Of a DNA stretch of 64,000 nucleotides, positions 1 through 64,000 are shown in pieces (position 1 is the stretch's first letter; each line of letters opens with the position of its first letter). The position numbers and the translations under genes are program-made. The stretch is from Macrostomum lignano (taxonomy: Eukaryota). The notes below the pieces were generated by a model, which was not told the DNA's origin, ran no database searches, and was given only the letters and a program-made list of their open reading frames with translations. The stretch lies in the NCBI GenBank assembly GCA_002269645.1, contig NIVC01000208.1, positions 1-64,000 of the forward strand, read 5' to 3'.

Positions 1-233
1 TTGAATGATATTTTATTGTTAGTATTAAGAAATAGTTTATATTTTTATCTTATACTTTGATAGACTGAGATAGACTATAATAGGCTAAAGTTAAATAGTT
101 TAATTTCAATGAACTATGTTAAAAAGCCTATTTGAATTAATTCCTATTCTTATATTTGAATTGTTGGCTAATATAGCTAATATTAGATTGTTGCATAGGA
201 TCAATAACATTAAATTAGTTTATCTTTATTTGA

Positions 234-1498
234 TATTGGGTTGTAAAAAAGTTCAAGTGTTTTCTTTAAACTTCTAGAACTTTCTCTAAAGAAATTTCTA
301 GAATGTTCTATGGGGCTATATAAGAGTAACCAGTGTGCACTACCATATTGACTTGGTTATGATCAACCTTCACCTACAATGGCTATGCAATAACATGATC
401 AACATTACTTCATTTAAGCATATTTACTTTTCTACTTCAAGCTAGGCAACTCAGTAGCTAAGGCATATTGCAAGTTATCTTAGGCATATGGCGAGGACTA
501 TCTGAGTGAGCAATATTGCTATGCCTGGTTTGCGGAGTTCAAGAAGGGTGAGGAATAACTTGAAGACAAGGAACACTCTAGTCACCCACCTAAGCTTGAT
601 ATATAGCAGCTTGCCTTACTTGTTAAAGCTAAGCCAAATCTTACAATACATGAAATGGCAGAGTACTTCAAGGTCTCTACCATGACCATTGACTGCTACT
701 TTCATCAACTCAGCAAAGTGCACAAGCTTGGTCAATGGGTTCCTCATAAACTTTCACATGAGAATAAGGATCAACATATTATCATATACATGCACCAACT
801 CTTATCCTATTGCCACAACCCAGGATGGCTTGATAGCCTAGTGATTGGTAATGAGAAGTGGATGGCCAATTTCAACTATACACACAAGCGCCAATGGCTT
901 GGCATGGGAGATTAGCCACAACCAATACCCAAACCTGATCCAAACCAAAAGAAAGTCATGTACTCATGTTGTGTATCTGGTAGAATTCCAGTCAAATTGT
1001 CCATTGGGAGCTCTTGCCTATAATACCAGCATCACTGCCAAAGTCTATTATAAACAGCTAGATAGACTATACTAGGCCTAGGCTATTGTCAAAGCAGCAG
1101 GGTGCTGGTGCAAAAATTTGATTTTTTCACGACAATTCCCAACCTTATGTGGTGAAGAAGACACTGTAGAAGCTGCTTGAGCTGAGCTGGGAAGTCATGC
1201 CTCACTCTCCATACTTGCTTGATAGCCTCTAGATAGGCTAAGGAGATGACAGCTTTGCTTGAGCAATACTTTAAGTCACTATTGCCTTAGTTCTTTAAGA
1301 AAGGCATCTAGAATCTTATTGCCAGATTGGGAATGCTATTTTGGGTAATATAATAGTTTTTGATCCTATGATGGCAAAAGATCATTTATTAGGATAGTGA
1401 TTATATCCTAGACTAAAAACTATTAGTATTATGGGACTAGAAAACTGAATTTAAAGTTTGACTACATAAATGCTCAAACCTTTTATTACAACCCAATA
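234..1498 (+). mobile_element. Decayed Tc1/mariner (mariner-type) DNA transposon, about 1.26 kb
   Basis: Imperfect TIRs TA-TTGGGTTGTAAAAAAG (234-) and ...TTATTACAACCCAA-TA (-1498) with TA target dinucleotides; transposase remnants inside. Confidence 0.9.
379..1390 (+). pseudogene. Mariner transposase pseudogene (stops, frameshifts, YSPDL/third-Asp region degraded or deleted)
   Basis: WVPHKL (=WVPHEL), VIGNEKW (=TGDEKW), FHDNSQPY (=HDNARPH), WEVMPHSPYLLD (=WEVLPHPPYSPD). End coordinate approximate. Confidence 0.85.
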
Positions 1499-2862
1499 GA
1501 AGCATACAAGGTCAAATATTAAATAAAAATCTGCTTTAGGTTTAAAAAACTAATAGTCAAAAGATTTTGCCTTACAAGTTACTGCTAAGATATTAAACTT
1601 TGTAAGGAATTGCCAAGGTGCCAAAGCTTGAATTAATGAGAAAATATAAGTAACTATTAAAAAGAAAAAAAAGTAAATAGATTAAAAAGTTAAATAAAAT
1701 TTAATCTATTAATTATCATTATAGATATATCACAATGTTAAACCAGTGTGTTAAGGTATATTCAAATGACTAGGGCCTACATTTCCTAATACAAATTATA
1801 ATAAGCTCTTAGTCTTAGACAATTATTAATTAAGCTACATATTATACTAAATCAAATCTACTAGAATCCAGTAGGCCTATTTTAAATATCAAAGCTAACT
1901 AAAGCTAGGCTAGCTAAAAGGCCTAGCCTAGTCCAGGCAATAATTTGATCATTTATTATTGACACTTTCTTTCTATTGATACCATTAACACTATTGCTTA
2001 CTAAACTTGTTATACAATTTTTTATTTCCGAAAATTCTTATAGGCCTAGGCCTTTTAGCTAAAATAAAACAAATAGACCTATAGGCTATAGCAATCTTAT
2101 GATGCATATTATATGATAATTAGGCCATTGGGGTTGCATTGCATACTAATGTCGATGCTATTATCCCTGCTTACTAGTTACTACTCTAATAACCAAAACA
2201 AATATTTTATTGCTTTTTGTATTGATTAAATGCTAAGATTCATTCATTTATGACTTATGATTGAAGTAAATTGTTTTACTGACATCACTTTATAGCTTGC
2301 ACATTATAGTAGTATCACTATCATTACTGGGCCTTTTATTTTAATTATTCTGGTTTTAGAACCAGATCCAATTTGTAAATTCAAATTATTGAATGGCAAT
2401 AGCCAAGGAGTGAAAAATTGTGCAAAGTGAGGCTGTTCGGGCATGCAAACATTCAATAAAGTTAAAAAACAATCCTACAATGCTTTTTTCTTGGAAGATC
2501 CAAAGCCAGTCTGTTTTTGAAATTGGGTAGGCAGTAATGTGAAAAGCCTCAGGATCAATTTTGTCCTAATTACGTATGGTCGTATACGTCAGAGTTTATA
2601 AAACAAACAAGCAGAAAGCTTTTTTTCTAGAACATTCGTGAGATACAAAAATCATGCCTTATAGAAGAAAAATATGTCTTGTTTTGTTTTTACTAATTAA
2701 CAGTAATATATTTCACTAATTATTTATAAGTGTACAAGCGTTTTATGTACTTTGTTTTACTTTCACCATTTCTTATAAGTACGTTTTACAAGAAACCAGA
2801 AATTAAAAAAGTTCCTAACATGCAGTGCCTAAATTGCCGAAGTAATTGAACGAGGGCCTAGG

Positions 2863-5800
2863 CAGGGGCGTAGCCAGGAATTTTTTGGGGGTGATGATTA
2901 ATGAATTAATGATTAATGAATCTACTCTACTAGGCTAATTTGATTAGTTAGGCCTATATAGTACTCAGTAATCAGTAATATTAAATGAATTTGCCATCCA
3001 GCCATCCTTTGCCCCAGTGAGCAGTGTCTTTCGACCAGCACCCATTACCTTGTGTCAACCATCTTGATATTAAAAATGCTTGAAAAAAAAACTATGAAAA
3101 CTGGGTTTTCAATGTATCTAATCTTTGCTTTTTGCTCTTCCCAATCTCTCCTCAGCTAGCCCAACTCTGCAACTCTCATATTGCAAGTTGCATCACTCAA
3201 AAGGCAATACTGAGCTAGAATTTACTCCTCACTCTCAAAGGTGGTGACTTTAATGTTGCTAAATATATATTACTCATACTAATTCTAGGCTTATTATATT
3301 AAGACTTGACAACTAAAAGTTTAAATTAGTTACTTACAGATAATCATGTCCCATGGAGACACCAGGGTTAGTACAATGCTTCCATTGACACCTGACCTGG
3401 CATTGGTTTGAGGCTTTTATAGTGGCTCACCGAATGCTTTCTTAGCAGAATTGAATATCTTATTGAAATAGACTTGGCTATTATCAGAGAAGAGATCTTG
3501 AAGAACATCAATGATAGCAATGACAGCCTTAATTTTATTGACACAATCAACAAGATTGAGATCTACATATTAAAATTTTTTTTTGATAATGGCTTTGTGA
3601 TATTAAGAATAGCATTGATAATGTGGCCTGAAATAATTAAAATATTTGTTGTCTAGTTGGGCCTAGTAAAAGTTTAAGGTTGTTTTGAGCATTGTTGCCT
3701 GCCTTTCCTACCCATGTGCTGATCTCCTATAGAGCTTCAATGTTTGGTGGTAAGAGCAGGTTGAATTGGATGAAAGCCTCCTACTTTTCAACCCATCTGG
3801 TCTTGCAGTTCTATAAAAGTTGATGCATAGATAACTTTGGAACCAACTCTTAGATTTTTTCAAGCAGAGCTATTTTTGTGGCAATCAGCAAATAAAACTG
3901 TGACTATAATAATGGCAGTAATAGTAGCTTAAAACTAAATCTAGCTTATAAGCATCCTGGAAAGATATGTTTAGATCATGTGCAGCACAGTGCATATAGA
4001 TTGCTAGTTTTTTTTTCCCAGTACTTGCAAATCACTGCCTGAATGTCATTGAACTTGCCAGGCATGGTTGAAGGTCTATCATAGCCTTGAGTAACAAGTT
4101 ATGCTATAATATGGAGAGAATCAAGTGTCTCAAGAAGCTTTGCAAGCCCAATACCAGTCAGTCAGATCTTCAATATGAACAAAGCATATGGACTGTTTGT
4201 TAATAACTACACTTCCACCATTGATGTTGAAGTACCTAACATAGATGGATATTTGTTCTTTGTATAAAGAATCTATAGTCTCATCTGCAAGCAGCACAAA
4301 GTAGCCTGCTTTGTTGATTTTTTAACTAAATTTTGGGTGATAACATTAGACAGAGCCTGAATTATTTCATTCTGTGATTCACTGGAAGTGTATTTGGCAT
4401 TTGATGGTCCAGTACAAAGGTGATTACATAGAACAGGATCATGTTTTGCAAGAAGCTTTAGAAGTACAACCAAGTTCCCTTTGTCATAGTCAATAGTTCC
4501 ATCTAAATGAACTTTTATAAGTCCACAGTCACAATGTCCTTGAAAAACTAGACTACAATAAGCAAGAAATTCAATTGGTTCAATTACATGTTTTAGTCTT
4601 TCCCTATTTTCTTTCACTAGCTTTGTGCAACTGATATCCAGCATGTGGCCAACATTCATTCCAGATAACAGGGCATCAACTTTGATCACAGTCACTTCTG
4701 TGATAGTCACATTGCAAATGCTTCTTCAGCTTTGTTGTGATCACATTGAACTTAGTGCATGGAGTTCTCACAAATTCATCAACTTTTTGTCCATGGATGG
4801 CAAAGTTAATCAAAAGAAAAAGAACGCAATACCTAAAGGAGAAAGAAATGGTTGGAATGGAAAAAGTAAGTATCTCGTCAAGACTAGATCTAGATAGCAA
4901 GAGTAGGATTTAGCAATATATGTCAATAACCTCATTAACTTCAAAATCACTTGCAAAATGCACTGCTGAGCTTAGCAGAATACTCAAAGCATGTGTTACA
5001 ACCAGTTAGATATATTGGTGAGACAAGTAGTGCTTGTGGACATTGCCCTTATTAGATTTAAGCAAGAATGGGAATGAGTACCTTGGAGGGGGCACCCAAT
5101 AGTCCTTAAGCAATTGCAGTCAAATAGTTGTATCCAGCTTTCCATTGTGACAAAGTTCAACAACATAGCCAATGTCATTGACATTGATCTCAGCAGCTGT
5201 TTCATCTGCTTGATGTTAGAGTTCAGACTTGTCAAACTGACTTGAAGAAGTAATTGTAGGCAGTTGTTGCTCGAGAGCTGTTGGAACTGAATTTGGAGTA
5301 GCCAAGTCTGGCTAACTGTCAGTAGCAATGTCACAAGACACAATAGATGACTGGCTATGTAGTGCTGGAACTAGGTTTAGACAGTTGCGCAAGATCAGGG
5401 TTTGGGCAAGACTGCTTTAAGTTCTCAAATAATGAGCAGATATCATGACCATGAGATTTTTGTTTGCTCATTTTGAATTTCACATGAACTCTTTGCAGAT
5501 TTTAGTAGCAATCTAGAAATAAAAAATCTGCCTTAGAATTAATTATAAATGACTTGGAAGAGGTTATAGTTAATTATTTCCTTATTCATTTCCCTTCCTT
5601 GGGTGGTGAGGACAGCAGACAGATACTCTTAGTCTTCCTTAATGTATAACTTGTAGATTGCTCATTTAGCTCCTTTCTTCCTACTAGTTCTCTGTATGTA
5701 ATGTACTAACCCCCTGAATTTTATTTTATAGTTAATTCTAGACAGACTTCTTTCAAACAAATCAGAAGCTAATGAATTTTGCAGCGAAAACTGGCTAGGC

Positions 5801-6167
5801 ACCCACCTCCATTGTCTATCACTAATTCCACTAGCTGACTACCCATGCCCTAGTACCACATTTCAGTTATCCACTTACCCCCTTCACCCCTAAATAGTTG
5901 GTCAGTTGGGTGAGTGAGTTGATAGTTATCCAAAGACCAAGTTATATGAATACAAAAAAATCAAAGACTTGAGATCCACTTTATATATTTCTAGTGCATA
6001 TTAGTGATATTATTACATATTATCACTATATTTGTTTGTTAATTGTTATTCTATCAATTCAGATAGCTTTCACTTTTTAAATGATAACTTGCAACTGAAA
6101 AAACTTTTTGCTTTGGAAATTTGGGGGTATTGGCCAATACACTGATACCCTCCTCATTATGCTTCTA
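2863..6167 (-). mobile_element. Decayed hAT DNA transposon (ZMYM1/THAP12-like transposase), 3.3 kb
   Basis: Left end CAGGGGCGTAGC. Right end ATTATGCTTCTA differs from the expected GCTACGCCCCTG only by C>T/G>A changes. Identical 8-bp flanks GGCCTAGG at 2855-2862 and 6168-6175. Confidence 0.8.
3100..5200 (-). pseudogene. hAT transposase pseudogene with TTF-like N-terminus, DUF4371-like region and catalytic core
   Basis: ORF 4273-4710 contains FQGH...GNLVVLLKLLAKHDPVL...NAKYTSSESQNEII. Broken downstream frames give EQISIYVRY, QGYD and HCAAHDLN motifs; upstream YWVPPPRYSFPF. Boundaries approximate. Confidence 0.8.
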
Positions 6168-6984
6168 GGCCTAGGCCCTATAATAACTACAAATGTACAT
6201 CTCCTTGGGTCACTCTCTGAGGTAAATAGGTTGTATCAAGGGGTCACTGTCTAAAGTACATGGGCTGCATCAAGGGCATACATGCGCAACAGTCGGCTGA
6301 GTTGGCCGATCTGGCCGACTGATTTGGCGACCAACTAAGAAAGTCACAAAAATGCCCACCCAAAAAACACCCAAGTGGTAGTACTAAGTAGCTGACGAGG
6401 CATTTTGGCTTAATAAGAGAGTCATAGTTACTTCTGCCATTTACCCAAAGTTTCATTAATTTTGCTTTACAGTTTTTTTACATGCAAGTCACATTTTTGT
6501 TAAAACTAAGTCACACAGCCAACCAAATTTTGGAGGTAGCGCATGTATGATCAAGGGGTCACTTTAAAAGTTGCAACACAAGTGGTCATTGTTTACTGTT
6601 TACCATTTTTTTTCAAAAAAACACAAGTCACAACTTTGTTTCTATGTCATGCTGTACCATGCTGCGCTGCACCATGCCAAGCCACATTGCACCATACTGA
6701 GCTGCGCTGCACTGTGCCAAGCCGTGTTGCACCGAATTGCATTAAGTATTGCCTTACTGAAAATGCGCCGTGCCGCAGGGTCATTTTGTAAAAATGTGCC
6801 AGAGGGCCATCCACCATTTTGCAACTTATTCCAATAGGGTTCATTAATTTACTAATTCTTTGCACTAGTTTATGCCATTTTGACAAATTTTATTAATCTT
6901 ATGCCTAATTATACCAATTTAATTCCAGGAAACAAGCTATTGAAACCCATAGATTTTGGGCATTTTTTTATCTTACAACCTACA

Positions 6985-8456
6985 TTTTGCATCAAATTTG
7001 TTATATGACACCCAATGGAAAATAGTAAGGAATGTAAAGAAACAGAAGTCTTAAAATTAAAAAAACCAGAGGTTATATCATGGTAGTAAAGACTAAGGTT
7101 TATAGAATTTACTTTTGTTTAACAATGCCTATAATTAGAGATAGACATTGAGGGTATTGTATTACAAAAGTGAGGACAGAAATGTTAAGTCCAAAAAGTT
7201 GAGCCAAACTTTCAGTTTCCTATCTAGGCATAATCCTAATTAGGGGTCCCAAATCCCCTTGGATCCTGGGATTGTTTTTGCTACAATCCTAGGATTAAAC
7301 AAAAAATTTATGGGAAGTTTTCTATTGTCCATAGAACAAATTTCTCAACTTATTTGAGCATCATTTGGGTTTCTACTTTCTATATTTACTGCATTGATAA
7401 AATAAATAAATTTATTCATTTCATTTCACTTATCCTCAGTCACTTATTCCTTGTAAAATTCTCATATCCCTTCCACCAATGCAATATACGAGTATTTCCA
7501 TCGCAAATCATGCAATGCAACACAAGTACCAGCAGCAGTAATAGAAATTTGCAACTGCACTGTTTCTGTGATATAAAAAACTAGCAACTATGGCAAGTGA
7601 CAGTGAGAGGTGACAGCTCAATTGTAAAAATTGTGAGCATACACAAATTGGGGTTGTTGCAACAGCACAAATAGCCATGAATGAATTGCAAATTGTCAGT
7701 ATTGTTGCTTATATTACATGGCATTGGCACTATGGCAGTCAGCACCTGCATCCTGCGGTGGGGCCTGGGCCAGTAGGCCCAGTGTCTAGGCCATTGCCAC
7801 TTAGACAGTTAGGCTAGTCTAGACTAGACCCTTAGTCTAGTAACTAGCTAGTACATAGTGCTTGATACAGTTAATTGATACTCTTACTGTCATTCATTCT
7901 ATAACCTCAATAACTTCATTCTTAGGATGCAATAATTCTCTCAAAACTGTTAATTGCTAACTCCAAAACAAAAAAAAATATTTACTTCTGTAGTGTGAAT
8001 TCCAATCCCATGTTTACTGGGATCCTGGACCCCTAATCCTGGGATCCTGAACACTAACAAAGCGCCAGGATCCTGGGATCTTGGGATCCCAGGGACCCCT
8101 AGTCCCAATCAATATTAAAGAAATGGTTGTTAGAATGAATAGTTACAGGTCCTAAAAGAAAGCAGCAAAGATCTTAGCCTCAGACTAGATCTAATACATT
8201 GTCATAAGAGACCTGCAAAAATAAATAGTAAATGAACTAGGACCTATTCATTAGCATATGAAATCCTAAGTTGATACCCCTTCACTTTCATTTTAAAATA
8301 CATTATTAACAAATTGTCTATTTAGGGTATTGTAAATATAAAGTGAATATAAGGATTGTGCTCTAGTAAGCTACAAGTAGGCTTTTGCAATTGGCTACAT
8401 CTGTTTCAATTCTTACTATTCTCCATTGGGTATTGTGTAACAAAATTGACACAAAT
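6985..8456. mobile_element. Foldback/non-autonomous element remnant: diverged inverted repeat hosting the MITE below
   Basis: About 6985-7046 (..GACACCCAATGGAAAATAGTAAGG..) is the reverse complement, with transitions, of about 8400-8456 (..CTTACTATTCTCCATTGGGTATTG..). True ends not found. Confidence 0.5.
7241..8101. mobile_element. hAT-type MITE, 861 bp
   Basis: TIR TAGGGGTCCC / GGGACCCCTA; reiterated subterminal GGATCC(T)GGG motifs at both ends; 8-bp flanks ATCCTAAT vs GTCCCAAT (two transitions apart). Confidence 0.75.
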
Positions 8457-8794
8457 AATCAATTGGGCTAAGGGTATTATAAGACAAAAGAATGCTAGAT
8501 TTTAAACCTGCTGTATTTTAATCCCTTGAACTATTTTTTGCATACATTTTTAAATCTGAAGTCATACTCAAAGAAAAACTTGTTAATAGTTATAATGAAA
8601 TCAAATTAAAATTCAAGGCAAGCTAAGGGTCAGACAAGATCTCAATCATAATCATCAAGATCTTGCCACTTTTTTCAATCTCAAACTTAGTTTCAAAATC
8701 TCAAAAAGTTAAGATTTGTAAAGGCCTACATAAATATTTGTGACTATAATAATACAAGCATATCTAGTTATGGTGATCTTCCAGTTTGTTTCCT

Positions 8795-9032
8795 AATATT
8801 ATTTTCAAGTTTGAATTGGTGCTGCAATATAGTGCCATGGTAGAAAATGATGTCTATAACCAAAAGGCATAGAAAATAGTATCAGAAAATGCTCCAGTCT
8901 CTAGCTCTCTAGCCCTATCTATTGCTCTATCTACCACTTTAGCTATTGCTCCATTTACTTATCTATAAACTGCTGTATCTAGTGTTCAGAGGCAATATGT
9001 TGTTGCACCAATTCAAACTTGAAAATAATATT
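8795..9032. mobile_element. Small foldback/MITE, 238 bp
   Basis: Perfect 28-bp inverted repeat AATATTATTTTCAAGTTTGAATTGGTGC (8795-8822 / 9005-9032), extending imperfectly inward. Confidence 0.7.
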
Positions 9033-9344
9033 GCAAAAAAATAAAAGCTTGTTTATGTTATTCAATATCATACTTATATTTGATATATATCAAGTTATTA
9101 ACAGGTTCAATATTAAATAATCATTGCTTTTCTTTCTATTATCATGATTGTGTATATTTTTAACAAGTAACAATATCAACATGGATGGATAGAATAGTGT
9201 AAATAGGCCTACTAGATGCAAATTAGGCTTAATCTCGAAAATGTGATATCATCCAACCTCTAAGGCAAGCATTGATCTTGTTCGTTAGGGTCGCATAGAA
9301 TCACAGGCAACATCTCTAAAGCATGCATTGGCAAAATCTGGCCT

Positions 9345-10030
9345 CTTCTCTCCTCCCTTATCTCTCATCTATCATCTCTTTCCTTCTTCTTCTCTCTTCC
9401 TCTTCTCTCCTCTCTTCTGTCTACTCTCTTCTCTCTCGTCTGCTCTCTCATCCTTCCTCTCTTCTCTCTACTCTCATCTCTGCTCTGTCATCTCTCATTT
9501 CTCATACATCGCAAAAATGCCCATCTGAAAAATACAAACGTACACTAATTAGATGATGGGGCATTTAGCTCTAATAATAGTCATAGTTACTCCTGCCGTT
9601 TACCTAAAAATTACGTTAATTTTTGCTTAGGTTTTTTTCCACAGGTAAGTCGCATTTTTATCAAAAAAGTCGCACGGCATTTGTAAACTAGGGGGTTTGC
9701 GCATGTATGTTCCCTCTCGCCTCTTATCTCTCTCCCTCCCCTCTTCTTTCCTCTTTCCCTCTCCTGTCTCCCCTCCTCTCTCCTCTCCTCTCGCTTCTTT
9801 CTCCCCTCTTATCTTTCTCCCCGCTCCACTCGCTTTTCTCTCCCCTCTTCTGCTCTCTCCTCTCGCTTCGCTCTTCCCTCTTCTCCCTCTCTCCTCTCCT
9901 CTCTTTCCTTCTTTCTCCTCTCTCTCCTTACGCCCCCTCTTCTCTCTTCTCTTCTCTCCCCCTTCCCTCTTCTCTCTCCTCTCCTCGCACCTCGCTACCC
10001 TCTTCTCTCTATCTTCTCTCTCCTCACTTC
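9345..10030. repeat. CT-rich low-complexity tracts (9345-9500 and 9720-10030)
   Basis: Near-pure C/T; the overlapping Ser/Leu/Pro ORFs are artefacts. Confidence 0.9.
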
Positions 10031-11109
10031 CCTGTGAATCTGAGAGTAAGATAAGGACCTAAGAGTGCAATTATTGATCTAAAAGTGGGAACAGCAAACT
10101 AAGAATGCAATTAGGGATCCAAGAGTGAGGTTAGTAACTGTAATGAAGATTCAAGATCTTCAAGGATATTTGGATAAGGGATCTGGGAGTTTTGGGAGCT
10201 TAAAATATGCGATTAAGGATCTAAAAGAATATTGAGGATCTGGTAAGAGAGAGATCCCTATTAGTAGTAGAGAAAAGCTGATTGAGGTATTGAGTGAGAT
10301 TTAGAGTCATTGAGATGCGTATTATCTTACTTGTCTAGCCAATAAGAATGAATGGTTGCTACTTGCTGCAATACTAATTGACTGCTGCGTGAGTGAGCGA
10401 CATTTGAGGTCGTCTGCTGCTGTGGCCAAAGCTTAGAAGCTCGGGCGCCATTGCTTCAACTATGTGGGAACCACAAGAGGGGGTGGGTGGGTTGGTAGGA
10501 GTGGCAGTTGAGGGCTGTGTATTTATCTGCATGTGTCTAGACTAGTCCTGTATATTCATACTAAAGTATATACTTAGTGTCTAGTTCTCTTTTATCTTCT
10601 GTTCCCGCAGCCATTAGAGTCTAGTCGAGTCTAGTCTAATAACAACAAACCAGATGTAGTAGTAAAGTGAAATTTAGTCTTTTTTACTTCTTTCAGTTTC
10701 TTTTAGTATAAAGAGCAATTTGTTGTTTTCTTACCCATACGCGAATTCTAAAACTCTGGCCGGGCTTGAAGAGTTTCAAGCGTCCTTTTTTTCTATTTTT
10801 ATCAGCGCATCTAAACCTTGGTCCTCTTCCCCTCGGATCCCTAGATAATATATAGAACTTGCATGACGTAGAAATAGGGAGTTTAAGTACGCTGGCACTC
10901 TAAAGAGGGTACAATAAATTTTGTGTCGTATGCTGTTATTATACTAGTCTTAGTCTATATATTCATAGAGTCCTATCTATATGAAGAGATAAGAGTGGAA
11001 ACGGAAGGAGAATTCCCACAAATTTTGATGCGAAATGGGCCATTTTACTTATATTCCATCCCAGTGTAAACTGATCTATCCTATGTCCACTTAATTGTAT
11101 AGGGGTTCA

Positions 11110-11575
11110 CAGATGGGGAATGAGATTGATTAATATGGGGAATAAGATTGATTGCAGTGGGGAATGAAACTGATTGAGATGGAAAATTAAATTGATTGAG
11201 ATCGGGGATGACATTGATTGAGATGGGGAATGAGATTGACTGAGATGGGGAATGAGATTGATTGAGATGGGGAATGAGATTGATTGAGATGGGGGATGAC
11301 ATTGATTGAGATAGGGAATGAGATTTATTGAGATGGGGAATGAGATTGATTGAGATGGGGAAATGAGATTGATTGGGATGGGGGATGAGATTTATTGGGA
11401 TGGGAAATGAGATGAGGAATGAAATTGATTGAGATTGTGAATGAGATTGATTGGGACGGGAAATAAGATTGATTGAGATGGGGAATGGGATTGATTGGGA
11501 TGGGAAATGAAATTGATTGGGATGGGGAATGAGATTAAGAATGAGCTTGATTGAGATAGGGAAGAATTAGGAAAT
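11110..11575. repeat. Degenerate 18-20 bp minisatellite (GATTGAGATGGGGAATGA)
   Basis: Visible tandem periodicity. Confidence 0.9.
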
Positions 11576-11789
11576 AAATTGATTTGGATAAATCTAAGGT
11601 TTTAAGCAGTAAAATTCGTTTTTTGAGAACAAATCGTCAGAGAGTACATTAAAATAGCCACGTTTCCCCTTATATTGAAACTGAACCCCCCCTAGTCATT
11701 TTATGCGTTTTACTGTCTCCGGCTAAACAACTAGTTAAGCCAGGGGTTAGGACAACGTAACCTAGCGCATGACTGCGGTCCAGAGCCGG

Positions 11790-11970
11790 GGATAGAGGCA
11801 AGGGAATAGAGAAGGGAGATGGGAGAAAAGAGAGGCGAGGGAATAGAGAGGAGAGTTGGGAGAAAGGAGAGGCGAGGGGATAGAGAGGAGAGTTGGGAGA
11901 AAGGAGAGGCGAGGGGATAGAGAGGAGACAAAACGAGAGGAGTTCAGAGAGAAGGGTGCTGAGAGGAGAC
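11790..11970. repeat. GA-rich tract followed by a dispersed repeat also found at about 62515-62600
   Basis: GGGCCGGATTGCTATTGTGAA(G/A)TTTCAAA follows a purine tract at both about 11980 and about 62520. Confidence 0.7.
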
Positions 11971-13384
11971 AAAAACCTTGAGCGGGCCGGATTGCTATTG
12001 TGAAGTTTCAAAAGACCCGATAGCCAAATAGAGAGGCTTTTCCAGCCGGAGTTTGCCTATCCCTGAGCTAAACCAACTTATACTGTTATAAAGTCATGCC
12101 ATTGCACCCAGCCCACCTGCCCAGCTACCTGTCTAGTGTAGCTCTCCCACCATTGTCATAGTCATCAACCCAGTCAGTCCGGTTTACTAACCCCCTATTG
12201 TTGGGGGCCCTGCATTTTGGGAGATAATCGATTGGGTACAAACAAGAAATTCATTTTTAGTATATGGATTAATAATTTATATTGTCAATGGCTTCACAAC
12301 CCTCATCCCAAACCTCTCCTACCATGAGGACTACTGTCTCACTGATGCATTTGGTAATGAGCTCAGTCATTTATTTCTGTTTGCAAAAACTGTCAATAAC
12401 TGACTGTGTCACAAACGTTATGTGTTGAAATAAAGCTTTAAAATAAATTCCATCCTGTCTAGATTCTATGTTTAAGAGGTCCATGAACTGACGAACATTT
12501 GCTACAGATGCCAGCCCTCCCATATTTGAACAGGGAATTCTATTGGTTGAGGCCAAGGGACAGGAATTTCCCGCTAGATAGATACTTAACGCGTAAGTTC
12601 TGGATCGTATGATTTTTTAATTTCAATTGCGCCGCTGACTAAACTCTTCTAGCTAACTGGTTTTACTGAGTTGCAAAAAAATTCGGAATTAATCGCACAG
12701 TGAGCATAGCATCGTCTGTGTTGTGTAAGTATTGATTATATTTCTGCTAGCTAGAACAGAAATATTCAATATTTTTAATCAAGAAAATGACTAGATAAGA
12801 GCTACAATAGCATTGCACCGACTAACCCCTCTCCCCACAATATTTTTCTGCAATCACAAGTATTCTCAAGAATACCAATTACATATTTTAAACAATGCCA
12901 ATGCAATGTAAAATGCCAATAATATATATTAATATTAGTGTATTAAGTCACACGCACAATGGACATCAATACTAATAGTGTCTCTAGTGTCAACAGACTG
13001 CTTCAAGAAATCGACTCAACTTATTGCCTTTTCTTATGTACGTATTGTGTGCTTCTGGCCTTAGCTTGTCGGACTAAGCTACTCAAAGTTGAGAATTTCA
13101 AATGAGTCACTGACAGGCTGTCATTGCAGTATTTTTACTTTGGCTTTCCTAGACTTTCCTGGGCGCAAAATGATTTCAGTTTATTTCTAGGAAAGTTTAA
13201 AGTTATGTCAATATCTCGAGATAGATTATTTTTTGCCTAATTTTTACGCGTTGTTATTGTGATAGTAATTGGATAAAAAGCGATATAGTTATGCACTTTA
13301 TTTTTAATAAGTTTCACGAATGTTGTGGGTAATCGTAAGTCGCGCATACTGGATCAGAGTAAGAGTTTAGTGTGTATTAGTGCA

Positions 13385-13906
13385 GTAGTTTAGTGTGTGT
13401 CAGATGGGTAGTTTAGTGTGTGTCAGATGGGTAGTTTAGTGTGTGTCAGATGAGTAGTTTAGTGTGTGTCAGATGGGTAGTTTAGTGTGTGTCAGATGGG
13501 TAGTTTAGTGTGTGTCAGATAAGTCGTTTAGTGTGTGTAAGATGGGTAGTTTAGTGTGTCAGATGGATAGTTTAGTGTGTGTCAGATGGGTAGTTTAATG
13601 TGTGTCAGATGGGTATTTTAGTGTGTGACAGATGGGCAGTTTAGTGTGTGTCAGATGGGTAGTTTAATGTGTGTCAGATGAGTAGTTTAGTGTGTGTCAG
13701 ATGGGTAGTTTAGTGTGTGTAAGATGGGTAGTTTAGTGTGTGTCAGATGGATAGTTTAGTGTGTGTCAGATGGGTAGTTTAGTGTAATTCAGATGGGTAG
13801 TTTAGTGTGAGTCAGATGGGTAGTTTAGTGTGTCAGATGGGTAGTTTAGTGTGTGTCAGATAGGTAGTTTAGTGTGTGTTAGATGGGTAGTTTAGTGTGA
13901 GTCAGA
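13385..13906. repeat. 23-bp minisatellite GTAGTTTAGTGTGTGTCAGATGG, about 22 copies
   Basis: Direct reading. Confidence 0.95.
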
Positions 13907-13920
13907 GCAGGAATTTGGCG

Positions 13921-14197
13921 TGGGTCAGTGAGGCGGTCACTGTGGGTCAGTGAGGCGGTCACTGTGGGTCAGTGAGGCGGTCACGGTGGGTCAGTGAGGC
14001 GGTCACGGTGGGTCAGTGAGGCGGTCACGGTGGGTCAGTGAGGCGTTCACGGTGGGTCAGTGAGGCGGTCACTGTGGGTCAGTGAGGCGGTCACGGTGGG
14101 TCAGTGAGGCGGTCGCGGTGGGTCAGTGAGGCGGTCACGGTGGGTCAGTGAGGCGGTCGCGGTCGGTCAGTGAGGCGGTCGCGCTTGGTCAGTGAGA
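13921..14197. repeat. 22-bp minisatellite TGGGTCAGTGAGGCGGTCAC(TG/GG), about 12 copies
   Basis: Direct reading. Confidence 0.95.
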
Positions 14198-14363
14198 CGT
14201 TGGATACTGTGACTGTCCCATGAAAAATCCTGACTTGCTTTCAGACCGGACAGCAAAAGCGGTCAACCCCAATCAGTGCCTGATTCTGAACCATCAGTCA
14301 AATACCACGGCGTGGTCTTGCAACGATCAAACAATATAGACAAAAGATAGTTCCCCTAGAAAC

Positions 14364-17300
14364 ATGGATCTCTACAATCAGCAGCAACAGCAAAGGCAGC
14401 AGGCACCAAAAGTGGAACAATTTGTTCCTTTGGATGACTCGGCTAGCGACGCATCATTTAGCCTGTGTGGCGTCACCCTGAGTCCCCTGTCTGCCAGCTC
14501 CTACAGCCCCATGCCCAGCCAGAATTATGGCGGCCCCTCTAGTAGCATGATGCCCCAGCAGCCGCTGCATCAGCAGCATCCGGTGGCACAGGACCAATCA
14601 TCTGGTGCTTCGTTTGCCTTGCCAACTTCCGATGTTGAGGCTTTTCAGGTGAATACTTCCGGCCATTCAGTGTGCTGATAATTCACTGTACTTCCGGTCA
14701 TTCAGTGTGTGATAATTCACTGTACTTCCGGTCATTCAGTGTGTGATAATTCACTGTACTTCCGGTCATTCAGTGTGTGATAATTCACTGTACTTCCGGT
14801 CATTCAGTGTGTGATAATTCACTGTACTTCCGGTCATTCAGTGTGTGATAATTCACTGTACTTCCGGTAATTCAGTGTGCTGATAATTCACTGTACTTCC
14901 GGTCATTCAGTGTGTGATAATTCACTGTACTTCCGGTCATTCAGTGTGTGATAATTCACTGTACTTCCGGTCATTCAGTGTGCTGATAATTCACTGTACT
15001 TCCGGTCATTCAGTGTGTGATAATTCACTGTACTTCCGGTCATTCAGTGTGTGATAATTCACTGTATTTCCGGTAATTCAGTGTGCTGATAATTCACTGT
15101 ACTTCCGGTCATTCAGTGTGTGATAATTCACTGTATTTCCGGTAATTCAGTGTGCTGATAATTCACTGTATTTCCGGTAATTCAGTGTGCTGATAATTCA
15201 CTGTACTTCCGGTCATTCAGTGTGCTGATAAATCACTGTACTTCCGGTCATTCAGTGTGCTGATAATTCACTGTACTTCCGGTCATTCTGTGTGCTGATA
15301 ATTCACTGTACTTCCGGTCATTCTGTGTGCTGATAATTCACTGTACTTCCGGTCATTCTGTGTGCTGATAATTCACTGTACTTCCGGTCATTCAGTGTGC
15401 TGATAATTCACTGTACTTCCGGTCATTCTGTGTGCTGATAATTCACTGTACTTCCGGTCATTCAGTGTGTGATAATTCACTGTACTTCCGGTAATTCAGT
15501 GTGCTGATAATTCACTGTACTTCCGGTCATTCAGTGTGCTGATAATTCACTGTACTTCCGGTCATTCAGTGTGCTGATAATTCACTGTACTTCCGGTCAT
15601 TCTGTGTGCTGATAATTCACTGTACTTCCGGTCATTCTGTGTGCTGATAATTCACTGTATTTCCGGTAATTCAGTGTGCTGATAATTCACTATACACGAC
15701 TTCAAATGATTTATCAGGCCATGTCGTTCGGAGATCAGCCGCCGCTGTACATGCCTGTGGATCTCCCAGGCCAGCCCATGCCTCATCAAGCAGCTTCCAG
15801 TTGCTATTCTCCTCCGCCTCCGTCTGTTGCATCCGCCGTCTCAAGCGACGCCACCGGGGGTGGCGCCGGTGCCTCTGCTAGCGCCTCTAGCGCCGCGTCT
15901 GTCTCAGGCGGCGCCAGGCGCGCCAAGCAGCGCGAGGACAAGTTCTGCGGCGTGTGCGGCGACAAAGCTCTGGGCTTCAATTTTGACGCAGTCAGCTGCG
16001 AGTCCTGCAAAGCCTTCTTCAGGCGGAATGCCGCTAAAGGAGTGGTGAGTTGTCTGCCTGCTGATCTGTCTGCCTATAGATCTGCATTTCTACTATCTAC
16101 CAATCTCTATCTACCATTCTATCTGCTAATCTTATCTACCATTTTCTTTGCCAATCTTTATTTACCATTCTATCTACCAATCTCTATCTTCCATTTTATC
16201 TACCAAACTCTATCTACCATTCTATCTGCCAATCTCTATCTTCCATTCTATCTACCAATCTCTATCTTCCATTTTATCTACCAATCTCTATCTACCATTC
16301 TATCTGCCAATCTCTATCTACCATTCTATCTACCAATCTCTATCTTCCATTTTATCTACCAATCTCTATCTACCATTCTATCTACCAATCTCTATCTTCC
16401 ATTTTATCTACCAATCTCTATCTACCATTCTATCTGCCAATCTCTATCTACCATTCTATCTACCAATCTCTATCTACCATTCTATCTGATAATCTCTATC
16501 TTCCATTCTATCTACTACCAATCTCTATCTACCATTCTATCTGCTAATCTCTATCTTCCATTCTATCTACCAATCTCTATCTACCATTCTATCTACCAAT
16601 CTCTATCTACCATTCTATCTACTAATCTCTATCTACCATTCTATCTGCCAATCTCTATCTACCATTCTATCTGCTAATCTCTATCTACCATTCTATCTGC
16701 CAATCTCTATCTACCATTCTATTTGCCAGTCTCTATCTACCATTCTATCTGCTAATCTCTATCTACCATTCTATCTGCTAATCTCTATCTACCATTCTAT
16801 CTGCTAATCTCTATCTACCATTCTATCTGCCAATCTCTATCTACCATTCTATCTGCCAGTCTCTATCTACCATTCTATCTGCTAATCTCTATCTACCATT
16901 CTATCTGCCAATCTCTATCTACCATTCTATCTGCTAATCTCTATCTACCATTCTATCTGCTAATCTTTATCTACCATTCTATCTGCTAATCTCTATCTAC
17001 CATTCTATCTGCTAATCTTTATCTACCATTCTATCTGCTAATCTTTATCTACCATTCTTTCTGCTAATCAGCTTGTTCAGGATTTTAACGTAATAATTTA
17101 TATTTATCTGCTTGCAAGCCATTAATGCTACTCATGAATGTTATTGTTAGTAGTAATACAATTCCAACCTACATAATAAAGTTATTGCTTTATAACTCCA
17201 GGAGGCGCTAAAATGTCCGTACGAAGGCAACTGCCGGATTGACGTCTCCAACAGGCGATTCTGCAAGCGATGCCGGCTGAGAAAATGTTTTGACGTTGGC

Positions 17301-20300
17301 ATGAAGAAGGAGTACATTCTCACCGAGGAGGAGAAGACTGAGAAGAGAAAGAAGATTGATCAGAATAAGTGAGCAGAGATTTTGTCTAACTTTGTTGTTT
17401 CTATCTAATGAAGAATGAAAGAGTTAAGAATAATATTCTGTGCTTAAAGAGATAGACAATCCAAGAATAAGATTAGATATTCAGACAATTAGATTAGTAT
17501 ATTCTAAGAATGAGATCAGATGTTTGAACCAGATTTAATATCGAGACTAGGCAGTGTGGGAATTCGGTTACGTATATTTTAGTGGTGAGAGTAGATTAAT
17601 CATATTACAACTCAAATATGGTAAGTAAATTGCCACCCGGTCACTCACCGAGTCACTCCGCTCACTCACCCAGTCACTCTGGTCTCTATTGGTCACTCCG
17701 GTCACTCACATAGTCACTTTGGTCTCAACTGGTCACTCCGCTCACTCACCGAGTCACTCTGGTCTCAACTGGTCACTTCGGTCACTCACCCAGTCACTCT
17801 GGTCTCAACTGGTCCCTCCGGTCACTCACCCAGTCACTCTGGTCTCAACTGGTCACTCCGCTCACTCACCCAGTCACTCTGGTCTCAATCAGTCACGGTC
17901 TCAATCAGTCACTCCGCTCACTCACCCAGTCACTCTGGTCTCAATCAGTCACTCCGCTCACTCACCCAGTCACTCTGGTCTCAATCAGTCACTCCGCTCA
18001 CTCACCCAGTCACTCTGGTCTCAATCAGTCACTCCGCTCACTCACCCAGTCACTCTGGTCTCAATCAGTCACTCCGCTCACTCACCCAGTCACTCTGGTC
18101 TCAATCAGTCACTCCGCTCACTCACCCAGTCACTCTGGTCTCAAACGGTCACTCCAGTTACTCCCCAGTCACTCTGGTCTCAATCGGTCACTCCAGTTAC
18201 TCCCCAGTCACTCTGGTCTCAATTGGTCACTCCAGTCACTCCCCAGTCACTCTGGTCTCAATTGGTCACTCCAGTCACTCCCCAGTCACTCTGGTCTCAA
18301 TTGGTCACTCCGGTCACTCCCCCAGTCACTCTGGTCTCAATCGGTGACTCCCCCCAAACCGCAGGCTGCTGCGCACTCTGGAGACTCTGGGCCTGCTCCC
18401 GAAGGAGCTCACGCCATCAGAGCTGGCCGACCGCGAGATCATGTCCGAATCGGACGTCCAAGAGCTGACCCAGTTGGCCGAGTACTATCGCCAGTCGGCC
18501 GAGGTTCGAGTCGCCGAGCGCCACGGCCAGCGTGCGGCCAACGTGGACGACCTGATCAACTTTGCCGAGCTGTCCGTGATGCGAGTGATCGATCTGAGCA
18601 AGAAGCTGGACGAGTTCCGGCAGCTCAGCCAGCCGGACAAGGTCTGCCTGTTGAAGGGCGGCGCCCTCGAGCTCATTCTACTGCGCGGCGTCATCAGCTT
18701 CGATCCGGACCATGCCAGATTCCTTGACGAGACGGACACGGCCAGTGCCGAGTCGGACTCTATGCAGGGCCAGGATTTCCTTAGAGCGGCCGGGCCCAAT
18801 GCCGGGCACGCGTTCTTTCAATTAGCCCGAACTCTGCGCAGCAACCTGCAGTGCGATCATCACACCCTGGTGGTGCTGCTCGTCTGCTGCCTGTTCAGCC
18901 CAGACCGGGCTGGCTTGTCGCCTGAGGGAAGGGATCTGGTGAGTGTCTGTTTCGGCTGAGGGATTATTTTTTATTGTCGGTTGTTGTTTTTTTTAAAAAT
19001 GCTTGCCTAGTGCCATTCTGAATCTTTTTTTCGCCACTTCCGAGAACTTTCTAATCGGGGCGATTCTAAGAAATGAATGTTTGGTGCCACTTCTTATGTC
19101 TTTTTTGGCGCCATTCTACGAAATGTTTGTTTGGCGCTATTCAAAGTAATGTCTATTTGGCGCTATTCTCAGAAATGTCCTTTAGGTACCATTTTGATAA
19201 ATGTCCATTGGGCGCCGTTCTAAGAAATTTGCTTTTGGCGCTTTTCTAAGAAATGTCTGTTTGGCGCCATTCTTTGAAATTTCTGCTTTGCGCCATTTTA
19301 AAAAAATTCTATTTGGCGCCATTCTAAGAAATATCCTAAGGTGCCATTCTAAGAAATATCTGCTTGGTGCCATTTTATGAAATGTCCATTTGGCGCCGTT
19401 CTAAGAAATGTCTGCTTTGCGCCATTCTAAGTAATGTCTTTTTGGCGCCAGTCTAAGTAATGTCTATTTGGCGCCATTCTTATAAATGTCTGCATTGCGC
19501 CATTTAAAAAAATTTTATTTGGCGCCATTCTAAGAAATGTCCGTGAGTGCCATTCTTAGAAATGTCTATTTAGCGCCATTCTTAGAAATTTCTGTTTTAC
19601 GTTCTTCTAAGAAATGTCTAAGTGGTGATATTTTTAAAATATGTTTTTTTGGCGCCATTCTTAGAAATGTCCATTTAGCGCCATTCTAAAAATGTGCTTT
19701 TGGCGCAATTCTAATTAGCTTCTTTTGATATCATTTCTGGAATTTTCTCTGAAGCGGCATTCTAGGAATTCCAATTCCAAGCGATCTACCGTATAACGGG
19801 CTAAAATACAGTAGGAAATCTGATGTCAACATTTTTGAAAAGCAATTCAAAATGCAGGCAGTTGAGTTTGCTTCAACTCTGTTTGCAGTCGGGATGCAGG
19901 AAACAGCTGCAGAGTTGTCTTGCTTTTCTCACGGGGATCTCTGCTTTTCCTTTGTTCGGTTTTTTTCGCTAGTGGAATCGCAAACTCTCCTGTAAGCTGA
20001 GGGCTGAGTACAGCTGTTTTTTCAAGAGCAACTGGCTTTGGGCATGAACTTGCTGCAGTCTGTCTCAGGAAATTTCATGTTGAATAATTCTACGATTGCA
20101 CTTCTTGCATACGTGCAGCTTCTGCTTGAATATTTTTCAATTGTACGGCTTCTGAACAATTTTACAATTTAAATCAGATCCTTTGAAATCACCGACACAT
20201 TATCATCTGAATCTCTTTGAAATCACCGACACATTATCATCTGAATCTCTTTGATCTCACCGACACATCAATACCCCCTAAATCTCTTTGATCTCACCGA

Positions 20301-20927
20301 CACATTATCATCTGAATCTCTTTGATCTTACCGTCACATAGTTACCCCTGAATCTCTTTGATCTCACCGACACATCAATACCCCCTCAATCTCTTTGATA
20401 TCACCGACACATCAATACCCCCTAAATCTCTTTAATCTCACTGACACATCAATACCCTCTGAATCTCTTTGATCTCACCGACACATCAATACCCATTGAA
20501 TCTCTTTGATATCACCGGCACATCAATACCCCCTGAATCTCTTTGATCTCACTGACACATCAATACCCCCTGAATCTCTTTGATCTCACTGACACATCAA
20601 TACCCCCTAAATCTCTTTTGATCTCACCGAACTCACCAACCTCCAATCGCCCATGTTGCCCTCCAGGTGGAAGAGTCGCAGGTGAAGTACTGCATGCTGC
20701 TCGAACGCCTGTTGCGCACGCGGTTCACCGTGTCCCACGCTCGCAAAGTCTATCCCCAGCTGCTCACCCAGCTAGCGGAGCTGCGCGGCCTCGAGAAAGA
20801 CTTCTCGGACTTGGCCACAATGTCCAACCCAAGGTTTGTGCCGCCGCTGATGTCCGAGTTCCTTGACCTGCAGGACGGCGGATCTGGCAGTGCCAAGCAT
20901 CCGCAGCACAGGAGCTCACCTCTGTGA
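14364..20927 (+). CDS. HR96: Nuclear hormone receptor, HR96/DAF-12 (NR1J)-like, about 537 aa
   Basis: Exons 14364-14648, 15718-16044, 17202-17368, 18365-18938 and 20667-20927 are all GT-AG and phase-compatible (1614 nt). DBD CGVCGDKALGFNFDAVSCESCKAFFRR...CPYEGNCRIDVSNRRFCKRCRLRKCFDVGMKKEYILTEEEK; LBD signature FRQLSQPDKVCLLKGG, FSPDRAGL, AF-2-like PPLMSEFLDL. Symbol denotes the family, not proven orthology. Confidence 0.92.
14655..15691. repeat. 34/35-bp minisatellite filling coding intron 1, about 30 copies
   Basis: GTACTTCCGGTCATTCAGTGTG(C)TGATAATTCACT. Confidence 0.95.
16075..17068. repeat. About 26-bp minisatellite (CTATCTACCATTCTATCTGCTAATCT) in coding intron 2
   Basis: Direct reading; source of the LYLPFYLPISI ORF tail. 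Confidence 0.95.
17640..18350. repeat. 36-40 bp minisatellite (CAGTCACTCTGGTCTCAATCAGTCACTCCGCTCACTCACC) in coding intron 3
   Basis: Period 40 at 17890-18140; ends just before the 18364 acceptor. Confidence 0.95.
19010..19760. repeat. Degenerate about 26-bp array (TTGGCGCCATTCTAAGAAATGTC) in coding intron 4
   Basis: Direct reading. Confidence 0.85.
20175..20635. repeat. 37-bp minisatellite (CTCTTTGATCTCACCGACACATCAATACCCCCTGAAT) in coding intron 4
   Basis: Direct reading; ends about 30 nt before the last acceptor. Confidence 0.9.
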
Positions 20928-21145
20928 ATGAATAAGCACAATAGCACTAAATAAGTGTACTATAACTTCTGAAGATTTTGTGGCATTCGGAACAGCTTCA
21001 CTTTGATTCGCTTTATTTAGCTTTTGCATTAATTAAAGGTTTATTGAAGGTGTTCATTGTTTTGTTTTAAATTTAACCCAAGAGATTACCAAATTATAGA
21101 TATTAGTAGGAGGGCTTTGTAGACTAACCAGTAGTAGGAGGCTAA

Positions 21146-21290
21146 CCAATTGGGCCAGGTGTACAACCGACAGCTCAGCCGCAGCTATTGCGCGGCGCAT
21201 CTGAAGGCTGCGTACGGCTGTTCAGTCCCTGACTGGGGGGGGGGGTCGCCACACTGAACTGAAGCAATGCAGAGTTACCTGTCCCGTGCT
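21146..21290 (-). mobile_element. Truncated, internally deleted copy of the CORE-like SINE at 55942
   Basis: Reverse complement matches 56040-56260 (GCAGCCTTCAGATGCGCCGCGCAATAGCTGC; TAACTCTGCATTGCTTCAGTT). Confidence 0.85.
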
Positions 21291-23681
21291 AAAAATGCTT
21301 TTTATGGCTAAGATAGCTGTTTAGAATCCTTGCCCATGACTGTATAATGCTGCGTATTTTTCAACACAAATATTTGTTTATTCGATCAATTATGTAGACC
21401 AAAATATGCTCACGGTTAATTGGATCTCAACAAATTTTCCCTGATTGTGGGAAAAACAGTTAGAAGTTAATCGTGAAAAAGCAGTGTTACTTTTTGTTCC
21501 TAGCAAATACAGCGACCTAAAGATTAAGTGAATTTTTTGAGTATTTTTTATAAAACTATTGCACAACAACTGTACTGAGGTTGCCAAGTGTTTTTTTTGT
21601 TTCGAGAAACAAACGATTCAGTTAAATTTGTTTTTTTACTTGCTATTCGGTTCGATTTCGCTCGGAAAGACTTTGCCATTACCAGTAATAATTACATAGC
21701 TTTCTCACTTGATATATATATATATGTCTATTATTTGTGTATTTATGTAATCGGTTTTTCCTGCTTTCATTACCAATAGCGGAGGTACTATTTAGCGAAA
21801 TCTTTTTAAATCTAATTTCCTAATTATATATTCATATATGTTTGTTCATGTTTGAGTCTGTCTGCCACTAAACTGTTTATTGCTGGGCATCATTTTATCC
21901 GTTTTTTGCATTGTAAAGCGCCAGTAACAAAGGATGGAGTTTACACTGTTTACGTGTAGTGTTGTCTGTAATGTAGTTACGACTATATTACTAGAGCTCT
22001 TTGAAGCCCGTTTAGGTCTGCGCACATGGATTTTAATCCAAGATAGGGGTTGCCATCATAAACACGAAAAATCACAACTCCGAAATTAATAGCGATTACC
22101 ACCTTGTCGATTGCCACGCCACCTCTTTCGCAGGCAATCTCTGCCGGTAGTGGTTTCAACACACTGATGGATGCTGTAAACTATCTTTTCTTTTACATTC
22201 AGCAACCTTGCACTGTCATTTGGGTGTTCACCTCTGCCGGGTGCTTCGATCGCAAGCCAATGGCATTCGTTCAGAAGCCTAGCAATATGGTCCACAATTC
22301 TGGGGCTGATCTTGCTCCTCCGCAACAGTTGCAAATGAAGCTATGGACCAAATTGACAAACCTATCTTGGATTAAAATCAATTCGCATAAGCCGAATGGG
22401 CAGCTGTACACCCTGTGTGAGCGTCATTCTAATCTAGCAGTCCATGGCTGCCACAGACCCACGAACATTGGTTTGTATGAATTGCGAAAATAATATAATC
22501 TCTGAAGAGGAAATCATGCTTGAGAGCTGATCTGTGCTGTGTTTGTGTTTTTCATTTTTAGTTGGTGAATAATATTCCTGCAATCAGCTATCGTGCATAT
22601 TGTTATTTAATTAGGCGTGCATTACTTCCAGTGCGCACTTCAGAGACAGACCAGAGCTAACATCAGTTTACTATTATGCAGTAATTTAATTAACTGGTTG
22701 CTATTGGCTACAAAGCATTTGTTTAGCGTGATTTCACAGGCGCTTTGGTGCTTGCATGGGTTTGGTTATAGTTTAGTTTATTAGACCATGAGTGGATCGA
22801 TGCTAGTTTTCATCAAACTGCAATACCTAATGGTGTTAAAGCCCAGAGCAATTGAATTGAATTGTACTTTAAGTTCGTAAAAATATTATTGCAAGTACGA
22901 GTACGAGCGTACAGTGCTTCTATACTCTGAACGCATCAGTTGAACAAAGATTTTTCGCTATGTATATAGGAGCAGAAAGTTTCTATGTGAAGACAGACCT
23001 TGTATGAATGCTGCCATTAATTTGAGACCTAGAATATTTGCCAGACTACAACAGTAATAAATACACATTTTTTCTCAGGCCTGAGAATCGAGTCGAGTCC
23101 CATATACTGGGACTTCCACAGGAATAAAAGAACCTAATTGCATTTAAACCCCAGTGTGGCTCAGTCCAGTGTCTATGGTATGTAGCGCATTGAAACTCTT
23201 TTTAAGTCAACTATATTGTGAACCAGATTTTTGCATATGACAGAAATCACGACGGAAAATTTCGTTTCCTAATAAGATATGTCTATGGTTCTGAGAGGTA
23301 GACTGCTATATATGTACATCCCCAAAAACACGTGAGAGTCTTACATATTCTTAGTTCATTGGTTAATTTTAAAAGAACCTAAACCTAAAAAACAAGAAAA
23401 TGAATGCTCAAATTATTAAATAAACCATAGATTTTATGCCTTCCGATAGTATATTCAAAGATGCGGGATTATTTTTGTATTTGCGGGATTATGTAAATAA
23501 TAAACGCCGTTTTATTCACATTCTGTAGTTAGAATGTCCGAGGCTGCGTTTAATGGTCTCGAGGCGAGCGTAGCGATATATTAAATTCGATCACATCTGT
23601 ATCAAGGCACATTGCAAGGTCATTATTGTTTTTCAGTTTGATTAGTAAAAGCATGCATTGGTGCTTGTCATATATATCAGT

Positions 23682-24079
23682 TCACGGAGGCGGGCAGGTG
23701 TTGGCGTGGCGCGATGTGCCGTTAGCGCAGGGCATCTCGGCATAGACGTTTGTTCCCAGACAGGTCAGGTAGTGAAGATTCTTTGTGCAGTGCTTGCGGG
23801 CTGCTGGCATGCCGGTGCAGTTGTCGTTGGGAAACGAGCAGGTCAGCCTTCCTCGCACAGCCTGCGGGATGCAGTGGGCATGCACGTGACTGTACTTGGG
23901 CAGTTCCTGAGTTGCAGTCTCAAAATGTACTGATATACATTGGTCACAGTTAGTCACTAACTAACTATCTAACTCACCGAATAACTAACTAACTGACTAA
24001 CTAACTAACTAACTAACTGACTAACTAACTAACTGACTAACTAACTAACTAACTAACTAACTGACTAACTAACTAACTG

Positions 24080-24114
<35 letters not shown>

Positions 24115-24147
24115 GACTAACTGACTAACTAACTAACTAACTAACTG

Positions 24148-24186
<39 letters not shown>

Positions 24187-24295
24187 GACTAACTAACTGA
24201 CTAACTAACTAACTAACTAACTGACTAACTGACTAACTAACTAACTGACTAACTAACTGACTAACTGACTAACTAACTAACTAACTGACTAACTG

Positions 24296-24334
<39 letters not shown>

Positions 24335-24351
24335 GACTAACTGATTAACTG

Positions 24352-24385
<34 letters not shown>

Positions 24386-24727
24386 CAACTAACTAACAAA
24401 CAAACTAACTGACTGATTAACCAACTAGCTCACTTCGCTGCTGCAGCCGCCGCCAGTCCACAACAGGGGGTACTGCTCCCCAACTGCGAAGTAGCAGACG
24501 CTGTTCTGTTTGTAAACGGCGCTACAGTTCGGCCGTATCGCGCACTCCACTGAGCAGGCGCGTGGGTCTCGAACCCCGGACACCCGGCTAAACAGGGTCA
24601 GGTTGTCCGGACAGCCGGCTACGATGGTCAGCTGGACGGTGAGACCGGCTGCTTCGGACAGGAGGCTCAGTAGGCAGCAGGCTGACCCAGCAACCAGCAA
24701 GGCCAGAGCGGCTTTATAAATGAGCAT
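23682..24727 (-). CDS. Family 1 copy A: secreted PAN/apple + Cys6 (CBM14-like) protein, about 172 aa, most divergent paralog
   Basis: Exon 1 24727-24434 (signal peptide; CSVECAIRPNCSAVYKQNSVCYF), GTGAGC donor; exon 2 23906-23682 (CSFPNDNC..HCTKNLHYLTC..MPCANGTSRHANTC). Exon 2 acceptor inferred. Confidence 0.75.
23955..24425. repeat. (CTAA/CTGA)n tetranucleotide microsatellite filling the copy A intron
   Basis: Direct reading. Confidence 0.95.
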
Positions 24728-25899
24728 TATCGGAGAGAAAGTTCAGAGAGCTCTTCAAACTGAGCATAAGAGTAATGAAGTTAAAGGGAATTTTCTAAGC
24801 TTTTATAGTTTTACATTTTCTATCTGCAGTGTAGTATCGGCAGGATTAATCCAGCCAATCAAATCACATGTAGAGCATTCAGTTGAGCTGTATTTGAAAT
24901 AGGCAGCTTCGCTCGTATCATTTACTATTAGTAGTTAAGTAAGCTAAATAGTTTGCATACTGAATTTTATTGTTTGCTAAATTTACACTTTATTGTTATC
25001 CGTGTATACTACTTAACATCGCTGGAGGTACAAAAACTCTAATGAGGCAAACCAACACCTGCTATAAGGAAATGAACCCGCCTATTCTACAAAAAATATT
25101 TTAAAGAGAATAAATTTTCATCTCAAGAATGGATCCTTTAAAAATAAATTTCCTGGCCACACCTGCAAACAAGAGGTGCCCCTGACTTTAACAATGCAAA
25201 TTTATAGGGAAAACGTGTTTTATTTGAGTTTTTCACAATAAAAATTCTACTACGCGAAATTGCTGTGAAAATTTCGTGAAAAAAGCCTTGAGAGGTGAAA
25301 AACGTCTCGATAAAAATTTTGTTCAATGCTGCTGCATAAACTACCCTCTTGGATGCAGCTCAGGGCTCTCTCTCAGGGCTCAGCCTTTGGAATTGGTGAC
25401 AAACTTGTCTTTCTTACCTTCTTTTTGTGATAGGAGAACATAAAACACACAAAGGGATCACAACTCACGCCTCTTCAGCCCGCCTTAGCGATTATTTCCT
25501 TTACTCAAGCCCCCTCATAAAAAACGCCAGTTTCCCCAGTCACAGTTCCTAACAATTCGGATTTGCAAGCACCTTTCTAACCAATAATTTATCCCAATTT
25601 TCTAACCAATATGAATACTTGTAAAGGGACAAGTCCGAGTATTCTGTGCAGGCTTTATAAAATTTGATTGTTCGCTTTCAAACTTAGCATAACAAACAAA
25701 ATCTATTTGAAATAACAAAGCAAGCGCATTAACATGCTGTACCAAACATTACTAATTATAAGTATAGTTAATTTTGGACGTGTCCTTTATTAAAGTGCGA
25801 GTTCCTTCAAGCAGGCATATCTTATCTTCAAAAGCTCTGAATATCTGATAGCTTCAAATCGGTTTGGTTTGGTTAGATTGTCTTCAGTGGTGGGCATCC

Positions 25900-26482
25900 T
25901 CATGGACAGGTGCCAGCGGAATAGGATGTGCCAGCTGAGCACGGCATCTGAACGTAGGCTCCATGATTGCAGCGCAGGTAGTGCACATCGCTGCTGCAGT
26001 CTCTCATGAAGTCGATGGTGCACGCCTGGCCATCTGTGAAGCAGACGGAGCTGGTGGTGGTGCTCATGTCAGCACCAGAGTTCGGAGGTGAAGTCGTGTT
26101 GACCAGTCTTCCTTCCACCACCTGAGTGGGTGCAACAATCAACGAAAAGGTTCTTAACAACAATGAAAGGCACTTATGGATTAGTTTAATATTACTGGTG
26201 TATTGAGCGCCGACTGACCTCGCTGCGGCAGTCCAGGGGTCTCCACAGCGCCTCATACTGAGCGGCAGTGGCCAGATAGCAAGTGCCGTCTCGCTTGAAC
26301 ACGGCGGTGCAGTTGGGTCGCACTGCGCACTCCACCGAGCAGGCACGAGGGTCTCGGACTCCGTTGACCTGCGACAGGTCGGTCACGTTTCCGGGGCAAC
26401 CGGAGACGACGCGGAAGCGGACGCAGACACCGGATGCGATGGACAGCAGGCTGAGCAGGCAGCAGGCAGTTTTTATAAACAT
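25900..26482 (-). CDS. Family 1 copy B: secreted PAN + short S/T linker + CBM14-like domain, about 161 aa
   Basis: Exon 1 26482-26219, 97-bp GT-AG intron, exon 2 26121-25900; DCSSDVHYLRCNHGAYVQMPCSAGTSYSAGTC. Confidence 0.85.
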
Positions 26483-27415
26483 TGCTTTTAGGGTTGGTTT
26501 TCAGAAGAAAATAATTTGTTTTGTTACTCAGGCTTTTTTTGACAGTTGAGGTTTGTTGGAGTTTCGTTTCCGTGCTAAACGAGTTATATGCTCAAAACAA
26601 GTGCTTAACAGCAAGTTCTGAGCGAATCAGCTTCTCAATGCCAATCAAAACATTGCATTGCCTTGAAACTTGAAGGCAACAGGCTCTAGCCTATCCTATT
26701 CTACACATGTAGACACACTATAACCCATTAATTCGTGAATACATGTAAGTCGAAAGCGGAGACTCAGCAACAGCGCCAGCAGAAACTTACATCTACGAAC
26801 ATCTTAGCTTGCTTGGTAACTGCATTGTGGCGGACTAAGCCCCAAATTAATGGCAGGTTTACATTGCAGATTTACATAGTATGTATAGTATAGCATACTA
26901 CACCTTAGTTTCCATTCTATTTTGTTAACTGTGCAGTCAAAGTTTAAGTATTTTCATATACATGTAATTCTTTATGGTAACACAAGGTGCAATGTGCATT
27001 CAGTTCCGACAACTGCGTGCGTTCTAAAACGGCCCTTTGCTTTCAATTCAATTCAAACTGTTTTTTTAATTAATACTCAATTCCGACAGTGGGCTACGAG
27101 TATTATATCCTAATCAAGGACAACTTGATAACTTAGATGAAACAACTGGATTAGGATCAAGGACAACTGTGGCTCAGAATGTGAGAAGTCAAATCGATTC
27201 CGAGAGTATTTATTCAATTCAGACCATAGATCAATGATTCGGACAGGCTGGTTTCTTCCTATATCCGAGCTTTAACTAATACTGTCTGTGGCCTGAATTG
27301 AAAATTTCGCCTCACTGAATTAAATACAAACTGTCGAAATCGGACTTGGACTTCTCGCGACTTATCGTCGCGTCACAAAGCAAGGGACAACTGAAAACCC
27401 CGTGAAATCCTCTGA

Positions 27416-27709
27416 TTCTGCACTGACGAGTCCCAAATCTTCCCAACACGCCGGAACCTTCTCTACACCGTCTTCCAGAACGAATTTCTTGCCATCAGCT
27501 CATGTGCCATGGAGCTGTACAGTCGAGAAGTCTGGGGAAGGAGATCACTCAGACAGTCAATCGACTTTCCCACCCTTGAGCGCACCGCCAGCTTCTCGCG
27601 TCCATGTACAGTCCTCGACTGCATCGAACAATGTTGTAGACCCGCCTGGAAAGTAAAGCAACCAGATTTCATGGCGGCTTCGTGGCGTGAGAGCTACACG
27701 CATTTACCG
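27416..27709 (+). other. Possible isolated coding exon of unknown product
   Basis: Stop-free frame of about 98 codons with many C/G-ending codons, a CTVLDCIEQCC motif and a CCG|GTGAGC donor; no partner exons identified. Confidence 0.3.
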
Positions 27710-28943
27710 GTGAGCTGCCCTGACCACAGCAGTTCCTTTCTTAGAAATATTTTTAGGCCAAAGAGAAGCTGCCTCACAATGTGGAGCTGTTTTGTAAGAA
27801 GTGGATTTCTCATTCCTCTGGCAGGAAAAAAAGACGAGCGTCTTCGGACAGACGAATGCCGTCATGATTTATTAATTATTGGGAATTGAGAAATGTTTGG
27901 GTTGTCTAAGTGCAAGGTCGGTAGCAGTGAAAGATTCAAAAATCAGTTAAATAACAGCTGAGATCGACAGCTTAGTTCGACATAACTTCAGAAATAAATA
28001 CAAAAGTCTCAAAAGAAAAATTTGACTTGCGAATTTAAAGGTAAAGACGAGTTTTTCTTCGCAAAATTCTGGATACGATGGGAATTCTAGAGTTAAGAGA
28101 GTCAGAAATTACGGGAAAACAGTTGAGAGCAAAAATTGAAACGCATCGAGACACATTTTCTTCAATGCAGCTCAGGCGGGAATTACCAGCTCATGTGAGT
28201 CTGATGCATCTCAAATTTTTCGTATTCTCATGAATTCTTTTCGCTGTATCGTTCCGTCTTTGGATTCGGTGACAGGCTTGTCATCTTTCCCAGTATTTTT
28301 TTAGGATAGGAAAACTTATGCGATTCCCTTGGGATCACGCTCACGCCTATTGTTTGAGCCCGCCTTTTGCTAATTCCTTTCCTGTATTCAAGCCCGCCCT
28401 TATAAAGAACTAGTTCTGCCTATCACAATTCTAATCCATTGGCAGTTGCAAGCAGCCTTTCTAACTTTCCCATAAATGTACTTCATACCAATAGCTATTC
28501 GTCACAACCTAAACTTCAACAATGCATGGCATTGTCTATGCTGCATTCAAGTTTGCTGCTCTTGTTAGGAGTTATTCATATAATAGAAAACTTACAGCCC
28601 CCATAAAAAAGTACACGTACATATTACTAAGCTCCACGATTGCCACAAAGTCAAAGTAAAAGAATTAAACTTTAATTAGGTGTTAGCTTAAGCAGTGGCA
28701 GTGGTTGAGGCTGTAAAAACATGGTCTCAAGGCTGTCAGTTGTAAGAGAGGCCAATCTCGTTTTGTCTAAAGCTTAAAAAAGCTACAAATCATATATACT
28801 AAAACTGGTTTGTCCATATCTATAAAATTTTCCTCTAAATGTAGACAAATGTCTTAATTGAATCTTAACTGGCGCCACTTGGCAAACCGACCGCAGAATG
28901 GCTGTTTCTCCATATCGATTCCAACAAATTAAGCCGCGGGTTA

Positions 28944-29688
28944 TCATCCAGTGCACGTTCCAGCCGACCAACTTGTTCCATCAGCGCATTGCCTGCGAAC
29001 GTATTTTCCGTTTGTGCACTGAAGAAAATGCAGGTCACTGTCACAGGCTTGCATGTACATGAAATCAGTGCTGCAGGACTGTTCAGCTAGGGCGCAAATG
29101 GGGCCGATGGTGCTGCTTGGAGCAGTGGCACTGGCAGTTGGAGCAGTGACACTGGCAGTTGGAGCAGTGGCACTGGCAGTTGGAGCTGTGGCACTGGCAG
29201 TTGGAGCAGTGGCACTGGCAGTTGGAGCAGTGGCACTGGTAGTTGGAGCAGTGGCACTGGTAGTTGGAGCAGTGGCACTGGTAGTTGGAGCAGTGGCACT
29301 GGTAGTTGGAGCAGTGGCACTGGCAGTTGGAGCAGTGGCACTGGTAGTTGGAACAGTGAAACTGTTGGAGGCTGCAACAGACTCAATACTGTCGGTTGTA
29401 TCAGTGGCCACCTCTCATCTACAACCTAAAAGAAGCGATTGCATACGTAAATTTCTGTTGCGGTGCCTAGTTAATACAATTCATAGTAAGAAATATATAA
29501 ACAAGAAGGAAAGAAATGACAGAGAGCCGACTGACCTCGCTGACGCAGTCCAGGGGTCTCCACAGCGCCTCATACTGAGCGGCAGTGGCCAGATAGCAAG
29601 TGCGGTCTCGCTTGAACACGGCGGTGCAGTTGGGTCGCACTGCGCACTCCACAGAGCAGGTGCGATGGTCTCGAACCCCGTTGAAATT
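28944..29688 (-). pseudogene. Family 1 copy C: 5'-truncated exon 1; exon 2 frameshifted near its start, with an expanded 21-bp stalk and intact Cys6 domain
   Basis: Homology starts at NGVRD (about 29688) with no ATG or signal peptide. Exon 2 29425-28944 is 482 nt and lacks AGAT relative to copy F. Confidence 0.75.
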
Positions 29689-30372
29689 CAATAGGCCAAA
29701 AGCAGGCACTGAAAGACAGCTGAGCACACAGATTTATTCCGCTCGTCCAAAAAAACCTCCAGCAATCCTCTGGTAGGGAAAAAAGACGAGCGGCTTGCAT
29801 GGGACATCCGAGTGCTTTCAGTATTTATTAGTTCGTATTTGCCGGAATTGAAAACCTTTTGAGTTGTCTGAGTGCAAAGTCAGTAGCAGTTAAAGATTCA
29901 AGAATCAGTTAAAAACAGTTCAGTTTGACCTGATTTCAGGAATAAAACAGCAAAATGGTTTCTAAGCATGAAAGCGAAGCAGATTAGAAATCTAACAAAT
30001 CTTGAGTGAAAGTCACAACGATTCGCCTTGAAATCGCTTGGGTTTCAAGCTATGCACTTTAAAATGCGCATGCACTACTAGTGATGAGAAGTTGGTGAGT
30101 AGTTAAATTTACATGTAACTCGACTCTGAAGTCCAGCACTAGTCACTATGTTCTCATCCCAAGCAGTAGTATTGTGCGAATATGTTTGAATTCAAAGTTC
30201 TGCGAATTAAGGTATTGAAACTGATTAATTGGTTCAACAGCATAATGTATAAATTGATTACATATAGAAGAGCGTTCTAATCAGATTAAGGGTTGTGAAT
30301 ATCCTAAACAGTGACCGTCAGAGTTAAAATATTACTGGCCAATCCCCACTTCAACAAGCGGTTGCAGTGCCA

Positions 30373-31866
30373 TCAGGTGCCCGAGTCGCAGGCGGCCGAC
30401 TCCAGAAGCACGGACACGAAGCCCTGGTCGCCGGTCCAGCTGCCGCCGAACACGCAGCCGCCCCTGCAGAAGGAGCCGCCGCCACCGCCGATGTGGCCGT
30501 AGCCCAGTCCGGCTCCGCCACCGCTGAAGCCACCGCCGGCTCCAGCGGCGCCTCTCACTGAGCTGGTCCTGCTGCCGCCTCCGCCGCCTCCGCCAAAGCC
30601 TCCGTTGCAGACGCTGCCGTTTCCGGCGCTGCCGCCGACCCAGCCGTCGGCCAGACTGCCGCCTCTCTCTCCGTCCGAGGAGCTCCGCCTGGGGCTGACG
30701 GCCCTGCCGAGCCAGCCGGCGCCGCAGCCGCCGTGGTTGCTATCGCTTGGGGTGCTAGCGGGGCTGTTGGAGCCCGGCTGACCGTTGGTGCCGCCGAATC
30801 CCGCGAAGGGGGCGTAGCCACCCAGGCTGTCGGAACCGTTTATCCCAGTCTCTCCTGGTTTTCCTACGGTGAAATCAGTCAAACTGCTTATCCGAGTGGT
30901 TTTTGCTTATCATATTTTACAATTTCTAGCAACTGAAGCCACTGAGCTCACCATTTGTAAAGCTGGAAGCTCCGCCGCCTCCACCGGCAGCCAGCAGCAG
31001 CAGCCGGTCGACCGTCCGGTACACGAAGCTGCCGCCGCCTCCGCCGCCTCCTTCGATATCCAACGACGTCGAGCCGCCCATCTGACCCACAACGATGCTC
31101 AGCTGGGTGCCGGCTGTCAGGTTGACTCTGGTGCTCACCTGGGCTCCCTGGCCTCCGGCTTTGTTCGTCAGTAAGTTTCCTCCACCTCTGGCGCCGGCAG
31201 CTTTGATCAGGTAGCAGCCGGTCGTGTTGATGAGGACGCTTTGGATTGAGCCGTTTCTACCTGTGCTGCTGTCTGCAACGGAGCACCGTCAGCGAGTTAC
31301 AAAACTGGAGTGAGTGCAATTTGTGGGCCAAAATCATGTCCACAACCCACAACTAAGACTAGGCATTGATGACTCACTCAGAAGCTGCTTTGCAGGCGAA
31401 GGCCAGTCGCTGTCGTCCGCTTTCCACACCTTCGCACCGACCTGAGATCCGATGACTTGCTGCAACTGATCTGCTGAGATTGACAGCTTGGCGGTTGTTA
31501 TGGCAACGACAATCTCGCACGTGGCATTGCTCTCCACAGAGACGGCAGCGCTGCAGTTCACCCTCTGGCACTTTGCTAGACAGTCGATTACATTAATAGC
31601 CTTGGTTGTAGTCGTGACGTTGTTGTAAGAGTTCAGAACGGCTTTAAGCATGTGAAGCTGCTGCTCTGAGCACACAGAATAGGTCCGCACACTGGTGGCG
31701 CCTTGTACTCGAAGCACGGGAGAGCAGAAAACTGCGTTGGGGCAGTGCGCAGTGCGTAATAAATATCATGCATTGAATAACTGTGAGCAGCGGTACGTAT
31801 TTAAGTCAGGATTAAAGTCACTTACTAATTATGAAACGTAATTGCAAAGACAAAAATATCTGTCAT
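30373..31866 (-). CDS. Family 2 copy 1: secreted PAN + ALK/LTK-type glycine-rich-domain protein, about 401 aa if a 1-bp excess in exon 1 is an error
   Basis: Exons 31866-31826, 31731-31378, 31272-30952, 30863-30373. Removing one base of the A5 run at 31852-31856 gives MTDILSLQLRFIIIFCSPVLRVQG. GRD motifs TGRNGSIQ..TGCYLIKAAGARGG, LLLAAGGGGGA, GGCGAGW, GGFGGGGGG, GGGGGSF. Confidence 0.7.
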
Positions 31867-33074
31867 GCTAGCAGCGTTAGCTTAATTGTCAGCATCGAAT
31901 CTCCTGCGATGTTTATTGTACAAACAACTTGAGAGACAGCTACTTTACCTGTCCTCAAATCATTTGTATGCTTGCTCGAAGGCGGGAAGCAGTGTGTGCT
32001 TGTTGCTAGCTACTGTTTTTATGGGCTGCTCCTTATGAAATGACGCTTGCTAGAGATTAGAGATTCGTAGTTTATTTAGAGTTGATTGAATAGAAACAAG
32101 CAATTCGCAAGCGTTACGCCTCTGGTCCTAAGCTTCATTCTATCAGTTAGAAGACATCAAGATGACGCGGTTGCAGTCGGGGTAACTTACCGAAAAGAAG
32201 TTTCAACAGAAAAACTTGATTCACCATTGCAAGGGGTTCCAGCTTCCTAAGTACGGATGAAGTGGTTTGCTTCAGTTTTGGAGCTAGCTCGAATCGGGTT
32301 ATCTTGTCTTCTCAGTTTCAAGCTAATCCGCAACATTTTTATACAGCTCAACTTATATGCTTTGGGAATGTAGAAAGCACTGCTCAGGGCACCTCACAGC
32401 AGCTCACAGCACCAACCCCTTCAATAGTGTGTACTTGAGTACTTGGAAACTGTGGAATGATGACTTTGACAATATAAGGTTATGTGGGTGAGTGATGACT
32501 GACTTACAGAAGCCGTGGCAGGAATGCAAAATTGTGAATTGCCAGCTGTTATCGGTCCTATCCACTCGAAGATTCTGACTGCTGATGACCATGTGCTCAG
32601 AGTTGACTGTTTCCCACCTGCAGTTTCCCAAACACTCGTGATGTCGCTCCAATCTTGCCGGTTTCAGACAAGCGCCTGCAGGAAAGCAGCGAGCGGCTCC
32701 CACGATGCGAGCGCCTCAATTCCTGCTTAGCCCAAGAATCCCAGTCCCAATTCTGTTGCTTGTGAAAACTCCATCAGGGACTGAACCTCGGTTAGAGCCA
32801 ACTGGGGAACTTTATGCAATTGAGTACTTTATAATACAAACAGTTAGTAAATGCTTGGCTAGAACAGGCTTGTTTTGTCAAACCTCAGAGCATTTATATA
32901 CCATTTCAACTGCACTGAGTCCTATCTCGGATTTCAGCCAGGGCACGATGCACAATACATTTTTCATTCTTCATAAATAGTGACAAATGTTTGCAATTGC
33001 ATCAACTTTCTTCCACAATCTCTGTCTCTCCTTCTTCTTCTCAGACTTCATCGGTGACTACCAGATTCTTACAT

Positions 33075-33540
33075 CTCCAGAACCTCCCTGCATCTCCGGC
33101 ATCTCCCTGCATCTCTGGCACCTCCCTGCATCTCAGGCACCTCCCTGCATCTCAGGAACCTCCCTGCATCTCAGGAACCTCCCTGCATCTCCGGAACCTC
33201 CCTGCATCTCCGGAACCTCCCTGCATCTCAGGAACCTCCCTGCATCTCCGGAACCTCCCTGCATCTCTGGCACCTCCCTGCATCTCCGGCACCTCCTGGC
33301 ATCTCTGGCACCTCCCTGCATCTCCGGCACCTCCCTGCATCTCTGGCACCTCCCTGCATCTCTACCACCTCCCTGCTTCTCCGGAAACTCCCGGCATCTC
33401 TGGCACATCCCTGCATCTCCGGAACCTCCCTGCATCTCTGGCACCTCCCTGCATCTCTGGCATCTCCCTGCATATCTGAAACCTCTCTGCATCTCTACCG
33501 CCTCCCTTCATCTCTGCCACCTCTCTGCATCTCTGCAACC
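33075..33540. repeat. 19-bp minisatellite (CACCTCCCTGCATCTCNGG)
   Basis: Direct reading; paralogous to 40193-41410 (shared flanks). Confidence 0.9.
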
Positions 33541-33731
33541 TTGCAGCATCTACCAGAAGCTTATACTAAACCCTGAGTAATTTCTTTTACCTGTCATGAC
33601 GGTTGCTGCAGGAAAGCTAACCCAAGCAGTTTGCTTTGAGCATTTTAATCGGGTGCATTGCATAAACAAGAATCGCCTGATACGAGGAGATTCTGTCTAT
33701 GGCTTATCTCCTAGTATCAGGCGATTCTTTG

Positions 33732-33928
33732 TATGTAATCCACGGCTGGCATGTGCGACCCGCATAACTCCTTATCTCCGCCGGAGATAATGAGTTATCT
33801 CCGCTAGCCATGTATGGCACGAAGCAAAGCGTTGCTTTGTCTATGGTAGCGGAGTTACGCTACTGATTATCTCCGCGAATTCAACACTGGGGGAATAGAC
33901 GAGGCGCACAAGCAAAGTGGATTACATA
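33732..33928. mobile_element. Putative about 195-bp TA-flanked MITE with internal palindromes
   Basis: TATGTAATCCAC (33732-33743) / GTGGATTACATA (33917-33928); absent from the paralogous block near 41580. Confidence 0.5.
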
Positions 33929-34659
33929 AGCAATCTCTGTCGGCTCAAACATTATCCCTAAGTAATTAAAAAGCGCATCAACGCACTGAGCTACAGCAGT
34001 TGAAACTAAGCGTATGCACCACGAATTTCCGAGCCAGAAGGTACAGCATGGCAACTCCAGGATTCGTCTCCATAGGGAAATTGCTGCTACCGTTTACAAG
34101 TTTTGTGACCTTCTGAACAAGTTTGAAGCCTTGCAACTCATTCACCGAAAGCAGACACTGAAAGACAGCTGAGCACAAAAATCTGTTCCGCTCGTCTAAA
34201 AAAACCTCCAGAAATTCTCTGGCAGGAAAAAAAGACGAGCGGCTTTGGACAGACGATTGCGTTGAGTATTTATTAATTACCCAGAACTAAGAACTACTTG
34301 AGTTGTCCGAGTGCAAAATCAATAGCAATGAAGGATTCCAGAATCAGTTAAATAGCAGTTTAATTCAACAAAGGAACAGCAAAAAGTGTATTGAAGAAAA
34401 ATTTCGATTAAGTATGAAGAAGTAGTTTGAGAACACAACAGTTAATTCCCGGGGTTTCAAGCTACAGACTTTAAAGTGCGCACGCACTACATCGTGATGA
34501 GAAGTTAGTGAGTAGTTAGATTTAGAGTTATGAAGTCCAGCACTACTCACATTGTTCTCATTCAAAGCAGTATAGTGCGAATATTTTGAAATTCATAATT
34601 TCGCAAAATTAGATTGAAGCGAGAAAATCAGAATCATTTCGCTTACGACCGACCTATTT

Positions 34660-34897
34660 TACCGACTTCAAATGAATTTCTACCGACTTCAAATGAATTT
34701 TTACCGACTTCAAGTGAATTTCTACCGACTTCAAATGAATTTCTACCGACTTCAAATGAATTTCTACCGACTTCAAATGAATTTCTACCGACTTCAAATG
34801 AATTTCTACCGACTTCAAATGAATTTCTACCGACTTCAAATGAATTTCTACCGACTTCAAATGAATTTCTACCGACTTCAAATGAATTTCTACCGAC
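34660..34897. repeat. Homogeneous 21-bp minisatellite AATTTCTACCGACTTCAAATG, about 11 copies
   Basis: Direct reading; the paralogous site at about 42200 has a single TTTTACCGACT. Confidence 0.95.
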
Positions 34898-35061
34898 TAA
34901 AAGTCCTCTTACCTGTTGTTTCCCTGCTATTTCTTTCATAGAACTGAGCTTTTTGTCCCAGAAAACAAACGTCAATGTTCACAAGACTAAGCAGCTATTA
35001 ATCAGTGACCGTCCAGGTTAAAACACTAGTGGCCAAGCTTAATCCGGTGGTTGCAGTGCCA

Positions 35062-36567
35062 TCAGGTGTCTGAGTCGCAGGCGGCTGAGGCTGACTCCAG
35101 CAAGACGGACACGAAGCCCTGGTCGCCGGTCCAGGTGCCGCCGAACACGCAGCCGCCCCTGCAGAAGGAGCCGCCGCCACCGCCGATATGGCCGAAGCTC
35201 AGTCCGGCTCCGCCACCGCTGAAGCCTCCGCCAGCTCCAGAGGTGCCTCTCAGTGAGCTGGTCCTGCTGCCGCCTCCGCCGCCTCCGCCGCCTCCGCCGA
35301 AGCCTCCATCGCCGACGCTGCCGTTTCCGGCGCTGCCGCCGACCCAGCCGTCGGCCAGACTGCCGCCTCTCTCTCCGTCCGAGGAGCTCCGTCTGGGGCT
35401 GACGGCCCTGCCGAGCCAGCCGGCGCCACAGCCGCCGTGGTTGTTATCGCTTGGGGTGCTAGCGGGGTTGTTGTAGCCCGGCTGACCGTTGGTGCCGCCG
35501 AATCCCGTATTTTGAATTGAGTTCCCACGGCTGTCGGAACCGCTTATCCCAGTCTCTCCCGGTTTTCCTGCGGGGAAATCAATCAAGCTGCTGATCCAAA
35601 TGGTCGTGCATTCTCATAATTTACAATATAAGCAACTGCAGCCGCTCAGCTCACCATTTCTATTCCAGGAAGCTCCACCGCCTCCACCGGCAGCCAGCAG
35701 CAGCAGCCGGTCGACCGTCCGGTACACGAAGCTGCCGCCGCCTCCGCCGCGTCCTTCAAATTCCAAGGAGGTCGAGCCGCCCATCTGGCCCACAACGATG
35801 CTCAGCTGGGTGCCGGCTGTCAGGTTGACTCTGGCGCTCACCTGGGCTCCCTGGCCTCCGGATGTGTTGTTCAGTAAGTTGTCGCCACCTCTGGCACCGG
35901 CAGCTTTGATCAGGTAGCAGCCGGTCGTGTTGATGAGGACGCTTTGGATTGAGCCGTTTCTACCTGTGCTGCTGTCTGCAATGGAGCGGCGTCAGCGAGT
36001 TACAAAACTGGAGTGAGTGCAATTTCGGTCTTTGCTAGCCAATCCACAACAATGTATTGATGACTCACTCCGAAGCTGCACTGCAGGCGAAGGCCTGTCG
36101 CTATCGTCCGCCTTCCACACCTTCGCACCGACCTGAGATCCGATGACTCGCTGCACCTGATTTGCTGAGATTGACCGCTTGGCGGTTGTTATGGTGACCA
36201 TCTCGCACATGGCATTGCTCTCCACAGAGACGGCAGCGCTGCAGCTAACCCTCTGACACTTTGCTAGACAGTCGATTGCAGTAGTGGCCTTAGTTGTTGT
36301 CGTGACGTTGTTGTAGGCGTTCAGAACGGCTTTGAGCATGTGAAGCTGCTGCTCTGAGCACACAGAATAGGTCCGCACACTGGTGGCGCCTTGTACTCGA
36401 AGCACGGGAGAGCAGAAAACTGCGTTGGGGCAGTGAAGTCAGTATAGAACAGAGTGCAGTAAAAAGCTTTAATTTAGACGGTCTTAAATACGAGCAATTT
36501 GGGAGCTGCATTTTAGTCACTTACCGAATAGAAAAGCAAGTTTTAATGACAAGCATTGCTCAGCCAT
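35062..36567 (-). CDS. Family 2 copy 2: secreted PAN + ALK/LTK-type glycine-rich-domain protein, about 406 aa
   Basis: Exons 36567-36525, 36419-36069, 35975-35655, 35567-35062 (1221 nt, all phase 1, GT-AG). Signal MAEQCLSLKLAFLFVFCSPVLRVQG; PAN-like DCLAKCQRVSCSAAVSVESNAMC; GRD to the stop; no TM segment. Confidence 0.85.
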
Positions 36568-37119
36568 GGCACTGCAGAGCTAGTAAGATTTCAATTTCTT
36601 GTGTTTCTAATTGTAGGACGATACACTTTAGAAGTTCTTCAGCAGTGATTTGGCAACCGGGTTGCGACCGGGTTTTTTATGAGCTGCTGTCGGATGGCAA
36701 TTCCGTTGGGACAGGGGAGAAAGCCTGTGAAAGGCGGGATCGCAGCCAATCGTAGATAGCAAGTCTTCTTGGCTCTCATGCGCTTCATTTTAGTCGATAG
36801 TCTGGGGGCGGGCTTCTCTGCTTGAGTTCCTTTGTTTCGGAGCTTTCTCCTGAGATCAAAGACACTGCTGCCTCTATTTACTCAGAGTTTATATTTAAAA
36901 GATTTTTACTTCATCTTTGACAAAAATGCTTTAAAACTTCAAACAGTGTTCATACATCCATTTAGTTTATTATCATAGCTTTCTTAGTCTCCGTTCTGGG
37001 ATTTAGCATTCAAAGAAATAGGAAATGTGTTTGGTAAAACAAGTTTTACCTGCTAAAAGCTTCGCATCGTTAAGTCACTCACTAGCATCTCAGCATCTCC
37101 CGAGTGAGCATTGGTATGA

Positions 37120-37216
37120 CGCTTCTTTGACGCTTGACGTGACGCTTCTTTTACGTTTGACGTGACGCTTCTTTTACGCTTGACGTGACGCTTCTTTTAT
37201 GTTTGACGTGACGCTT
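37120..37216. repeat. 23-bp TGACGTGACGCTTCTTTTAYGTT array, about 4 units, upstream of family 2 copy 2
   Basis: Direct reading. Confidence 0.9.
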
Positions 37217-37436
37217 TTCATTTCGTATAATTTTTTAATGCAAAACGTAAATTTTTTGTCAATTTGAATTGAATGTCAATGTCAATTTGAATTCGGGCAT
37301 TATGAGTATAGATTTAATATGGACCTAAGCATACTTATGGCTTCCAATAATCTGGGCTTATTATTGCACAATTTTGTAACAGAGACTAATTTCACCATTG
37401 ATACATAGTTGTTTTCGGTTAAAATAGCCGGTAAAA

Positions 37437-37585
<149 letters not shown>

Positions 37586-38353
37586 AGAGAGATTGATAAA
37601 GCTGCTGCTAAACGGAGATTTAAGTTTCGGAACCGGATCTGAATTTCGGTCAAATAATGAACCCTAACCTGGGTTTTCCGTCAAATAACTGACAGAAAAA
37701 ATTGCACCATTTTCTCCCTACATTTGCGGATAAAACTGCGTGGTCAACTGCAGTGTGCAGATCAGGTTCTACAAAGTAGATTTAGAGTGTGGGAATTGAC
37801 AAACGCCATGCAGGCTGCAGCTGGAGTATACAAAAACTAATGCTGGATATTCTCTTCTCGATGAGTAAAATGACTTGCTTAAATTGGAGAAAGCCCTGAA
37901 AGCATATAATTCAGTTTACCTGCAATTAAATAGCCGAGTCAAGTGCAAATTAAACGATGACGGACTGGCATCCTAATTGTTCGTTATACCCAGAAGCCCA
38001 GATTCTTCAACTTGAAGTGACTATATGATGCACCTGACTTGGTCTTTTAGTAACTCTGAGTTGGCTGGTCGCCACTTGAATTGAATGTGTCGAACCTGAA
38101 GTGAGTTATTTATGCACTTAAGTTGGCTTTTTTGCTACTTTTTCTAACTAGTCCGTTCGATGATTGAAGAATAAAAATCGAATTCCACAAAAGCACGTAC
38201 ATGTAAAGTACTTTTTGTAGGTACGGAAGACCCGCCTCTCCTGCATTACCTAGAAATGTGCCACTGTTAATATGAGCAGATAACCTACCAATATTAATTA
38301 AACTGACAAACTTAATATCAAAGATTTTCTCGTGAAAACATCACGGAGAACAT

Positions 38354-38428
38354 GCTGACGCAGTCCAGGGGTCTCCACAGCGCCAAATACTGAGCGGCAG
38401 TGGCCAGATAGTAGGTGCCGTCTGGCTT
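38354..38428 (-). pseudogene. Family 1 fragment D1 (3' end of the PAN exon)
   Basis: KPDGTYYLATAAQYLALWRPLDCVS; shares the KPDG variant with copy G. Confidence 0.75.
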
Positions 38429-38599
38429 TAGAGCAAATCAGGCATTATGATTCAGTAAATTTGTTTTTGCGATCTCATTTCCCAACGAAGGAAACAGGGA
38501 AACAAGACGTTTCGAGAATGTTTAGTTATACGCAAACTCGTGCCGCAAAAACCATAATAAAATGTTCATTTTAGCCCATTGTAGCTGTCTGCACAGTGC

Positions 38600-39060
38600 T
38601 CATGCGCGCCAGATCTCTCTGTTGTATTTTCGCTTAAAGTTACCCATTCCTCTGACTTCTGAGCACATAAGCGCGCCAATACTCATAAACATACTCACAC
38701 AGAGTGTACAGCAATCCTGACTTTCTAATCGGCAGGCATGAACACTGTCTGTGCCTTGGGGAGGTCGGCCGTCATGGCTGTGAATCTTACAACAACCTAC
38801 ATGTGCAGGCCAAGTGTGTCGTGCTCAGTAGCTCCTAATTTGGGGAGGTCGGCCCTCATGGCTGTGTATCTTACAACAACCTACATGTGCAGGCCAAGTT
38901 TGTCGTGCTCAGTAGCTCCTAATTTGGGGAGTTCGGCCCTCATGGCTGTGTATCTTAAAACAACCTACATGTGCAGGCCAAGTTTGTCGTGTTCAGTAGC
39001 TCCTAATTAGCAACAGGAATCGAACTAGGGGCACAACGAATCTGCAGTGTAGCTAATGAA
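38600..39060 (-). mobile_element. Diverged tRNA-SINE (family 2) with internal 84-bp triplication (38757-39008)
   Basis: B-box-like AGTTCGATTCC at about 39025 (minus strand); body CTCACACAGAGTGTACAGC..CTGACTTTCTAATCG shared with 49430 and 59660. Confidence 0.6.
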
Positions 39061-39715
39061 GGCGTCAACTTTGTCAGAAAACAGGAATATGCAAAATATC
39101 AGAAAGCTAAGATGGACCAATGCCAGTAAAAAGAATGATAGTCCATTTCGAAGCGATGATCCCAAAAGGCTGAACGCGCTGTGCAAACTCCCAGGTTGTA
39201 CAAACAGAGCAGCTGGTGTATGTAGACTCTATGTTTGAGTTTCACAACCGGACCTGAATTTCGCTCAGATATGAAGCCCAGCCTAGGTTTGGACTGGGAT
39301 CAAATGACTCTAAACGAAATTTGCATAACTTCTCTAAATTACTGGATAATGCTCCACGAGTTTCAACTGCAGTATCCACCCAGGTTCTAGCTCGTACAAA
39401 GTAAATTTGAAGTGAGGAAATTGACACACATCCGGCTGGCAGTGAATACAAAAATTGATATTGGATTCACTTTTTTCTAGGAGTAAAATGACTTGTCTGA
39501 ATTCGAGAGAGCTCTGCGAAGTTTGCATGCCGATGGCAATTGTGCGATTTCATTTCGTAGAGTGGTGACTTTGAAATAAATAAACAAATAGCCTTAGACT
39601 TACCTGAAAATTCTAGGGGCAAAGTGGCTCTCTGTAAATATGAGCAAATTAACTACCAATATGAAATAGTCAAATTGATTAAATCATTGTTAATTTTCTC
39701 CCAAAAGCGTCACAC

Positions 39716-39888
39716 CTGAGCGGCAGTGGCCAGATAGCAGGTGCCGTCTCGCTTGAACACGGCGGTGCAGTTGGGTCGCACTGCGCACTCCACCGAGCAG
39801 GCGCGAGGGTCTAGAACTCCGGCCGCTGACCTGCGCCAAGTCGGTCGCAATCGGAGAAGACTGAGCAGCAGGCAGCTTTTATAAACAT
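39716..39888 (-). pseudogene. Family 1 copy E (B-like) with internal deletion/frameshift and 3' truncation
   Basis: ATGTTTATAAAAGCTGCC start and upstream flank match copy B; the segment between the signal peptide and DLxQV is missing; homology ends at AAQ. Confidence 0.8.
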
Positions 39889-40192
39889 TGAGTTTAGGGT
39901 CTGTTTTCAGATGAAAATAATGCTTGCTTTTAAGACTGGCTTCTTCCATTTGAGACGTGTTGTGTAGTTTTGTTGTCGTGTTATATGCATGAGTACATAC
40001 CCAGTATATGCTCAGTAAAATGCTCAGTATGTGCTCAGAAACCAAAGGTTGACTGACGACTCTCAGAATCTATCCCTTCAAAAGTGTGTGTACTTGAGTA
40101 TTTGGAAGTAGTTGAATGATCACTTTGACAATGTAGGGTCATGTGGGTGGGTGATTTACAAGAGCCGTAGCAGGAAAGTATGAATTCTATCA

Positions 40193-41410
40193 CTGCATAT
40201 CTCTTTCACCTCCCTGCATCTCTACTATCTCCCCACATATCTCTTTCACCTCCCTGCATCTCTACTATCTCCCTGCATATCTCTTTCACCTCCCTGCATC
40301 TCTACTATCTCCCTGCATATCTCTTTCACCTCCCTGCATCTCTAATATCTCCCTGCATATCTTTTTTCACCTCCCTGCATCTCTACTATCTCCCTGCATA
40401 TCTCTTTCACCTCCCTGCATCTCTACTATCTCCCTGCATATCTCTTTCACCTCCCTGCATCTCTACTATCTCCCTGCATATCTCTTTCACCTCCCTGCAT
40501 CTCTACCATCTCCCTGCATCTCTACTATCTCCCTGCATATCTTTTTCACCTCCCTGCATCTCTACTATCTCCCTGCATATCTCTTTCACCTCCCTGCATC
40601 TCTACTATCTCCCTGCATATCTCTTTCACCTCCCTGCATCTCTACTATCTCCCTGCATATCTCTTTCACCTCCCTGCATCTCTACTATCTCCCTGCATAT
40701 CTCTTTCACCTCCCTGCATCTCTACTATCTCCCTGCATATCTCTTTCACCTCCCTGCATCTCTACCATCTCCCTGCATCTCTACTATCTCCCTGCATATC
40801 TTTTTCACCTCCCTGCATCTCTACTATCTCCCTGCATATCTCTTTCACCTCCCTGCATCTCTACTATCTCCCTGCATATCTCTTTCACCTCCCTGCATCT
40901 CTACTATCTCCCCACATATCTCTTTCACCTCCCTGCATCTCTACTATCTCCCTGCATATCTCTTTCACCTCCCTGCATCTCTACTATCTCCCTGCATATC
41001 TCTTTCACCTCCCTGCATCTCTAATATCTCCCTGCATATCTTTTTTCACCTCCCTGCATCTCTACTATCTCCCTGCATATCTCTTTCACCTCCCTGCATC
41101 TCTACTATCTCCCTGCATATCTCTTTCACCTCCCTGCATCTCTACCATCTCCCTGCATCTCTACTATCTCCCTGCATATCTTTTTCACCTCCCTGCATCT
41201 CTACTATCTCCCTGCATATCTCTTTCACCTCCCTGCATCTCTACTATCTCCCTGCATATCTCTTTCACCTCCCTGCATCTCTACTATCTCCCTGCATATC
41301 TCTTTCACCTCCCTGCATCTCTACTATCTCCCTGCATATCTCTTTCACCTCCCTGCATCTCTACTATCTCCCTGCATATCTCTGTCACCTCCCTGCATCT
41401 CTACCACCCC
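40193..41410. repeat. 40-bp higher-order repeat (21+19 bp subunits with CTCCCTGCAT core), about 30 units
   Basis: Period 40 at 40560-40740; the 411-aa ORF is an artefact. Confidence 0.95.
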
Positions 41411-42317
41411 TATAGCATCTCCCAACACCTCCCTGTGTTTCTACCTCTCTGCGACCCCAATGCATCTTTCAGAAGTTTATATTGAACCCTGAGTAATTTC
41501 TTTTACACGTCGTGGTTGTTGCTGTGGGCAAACAAATCCCGGCAGTTTGCTTTGAGCATTCAGTTTGGTTGTATTGCATTAGAGTCTGTCGGTCCAAACC
41601 TTTTACCCAAGAATAAAAAAACATTCCCATCAGCGCACTGAGCTGCAAAAGTTAAGGCTTAAACACAGCTTAAGCTGTAACACTAATTTCTGAGCCAGCA
41701 AATACAGCATGGCAACCCATGGCAGGAAAAAGTACCTGCGGTTGCAGACAGACGAGTGCATTGAGTATTTATTAATTATTGAGAATTGAGAATTTTTTGA
41801 GCTTTCTGTGCTTAAAGTCTGTAGATAGGAAAGATTCAATAATCAGTTCAATAGCAGTTTAGCTTGACGTGCTTTCAGAAAAGGAATGGCAAAAGGCGCA
41901 TTGAAGAAAATTTCCTTTGGGTTGAGAATAACAAATGTTGAGTAAAGGTGACACAACGATGATCGCCTGGCTCATGGAATTTTAAAATGCGCACACACTA
42001 CTAGTGATGACAAGTTAGTAAGTAGTTAGATTTGGAGTTACTCAACTCTGAAATTCAACACTGTTCTCATTCCTAGCAGTACGAGTACGAGCGCGTATAA
42101 GGATGAATGTTTTGAATTCACAATTTCATAGCCCAAACAAAAATGATGCAGGTATTGATTACATTTAGAATAGCCAACTAATCAGAGTTGTTACACCTAT
42201 TTTTACCGACTCTGAATACGTCAAGGTTCCAAAATAAGCAGCATCAATCAGTGACAATCCAAGTAAAAATATGACTGGCCAAGCTTCAAACAGCTTCAAA
42301 AAGCGATTGCACTGCCA

Positions 42318-42814
42318 TCAGGTGTCTGATGAGTCACACGCGGCTGAGGCCGACTCCAGCAGGACCGACACGAAGCCCTGGTCGCCGGTCCAGGTGCCGC
42401 CGAACACGCAGCCGTCCCTGCAGAAGGAGCCGCCGCCGCCGATGTGACCGAAGCCCAGTCCGGCTCCGCCACCGCTGAAGCCGCCGCCGCCTCCCGCGGT
42501 GCCTCTCACTGAGCTGGTCCTGCTGCCGCCTCCGCCGCCTCCCCCGAAGCCTCCGTTGCAGACGCTGCCATTTCCGGCGCTGCCGCCGACCCAGCCGTCG
42601 GCCAGACTGCCGCCTCTCTCTCCGTCCGAGGAGCTCCGCCTTGGGCTGACGGCCCTGCCGAGCCAGCCGGCGCCGCAGCCGCCGTGGTTGCTATGGCTTG
42701 GGGTGCTAGCGGGGCTGTTAGAGCCCGGCTGACCGTTGGTGCCGCCGAATCGCGTGAAGAGGGTGTGGCCACCCAGGCTGTCGGAACCGTTTATCCCACT
42801 CTCTCCCGGTTGTC
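42318..42814 (-). pseudogene. Family 2 copy 4: orphan terminal exon (GRD C-terminal half), frame intact
   Basis: ACCATAG|GA acceptor at the same position as in the paralogs; open to the stop; exons 1-3 not found upstream. Confidence 0.65.
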
Positions 42815-44495
42815 CTATGGTGTACAACTGTTGTCTCACGACGACCCAAAACGACAAAAAGGAAAAAGAAACTAATTAGTAATATAATAAAGACGTTATA
42901 GGTTAAAATATTCGACTAAAATATGCATTTTGTTTTTATAATTAACATCGAAGAGCTTAAAAACAAGTTTAACAAAACGGAGCATATTAATAAAGTTCAT
43001 AATCTTCCCAAGTTTCCTTTTTTTGCCAAGAAGTGACAATTAAATTCCTAAAAAGATTAATAATCTGCAAAAATTTCTATTGCAAAACAATTGAAACGAT
43101 ATTTAACCTTCAAATAAATTTTCTACCTGCAGACAAAGAGGTCCTTCACTTTATAACAAATTGCAAGCGTCAAAGGGAAAGACAAGTTTTACTCATTTCA
43201 TTTTTTGACTCCTGCTAATTCTACTGAAAAGAGGGGAAATTTAGTGAAAAAAAAGCGTTGAATAAATATTCTTTTCAATAACTGCTACACATGAATTGCC
43301 CTCTTGTCTCCTCGAATTTGTTTCGCTGTGTCATTTCGCTTTTGCACAAGGACCATTGTATATACAGTGGTCCTTGGGTCAAACGTACAGAATCACTACT
43401 AGATACATGATCAAAGATTTTACTACCTCTGGCCTAAATTACTCTTAATTATAAAATAAAAACCGATAAGAAATCAACAACTCAGCTAATTTGTACATAA
43501 ATTAACTAAGACGTCAATTATTGATTGCCTTGTCCTAGGATCTGAGCCGCCATCAACGAAAAGTTTTAATGAGCCGATTGGCTCAAGCTTCTATATGTGT
43601 ATATTAGTGATTTTTGCTGACAATTATGCTGACAATTAGATGTATAACTGTAGTCTCAGGACGATCCTAGGATGCAGGAGTACAAGACAAGGAGGAATAG
43701 GGTGCTCTAAAGAAGCACAGAAACTATTAAATATAACAAGGATATTAAATAAGTAAAATGATTTGAAGATAAAATATCTTAGATAAAATATCTTAGTAAA
43801 TTAAGACCAATGCGTTTAAAACATACGCAGATAAGAGGTCTTTGACTTTATAACAAAGCGAATTTAAAAGTAAGGACGAATTTTTCGGAAAATTCTGGAT
43901 AGAAATGGGAATTCGAGTGTTAAGACATGAAATTTCGGGGAAAATAGTTGAGAGCTAAAAGAAACGCATCGATGCACATTTTCTTCAATGCAGCTGCATG
44001 AATTACCAGCTCCTGTGTGTCTGATGCACCTCAATGCTTTCTTATCCTCATGAATTCTTTTCGCTGTATCGTTCCGCCTTTGGATTTGGTGACAGGCGTG
44101 TCATCTTTCCCCAGTACTTTTTTAGAATAGGAAAGCCTATGAAATTCACTCGGGATCACACTCACGCGTCTTGTCTGTGCCCGCCTTTTGTATTTTCTTT
44201 TCCTGCACTCAAGCCCGCCCTTAGAAAGCCCCTTGTGCCGCTCACAATTCAAAGCCATCTGCAGTTGCCAGCAGCTTTTCTAACTTTCGCATACTTTATC
44301 CCGATATTATCTTCAACCTAACCACGTCAATCCCACATTTAAATTTTTGCCCAGCAGTTTATTTTTGCTGCTTGTGTTAGCAGTTCTCAGGGAAGCTAGC
44401 CAGAAGTAGCTCATAGTAAGAAAACCAAATACGAGTATTACTGAGTGCTACGATGACCACAAAGTGATAGCAATAGTTGACTTCACAGCTGACCG

Positions 44496-45172
44496 TTAGA
44501 TTCGGATTAAAATGTGAACGCACGTTTTCAGAGCCGCTGACCATTTTGTTCCAGACCCACAAGTCTTTTGCACATATTTACTACCGTCGCATTGCAGAAA
44601 GTTTGTTTCACTGGTGCAATCGGCCAAAAAGGAGTTATCGAATGTGCAAGGCTGGTTGGCTAGAGAGCAGGGAAGCTGGCTGGTAGTGGAAACTGCGATT
44701 TCATGGCTAGTTGGAGCTGTGACACTGTTGGAGGCTGCAACAGACTCAATACTGTCGGTTGTATCAGTGGCCAATCTCCTCTCATCTACAACCTAAAGAA
44801 AGCGATTGCATACGTCAATTTCTGTTGCAATGTTTGGCTAATACAATTCATAATAAGAAATATAAACACAAGACAAAAAGAAATGACAGAGAGCCAACTG
44901 ACCTCGCTGCGGCAGTCCAGGGGTCTCCACAGCGCCTCATGCTGAGCGGCAGTGGCCAGATAGCAAGTGCCGTCTCGCTTGAACACGGCGGTGCAGTTGG
45001 GTCGCACTGCGCACTCCACAGAGCAGACGCGAGGGTCTCGAACTCCGTTGACCTGCGACAGGTCGGTCACGTTTCCGGGGCAACCGGAGACGACGCGGAA
45101 ACGGACGCAGACCCCGGACGCGACGGACAGCAGGCTGAGCAGGCAGCATGCAACTTCTAGGAGTGAAAACAT
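44496..45172 (-). CDS. Family 1 copy F: secreted PAN + S/T linker + CBM14-like domain, about 188 aa
   Basis: Exon 1 45172-44903, 110-bp intron, exon 2 44792-44496; ADCTSETNFLQCDGSKYVQKTCGSGTKWSAALKTC. Confidence 0.85.
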
Positions 45173-46429
45173 GGCTATTATGGCTTGCTTTCCAAAGAAA
45201 ATATTAATAAATAGTATTTTTTTAGTACTCAGACTTGCTTTTTAGAGCTGGGACGTGTTGGTGTAGTTTCATTTCTGTGCTGCACGAATTATATACTCAT
45301 AATACGTTTCTGAGCCAATTAGCTTCTCAGCCTGTGAGATGCCAATCAGAAGATTGCATTGCCTTAAAATTATTGGAGCCAATGCCTGCCGGTGCAAAAC
45401 GGTTGCAGCTGGTCCACCTGTGTGTGTAAACTGCAACTTTAACTGCGACTTTAACCGTTGTTCCTAGCCTGTCATATTCTCCTACGTGTAGACACACCGC
45501 ACCTAACTGACAACTGCCATTTAGCAACAGGAATTGAACTAGGGGCGCAACGAATCTGCAGTGTAGCTAATGAAGACATCAACTTAGTCAAAAAACAGGA
45601 AATATGCAAAATGTCAGAAAGCTGAGATGAATCAATGCCAGTATAAAGAATAATACTCCATTTTGCAGCGATCACTAAAAGCTCAACGCGCTGTGCAAAC
45701 TCTCAGGTTTTACAAACAGAGCAGCTGCTGTATGTAGATTCTTTGTTGGAGTTTCACAACCGGATCTGAAAATCGCTCAAATAATGGAGCCTATTCTAGG
45801 TTTTGGACTGGGATCAAATGGCTCTAAACGAAATTTGCACAACTTTTTCAAATAGCGCTTCATCGGTGCAGTCAACTGCAGTATCCAGGCCAGGTTCTCC
45901 AAAGTAAATTTGAAATGAGGATATTGACAAACAACCAAAAATTTATGAATACAAAAATTTGTATTGGATTTACTTTATTCCATTGGAAGAAACATGGCTT
46001 TTATGAATTCGAGATAAGCGCTGCGAAGTTTTCATGCTTATGACAGTAGTATGATTTCATATTTCACAAAAGCGAACGTTCTGTAATAAATTTACAAACT
46101 AATAAATAGCTATAAAATAAGCTATTTTGAATCCGCAATGTTCTAAAACATGGATTTTGAACCCGCAGAATTCAAATACCCAGAACTATTTTAAATGCAT
46201 TCTTAAATCTGAAGTCATACTCAAACAAAAACTTGCTAATACTTAAGATAGAGGTAACATACGAGTAAAATAGAGTAAATTCGTGTTAAATTAAGGTTTG
46301 AGTGCAGCATTGATCTCGTCGGCTGGGGTGCCGCGCAGAATGTCGGGCAATGTCTGTCTAAAGCAGGCATCGGTAAACTCCGGTCTCTGGCCCCTGCCTC
46401 TCTCTACGTCCCTTGAGTCCTTTGAAACT

Positions 46430-46960
46430 TCTCTATCTTCTCATCTCATCTCTCCTTTCTCCTCTTATTTCTCTGCTCTCTTATCTCTTCTCATTTCTCA
46501 TCTCATCTCACCTCTCTCCTCTCTTCCCTCTTGTCTCTGCTGTCTACTCTATCTTCTCTCACTTCCCTCTTCCCACTCCTCTCTCCTCTCTTTACTCTCG
46601 TCTCTCATCTCTCCTCTCTTCCCTCTCCTCTCTCCTATCTCCTCTCATTTCTCATTTCTCCTATACTCTCTCTACTCTCTTCCCTCTTCTCTCTTCTCTC
46701 AAATCTCTCATCTCTTCTCCATTCTCTCTCTTCTCTTCTCTCTCCCCTCTCTCTCCTCTCTTCTCTCTCTCACCCCTCTCTCTCTCTCCTCTCTCCTCTC
46801 TTCTATATTCTCTTTGATCTCTACACTCTCTTCTCTCACTCCCCTCTTCTCACTCCTCTCCTCTCTTCCCTCTCGTCTCTCCTCTCTTTTCTCTCCTCTC
46901 TCCCCTTTTCTCACTTCCCTCTTCTCTTCTTTTATCTTCTCTCCTTTCTCGCCTCTCCTT
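46430..46960. repeat. CT-rich low-complexity tract; upstream flank 46190-46400 is homologous to 8520-8590 and 9270-9345
   Basis: Shared TAAATCTGAAGTCATACTCAAA and GCATTGATCT..TCTAAAGCA. Confidence 0.85.
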
Positions 46961-49290
46961 TTGTTAAACAGTGCAAGTCGAGAGCAAAGAGTTTGCGAGG
47001 CGAGACGAAAGTGCCAAGAGCACTGGCATACAACGATATTATAAGCAACGTTTATTAGCAGCCCCCCCTCCCCAACCCAAGGGCTAAAACACCTACAGTG
47101 TAGATTAAAATCACGATAGAGCAGAGACGTGCAAAGAACGTGAGCACAGACAAAGGGCGCACGCACAGGGTTAAAATCACAAACGATACACGGAATAAAA
47201 GCCCACGCCCAACCCCCCACGCAGCAGGCCCAACACCTTTCTTTACTAATCTTGTATTATTTCTCCTTTCCACTCTCATCTGGCTTGCAGCCATGAGCTG
47301 GACTCTTCATCTGGCCTTTGAGGTAAAATTCTGCCGACCCCTGCTCCGATAGCCAGTTTTTGGGACGTAGTACTCTCATGGTTGTTTCATTCCGTTAGCC
47401 GCTTGCTGACTGCTTTGGACACGTCATCTTTCTGGCCAATTTGCAGCCCGATAGGAATTTGTGTATTACCACTGGTGATCTCTGGTCATCACCAGCTCCA
47501 GTGCAGTCTGCTGCGGTCTAACAAAGTCAAGGAAATGCACATTTCTTTGAAGGTCATTTAATTTTTAAAGTACCTTTAGGTGAAACTTGGTGTCAAAATT
47601 TCGATGATGTACCTAACTTAGTCGGATTGTGTTGTAATCGCTTTTTCATAAATGTTTCGATTTTAGTTTTACAATAACCATGATGCTGCATTGCCTTGAT
47701 TTGCCATCCACTGGTGAACTGCTGCAGAGTTTGCTGCCTAGGTTAGAATTTCTCACTAAACTGTCATGGCTAAACGTAGCCTCTCCACGAAGGTGCAGAG
47801 AAGGCTATAAATAAAGTCATCCAAAACACTGTACATTTGCTATGTACATTCAGCCCTATCGCCTGACCCTTGGTGAGCGGGAGCGGGAATGTATGGGTGA
47901 GCGGCCTAACACCAGAAAAAGCAGAAAAACTTCACATTTTACTGTTTCTGTTTTGATTAAGTTACAGAGTCGAGACTTTATATTTAGACAGAGAATGAGT
48001 CAATGAAGAATTGTGTCAAGTTTGAAGTCAATCGCTTAACGTAGAGCAAACTTATGGAAGCCGAATTTTTAGTCAATTTTGAAAACCCATTTTTCCACAC
48101 CTGGCCATGCCAGATAAGGGGGAGAGAGAGGCGGAGATTAGGGTGGTTGTCTCTCTGACAAAAAGCAGACAAAGTTTAAAAGTGCACAGTGCCGTTCAAG
48201 TTTAACTCTGAGATTTTTAAATTTTACACGATTGTGTCAAAATAGTTGAAAAAGTTTTGGTTGAAATGTGAAGATTGGTAAAACTGGAGCGGCGCTATTG
48301 AGGATTTAGTAAAAAATCGCGCATTTTGAGCAGTTTTTTTCACTTTTAGGTAGAAAGACTTGGATTTAGGAAACTTTAAGGTAGCCTAAGAAATTTTCCG
48401 TAGTGTATGAAGTTAGGGTGGTGTGACAGTTTGTGTAATTTGGTTTAGCGGTTTGGAAGTCCATAGTGAACAAGATTGTGTAGAGAGTTATTAAACCATA
48501 CCGCAATGCCCTACTTAGAGTAATATTCTAAGAAATTCAATTTATTCTAGAATGAGTCATATCTATTTTTAGGAATCATGCGCAAACAGAGTGGTTTGGA
48601 ACCCCACGTGGGACCCCACGGTTTCATCAAGGAACCGGTTTCCAACAGCTGTATTTGCTTAACCACATATATGGTAATGCTCAAACATACATGACAGCTT
48701 AATCAAGTATGAGTGACCTAAGTAAATATCCGACCCCAAACCGGTTTTTCCCCAAAAGTTTGCTATAAATATAAGTGAAAATCCGAGTAAAAAAATCAGA
48801 CTCAGAGCGGTCTCTAAGAAGACTCCGAAGGAACAAAGAATAAGACCAATCTCTGAGGGACCACACTTGTCTAATTGGAAAGCGCTTACCAGCTTTAGTT
48901 CTTTCATTGTTAGCGTTAATAAGTTGATTAATTGAGTTTAGGAGAGCCGTTTATTGTCGGAACATTTGAGAAAGGCCTCCTTGTTTCCTAGGATATATTA
49001 ATAGAGGATTTATTGATTTAATTGACTTATCCGTTACGTTTCGGACGCAACGAAAAAAACGCCCTTCAGGAGGACCTGTCACAGAAACTCGATCGATTCG
49101 ATTGTTCTTTAGGGCGCACGTTCTATTGTTAATTCCGAGCTCGAGGACCGTCAAGAAGTTCTGATTCGCTCTCGTTTTTGGTCAACCCCCAGATAAAAGT
49201 CGAGGACTCCCGGAGGTAACGAGTCACCAAGCCAAACCAAGCCGTCTACAAGCCACTAAGGATCCGCTGCAGTAAGAGCTATTTGACATT

Positions 49291-49649
49291 TTTTTTAGAG
49301 GCAGGGGGGCTGTGTGCACCCTGGCGCAATTTAAGCGTCATTGGCACACAACCGGCGAGAGGCATTGCTGCCCATTCCGCCGACTCCCCTGAGCAGGCAT
49401 ACAAGCGCGCGGATACGTTACGCAGGCACACACTCACACAGGAGTGTACAGCGACCCTAACTTTTATCAATTGTTAGACATGTACACTTTACTGCGCCTT
49501 GGGGGGTTGGCTCTCAAGGCCGTTAATTGCACGAGCAGAGCCAAGCCGAGATTCCAATCCAGCCCCAAATTAATGCGACTGCACTTGGAATCGAGCCTGG
49601 GTCGCGGCACACCAGAGCAGCTGCGCTACCGCTGGGCTACGGCCCCCCC
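49291..49649 (-). mobile_element. Full-length tRNA-derived SINE (family 2) with 13-bp TSD
   Basis: Minus strand starts GGGGGGCCGTAGCCCAGCGGTAGCGC (A-box), has GGCTCGATTCC (B-box) and ends in an A-run; GCTATTTGACATT at 49278-49290 and 49650-49662. Confidence 0.85.
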
Positions 49650-49809
49650 GCTATTTGACATTACTAATACCTAGGCACTTGTTCCCAGTGTCTAGAAGTG
49701 GGGGTTTTTGAGTGACTGATCACCACTCTTAAACTCTTCAATTGCACACACACACAGTTTTTATTTTTATAGTGAGAGAAGATTGATTTTCATAGAGCTT
49801 TCCGTCTAG

Positions 49810-51480
49810 AAGCCAAAAGCAGGCACTGAAAGACAGCTGAGCACACAGATTTATTCCGCTCGTCCACAAAAAACCTCCAGAAATCCTCTGGTAGGAAAAA
49901 AAGACGAGCGGCTTGCATGGGACATCCGAGTGCTTTCAGTATTTATTAGTTCGTAATTAGCCGGAATTGAAAACCTTTTGAGTTGTCTGAGTGCAAAGTC
50001 AGTAGCAGTTAAAGATTCAAGAATCAGTTAAAAAACAGTTCAGTTTGACGTGATTTCAGGAAGAAAACAGCAAAATGGTTTCTAAGCATGAAAGCGAAGC
50101 TGATCAGAAATATAACAAATTTTGAGTGAAAGTCACAACGATTCGCCTTGAAATCGCTTGGGTTTCAAGCTATGCACTTTAAAATGCGCATAATCTACTA
50201 GTGATGAGAAGTTGGTGAGTAGTTAAATTTACATGTAACTCAACTCTAAAGTCCAGCACTAGTCACTATGTTCTCATCCCAAGCAGTAGTATTGTGCGAA
50301 TATGTTTGAATTCAAAGTTCTGCGAATTAAGGTATTGAAACTGATTAATTGGTTCAACAGCATAATGTATAAATTGATTACATATAGAAGAGCGTTTTAA
50401 TCAGATTAAGGGTTGTGAATATCCTAAACAGTGACCGTCAGAGTTAAAGTATTACTGGCCAAACCCCACTTCAACAAGCGGTTGCAGCGGCATCAGGTGC
50501 CCGAGTCGCAGGCGGCCGACTCCAGAAGCACGGACACGAAGCCCTGGTCGCCGGTCCAGGTGCCGCCGAACACACAGCCGCCCCTGCAGAAGGAGCCGCC
50601 GCCGCCGCCGCTGTGGCCGTAGCCCAGTCCGGCTCCGCCACCGCTGAAGCCACCGCCAGCTCCAGGGGCACCTCTCAGTGAGCTGGTCCTGCTGCCGCCT
50701 CCGCCGCCTCCTCCGAAGCCTCCATGGCAGACGCTGCCGTTTCCGGCGCTGCCGCCGACCCAGCCATCGGCCAGACTGCCGCCTCTGTCTCCGTCCGAGG
50801 AGCTCCGTCTGGGGCTAACGGCCTTGCCGAGCCAGCCGGCGCCGCAGCCGCCGTAGTTGCTATTGCTTGGGGTGTCAGCGGGGTTGTTGTAGCCCGGCTG
50901 ACCGTTGGTGCCGCCGAATCCCGCGAAGGGGGCGTGGCTACCCAGGCTGTCGGAACCGTTTATCCCAGTCTCTCCTGGTTTTCCTGCGGTGAAATCAGCC
51001 AAACTGCTTATCCGAGTGGATTTTGCTTATCATATTTTACAATTTCTAGCAACTGCAGCTACTAAGCTCACCATTTGTAAAGCTGGAAGCACCGCCGCCT
51101 CCGCCGGCAGCCAGCAGCGGCAGCTGCTGGTCACCCGTCCGGTACACGAAGCTGCCGCCGCCTCCGCCGCCTCCTTCGTAATCCAACGACGTCGAGCCAC
51201 CCATCTGGCCCACAACGATGCTCAGCTGGGTACCGGCCGTCAGGTTGACTCTGGCGCTCACCTGGGCTCCCTGGCCTCCGGATGTGTTCGTCAGCAAGTT
51301 TCCGCCACCTCTGGCGCCGGCAGCTTTGATCAGGTAGCAGCCGGTCGTGTTGATGAGGACGCATTGGATTGAGCCGTTTCTACCTGTGCTGCTGTCTGCA
51401 ATGGGACCGCGTCAGCGAGTTACAAAACTGGAGTGAATGCAATTTCTGTCTGTGCCAAATAATGGTTACCACTCAACACT
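49810..51480. repeat. Segmental duplication of 29695-31400 (3' half and downstream flank of family 2 copies 1 and 3)
   Basis: Near-identical flank, exon 4 and intron 3. Confidence 0.9.
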
Positions 51481-51999
51481 AAGACTATGCATTGATGACT
51501 CACTCCGAAGCTGCACTGCAGGCGAAGGCCAGTCGCTGTCGTCCGCCTTCCACACCTTCGCACCGACCTGAGATCCGATGACTTGCTGCACCTGATCTGC
51601 TGAGATTGACAGCTTGGCGGTTGTTATGGTGACCATCTCGCACATGGCATTGCTCTCCACAGAGACGGCACCGCTGCAGTTCACCCTCTGGCACTTTGCT
51701 AGACAGTCGATTACATTAGTAGCCTTGGTTGTTGTCGTGACGTTGTTGTAGGCGTTCAGAACGGCTTCCAGCATGTGAAGCTGCTGCTCTGAGCACACAG
51801 AATAGGTCCGCGAACTGTCGCCTTGTACTCGAAGCACGAGAGAGCAGCAAACTGCGTTTGGGCAATGAAGTCAGTATAGAACAGAGTGCAATTAAAAGCT
51901 TTAATTTAGACGGTCTTAAATATGATTAACTAATGAGCTGCATTTTAGTCACTTACCGAATAGAAAAGCAAGTTTTAATGACAAGCATTGCTCAGCCAT
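50493..51999 (-). CDS. Family 2 copy 3: secreted PAN + ALK/LTK-type glycine-rich-domain protein, about 401 aa
   Basis: Exons 51999-51957, 51851-51504, 51395-51072, 50983-50493 (1206 nt), phase-compatible GT-AG. Confidence 0.85.
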
Positions 52000-52574
52000 A
52001 GCACTGCAGAGCTAGTAAGATTATTTTCGCTTTCAAATTCTTGTGATTCTAATTGTAGGACGATACAATTTTTGGAAATTCTTCAGCAGTGATTTGGCAA
52101 CCGGGTTGCGACCGGGTTTTTTATGAGCTGCTGTCGGATGGCAATTCCATTGGGACAGGGGAGAAAGTCTGTGAAAGGCGGGATCGCAGCCAATCGTAGA
52201 GAGCAGACTTCTTGGCTCTCATGCGCTTCATTTTAGTCGATAGTCTGGGGGCGGGCTTCTCTGCTTGAGTTCCTTTGTTTCGGAGCTTTCTCCTGAGATC
52301 AAAGACATTGCTGCCTGTATTTACTCAGAGTTTATATTTAAAAGATTTTTACTTTATCTTTGACAAAAATGCTTTAAAACTTCAAACAGTGTTCACACAT
52401 CCAATTAGTTTACTATCAGAGCTTTCTTGGTCTCCGTTCTGGGATTTAACTGCAAAGAAGGAAGAAATGTGTTTGGTAAAACAAGTTTTACTCGCTAAAA
52501 GCTTCGCACCGTCAAGTCACTCACTAGCATCTCAGCAACTCCGCAGTGAGCATTGGTATAATGTTTCTTTGATG

Positions 52575-53530
52575 TTTGACGTGACGCTTCTTTTACGTTT
52601 GACGTGACGCTTCTTTTACGCTTGACGTGACGCTTCTTTTATGTTTGACGTGACGCTTCTTTTATGTTCGACGTGACGCTTCTTTTATGTTGGACGTGAC
52701 GCTTCTTTTTTGTTTGACGTGACGCTTCTTTTATGTTGGACGTGACGCTTCTTTTATGTTCGACGTGACGCTTCTTTTATGTTGGACGTGACGCTTCTTT
52801 TACGTTTGACGTGACGCTTCTTTTACGCTTGACGTGACGCTTCTTTTATGTTTGACGTGACGCTTCTTTTATGTTCGACGTGACGCTTCTTTTGTTTGAC
52901 GTGACGCTTCTTTTATGTTGGACGTGACGCTTCTACGTTTCTTTTATGTTTGACATGACGCTTCTTTTATGTTCGACGTGACGCTTCTTTTATGTTCGAC
53001 GTGACGCTTCTTTTATGTTTGACATGACGCTTCTTTTATGTTCGACGTGACGCTTCTTTTATGTTCGACGTGACGCTTCTTTTATGTTTGACATGACGCT
53101 TCTTTTATGTTCGACGTGACGCTTCTTTTGTTTGACGTGACGCTTCTTTTATGTTGGACGTGACGCTTCTACGTTTCTTTTATGTTTGACATGACGCTTC
53201 TTTTATGTTCGACGTGACGCTTCTTTTATGTTCGACGTGACGCTTCTTTTATGTTTGACATGACGCTTCTTTTATGTTCGACGTGACGCTTCTTTTATGT
53301 TCGACGTGACGCTTCTTTTATGTTCGACGTGACGCTTCTTTTATGTTTGACATGACGCTTCTTTTATGTTCGACGTGACGCTTCTTTTATGTTCGACGTG
53401 ACGCTTCTTTTATGTTCGACGTGACGCTTCTTTTATGTTCGACGTGACGCTTCTACGTTTCTTTTATGTTTGACATGACGATTCTTTTATGTTCCGACGT
53501 GACGTTTCTACGCATCTTTTATGTTCGATG
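52575..53530. repeat. 23-bp (T/C)GACGTGACGCTTCTTTTATGTT array, about 40 units, upstream of family 2 copy 3
   Basis: Direct reading. Confidence 0.95.
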
Positions 53531-54091
53531 TGATGCTTCTTTTATGTTTTTTTCTTTCCTTGAGTTTTCGTCACATTATAAAAGCTTTAAATAGAAACAT
53601 TGCACTCAAAATTCGAGCCTTTGTCGCTGCATTAGCAGTTCAGCCTTGCCACATCTGGGCTAGCTCTCATCGAATCGATCTATTTATTGGCATTAGCATC
53701 TCAGCAACTGCCCCACGAGCCCTGGCATCTCCCTAATCCTAACTATAGCTCTTCCCTAGAGCCATAACTATAATTTTTGGGAATCCAGACAGAATTTTTT
53801 AAGATTTTCGCTTAAGATGATAAAATTCAACTTCGGTAGCAACAGCAAATTTGTTCGGACATTCTGCCTTGAGACGGAACGTCCTGGTTGCATAATTACC
53901 TGGTTTTATAATATCGATTGATATTAAGATATTAAAAATCAGCTTTAAGGGGTTTACAAAAGAAAAAAGAAAAATCTACAAATTTTCAATTCGTCTAATT
54001 TTTTAGTCAAAAACGTAAATTTTTTTCGCAATAATTTAAATTCGAACATTTTCAGTAAAGATTTAATATAGACCTAAGCATACTTACATAC

Positions 54092-55034
<943 letters not shown>

Positions 55035-55737
55035 CGAAACCTAGGTTTTCAGGCAGAAAAGCTGGATAAAACTGCGTGGGTGCCAACTGCAGTGCACCGA
55101 TCAGGTTCCACAAAGTAAATTTAGAGTGTGGAAATTGACAAACGTAGGGCTGCAGGTGGAGAATAGAAAAATTAATACTAGATATGCTTTTTCTAGGAAG
55201 TAAAATGGCTTGTCGAAATTTGAGAGAGCTCTGGAAGATTCGCAGGCTTATGACAGCAGTGTGATTTTACTGATTATATCTTCCTGATAGCAGTCAAACC
55301 ATAATGCAGAAAATTCAGCTTATCTGCCAGAATAAATAGACAGAGGAAAATACCCGGAAACCCAGAGTCTGCTACTTAAACTGACTATATGATGCACTTG
55401 ACTTGGTCTTTGGGTAACCCTGATTTGGCTGGTCGCCACTTGAATTGAATATGTCGAACTTGAAATAAGTTACGAGCGTATTTATGAGCTTCTTAAGTTG
55501 GCTATTTTGCTACTTTTTCTACTAGTCCGTTCGATGATTAAAGAATAAAAACATGGATTTCAACAAAAGTACGCATATAAAGTACTTTTTGTAGGTAAGG
55601 AATACCCGCCTCTCCTGCATTACCTAGAAATGTGACACCGTAAATATAAGCAGATAACCTACCAATATTAAATCAAACATCAAATCGATGAACCTAATAT
55701 CAAAGATTTTTCCTTTTAAAGCATCGCGGAGAACATA

Positions 55738-55811
55738 CTGACGCAGTCCAGGCGTCTCCACAGCGCCAAATACTGAGCGGCAGTGGCCAGATAGCAGGTG
55801 CCGTCTGGCTT
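55738..55811 (-). pseudogene. Family 1 fragment D2 (duplicate of D1)
   Basis: Same PAN exon 3' fragment inside the duplicated block. Confidence 0.75.
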
Positions 55812-55941
55812 TAGAGCAAATCAGGCATTATGATTCAGTGAATTTGTTTTTGCAATCTCATGTCCTAACGTTTCAGCCTAATGCTGGTATATTGTTAACC
55901 TCTCTAGAATAATGTTCGATACTGTGCTGTTGCCTAGCCTA

Positions 55942-56293
55942 GGGGTTATAGCTTAGCGGTTAGAGCGTCGGAATCACGACTTTAAGGTCGCGGGTTCGAT
56001 TCCTGATTTCACTGGGACAATCTGTGTCCTTGAGAAAGACACTTAACTCTGCATTGCTTCAGTTCACCCAGCTGTAAAATGGGTGCCAGCATTAGCTGGG
56101 GTACGCTCGTAATTGAGGCTGTGTGGGGCGACCCCCCAGTCCTTGGACTGAACAGCCGTGGGGCGACCCCCCAGACCTTGGACTGAACAGCCGTACGCAG
56201 CCTTCAGATGCGCCGCGCAATAGCTGCTGCTGAGCTGTCGGTTGCACATCTGGCCCAATCGGGGCAGTTGTAATCAATTATTATTAATTATTA
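55942..56293 (+). mobile_element. tRNA-derived SINE with CORE-like central domain (family 1)
   Basis: A-box TAGCTTAGCGGTTAGAGC; B-box GGTTCGATTCC; CTGTGTCCTTGAGAAAGACACTTAAC..CTGTAAAATGGG resembles the MIR/CORE consensus; (ATT)n-type tail. Confidence 0.8.
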
Positions 56294-57164
56294 CTCGTGT
56301 TATACTCGTATTGATAATGATGACAATAGTAATGAATTGATAATGTGTACATCACCCCCCTGCCCCGCGTTGTCGTTGAACCCCCCCCCCTTTCTTTTGA
56401 TTGGCTGAGGTTGTTACATATTGTATTTTTGACCCTCTGGCGTGTCGCGATTGGCTTGGGGTGGATTGTTTGCGCTAATGCTGTCTGGCGTGGGACCCTA
56501 GGGCTTAAGCCAGGCAGCCTAAATACAATGAGAATCGCTAGCGGGGAGCAGGTCTTGCAACTTAAACTAGGCCATCAATAGAATACCTTCTACCGAAACT
56601 ATCCACTAGCTAATCACGCCACCTGCTCTCCGCTGAGTCGTGCATACACTGAATTGATCATCGCCAGAAGTTCGCGTGTTTGAGTTACTACTTTCGAAAC
56701 TATACTGGGCTTGGGAGCAGTACTTGGGAAGTTTAGGGACGAACTGTCGACGCTTCTTGACGCGACCTCCGCTCAGGATCGAAGCTCAGTCCGGCCAGCG
56801 GATTGAAGCGAACCCGCGCTCGCCGTTGGGGAGCTCCTTTAGTTTGTTCAGACGGCCTGTCACAACCAAAATATTTCATGTATAATTTTGTTTTAATTTT
56901 CATTCACGATAACTACAGCTTGCCTACTGCAGACGAGTAGTATGTGTAGTGAAAAACAAAATGTCTCCGTACGACACAAAAACAGGATTAGTAGAACAAA
57001 GTTACACATTTGACTTCACTGTTAGCATAAAAACTGGTGTCCTAATCTTGTAATCTCGTACGACTGCACATTTTCAAATCAGTTCTTGTCACGTTTCTTG
57101 CAATCGAAGAATTTGAAACCAAGTTTCGAGCAAGTGGGAAAAAAGTGGACTCAAACTCTTGGCG

Positions 57165-58475
57165 ATGAAGCCATCGTTGCGAATCTGCTGCCTGCTCAGC
57201 CTGCTGTCCGTCGTGTCCGGCGTCTGCGTCCGCTTCCGCGTCGTCTCCGGTTGCGCTGGAAACGTGACCGACATGTCTCGGAGTTCGAGATTCTCGCGCC
57301 TGTTCGGTGGAGTGCGCAGTGCGACCCAACTGCACCGCCGGCTTCAAGCCAGACGGCACTTGCTATCTGGCCACTGCCGCTCAGTATGAGGCGCTGTGGA
57401 GACCGCTGGACTGCGTCAGCGATGCCTTCTCGGTGCTCATTTTTTTAATCTTTATGGTGAACTTTTTTCATAAAGAAACGCAACTAATAACAGTTCATCC
57501 GATTGTCTGTTTAGGTAGTGGATAGTGGATCAGGTACCTGACACTGCCACAACACCTGACACTGCCACAACACCTGACACTGCCACAACACCTGACACTG
57601 CCACAACACCTGACACTGCCACAACACCTGACACTGCCACAACACCTGACACTGCCACAACACCTGACACTGCCACAGCAACTGACACTGCCACAGCAAC
57701 TGACACTGTCACAGCAACTGACACTGTCACAGCAACTGACACTGCCACAGCAACTGACACTGCCACAGCAACTGACACTGCCACAGCAACTGACAATGTA
57801 ACAGCAACTGACTACTGTCACAGCAACTGACTACTGTCACAGCAACTGACTACTGTCACAGCAACTGTCACTGCCACAGCAACTGACACTGTCACAGCAA
57901 CTGACACTGCCACAGCAACTGACTACTGTCACAGCAACTGACACTGCCACAGCAACTGACAATGTAACAGCAACTGACTACTGTCACAGCAACTGACTAC
58001 TGTCACAGCAACTGTCACTGCCACAGCAACTGACACTGCCACAGCAACTGACACTGTAACAGCAACTGACTACTGTCACAGCAACTGACACTGCCACAGC
58101 AACTGACACTGCCACAACACCTGACATTGCCACAACACCTGCCACTGCCACAACACCTGCCACTGCCACAACAACTGACACTGCCACAACGCTTGACACT
58201 GCCACAACACCTAACACTGCCACAACAACTGACTACTGTCACAGCAGCTGACTACTGCTACGACAAAAGCGAGTGTAGCCGAGTACGCCGCCACTAGTCA
58301 GCTTCTTTGCTCTGTTTGTGCACCACTGGCGTCGTGGGGGATTGAAGCAGTGACGAATCAAATCTGGAGTGCCATAAGGGAGCACATGTGCAAATGCGAT
58401 GTCCCACGGGTACAAGCTGGTCGGCTGGAACCTGCCCTGTGACTTGTAGCGTGATTTTGAAGAGGGTGGCTGCAT
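57165..58475 (+). pseudogene. Family 1 copy G: complete but multiply disabled copy, inverted orientation, with a roughly 700-bp 18-bp stalk array
   Basis: About 8-bp deletion in the PAN exon, lost donor, 7-bp duplication at the start of exon 2, frame-breaking 19-bp units, and Cys6 domain CTTGVVGD*SSDESNLECHKGAHVQMRCPTGTSWSAGTCP with a Cys>stop. Confidence 0.85.
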
Positions 58476-59459
58476 GAATTTATTATTTGTTCACTCACAT
58501 GCTGTAGGCTTTTATCATCAAGGACAATGAAGACGTACCCTCAGCAACTAGTGGACAACGGCTTGTGACCACCTCACCTTGTGACCCGTTATGAGAATCA
58601 ATAACTTGGTTGCTGGGCGCCAAGATCTGCCCCCCCGAATGAGTGCCTGCCTGAGGAGTATAAATGTGGGCTAACACACCGATTCCCAAAAAAATCTTGA
58701 AAATTACCCACGTAGAATTCTTGGCTTTGTCCTGCCCATCATAAAATCCAATGCAAAGCTCCTGAGTCGAAGGACACTCGACTTTCTTAGAAATGAGCTG
58801 TAGACCGTTAAGGAAAGTTATAATGAGCTAGTAAATCGTCCGTCTAAATCGGTTTTCTAATATTTGAGACCGCTAATTATTAGTTATGCTTCAGTGACAT
58901 GTTTCGACAAGTATTAATCTTTTAGGACGAATTCTCATTCTAAGCATACCAAATAAAAATTTCACGTGTATAATGAAGTCCACTTGGTCAAATCAAGTTA
59001 TCAGCATTATTAGTTCTTATTTCCCACGTATCTCAAATATCAAGCAGTTTGTTTCGTTTCACTTAGTACGCGTACGTTGAAATGGTCTGCTTAAAATACA
59101 CGATACTAATCGGCCCCCAGCTTGTGTCTAAGAAAGTCGAGTGTTGCATCTTTCTACTCAAGTTGTTCGACCGAGCTCACACAAAGAGGAATCTTGAGAA
59201 AGAAGCACAGTGAAAGTTCTTGTTGTCAGGCAACAGAAACAACATAGCGAAGATTTTCTGGAGGCTTTTTCTTCTGAATCATGAGCTTTAGGTACACCCA
59301 GAAATGCATCGAGGGCCATCATCGAGCGAGTCAATTCAAAGCCAGTCAATTCACAAACCATGACGCTTTGATTTCTTGTGATTCCAGTCTTTGAAACCGA
59401 TTTCTGCAACTTTGTTTGCTTAAAACCCAATTAAAATAAAGACTTGGAAACTGACCGAG

Positions 59460-59867
59460 TTTTTTTCACTTTTGCTGAACGTGCGCCTTGGTGGAAATAG
59501 CAATGATAGTACTTGCAAGTGGCTGCTGGCATTCTGGAGCAACGTCCTCGGTGGCATCGTCCCACAACCAGCTCTGACGGCAAATTTACCCATTCCGCTG
59601 ACTCCTGAGAACAAACATGAGCCCCAATACTGTTCAAAGGCACTCACTCTTGCACACGCTCACACAGGGTGTACAGCGGTCCTGACTTTCTAATCGTCAG
59701 ACATGTACACTTTCTGTGCCATGGCGGCTTGTCCGTCGTAGGTGTGGATAGCATGACAATCTTCCGGCCAAATTTCGTGCACACAAGTCCCAAATGAGAG
59801 TGACCGCCGCTCACGGAATCGAACCAGGGGTCGCGGTTTAAGTGTCAGGTTTAACTGCTCTGCCCCC
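59460..59867 (-). mobile_element. Diverged tRNA-SINE (family 2)
   Basis: GGTTCGATTCC B-box; body homologous to 49291-49649. Confidence 0.7.
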
Positions 59868-60199
59868 ATGCTGATTGCCTGAAATCTTGGGGGAAAAAGC
59901 AATGACTAGAAGTCCCAGAAACATCCAGCGACACTATCGGTATTTTGATACGGTTTGGATCGTAACCTGTTTTGTTAACAAATTCCTTAAAAATCAATTT
60001 CAATTTTATTATTGCAAACTCAACTTTACACAGGTCCCTTTCATTATGGTCAATAGACATTGCTAATCTTCCTCGTAGGCCTGTGCATGTAAAACTGCGC
60101 ATGCATATTCTGTTAAAAAGCGTTTAAAAGGTATAATAAATATAAGGTTACCGAGACTTCAGTCATTTCCATGCATCAAATTCTACTGAGACTTTATTC

Positions 60200-61030
60200 T
60201 CAAAGCGTTCGAGAAGTGTCAGCTGTTGTTGGAGCAGTGTCAGCTGTTGTTGGAGCAGTGTCAGCTGTTGTTGGAGCAGTGTCAGCTGTTGTTGGAGCAG
60301 TGTCAGCTGTTGTTGGAGCAGTGTCAGCTGTTGTTGGAGCAGTGTCAGCTGTTGTTAGAGCAGTGGTTGAGGCTGGAGCAGTGGTTGAGGCTGGAGCAGT
60401 GGTTGAGGCTGGAGCAGTGGCTGAGGCTGGAGCAGTGGATGAGGCTGGAGCAGTGGATGAGGCTGGAGCAGTGGTTAAGGCTGGAGCAGTGGTTGAGGCT
60501 GGAGCAGTGGTTGAAGCTGGAGCAGTGTCAGTCTCGAAACTTTTTTCCTCAGTAATGTTGGATAGAAGCCGATCCTCAACGACCTAAAAATGAGTGAAAT
60601 TGGCTGAAACATTTCCGACATCTCAACTTGTTTTATAGAGATTGTTTTATTTGCAGGGAGAATATTTTGCATTACCCCAGCACGCACTTTTGCTTTTTTG
60701 CTGCAAAAATTATCCAAAAACAATTGAATCACAAGGCAAGAGATACCGACTGACCTCGCTGATGCAGTCCAGGGGTCTCCACAGCGCCTCATACTGAGCG
60801 GCAGTGGCCAGATAGCAGGTGCCGTCTCGCTTGAACACGGCGGTGCAGTTGGGTCGCACTGCGCACTCCACAGAGCAGACGCGAGGGTCTCGAACTCCGT
60901 TAACCTGAAACAGGTCGGTCACGTTTCCGGCGCAACCGCAGACGATGCGGAAGCGGACGCAGACGCCGGACACGACGGACAGCAGGCTGAGCAGGCAGCA
61001 GGCCCGAACAAGCATACCGTAACGATTCAT
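60200..61030 (-). CDS. Family 1 copy H: secreted PAN + long Thr/Ala/Pro mucin-like tail, no Cys6 domain, about 219 aa
   Basis: Exon 1 61030-60755, 171-bp intron, exon 2 60583-60200 open: (TAPAST)x9, (TAPTTAD)x7, then TSRTL* followed directly by AATAAA. Confidence 0.75.
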
Positions 61031-61829
61031 GTATGTGTAAGATTATTTTTCTTTAACTAGATCTAGTGCATTAGTTAATCGGGATAAACTGCATGTCGAA
61101 TTTTACAGATTAAATGAGCGACTTTCGGCCGATGGTAGTAGCGAGAATTTAAAGCTTGCTGCAACGTTCAGGTTGAGCGAAACTTGTTTGCAGCGTTGTC
61201 AGGCATTCCTCTCTAAGCTTCGAAATGTATTTTTGGTCACGGATGCTGCTATGTGCCTGTGCAGCATTGTCACAACTGTCACACTATTGGAGTTGGAGGA
61301 TTGGAGCGCATCATTTTCTGCTTGCTTAGAGAGGCGTGACCAGTGGCGCATGTCAATCCTGCAAACATACATCGGGTTTCCATTGTTTCCACTTGTTTCC
61401 ACCAGTAGAAATTTCATTTTTGGCGAAATCTCAGAGTTACATAAACTTTCTTTTTGTGATGATTCCTCATTTGCTTTGCAAAACCATTGACAAAAAGCTG
61501 CTAGAAGAAAATTTCTATCGTATGACGTGTGACGTTGTTATCCGTTGATGTAATGTAAGAGTACATATTTTTCATCGACGTCAATGTCGTCAGGTTGCTG
61601 TACGGAAAAGTGGATGACATGATTTTGTTTTACCAAGATTGGGCTACATTTAGGGAGCTCAAAAAACTAACATGACATTTCGACCTGTCGAATATTTGAT
61701 ACAACTCGCTTTAGTAAGCTTGTTTTAAAGGCAAAGTCTGAATTACCTTTCGGAAGAAAATAATTCATAATACGTTTTTCCGTTCAATAACGTTAAGTAT
61801 CAAAAAATTGCTTAACTACTTGTACTGGC

Positions 61830-62084
61830 ATGAAGCCATCGTCGCAGGCCAGCGTCTCCTACCGACTCTGCGTCGGCTCCGGTTGCCCCGGAAACGTGAC
61901 CGGCCTGTCGCAGGTCAACGGGGTTCGAGACCCTCGCGCCTGCTCGGTGGAGTGCGCAGTGCGACCCAACTGCACCGCCGTGTTCAAGCGAGACGGCACT
62001 TGCTATCTGGCCACGGCCGCTCAGTATGAGTACTTTGTGGATAACAAAAACGTCAGAAACAGCCACTACTCGAGCATCATCTAA
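61830..62084 (+). pseudogene. Family 1 copy I: single-exon PAN-only ORF lacking the signal-peptide core (pseudogene or intracellular variant)
   Basis: MKPSSQASVSYRLCVGSGCPGN is 11 residues shorter than copy G before the first PAN Cys; homology ends at AAQYE. Confidence 0.6.
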
Positions 62085-64000
62085 TAAGTGAGTTTAATCC
62101 GAACAAGCAATGCTTATCTTCCGTGCTCTGAAAGCCGTGCCTCCCTGGTAGCATGGATGTATGATTTTTGGCTTTATGCTTTCAGTTCCGGAGATTTCAG
62201 TTTCGGAGAGTCGTGCTCTGTAGATTTCATTTCAGCAGAAATGCATACACAAGTCAGCTTCAAAAGTACATGCATCTGATATCAGATAGGGTCAAATTGG
62301 TCCCAGCTAGAGCGTCCTTAGATCCGTGCATGTACTTTCAACCAAATATCGCCCCGTTATGTCACTAAGATCCAAGTAAATCTCTCGATGTAGCCTGGGA
62401 CATCTTCAAACAGCATGGTGAATAGCATTTAGCTCATATTTCTCACTGTGGATCCCCGACAACAGAAACAGAAGAAGCAGAAGAGGAAATAGGAAAACAA
62501 AGAAAAGAAGACAGAGAACCGGGCCGGATTGCTATTGTGAAATTTCAAAGAGCCGAGGGCCGGATATAGAGAAGCTTTGCAGCCCGGAGTTGGCCGACCT
62601 TGCATTAGTAAGATAGAAAGTTTTCAGTTTTTAGTTTTAAACTAGCAATCTGCTTGGGAGGCAACAAAGAAAAGAATAAAATTTCTTGAATAGGCTGCGT
62701 GTCAGGTTCGAGTTAAGCGCTGCAAAGTCTGCATGCTTTTGGCAGTAGTGTTATTTTATTTCACAAAAGCGACGCTCTGCAGAAATGTTTACCAATGCAG
62801 AAAAGACGAACTATATATCTTCTTGGTAGTAATCAAACCAGCTATGAAGTGCTCTATGAAGTAAATCGCTTTGCCAACGAAAAAATCTCTCTGATCGATG
62901 GCCGCTTTTTATTAGAAGCAGGGTGCTTGCATTTTCCCATTCCGCCGACTCCCCTGCGCAGGCAGACAAGCGCGTGGAATTGTACCTAGTCATATGAACA
63001 GACACACACACAAGTGTGCAGAAGTAGAATTATCGCTGCTTGTCACGATTGGGTTGTCACCATATTGACATCCGATTGATTTATTGTATTGTTTTATGCT
63101 ATTGTTCAACATTGTGAATAGCTTTCTTGCACGCATTCAAGCTTTGTAGAAAAACATTCAACATGACAGTTTGCGTGGATGCTGCTGAAAACTCCCACTG
63201 GGATTCAATCCTTCAAACTGCAGCGAACTGAAACAATAGGCTGAAAAATCAGAACGCCTGAAGCCTCAGCTGAAATTTGGCAATCGGGAACTACAACAGC
63301 TAGTGAAGCAAAGCTGCTGCCGTGCCAAGTGTTGAAACATTTTAACCACTTTTTTTCACTGAAAGCTTCCTGCATCAATGAAGTTCCCTGTTCACGCGAA
63401 AATATTTTGTTGGCCTCCATAAGAGTTTTTTTAATTTTCCAACAAAAATTCCCAAAGAATTCTGTTCCGCATAAAAGCTGTGTCAGGTTGGTCGGTAATT
63501 TTTCCCTTTTCACTCCTTCGAGCAACATTTTGACGTAATTGACGTCCGCCGGCTCGTCGCTGGCAAATGGGTATTTTTACAAATGCCGACAGATAACGAC
63601 GTTATACAGCGGCTCAAGGTTCAGCGAAATGCAGAAGTTCTCATTTACCAGCAACTTTGTTTAGCCGTCAAAAATGTTGGTCGAATTCGCCAACATTGAA
63701 TTGGGTTGCCATATTTTTGAACAATGCGATATAACGACACCAACTCGACTTCCCATGGCTACGTCGAGCATATATTTAATATTTCTGACCGTTTTAAACA
63801 ATCTATCCAGTCATGAAATTGATTCGACGGTGACTGTATATTAAATTCTCCCAATGCAACTGACCCAATGGAAAACGGATAACAAAAGTCTAATCAACCG
63901 AACATAGAACCTTATTGTCTGCGACGAAAGTCAAGGGCATGTGCCAGCGGACCAGCTTGTACCGGGAGAGCACTGCCTCTGAATGTACTTAAAGTTGGAG

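Follow-up and report, generated by a model that had tools for sequence, protein, structure and literature searches.

The locus at positions 35062-36567 of the window, i.e., of the whole 64-kb stretch of Macrostomum lignano DNA analyzed here, raises the question of what role the glycine-rich domain (GRD) of ALK and LTK plays in a secreted protein that is not a receptor kinase. ALK and LTK are two oncogenic human receptors. The first-pass annotation of the locus had described a signal peptide, a PAN-like exon and two exons with the GRD motif series ending at a stop, and had offered two readings of such a protein: a ligand trap or decoy, and a polyglycine-II scaffold for adhesion. The bounds given there match the ATG and the stop codon exactly, and the strand, which had been left unstated, is the minus strand. 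The focal gene (36567-35062) comprises four exons, every intron being of the GT..AG type, and is organized as follows:

36525 to 36567, minus strand: exon 1, with the ATG at 36567-36565 and the donor GTAAGT
36069 to 36419, minus strand: exon 2, with the remaining signal peptide (to about G25, window position 36388), the PAN/Apple-like module and a linker
36205 to 36270, minus strand: PAN-like core C-x3-C-x4-C-x11-C in exon 2, aa 65-86, CLAKCQRVSCSAAVSVESNAMC
35655 to 35975, minus strand: exon 3, coding for the first half of the GRD, i.e., the predicted TNF-like beta strands of its N-terminal side and the initial polyglycine runs
35062 to 35567, minus strand: exon 4, coding for the second half of the GRD, i.e., the predicted polyglycine lattice followed by two closing TNF-like strands (...GDQGFVSVLLE)

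The coding sequence of 1221 nt is open from ATG to TGA and translates into 406 aa. Exon 1 contributes MAEQCLSLKLAFLF and the first base of codon 15, and thereby the N-terminal part of the signal peptide, which was confirmed as the sole 19-residue Kyte-Doolittle window above 1.6 in the protein (residues 5-23). The linker of exon 2 terminates in ...WKADDSDRPSPAVQLR, exon 3 carries the series NSSTGRNGSIQ...GARGG...VVGQMGG...GGGGGSFVY...LLAAGGGGGASWNRN, and in exon 4 the last GRD strand is followed by the 10-residue tail SASAACDSDT and the TGA at 35064-35062. The protein has eight N-glycosylation sequons, and its mature form has an even number of cysteines, namely 10. A chance open reading frame is excluded by the presence of further copies in the window, by the dN/dS of 0.3-0.5 among them and by the top database homologue at E=3.6e-199. 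The gene is intact and codes for a 406-aa soluble secreted glycoprotein that consists of a PAN/Apple-like module and a complete GRD.

Sequence comparison supports the PAN-like nature of the N-terminal module. The C-x3-C-x4-C-x11-C motif previously pointed out occurs once in the focal protein (regex match), and all five cysteines of the module (C35, C65, C69, C74 and C86) align with the Pfam-verified PAN_1 domain of the coral protein P0049 (Porites harrisoni), and likewise with PAN_1 of a second coral protein, P0054 (Pocillopora verrucosa). In alignment A4, by its own numbering, C50, C54 and C59 are invariant and C71 is at least 90% conserved. The closest relatives are named 'Apple domain-containing protein' in UniRef, the name being that of the source. 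The Pfam model PF00024 (PAN_1) did not match the focal protein at E<=1, nor its Macrostomum relative P0001 (UniProt A0A1I8HRN4) at E<=0.01. A structure model of exon 2 alone was of low confidence (pLDDT 53), and its top matches in Foldseek, about 30 and nearly all PAN/Apple, were not significant (probability at most 0.99, E 0.05-2); named among them were the HGF N-domain, plasminogen PAp, SML-2 lectin, MIC4 apple and AMA1. The N-terminal module in the AlphaFold model of P0001 gave the same PAN-type matches, again weak (3hms, TM 0.55). The module is predicted to be disulfide-knotted.

The C-terminal two-thirds of the focal protein are supported as an ALK/LTK GRD fold by profile searches and by modeling of a close relative. 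Across exons 3 and 4, the motif series reads GARGG, VVGQMGG, GGGGGSFVY, LLAAGGGGGAS, GQPG, HGGCGAGW, GERGGS, GGFGGGGGG, GGGFSGGGAG and GGGGGSFC. Across 82 homologues, conservation reaches 90% or more in about 65 columns, those of the series among them, and in the focal protein they include G208-G212, S213, F214, V215 and Y216, A226-A233, G283-W289 and G332-G337. By phmmer, the focal protein alone matched LTK (7nx0_C) over aa 134-198 at E=0.0028, and a profile of the homologue family found ALK (E=2.7e-10), SCD-2 (2.2e-8) and LTK (4.7e-6) among PDB sequences. The Pfam search that had been suggested as a check gave a divided result: with PF12810 (ALK_LTK_GRD), the focal protein stayed below the cut-off (10.7 versus 24.5 bits, E=0.51), as did P0001 (21.1 bits), while relatives 44-50% identical to the focal protein exceeded it. 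Because the profile and fold evidence concur, the sub-threshold scores are regarded as a problem of sensitivity or composition bias. The fold was tested by proxy, using the AlphaFold model of P0001, which is 85% identical to the focal protein. In this model, pLDDT exceeds 90 for most of residues 160-410, and strands at 144-243 and 390-410 enclose an extended region that is neither helix nor strand. When this model was compared with PDB structures, ranks 1-21 in Foldseek were occupied by GRDs of LTK, ALK and SCD-2 only (probability 1.0, E 2e-10 to 6e-6, TM(target) 0.40-0.59). The GRD of the focal protein is accordingly modeled as N- and C-terminal beta strands that form a TNF-like sandwich around a lattice of polyglycine runs.

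An unstructured glycine-rich material protein of the loricrin or PE-PGRS-like kind was considered and is ruled out by the high-confidence fold together with the motif conservation. Loricrin- or PE-PGRS-like NCBI names of relatives reflect composition.

The absence of a transmembrane or kinase part, likewise claimed earlier, was borne out. In the focal protein, no hydrophobic window besides the signal peptide was detected (19 residues, KD>1.6), and Pfam found neither kinase nor EGF. The TGA does not vary among the four window copies; indels across them are multiples of three upstream of it and not so downstream, and identity from copy to copy is 72-76% in the 3' flank as compared to 85-88% in the coding sequence. 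The protein ends without EGF, transmembrane segment, GPI-type tail or kinase. The possibility that the model is a part of a larger gene, with extra upstream domains or downstream transmembrane or kinase exons, is given hardly any credence here. An AG lies just before the ATG (ctctgcag followed by tgccATG) and might be the splice acceptor of a spliced leader or of a further exon upstream, but the signal peptide is located at the extreme N-terminus. At the other end, the frame constraint stops at the invariant stop codon, the 3.3 kb downstream (31760-35061) hold no Pfam domain in any of the three minus-strand frames and are without domain-like content, and coral homologues as well as independent database models have their C-terminus at the same strand as the focal protein.

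The focal gene is a member of a tandem family, with two further paralogues and a last-exon fragment in the window:

50493 to 51999, minus strand: paralogue C, intact, 401 aa, four exons (51999-51957, 51851-51504, 51395-51072 and 50983-50493)
30373 to 31731, minus strand: paralogue A, exons 2-4 intact (31731-31378, 31272-30952 and 30863-30373)
42318 to 42814, minus strand: fragment D, the last exon alone (second half of the GRD), open reading frame and stop intact

Paralogue C shares 89% DNA identity with the focal unit across 2.26 kb, and its exon 1 (51999-51957) is identical to focal exon 1 at the protein level. Paralogue A is 94% identical to the C unit, with homology ending at 31747; its exon-1 region has diverged and no in-phase ATG was found upstream. 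No equivalent of exon 2 or 3 was found upstream of fragment D. Other genes nearby in the window encode PAN-like, Thr/Ala-rich and chitin-binding-like secreted proteins. The focal gene itself could be a recent duplicate drifting towards a pseudogene. It alone has a glycine in place of a cysteine kept by A, C, D, P0001 and P0002 (A0A1I8GD17, a second Macrostomum relative) and carries three extra glycines, changes that could mean relaxed constraint; moreover, the defective exon 1 of A and the lone exon of D show decay at the locus, and a dN/dS of about 0.5 indicates moderate constraint. Nevertheless, loss of function is considered improbable: all 406 codons are open, the splice sites are canonical throughout, the signal peptide is intact, intact copy C shares exon 1 together with about 650 bp of upstream sequence, and the cysteine count of the mature protein is even.

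A kinase-less GRD protein had been implied to be rare, and this impression did not survive the database searches. GRD proteins that stand alone without a kinase are the norm: an exhaustive family search returned 6,873 representatives, the combination of PAN and GRD is present in corals, and Macrostomum relatives are already in UniProt, none of the deposited ones being identical to a window copy (maximum identity 92%). Many more Macrostomum paralogues with exchanged N-terminal modules exist. In a Pfam scan of family representatives, a kinase was found in 0 of 10, and several joined the GRD to EGF or C-type lectin modules; overall, the partner modules of family GRDs are EGF, C-type lectin, DUF285 and PAN, as well as WSC according to the UniRef names of Macrostomum relatives. 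Many kinase-less GRD proteins, phage ones included, are automatically named 'receptor protein-tyrosine kinase', which is a database error. The focal gene falls into a branch expanded in Macrostomum, within a very large and ancient family of extracellular GRD proteins that have no kinase; the only offshoot of this family to be well studied is ALK and LTK. The predicted PAN plus GRD architecture is itself already known from the coral entries and the Macrostomum relatives in UniProt. Searches of the literature returned no report on function, expression, localization or binding for the focal gene or any kinase-less GRD protein: for PF12810 they were limited to a fungal genome with no function reported there, for ALK-type GRDs outside kinases they gave word coincidences only, and in the Macrostomum gland and seminal-fluid literature, supplements of one study included, the GRD family was unmentioned.

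These findings bear on the ligand trap or decoy, in which the soluble GRD would capture the ligand meant for an ALK-family receptor and so dampen signaling. The fold is that of the ALK/LTK ligand-binding module and the focal protein is secreted without signaling parts. However, a decoy receptor is expected to carry a module nearest to that of the receptor it antagonizes, and here the nearest relatives are kinase-less: the focal GRD is 22-26% identical to ALK/LTK by structural alignment as compared to 45-50% to kinase-less cnidarian proteins, and a kinase Pfam domain was present in 0 of 120 sequence relatives among the matches listed. The tandem, multi-copy state with varied N-terminal modules and the size of the catalogued kinase-less family also indicate that the focal protein is no one-off receptor decoy. 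Furthermore, no ALK-type receptor was seen in Macrostomum, P0017, which is named 'protein kinase', being without a Pfam kinase domain, and ALKAL ligands are known from vertebrates only. The ligand trap is unsupported and is judged highly unlikely. A 'truncated ALK' is ruled out by the 22-26% identity, the multi-copy state and the breadth of the family.

One stretch of the GRD differs in each copy of the window:

35503 to 35532, minus strand: GRD variable loop of the focal gene, aa 251-260, SRGNSIQNTG

The paralogues in the window read SLGSHAPFAG, SLGGYAPFAG and SLGGHTLFTR, and P0001 reads SLGAGTTLAG. Such a tandem family with one loop differing per copy could be a diversified recognition repertoire, i.e., PAN-GRD molecules of lectin-like, immune-type or mate/gamete-recognition function whose specificity would reside in the GRD loops. 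This would be in line with the many other Macrostomum paralogues with swapped N-terminal modules, with relatives joined to C-type lectin and EGF modules and with the occurrence of the same fold in phage tail-fibre proteins. In the four copies compared, however, the loop gave pN=0.33 and pS=0.34, with pN/pS=0.33 in the remaining GRD; with rates this close, the loop gives no signal of positive selection and looks unconstrained. We hold a diversified repertoire to be possible but unlikely. A broader version, to be regarded as no less speculative, would place the PAN-GRD genes in a secreted recognition repertoire of flatworms and cnidarians, with the polyglycine-II/TNF-like GRD as an ancestral, all-purpose ligand-binding scaffold as in phage tail fibres, paralogue loops setting specificity, and the cytokine-binding domain of ALK/LTK as a late co-option of an adhesin- or lectin-type module.

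The best explanation, to which we assign a probability of roughly 0.6 for architecture and role jointly, is a secreted PAN plus GRD protein with an extracellular binding or matrix role. We propose that the focal protein works extracellularly, as part of a secretion or surface coat in which it has a binding or matrix function. Through its PAN module it may attach to a partner, either a glycan or a protein, and the rigid GRD would offer a stable base with surface loops, one of them variable among the paralogues, that could give a second contact; the protein would then be a bivalent cross-linker or adhesin and not a signaling decoy. The polyglycine-II scaffold for adhesion put forward in the first-pass annotation is plausible by analogy, as it fits the lectin, EGF, PAN and phage tail-fibre contexts in which the domain occurs. 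The argument for an adhesion or binding role is one of guilt by association.

If this reading is right, the focal gene is an ordinary one that adds a paralogue to a family already catalogued, and its value is that of an example. The family itself counts its members in the thousands, in phages as well as animals, and would be the source of the ALK/LTK ligand-binding module. Macrostomum lignano is amenable to RNAi, transgenesis and in situ screens, and these tools, together with the simple two-module versions clustered in tandem, make it convenient for studying the role of the GRD without a kinase.

Comparison with known systems places the focal protein closest to P0001 and P0002 from Macrostomum lignano, which are 85-88% identical to it. 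Like the focal protein, both combine a PAN-like module with a GRD, share the exon-derived segments and have the same C-terminal end; they differ in that their deposited N-termini are artefactual (translated UTR or intron), in that they keep one cysteine missing from the focal copy and in that they are without its three extra glycines. The coral proteins, ABFA07_017308 of Porites harrisoni (P0049) and the 'putative lysozyme-like protein' of Pocillopora verrucosa (P0054), show a signal-type N-terminus, PAN and GRD, exceed the Pfam cut-offs for both PAN_1 and ALK_LTK_GRD, and are closed by the GRD directly past its last strand, with no transmembrane segment or kinase, as in the focal protein. Their GRDs share 44-45% identity with the focal GRD, but their linker is longer, PAN and GRD being separated by two EGF-CA modules in P0054, and their PAN module is of marginal sequence similarity to the focal one (pairwise E=0.28), so that the combination of PAN and GRD may have independent origins. 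Viral proteins gave 69 matches to the GRD-type fold at E<=1e-3 (Foldseek, predicted structures), the best with TM 0.62, rmsd 3.4 A and 27% identity. Among these phage and giant-virus proteins are A0A2H4JH33 of an uncultured Caudovirales, virion structural proteins of Synechococcus phages and the tail fiber of Achromobacter phage Mano, the matches including tail-fibre, tail-collar and virion structural proteins. Being viral structural proteins, they are extracellular, have no kinase and are presumed to bind the host, and unlike the focal protein they have no PAN, their kinship being known from predicted structures only. ALK, LTK and C. elegans SCD-2 (7nx0, 7nx1, 7lrz, 7n00 and 7lir) have the GRD fold in common with the focal family: in their ligand-binding module, a TNF-like sandwich braces a polyglycine-II lattice, as predicted for the focal GRD, and the motifs GAxGG, VGQxG and AAGGGG are shared at an overall identity of 16-26%. 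The focal protein differs from these receptors in that it is without EGF-like domain, transmembrane helix, kinase, MAM and LDLa, and carries a PAN module instead.

The focal gene (copy B), assembled on the reverse complement, has four exons separated by introns with canonical GT donors and AG acceptors in every case, and its coding sequence of 1221 nt encodes 406 residues and closes with a TGA stop at 35064-35062. A tblastn search of the window with this model detected three additional copies on the same strand.

Exons of the focal gene and its paralogues in the window
36567-36525, minus strand: focal gene, exon 1
36419-36069, minus strand: focal gene, exon 2
35975-35655, minus strand: focal gene, exon 3
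35567-35062, minus strand: focal gene, exon 4
51999-50493, minus strand: copy C, intact, four exons
31731-30373, minus strand: copy A, exons 2-4 intact
42814-42318, minus strand: fragment D, last exon alone (second half of the glycine-rich domain, GRD)

A Kyte-Doolittle value above 1.6 over 19 residues was reached by a single stretch of the focal protein, MAEQCLSLKLAFLFVFCSPVLRVQG/A at the N-terminus, and therefore a signal peptide and no further membrane span are predicted; a GPI signal is disfavoured because the C-terminal tail SASAACDSDT is hydrophilic. The motif C-x3-C-x4-C-x11-C occurs once (aa 65-86), exons 3 and 4 together contain 29% glycine and carry the ordered GRD motif series, and eight N-glycosylation sequons are present. 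The first-pass annotation had described such a gene with exactly the start and end found here (36567 and 35062), and the signal peptide, the PAN-like cysteine motif, the ordered GRD motifs in two exons and the terminal stop were all confirmed in the sequence. At 35290-35325 (minus) the focal copy reads GSVGDGGFGGGGGGGGGGS, whereas copies A and C, fragment D and the M. lignano proteins P0001 and P0002 read GSVC[NHD]GGFGGGGG[GC]GS; one conserved cysteine is thus lost and three glycines are gained, and the mature protein would have 10 cysteines, not 11. Additionally, an acceptor-like AG lies 4 nt 5' of the focal start codon (ctctgcag/tgccATGG, 36568-36580, minus) and could be a candidate spliced-leader trans-splice site. 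Spliced-leader trans-splicing is known in Macrostomum.

The claim that the protein lacks a transmembrane or kinase part was supported by several observations. The TGA lies at the identical aligned column in all four window copies, and indels in the final codons are of 3 or 6 nt, whereas indels immediately past the TGA have lengths not divisible by three. Translation of 31760-35061 (up to copy A) in the three minus-strand frames, with X at stops, yielded no above-threshold domain in a Pfam scan, and sub-threshold matches fell on minisatellite translations only. Moreover, homologues from corals and Macrostomum terminate within a few residues of the identical beta strand. No support was found in these comparisons for a downstream transmembrane or kinase exon.

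Assignment of the GRD by sequence is thin for the window protein alone and clear with its homologue family. Pfam ALK_LTK_GRD scored 10.7 bits on the window protein, below the cut-off of 24.5, and phmmer against PDB sequences aligned aa 134-198 with LTK (E=0.0028); a profile of 81 relatives matched ALK (2.7e-10), SCD-2 (2.2e-8) and LTK (4.7e-6). The structure was modelled with the family alignment on P0001 (A0A1I8HRN4) as a proxy for the window protein. In this model (mean pLDDT 78.9; >90 over most of residues 160-410) beta strands flank the GRD at both ends and the middle is extended, neither helix nor strand, a predicted layout that agrees with a polyglycine insert held by a TNF-like sandwich. 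In a Foldseek search against the PDB, ranks 1-21 were all GRDs of LTK, ALK and C. elegans SCD-2 (E 2e-10 to 6e-6, probability 1.0, target-normalised TM 0.40-0.59), and no significant match was obtained beyond these. The expected resemblance to the ALK/LTK ectodomain was recovered, and the fold assignment is sound for the predicted structure of the proxy. The exon-2 module is probably PAN-like: Pfam PAN_1 gave no match on the window protein, and the five exon-2 cysteines align one-to-one with PAN_1 of the corals Porites harrisoni (P0049) and Pocillopora verrucosa (P0054), which reach Pfam's cut-off for PAN_1. Furthermore, the N-terminal part of the P0001 model resembles the HGF N-domain (3hms, TM 0.55, probability 0.93) as well as SML-2, a PAN lectin of Sarcocystis, and a low-confidence model of window exon 2 (pLDDT 53) retrieved nearly exclusively PAN/Apple modules among the top ~30 Foldseek matches (E 0.05-2).

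Self-BLAST identifies the copies as segmental duplicates: the A and C units share 94% identity across 2.06 kb, and the focal unit and C share 89% across 2.26 kb, including ~650 bp 5' of the ATG. Between the focal copy and A and D, coding identity is 85-88% as compared to only 72-76% in the 3' flank (initial 500-600 bp), and dN/dS between paralogue pairs is 0.27-0.54. On this sequence evidence, the focal gene is neither a chance ORF nor unique and belongs to a tandem family. Copy A is probably 5'-defective despite its intact exons 2-4: the donor region of intron 1 is retained (..aattaGTAAGTGACT), similarity to copies B and C ends at 31747, the exon-1 equivalent (31747-31900, minus) has diverged, no in-phase ATG was found in that interval upstream of exon 2, and the ATG at ~31866 leads to a TAG or to a phase-2 junction not compatible with exon 2. 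D is a gene fragment: its reading frame is open and ends at a stop of its own, an AG acceptor (ccatag) is present, and the sequence preceding it is AT-rich and unrelated, with no exon 2/3 equivalent. Residues 251-260 (35532-35503) form a GRD loop whose sequence is different in every paralogue; positive selection on it was rejected (pN 0.33, pS 0.34; remaining GRD pN/pS 0.33), and since its synonymous divergence is equally high the loop is apparently unconstrained.

The window is eukaryotic in character and contains introns and abundant micro- and minisatellites. The latter are unusually dense at 34656-34898, 33082-33535, 40193-41408, 52565-53548 and 54088-55034; a 21-bp unit (x11.6) lies ~165 bp past the focal stop (34656-34898), the 19-bp and 40-bp unit arrays at 33 kb and 40-41 kb are 72-76% similar, a 23-bp array precedes copy C and recurs in shortened form ahead of the focal copy (37117-37216), and (ATAG)n at 54088-55034 reaches 237 copies. 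A second duplicated secreted-protein family is interspersed with the GRD genes (28944-29700, 25900-26670, 43858-45370 and 60746-61003, minus), each member comprising a signal peptide, a PAN-like exon (CSVECAVRPNCTAVFKRDGTCYL; PAN_1 E=0.026), a 7-residue repeat that is rich in Thr/Ala and encoded by a 21-bp minisatellite, and, at the C-terminus, a 6-Cys module that matches CBM_14/CBM_19 (chitin-binding) below threshold. A gene for a nuclear hormone receptor occupies 15676-16100 and 18441-18959 (plus; zf-C4 E=5.6e-10, ligand-binding domain E=3.3e-10), the intron between its two exons being filled by 26-bp and 40-bp minisatellites. A possible relic of a transposon lies at 4273-4710 (minus), where a 145-aa ORF weakly matches DUF4371 (E=0.0012, sub-threshold), a domain characteristic of proteins derived from transposases.

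The best database matches to the window protein are Macrostomum lignano proteins, none identical to a window copy (maximum 92%), which indicates M. lignano (as a paralogue or haplotype not yet sampled) or a near congener as the source. In over 15 additional Macrostomum relatives an equivalent GRD follows different N-terminal modules, with UniRef names including WSC, PPC and CXC, and EF-hands were verified in one (P0010). The UniRef/UniProt name 'receptor protein-tyrosine kinase' is attached to P0003-P0005, P0011-P0014 and many phage proteins, all of them GRD proteins (223-341 aa) that lack a kinase; Pfam found no kinase domain in the checked relatives so named, nor in P0017 ('Protein kinase domain-containing protein'), and these names are apparently over-annotation by a rule that membership of the GRD family triggers automatically. 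When the family profile was searched exhaustively with HMMER, 6,873 representatives of 50%-identity clusters were recovered at E<=1e-3, 2,814 of them at <=1e-10 and 235 at <=1e-30, many with 1,000-6,000 residues and up to 7 GRD stretches. Pfam scans of ten representatives gave EGF + GRD, six EGF + C-type lectin + GRD, DUF285 + GRD and multi-GRD arrangements, and a kinase in none (0/10); matches of ~300 aa in ENA are located on large, gene-sparse contigs of animal type. By domain content, kinase-less GRD proteins are thus very common. In the literature searched, PF12810 was named only in a paper on the nematode-adhering fungus Drechmeria, which has three such proteins without assigned function (PMC4859500).

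For the window protein, the analysis indicates secretion, two modules, a rigid fold and no signalling parts. The usual partner modules of the GRD (PAN, WSC, EGF, C-type lectin), its occurrence in phage fibres and the neighbouring genes for PAN-like, Thr/Ala-rich, chitin-binding-like secreted proteins point to an extracellular binding or matrix component, in which one contact would be made by the PAN module and another by the loops of the GRD. The suggestion that the soluble GRD acts as a ligand trap for ALK-type signalling lacks support: its identity is 45-50% to kinase-less cnidarian proteins versus 22-26% to ALK/LTK, PAN-GRD genes are multi-copy, and no Macrostomum ALK-type receptor was among the relatives found. 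For work on the role of GRDs outside ALK/LTK, this locus adds no testability beyond the deposited Macrostomum and coral sequences. While the fold and the missing transmembrane and kinase parts hold, the novelty implied for a stand-alone GRD does not, and the focal gene is one more member of a catalogued family. Predicted viral structures gave 69 Foldseek matches at E<=1e-3 (best TM 0.62, rmsd 3.4 A), comprising phage tail-fibre, tail-collar, minor-tail and virion structural proteins as well as giant-virus proteins. The M. lignano proteins A0A1I8HRN4 and A0A1I8GD17 ('Apple domain-containing protein') are 85-88% identical to the window protein with like architecture, and the PAN + GRD combination is already found in corals, as PAN+GRD in P0049 and as PAN+EGF+EGF+GRD in P0054.
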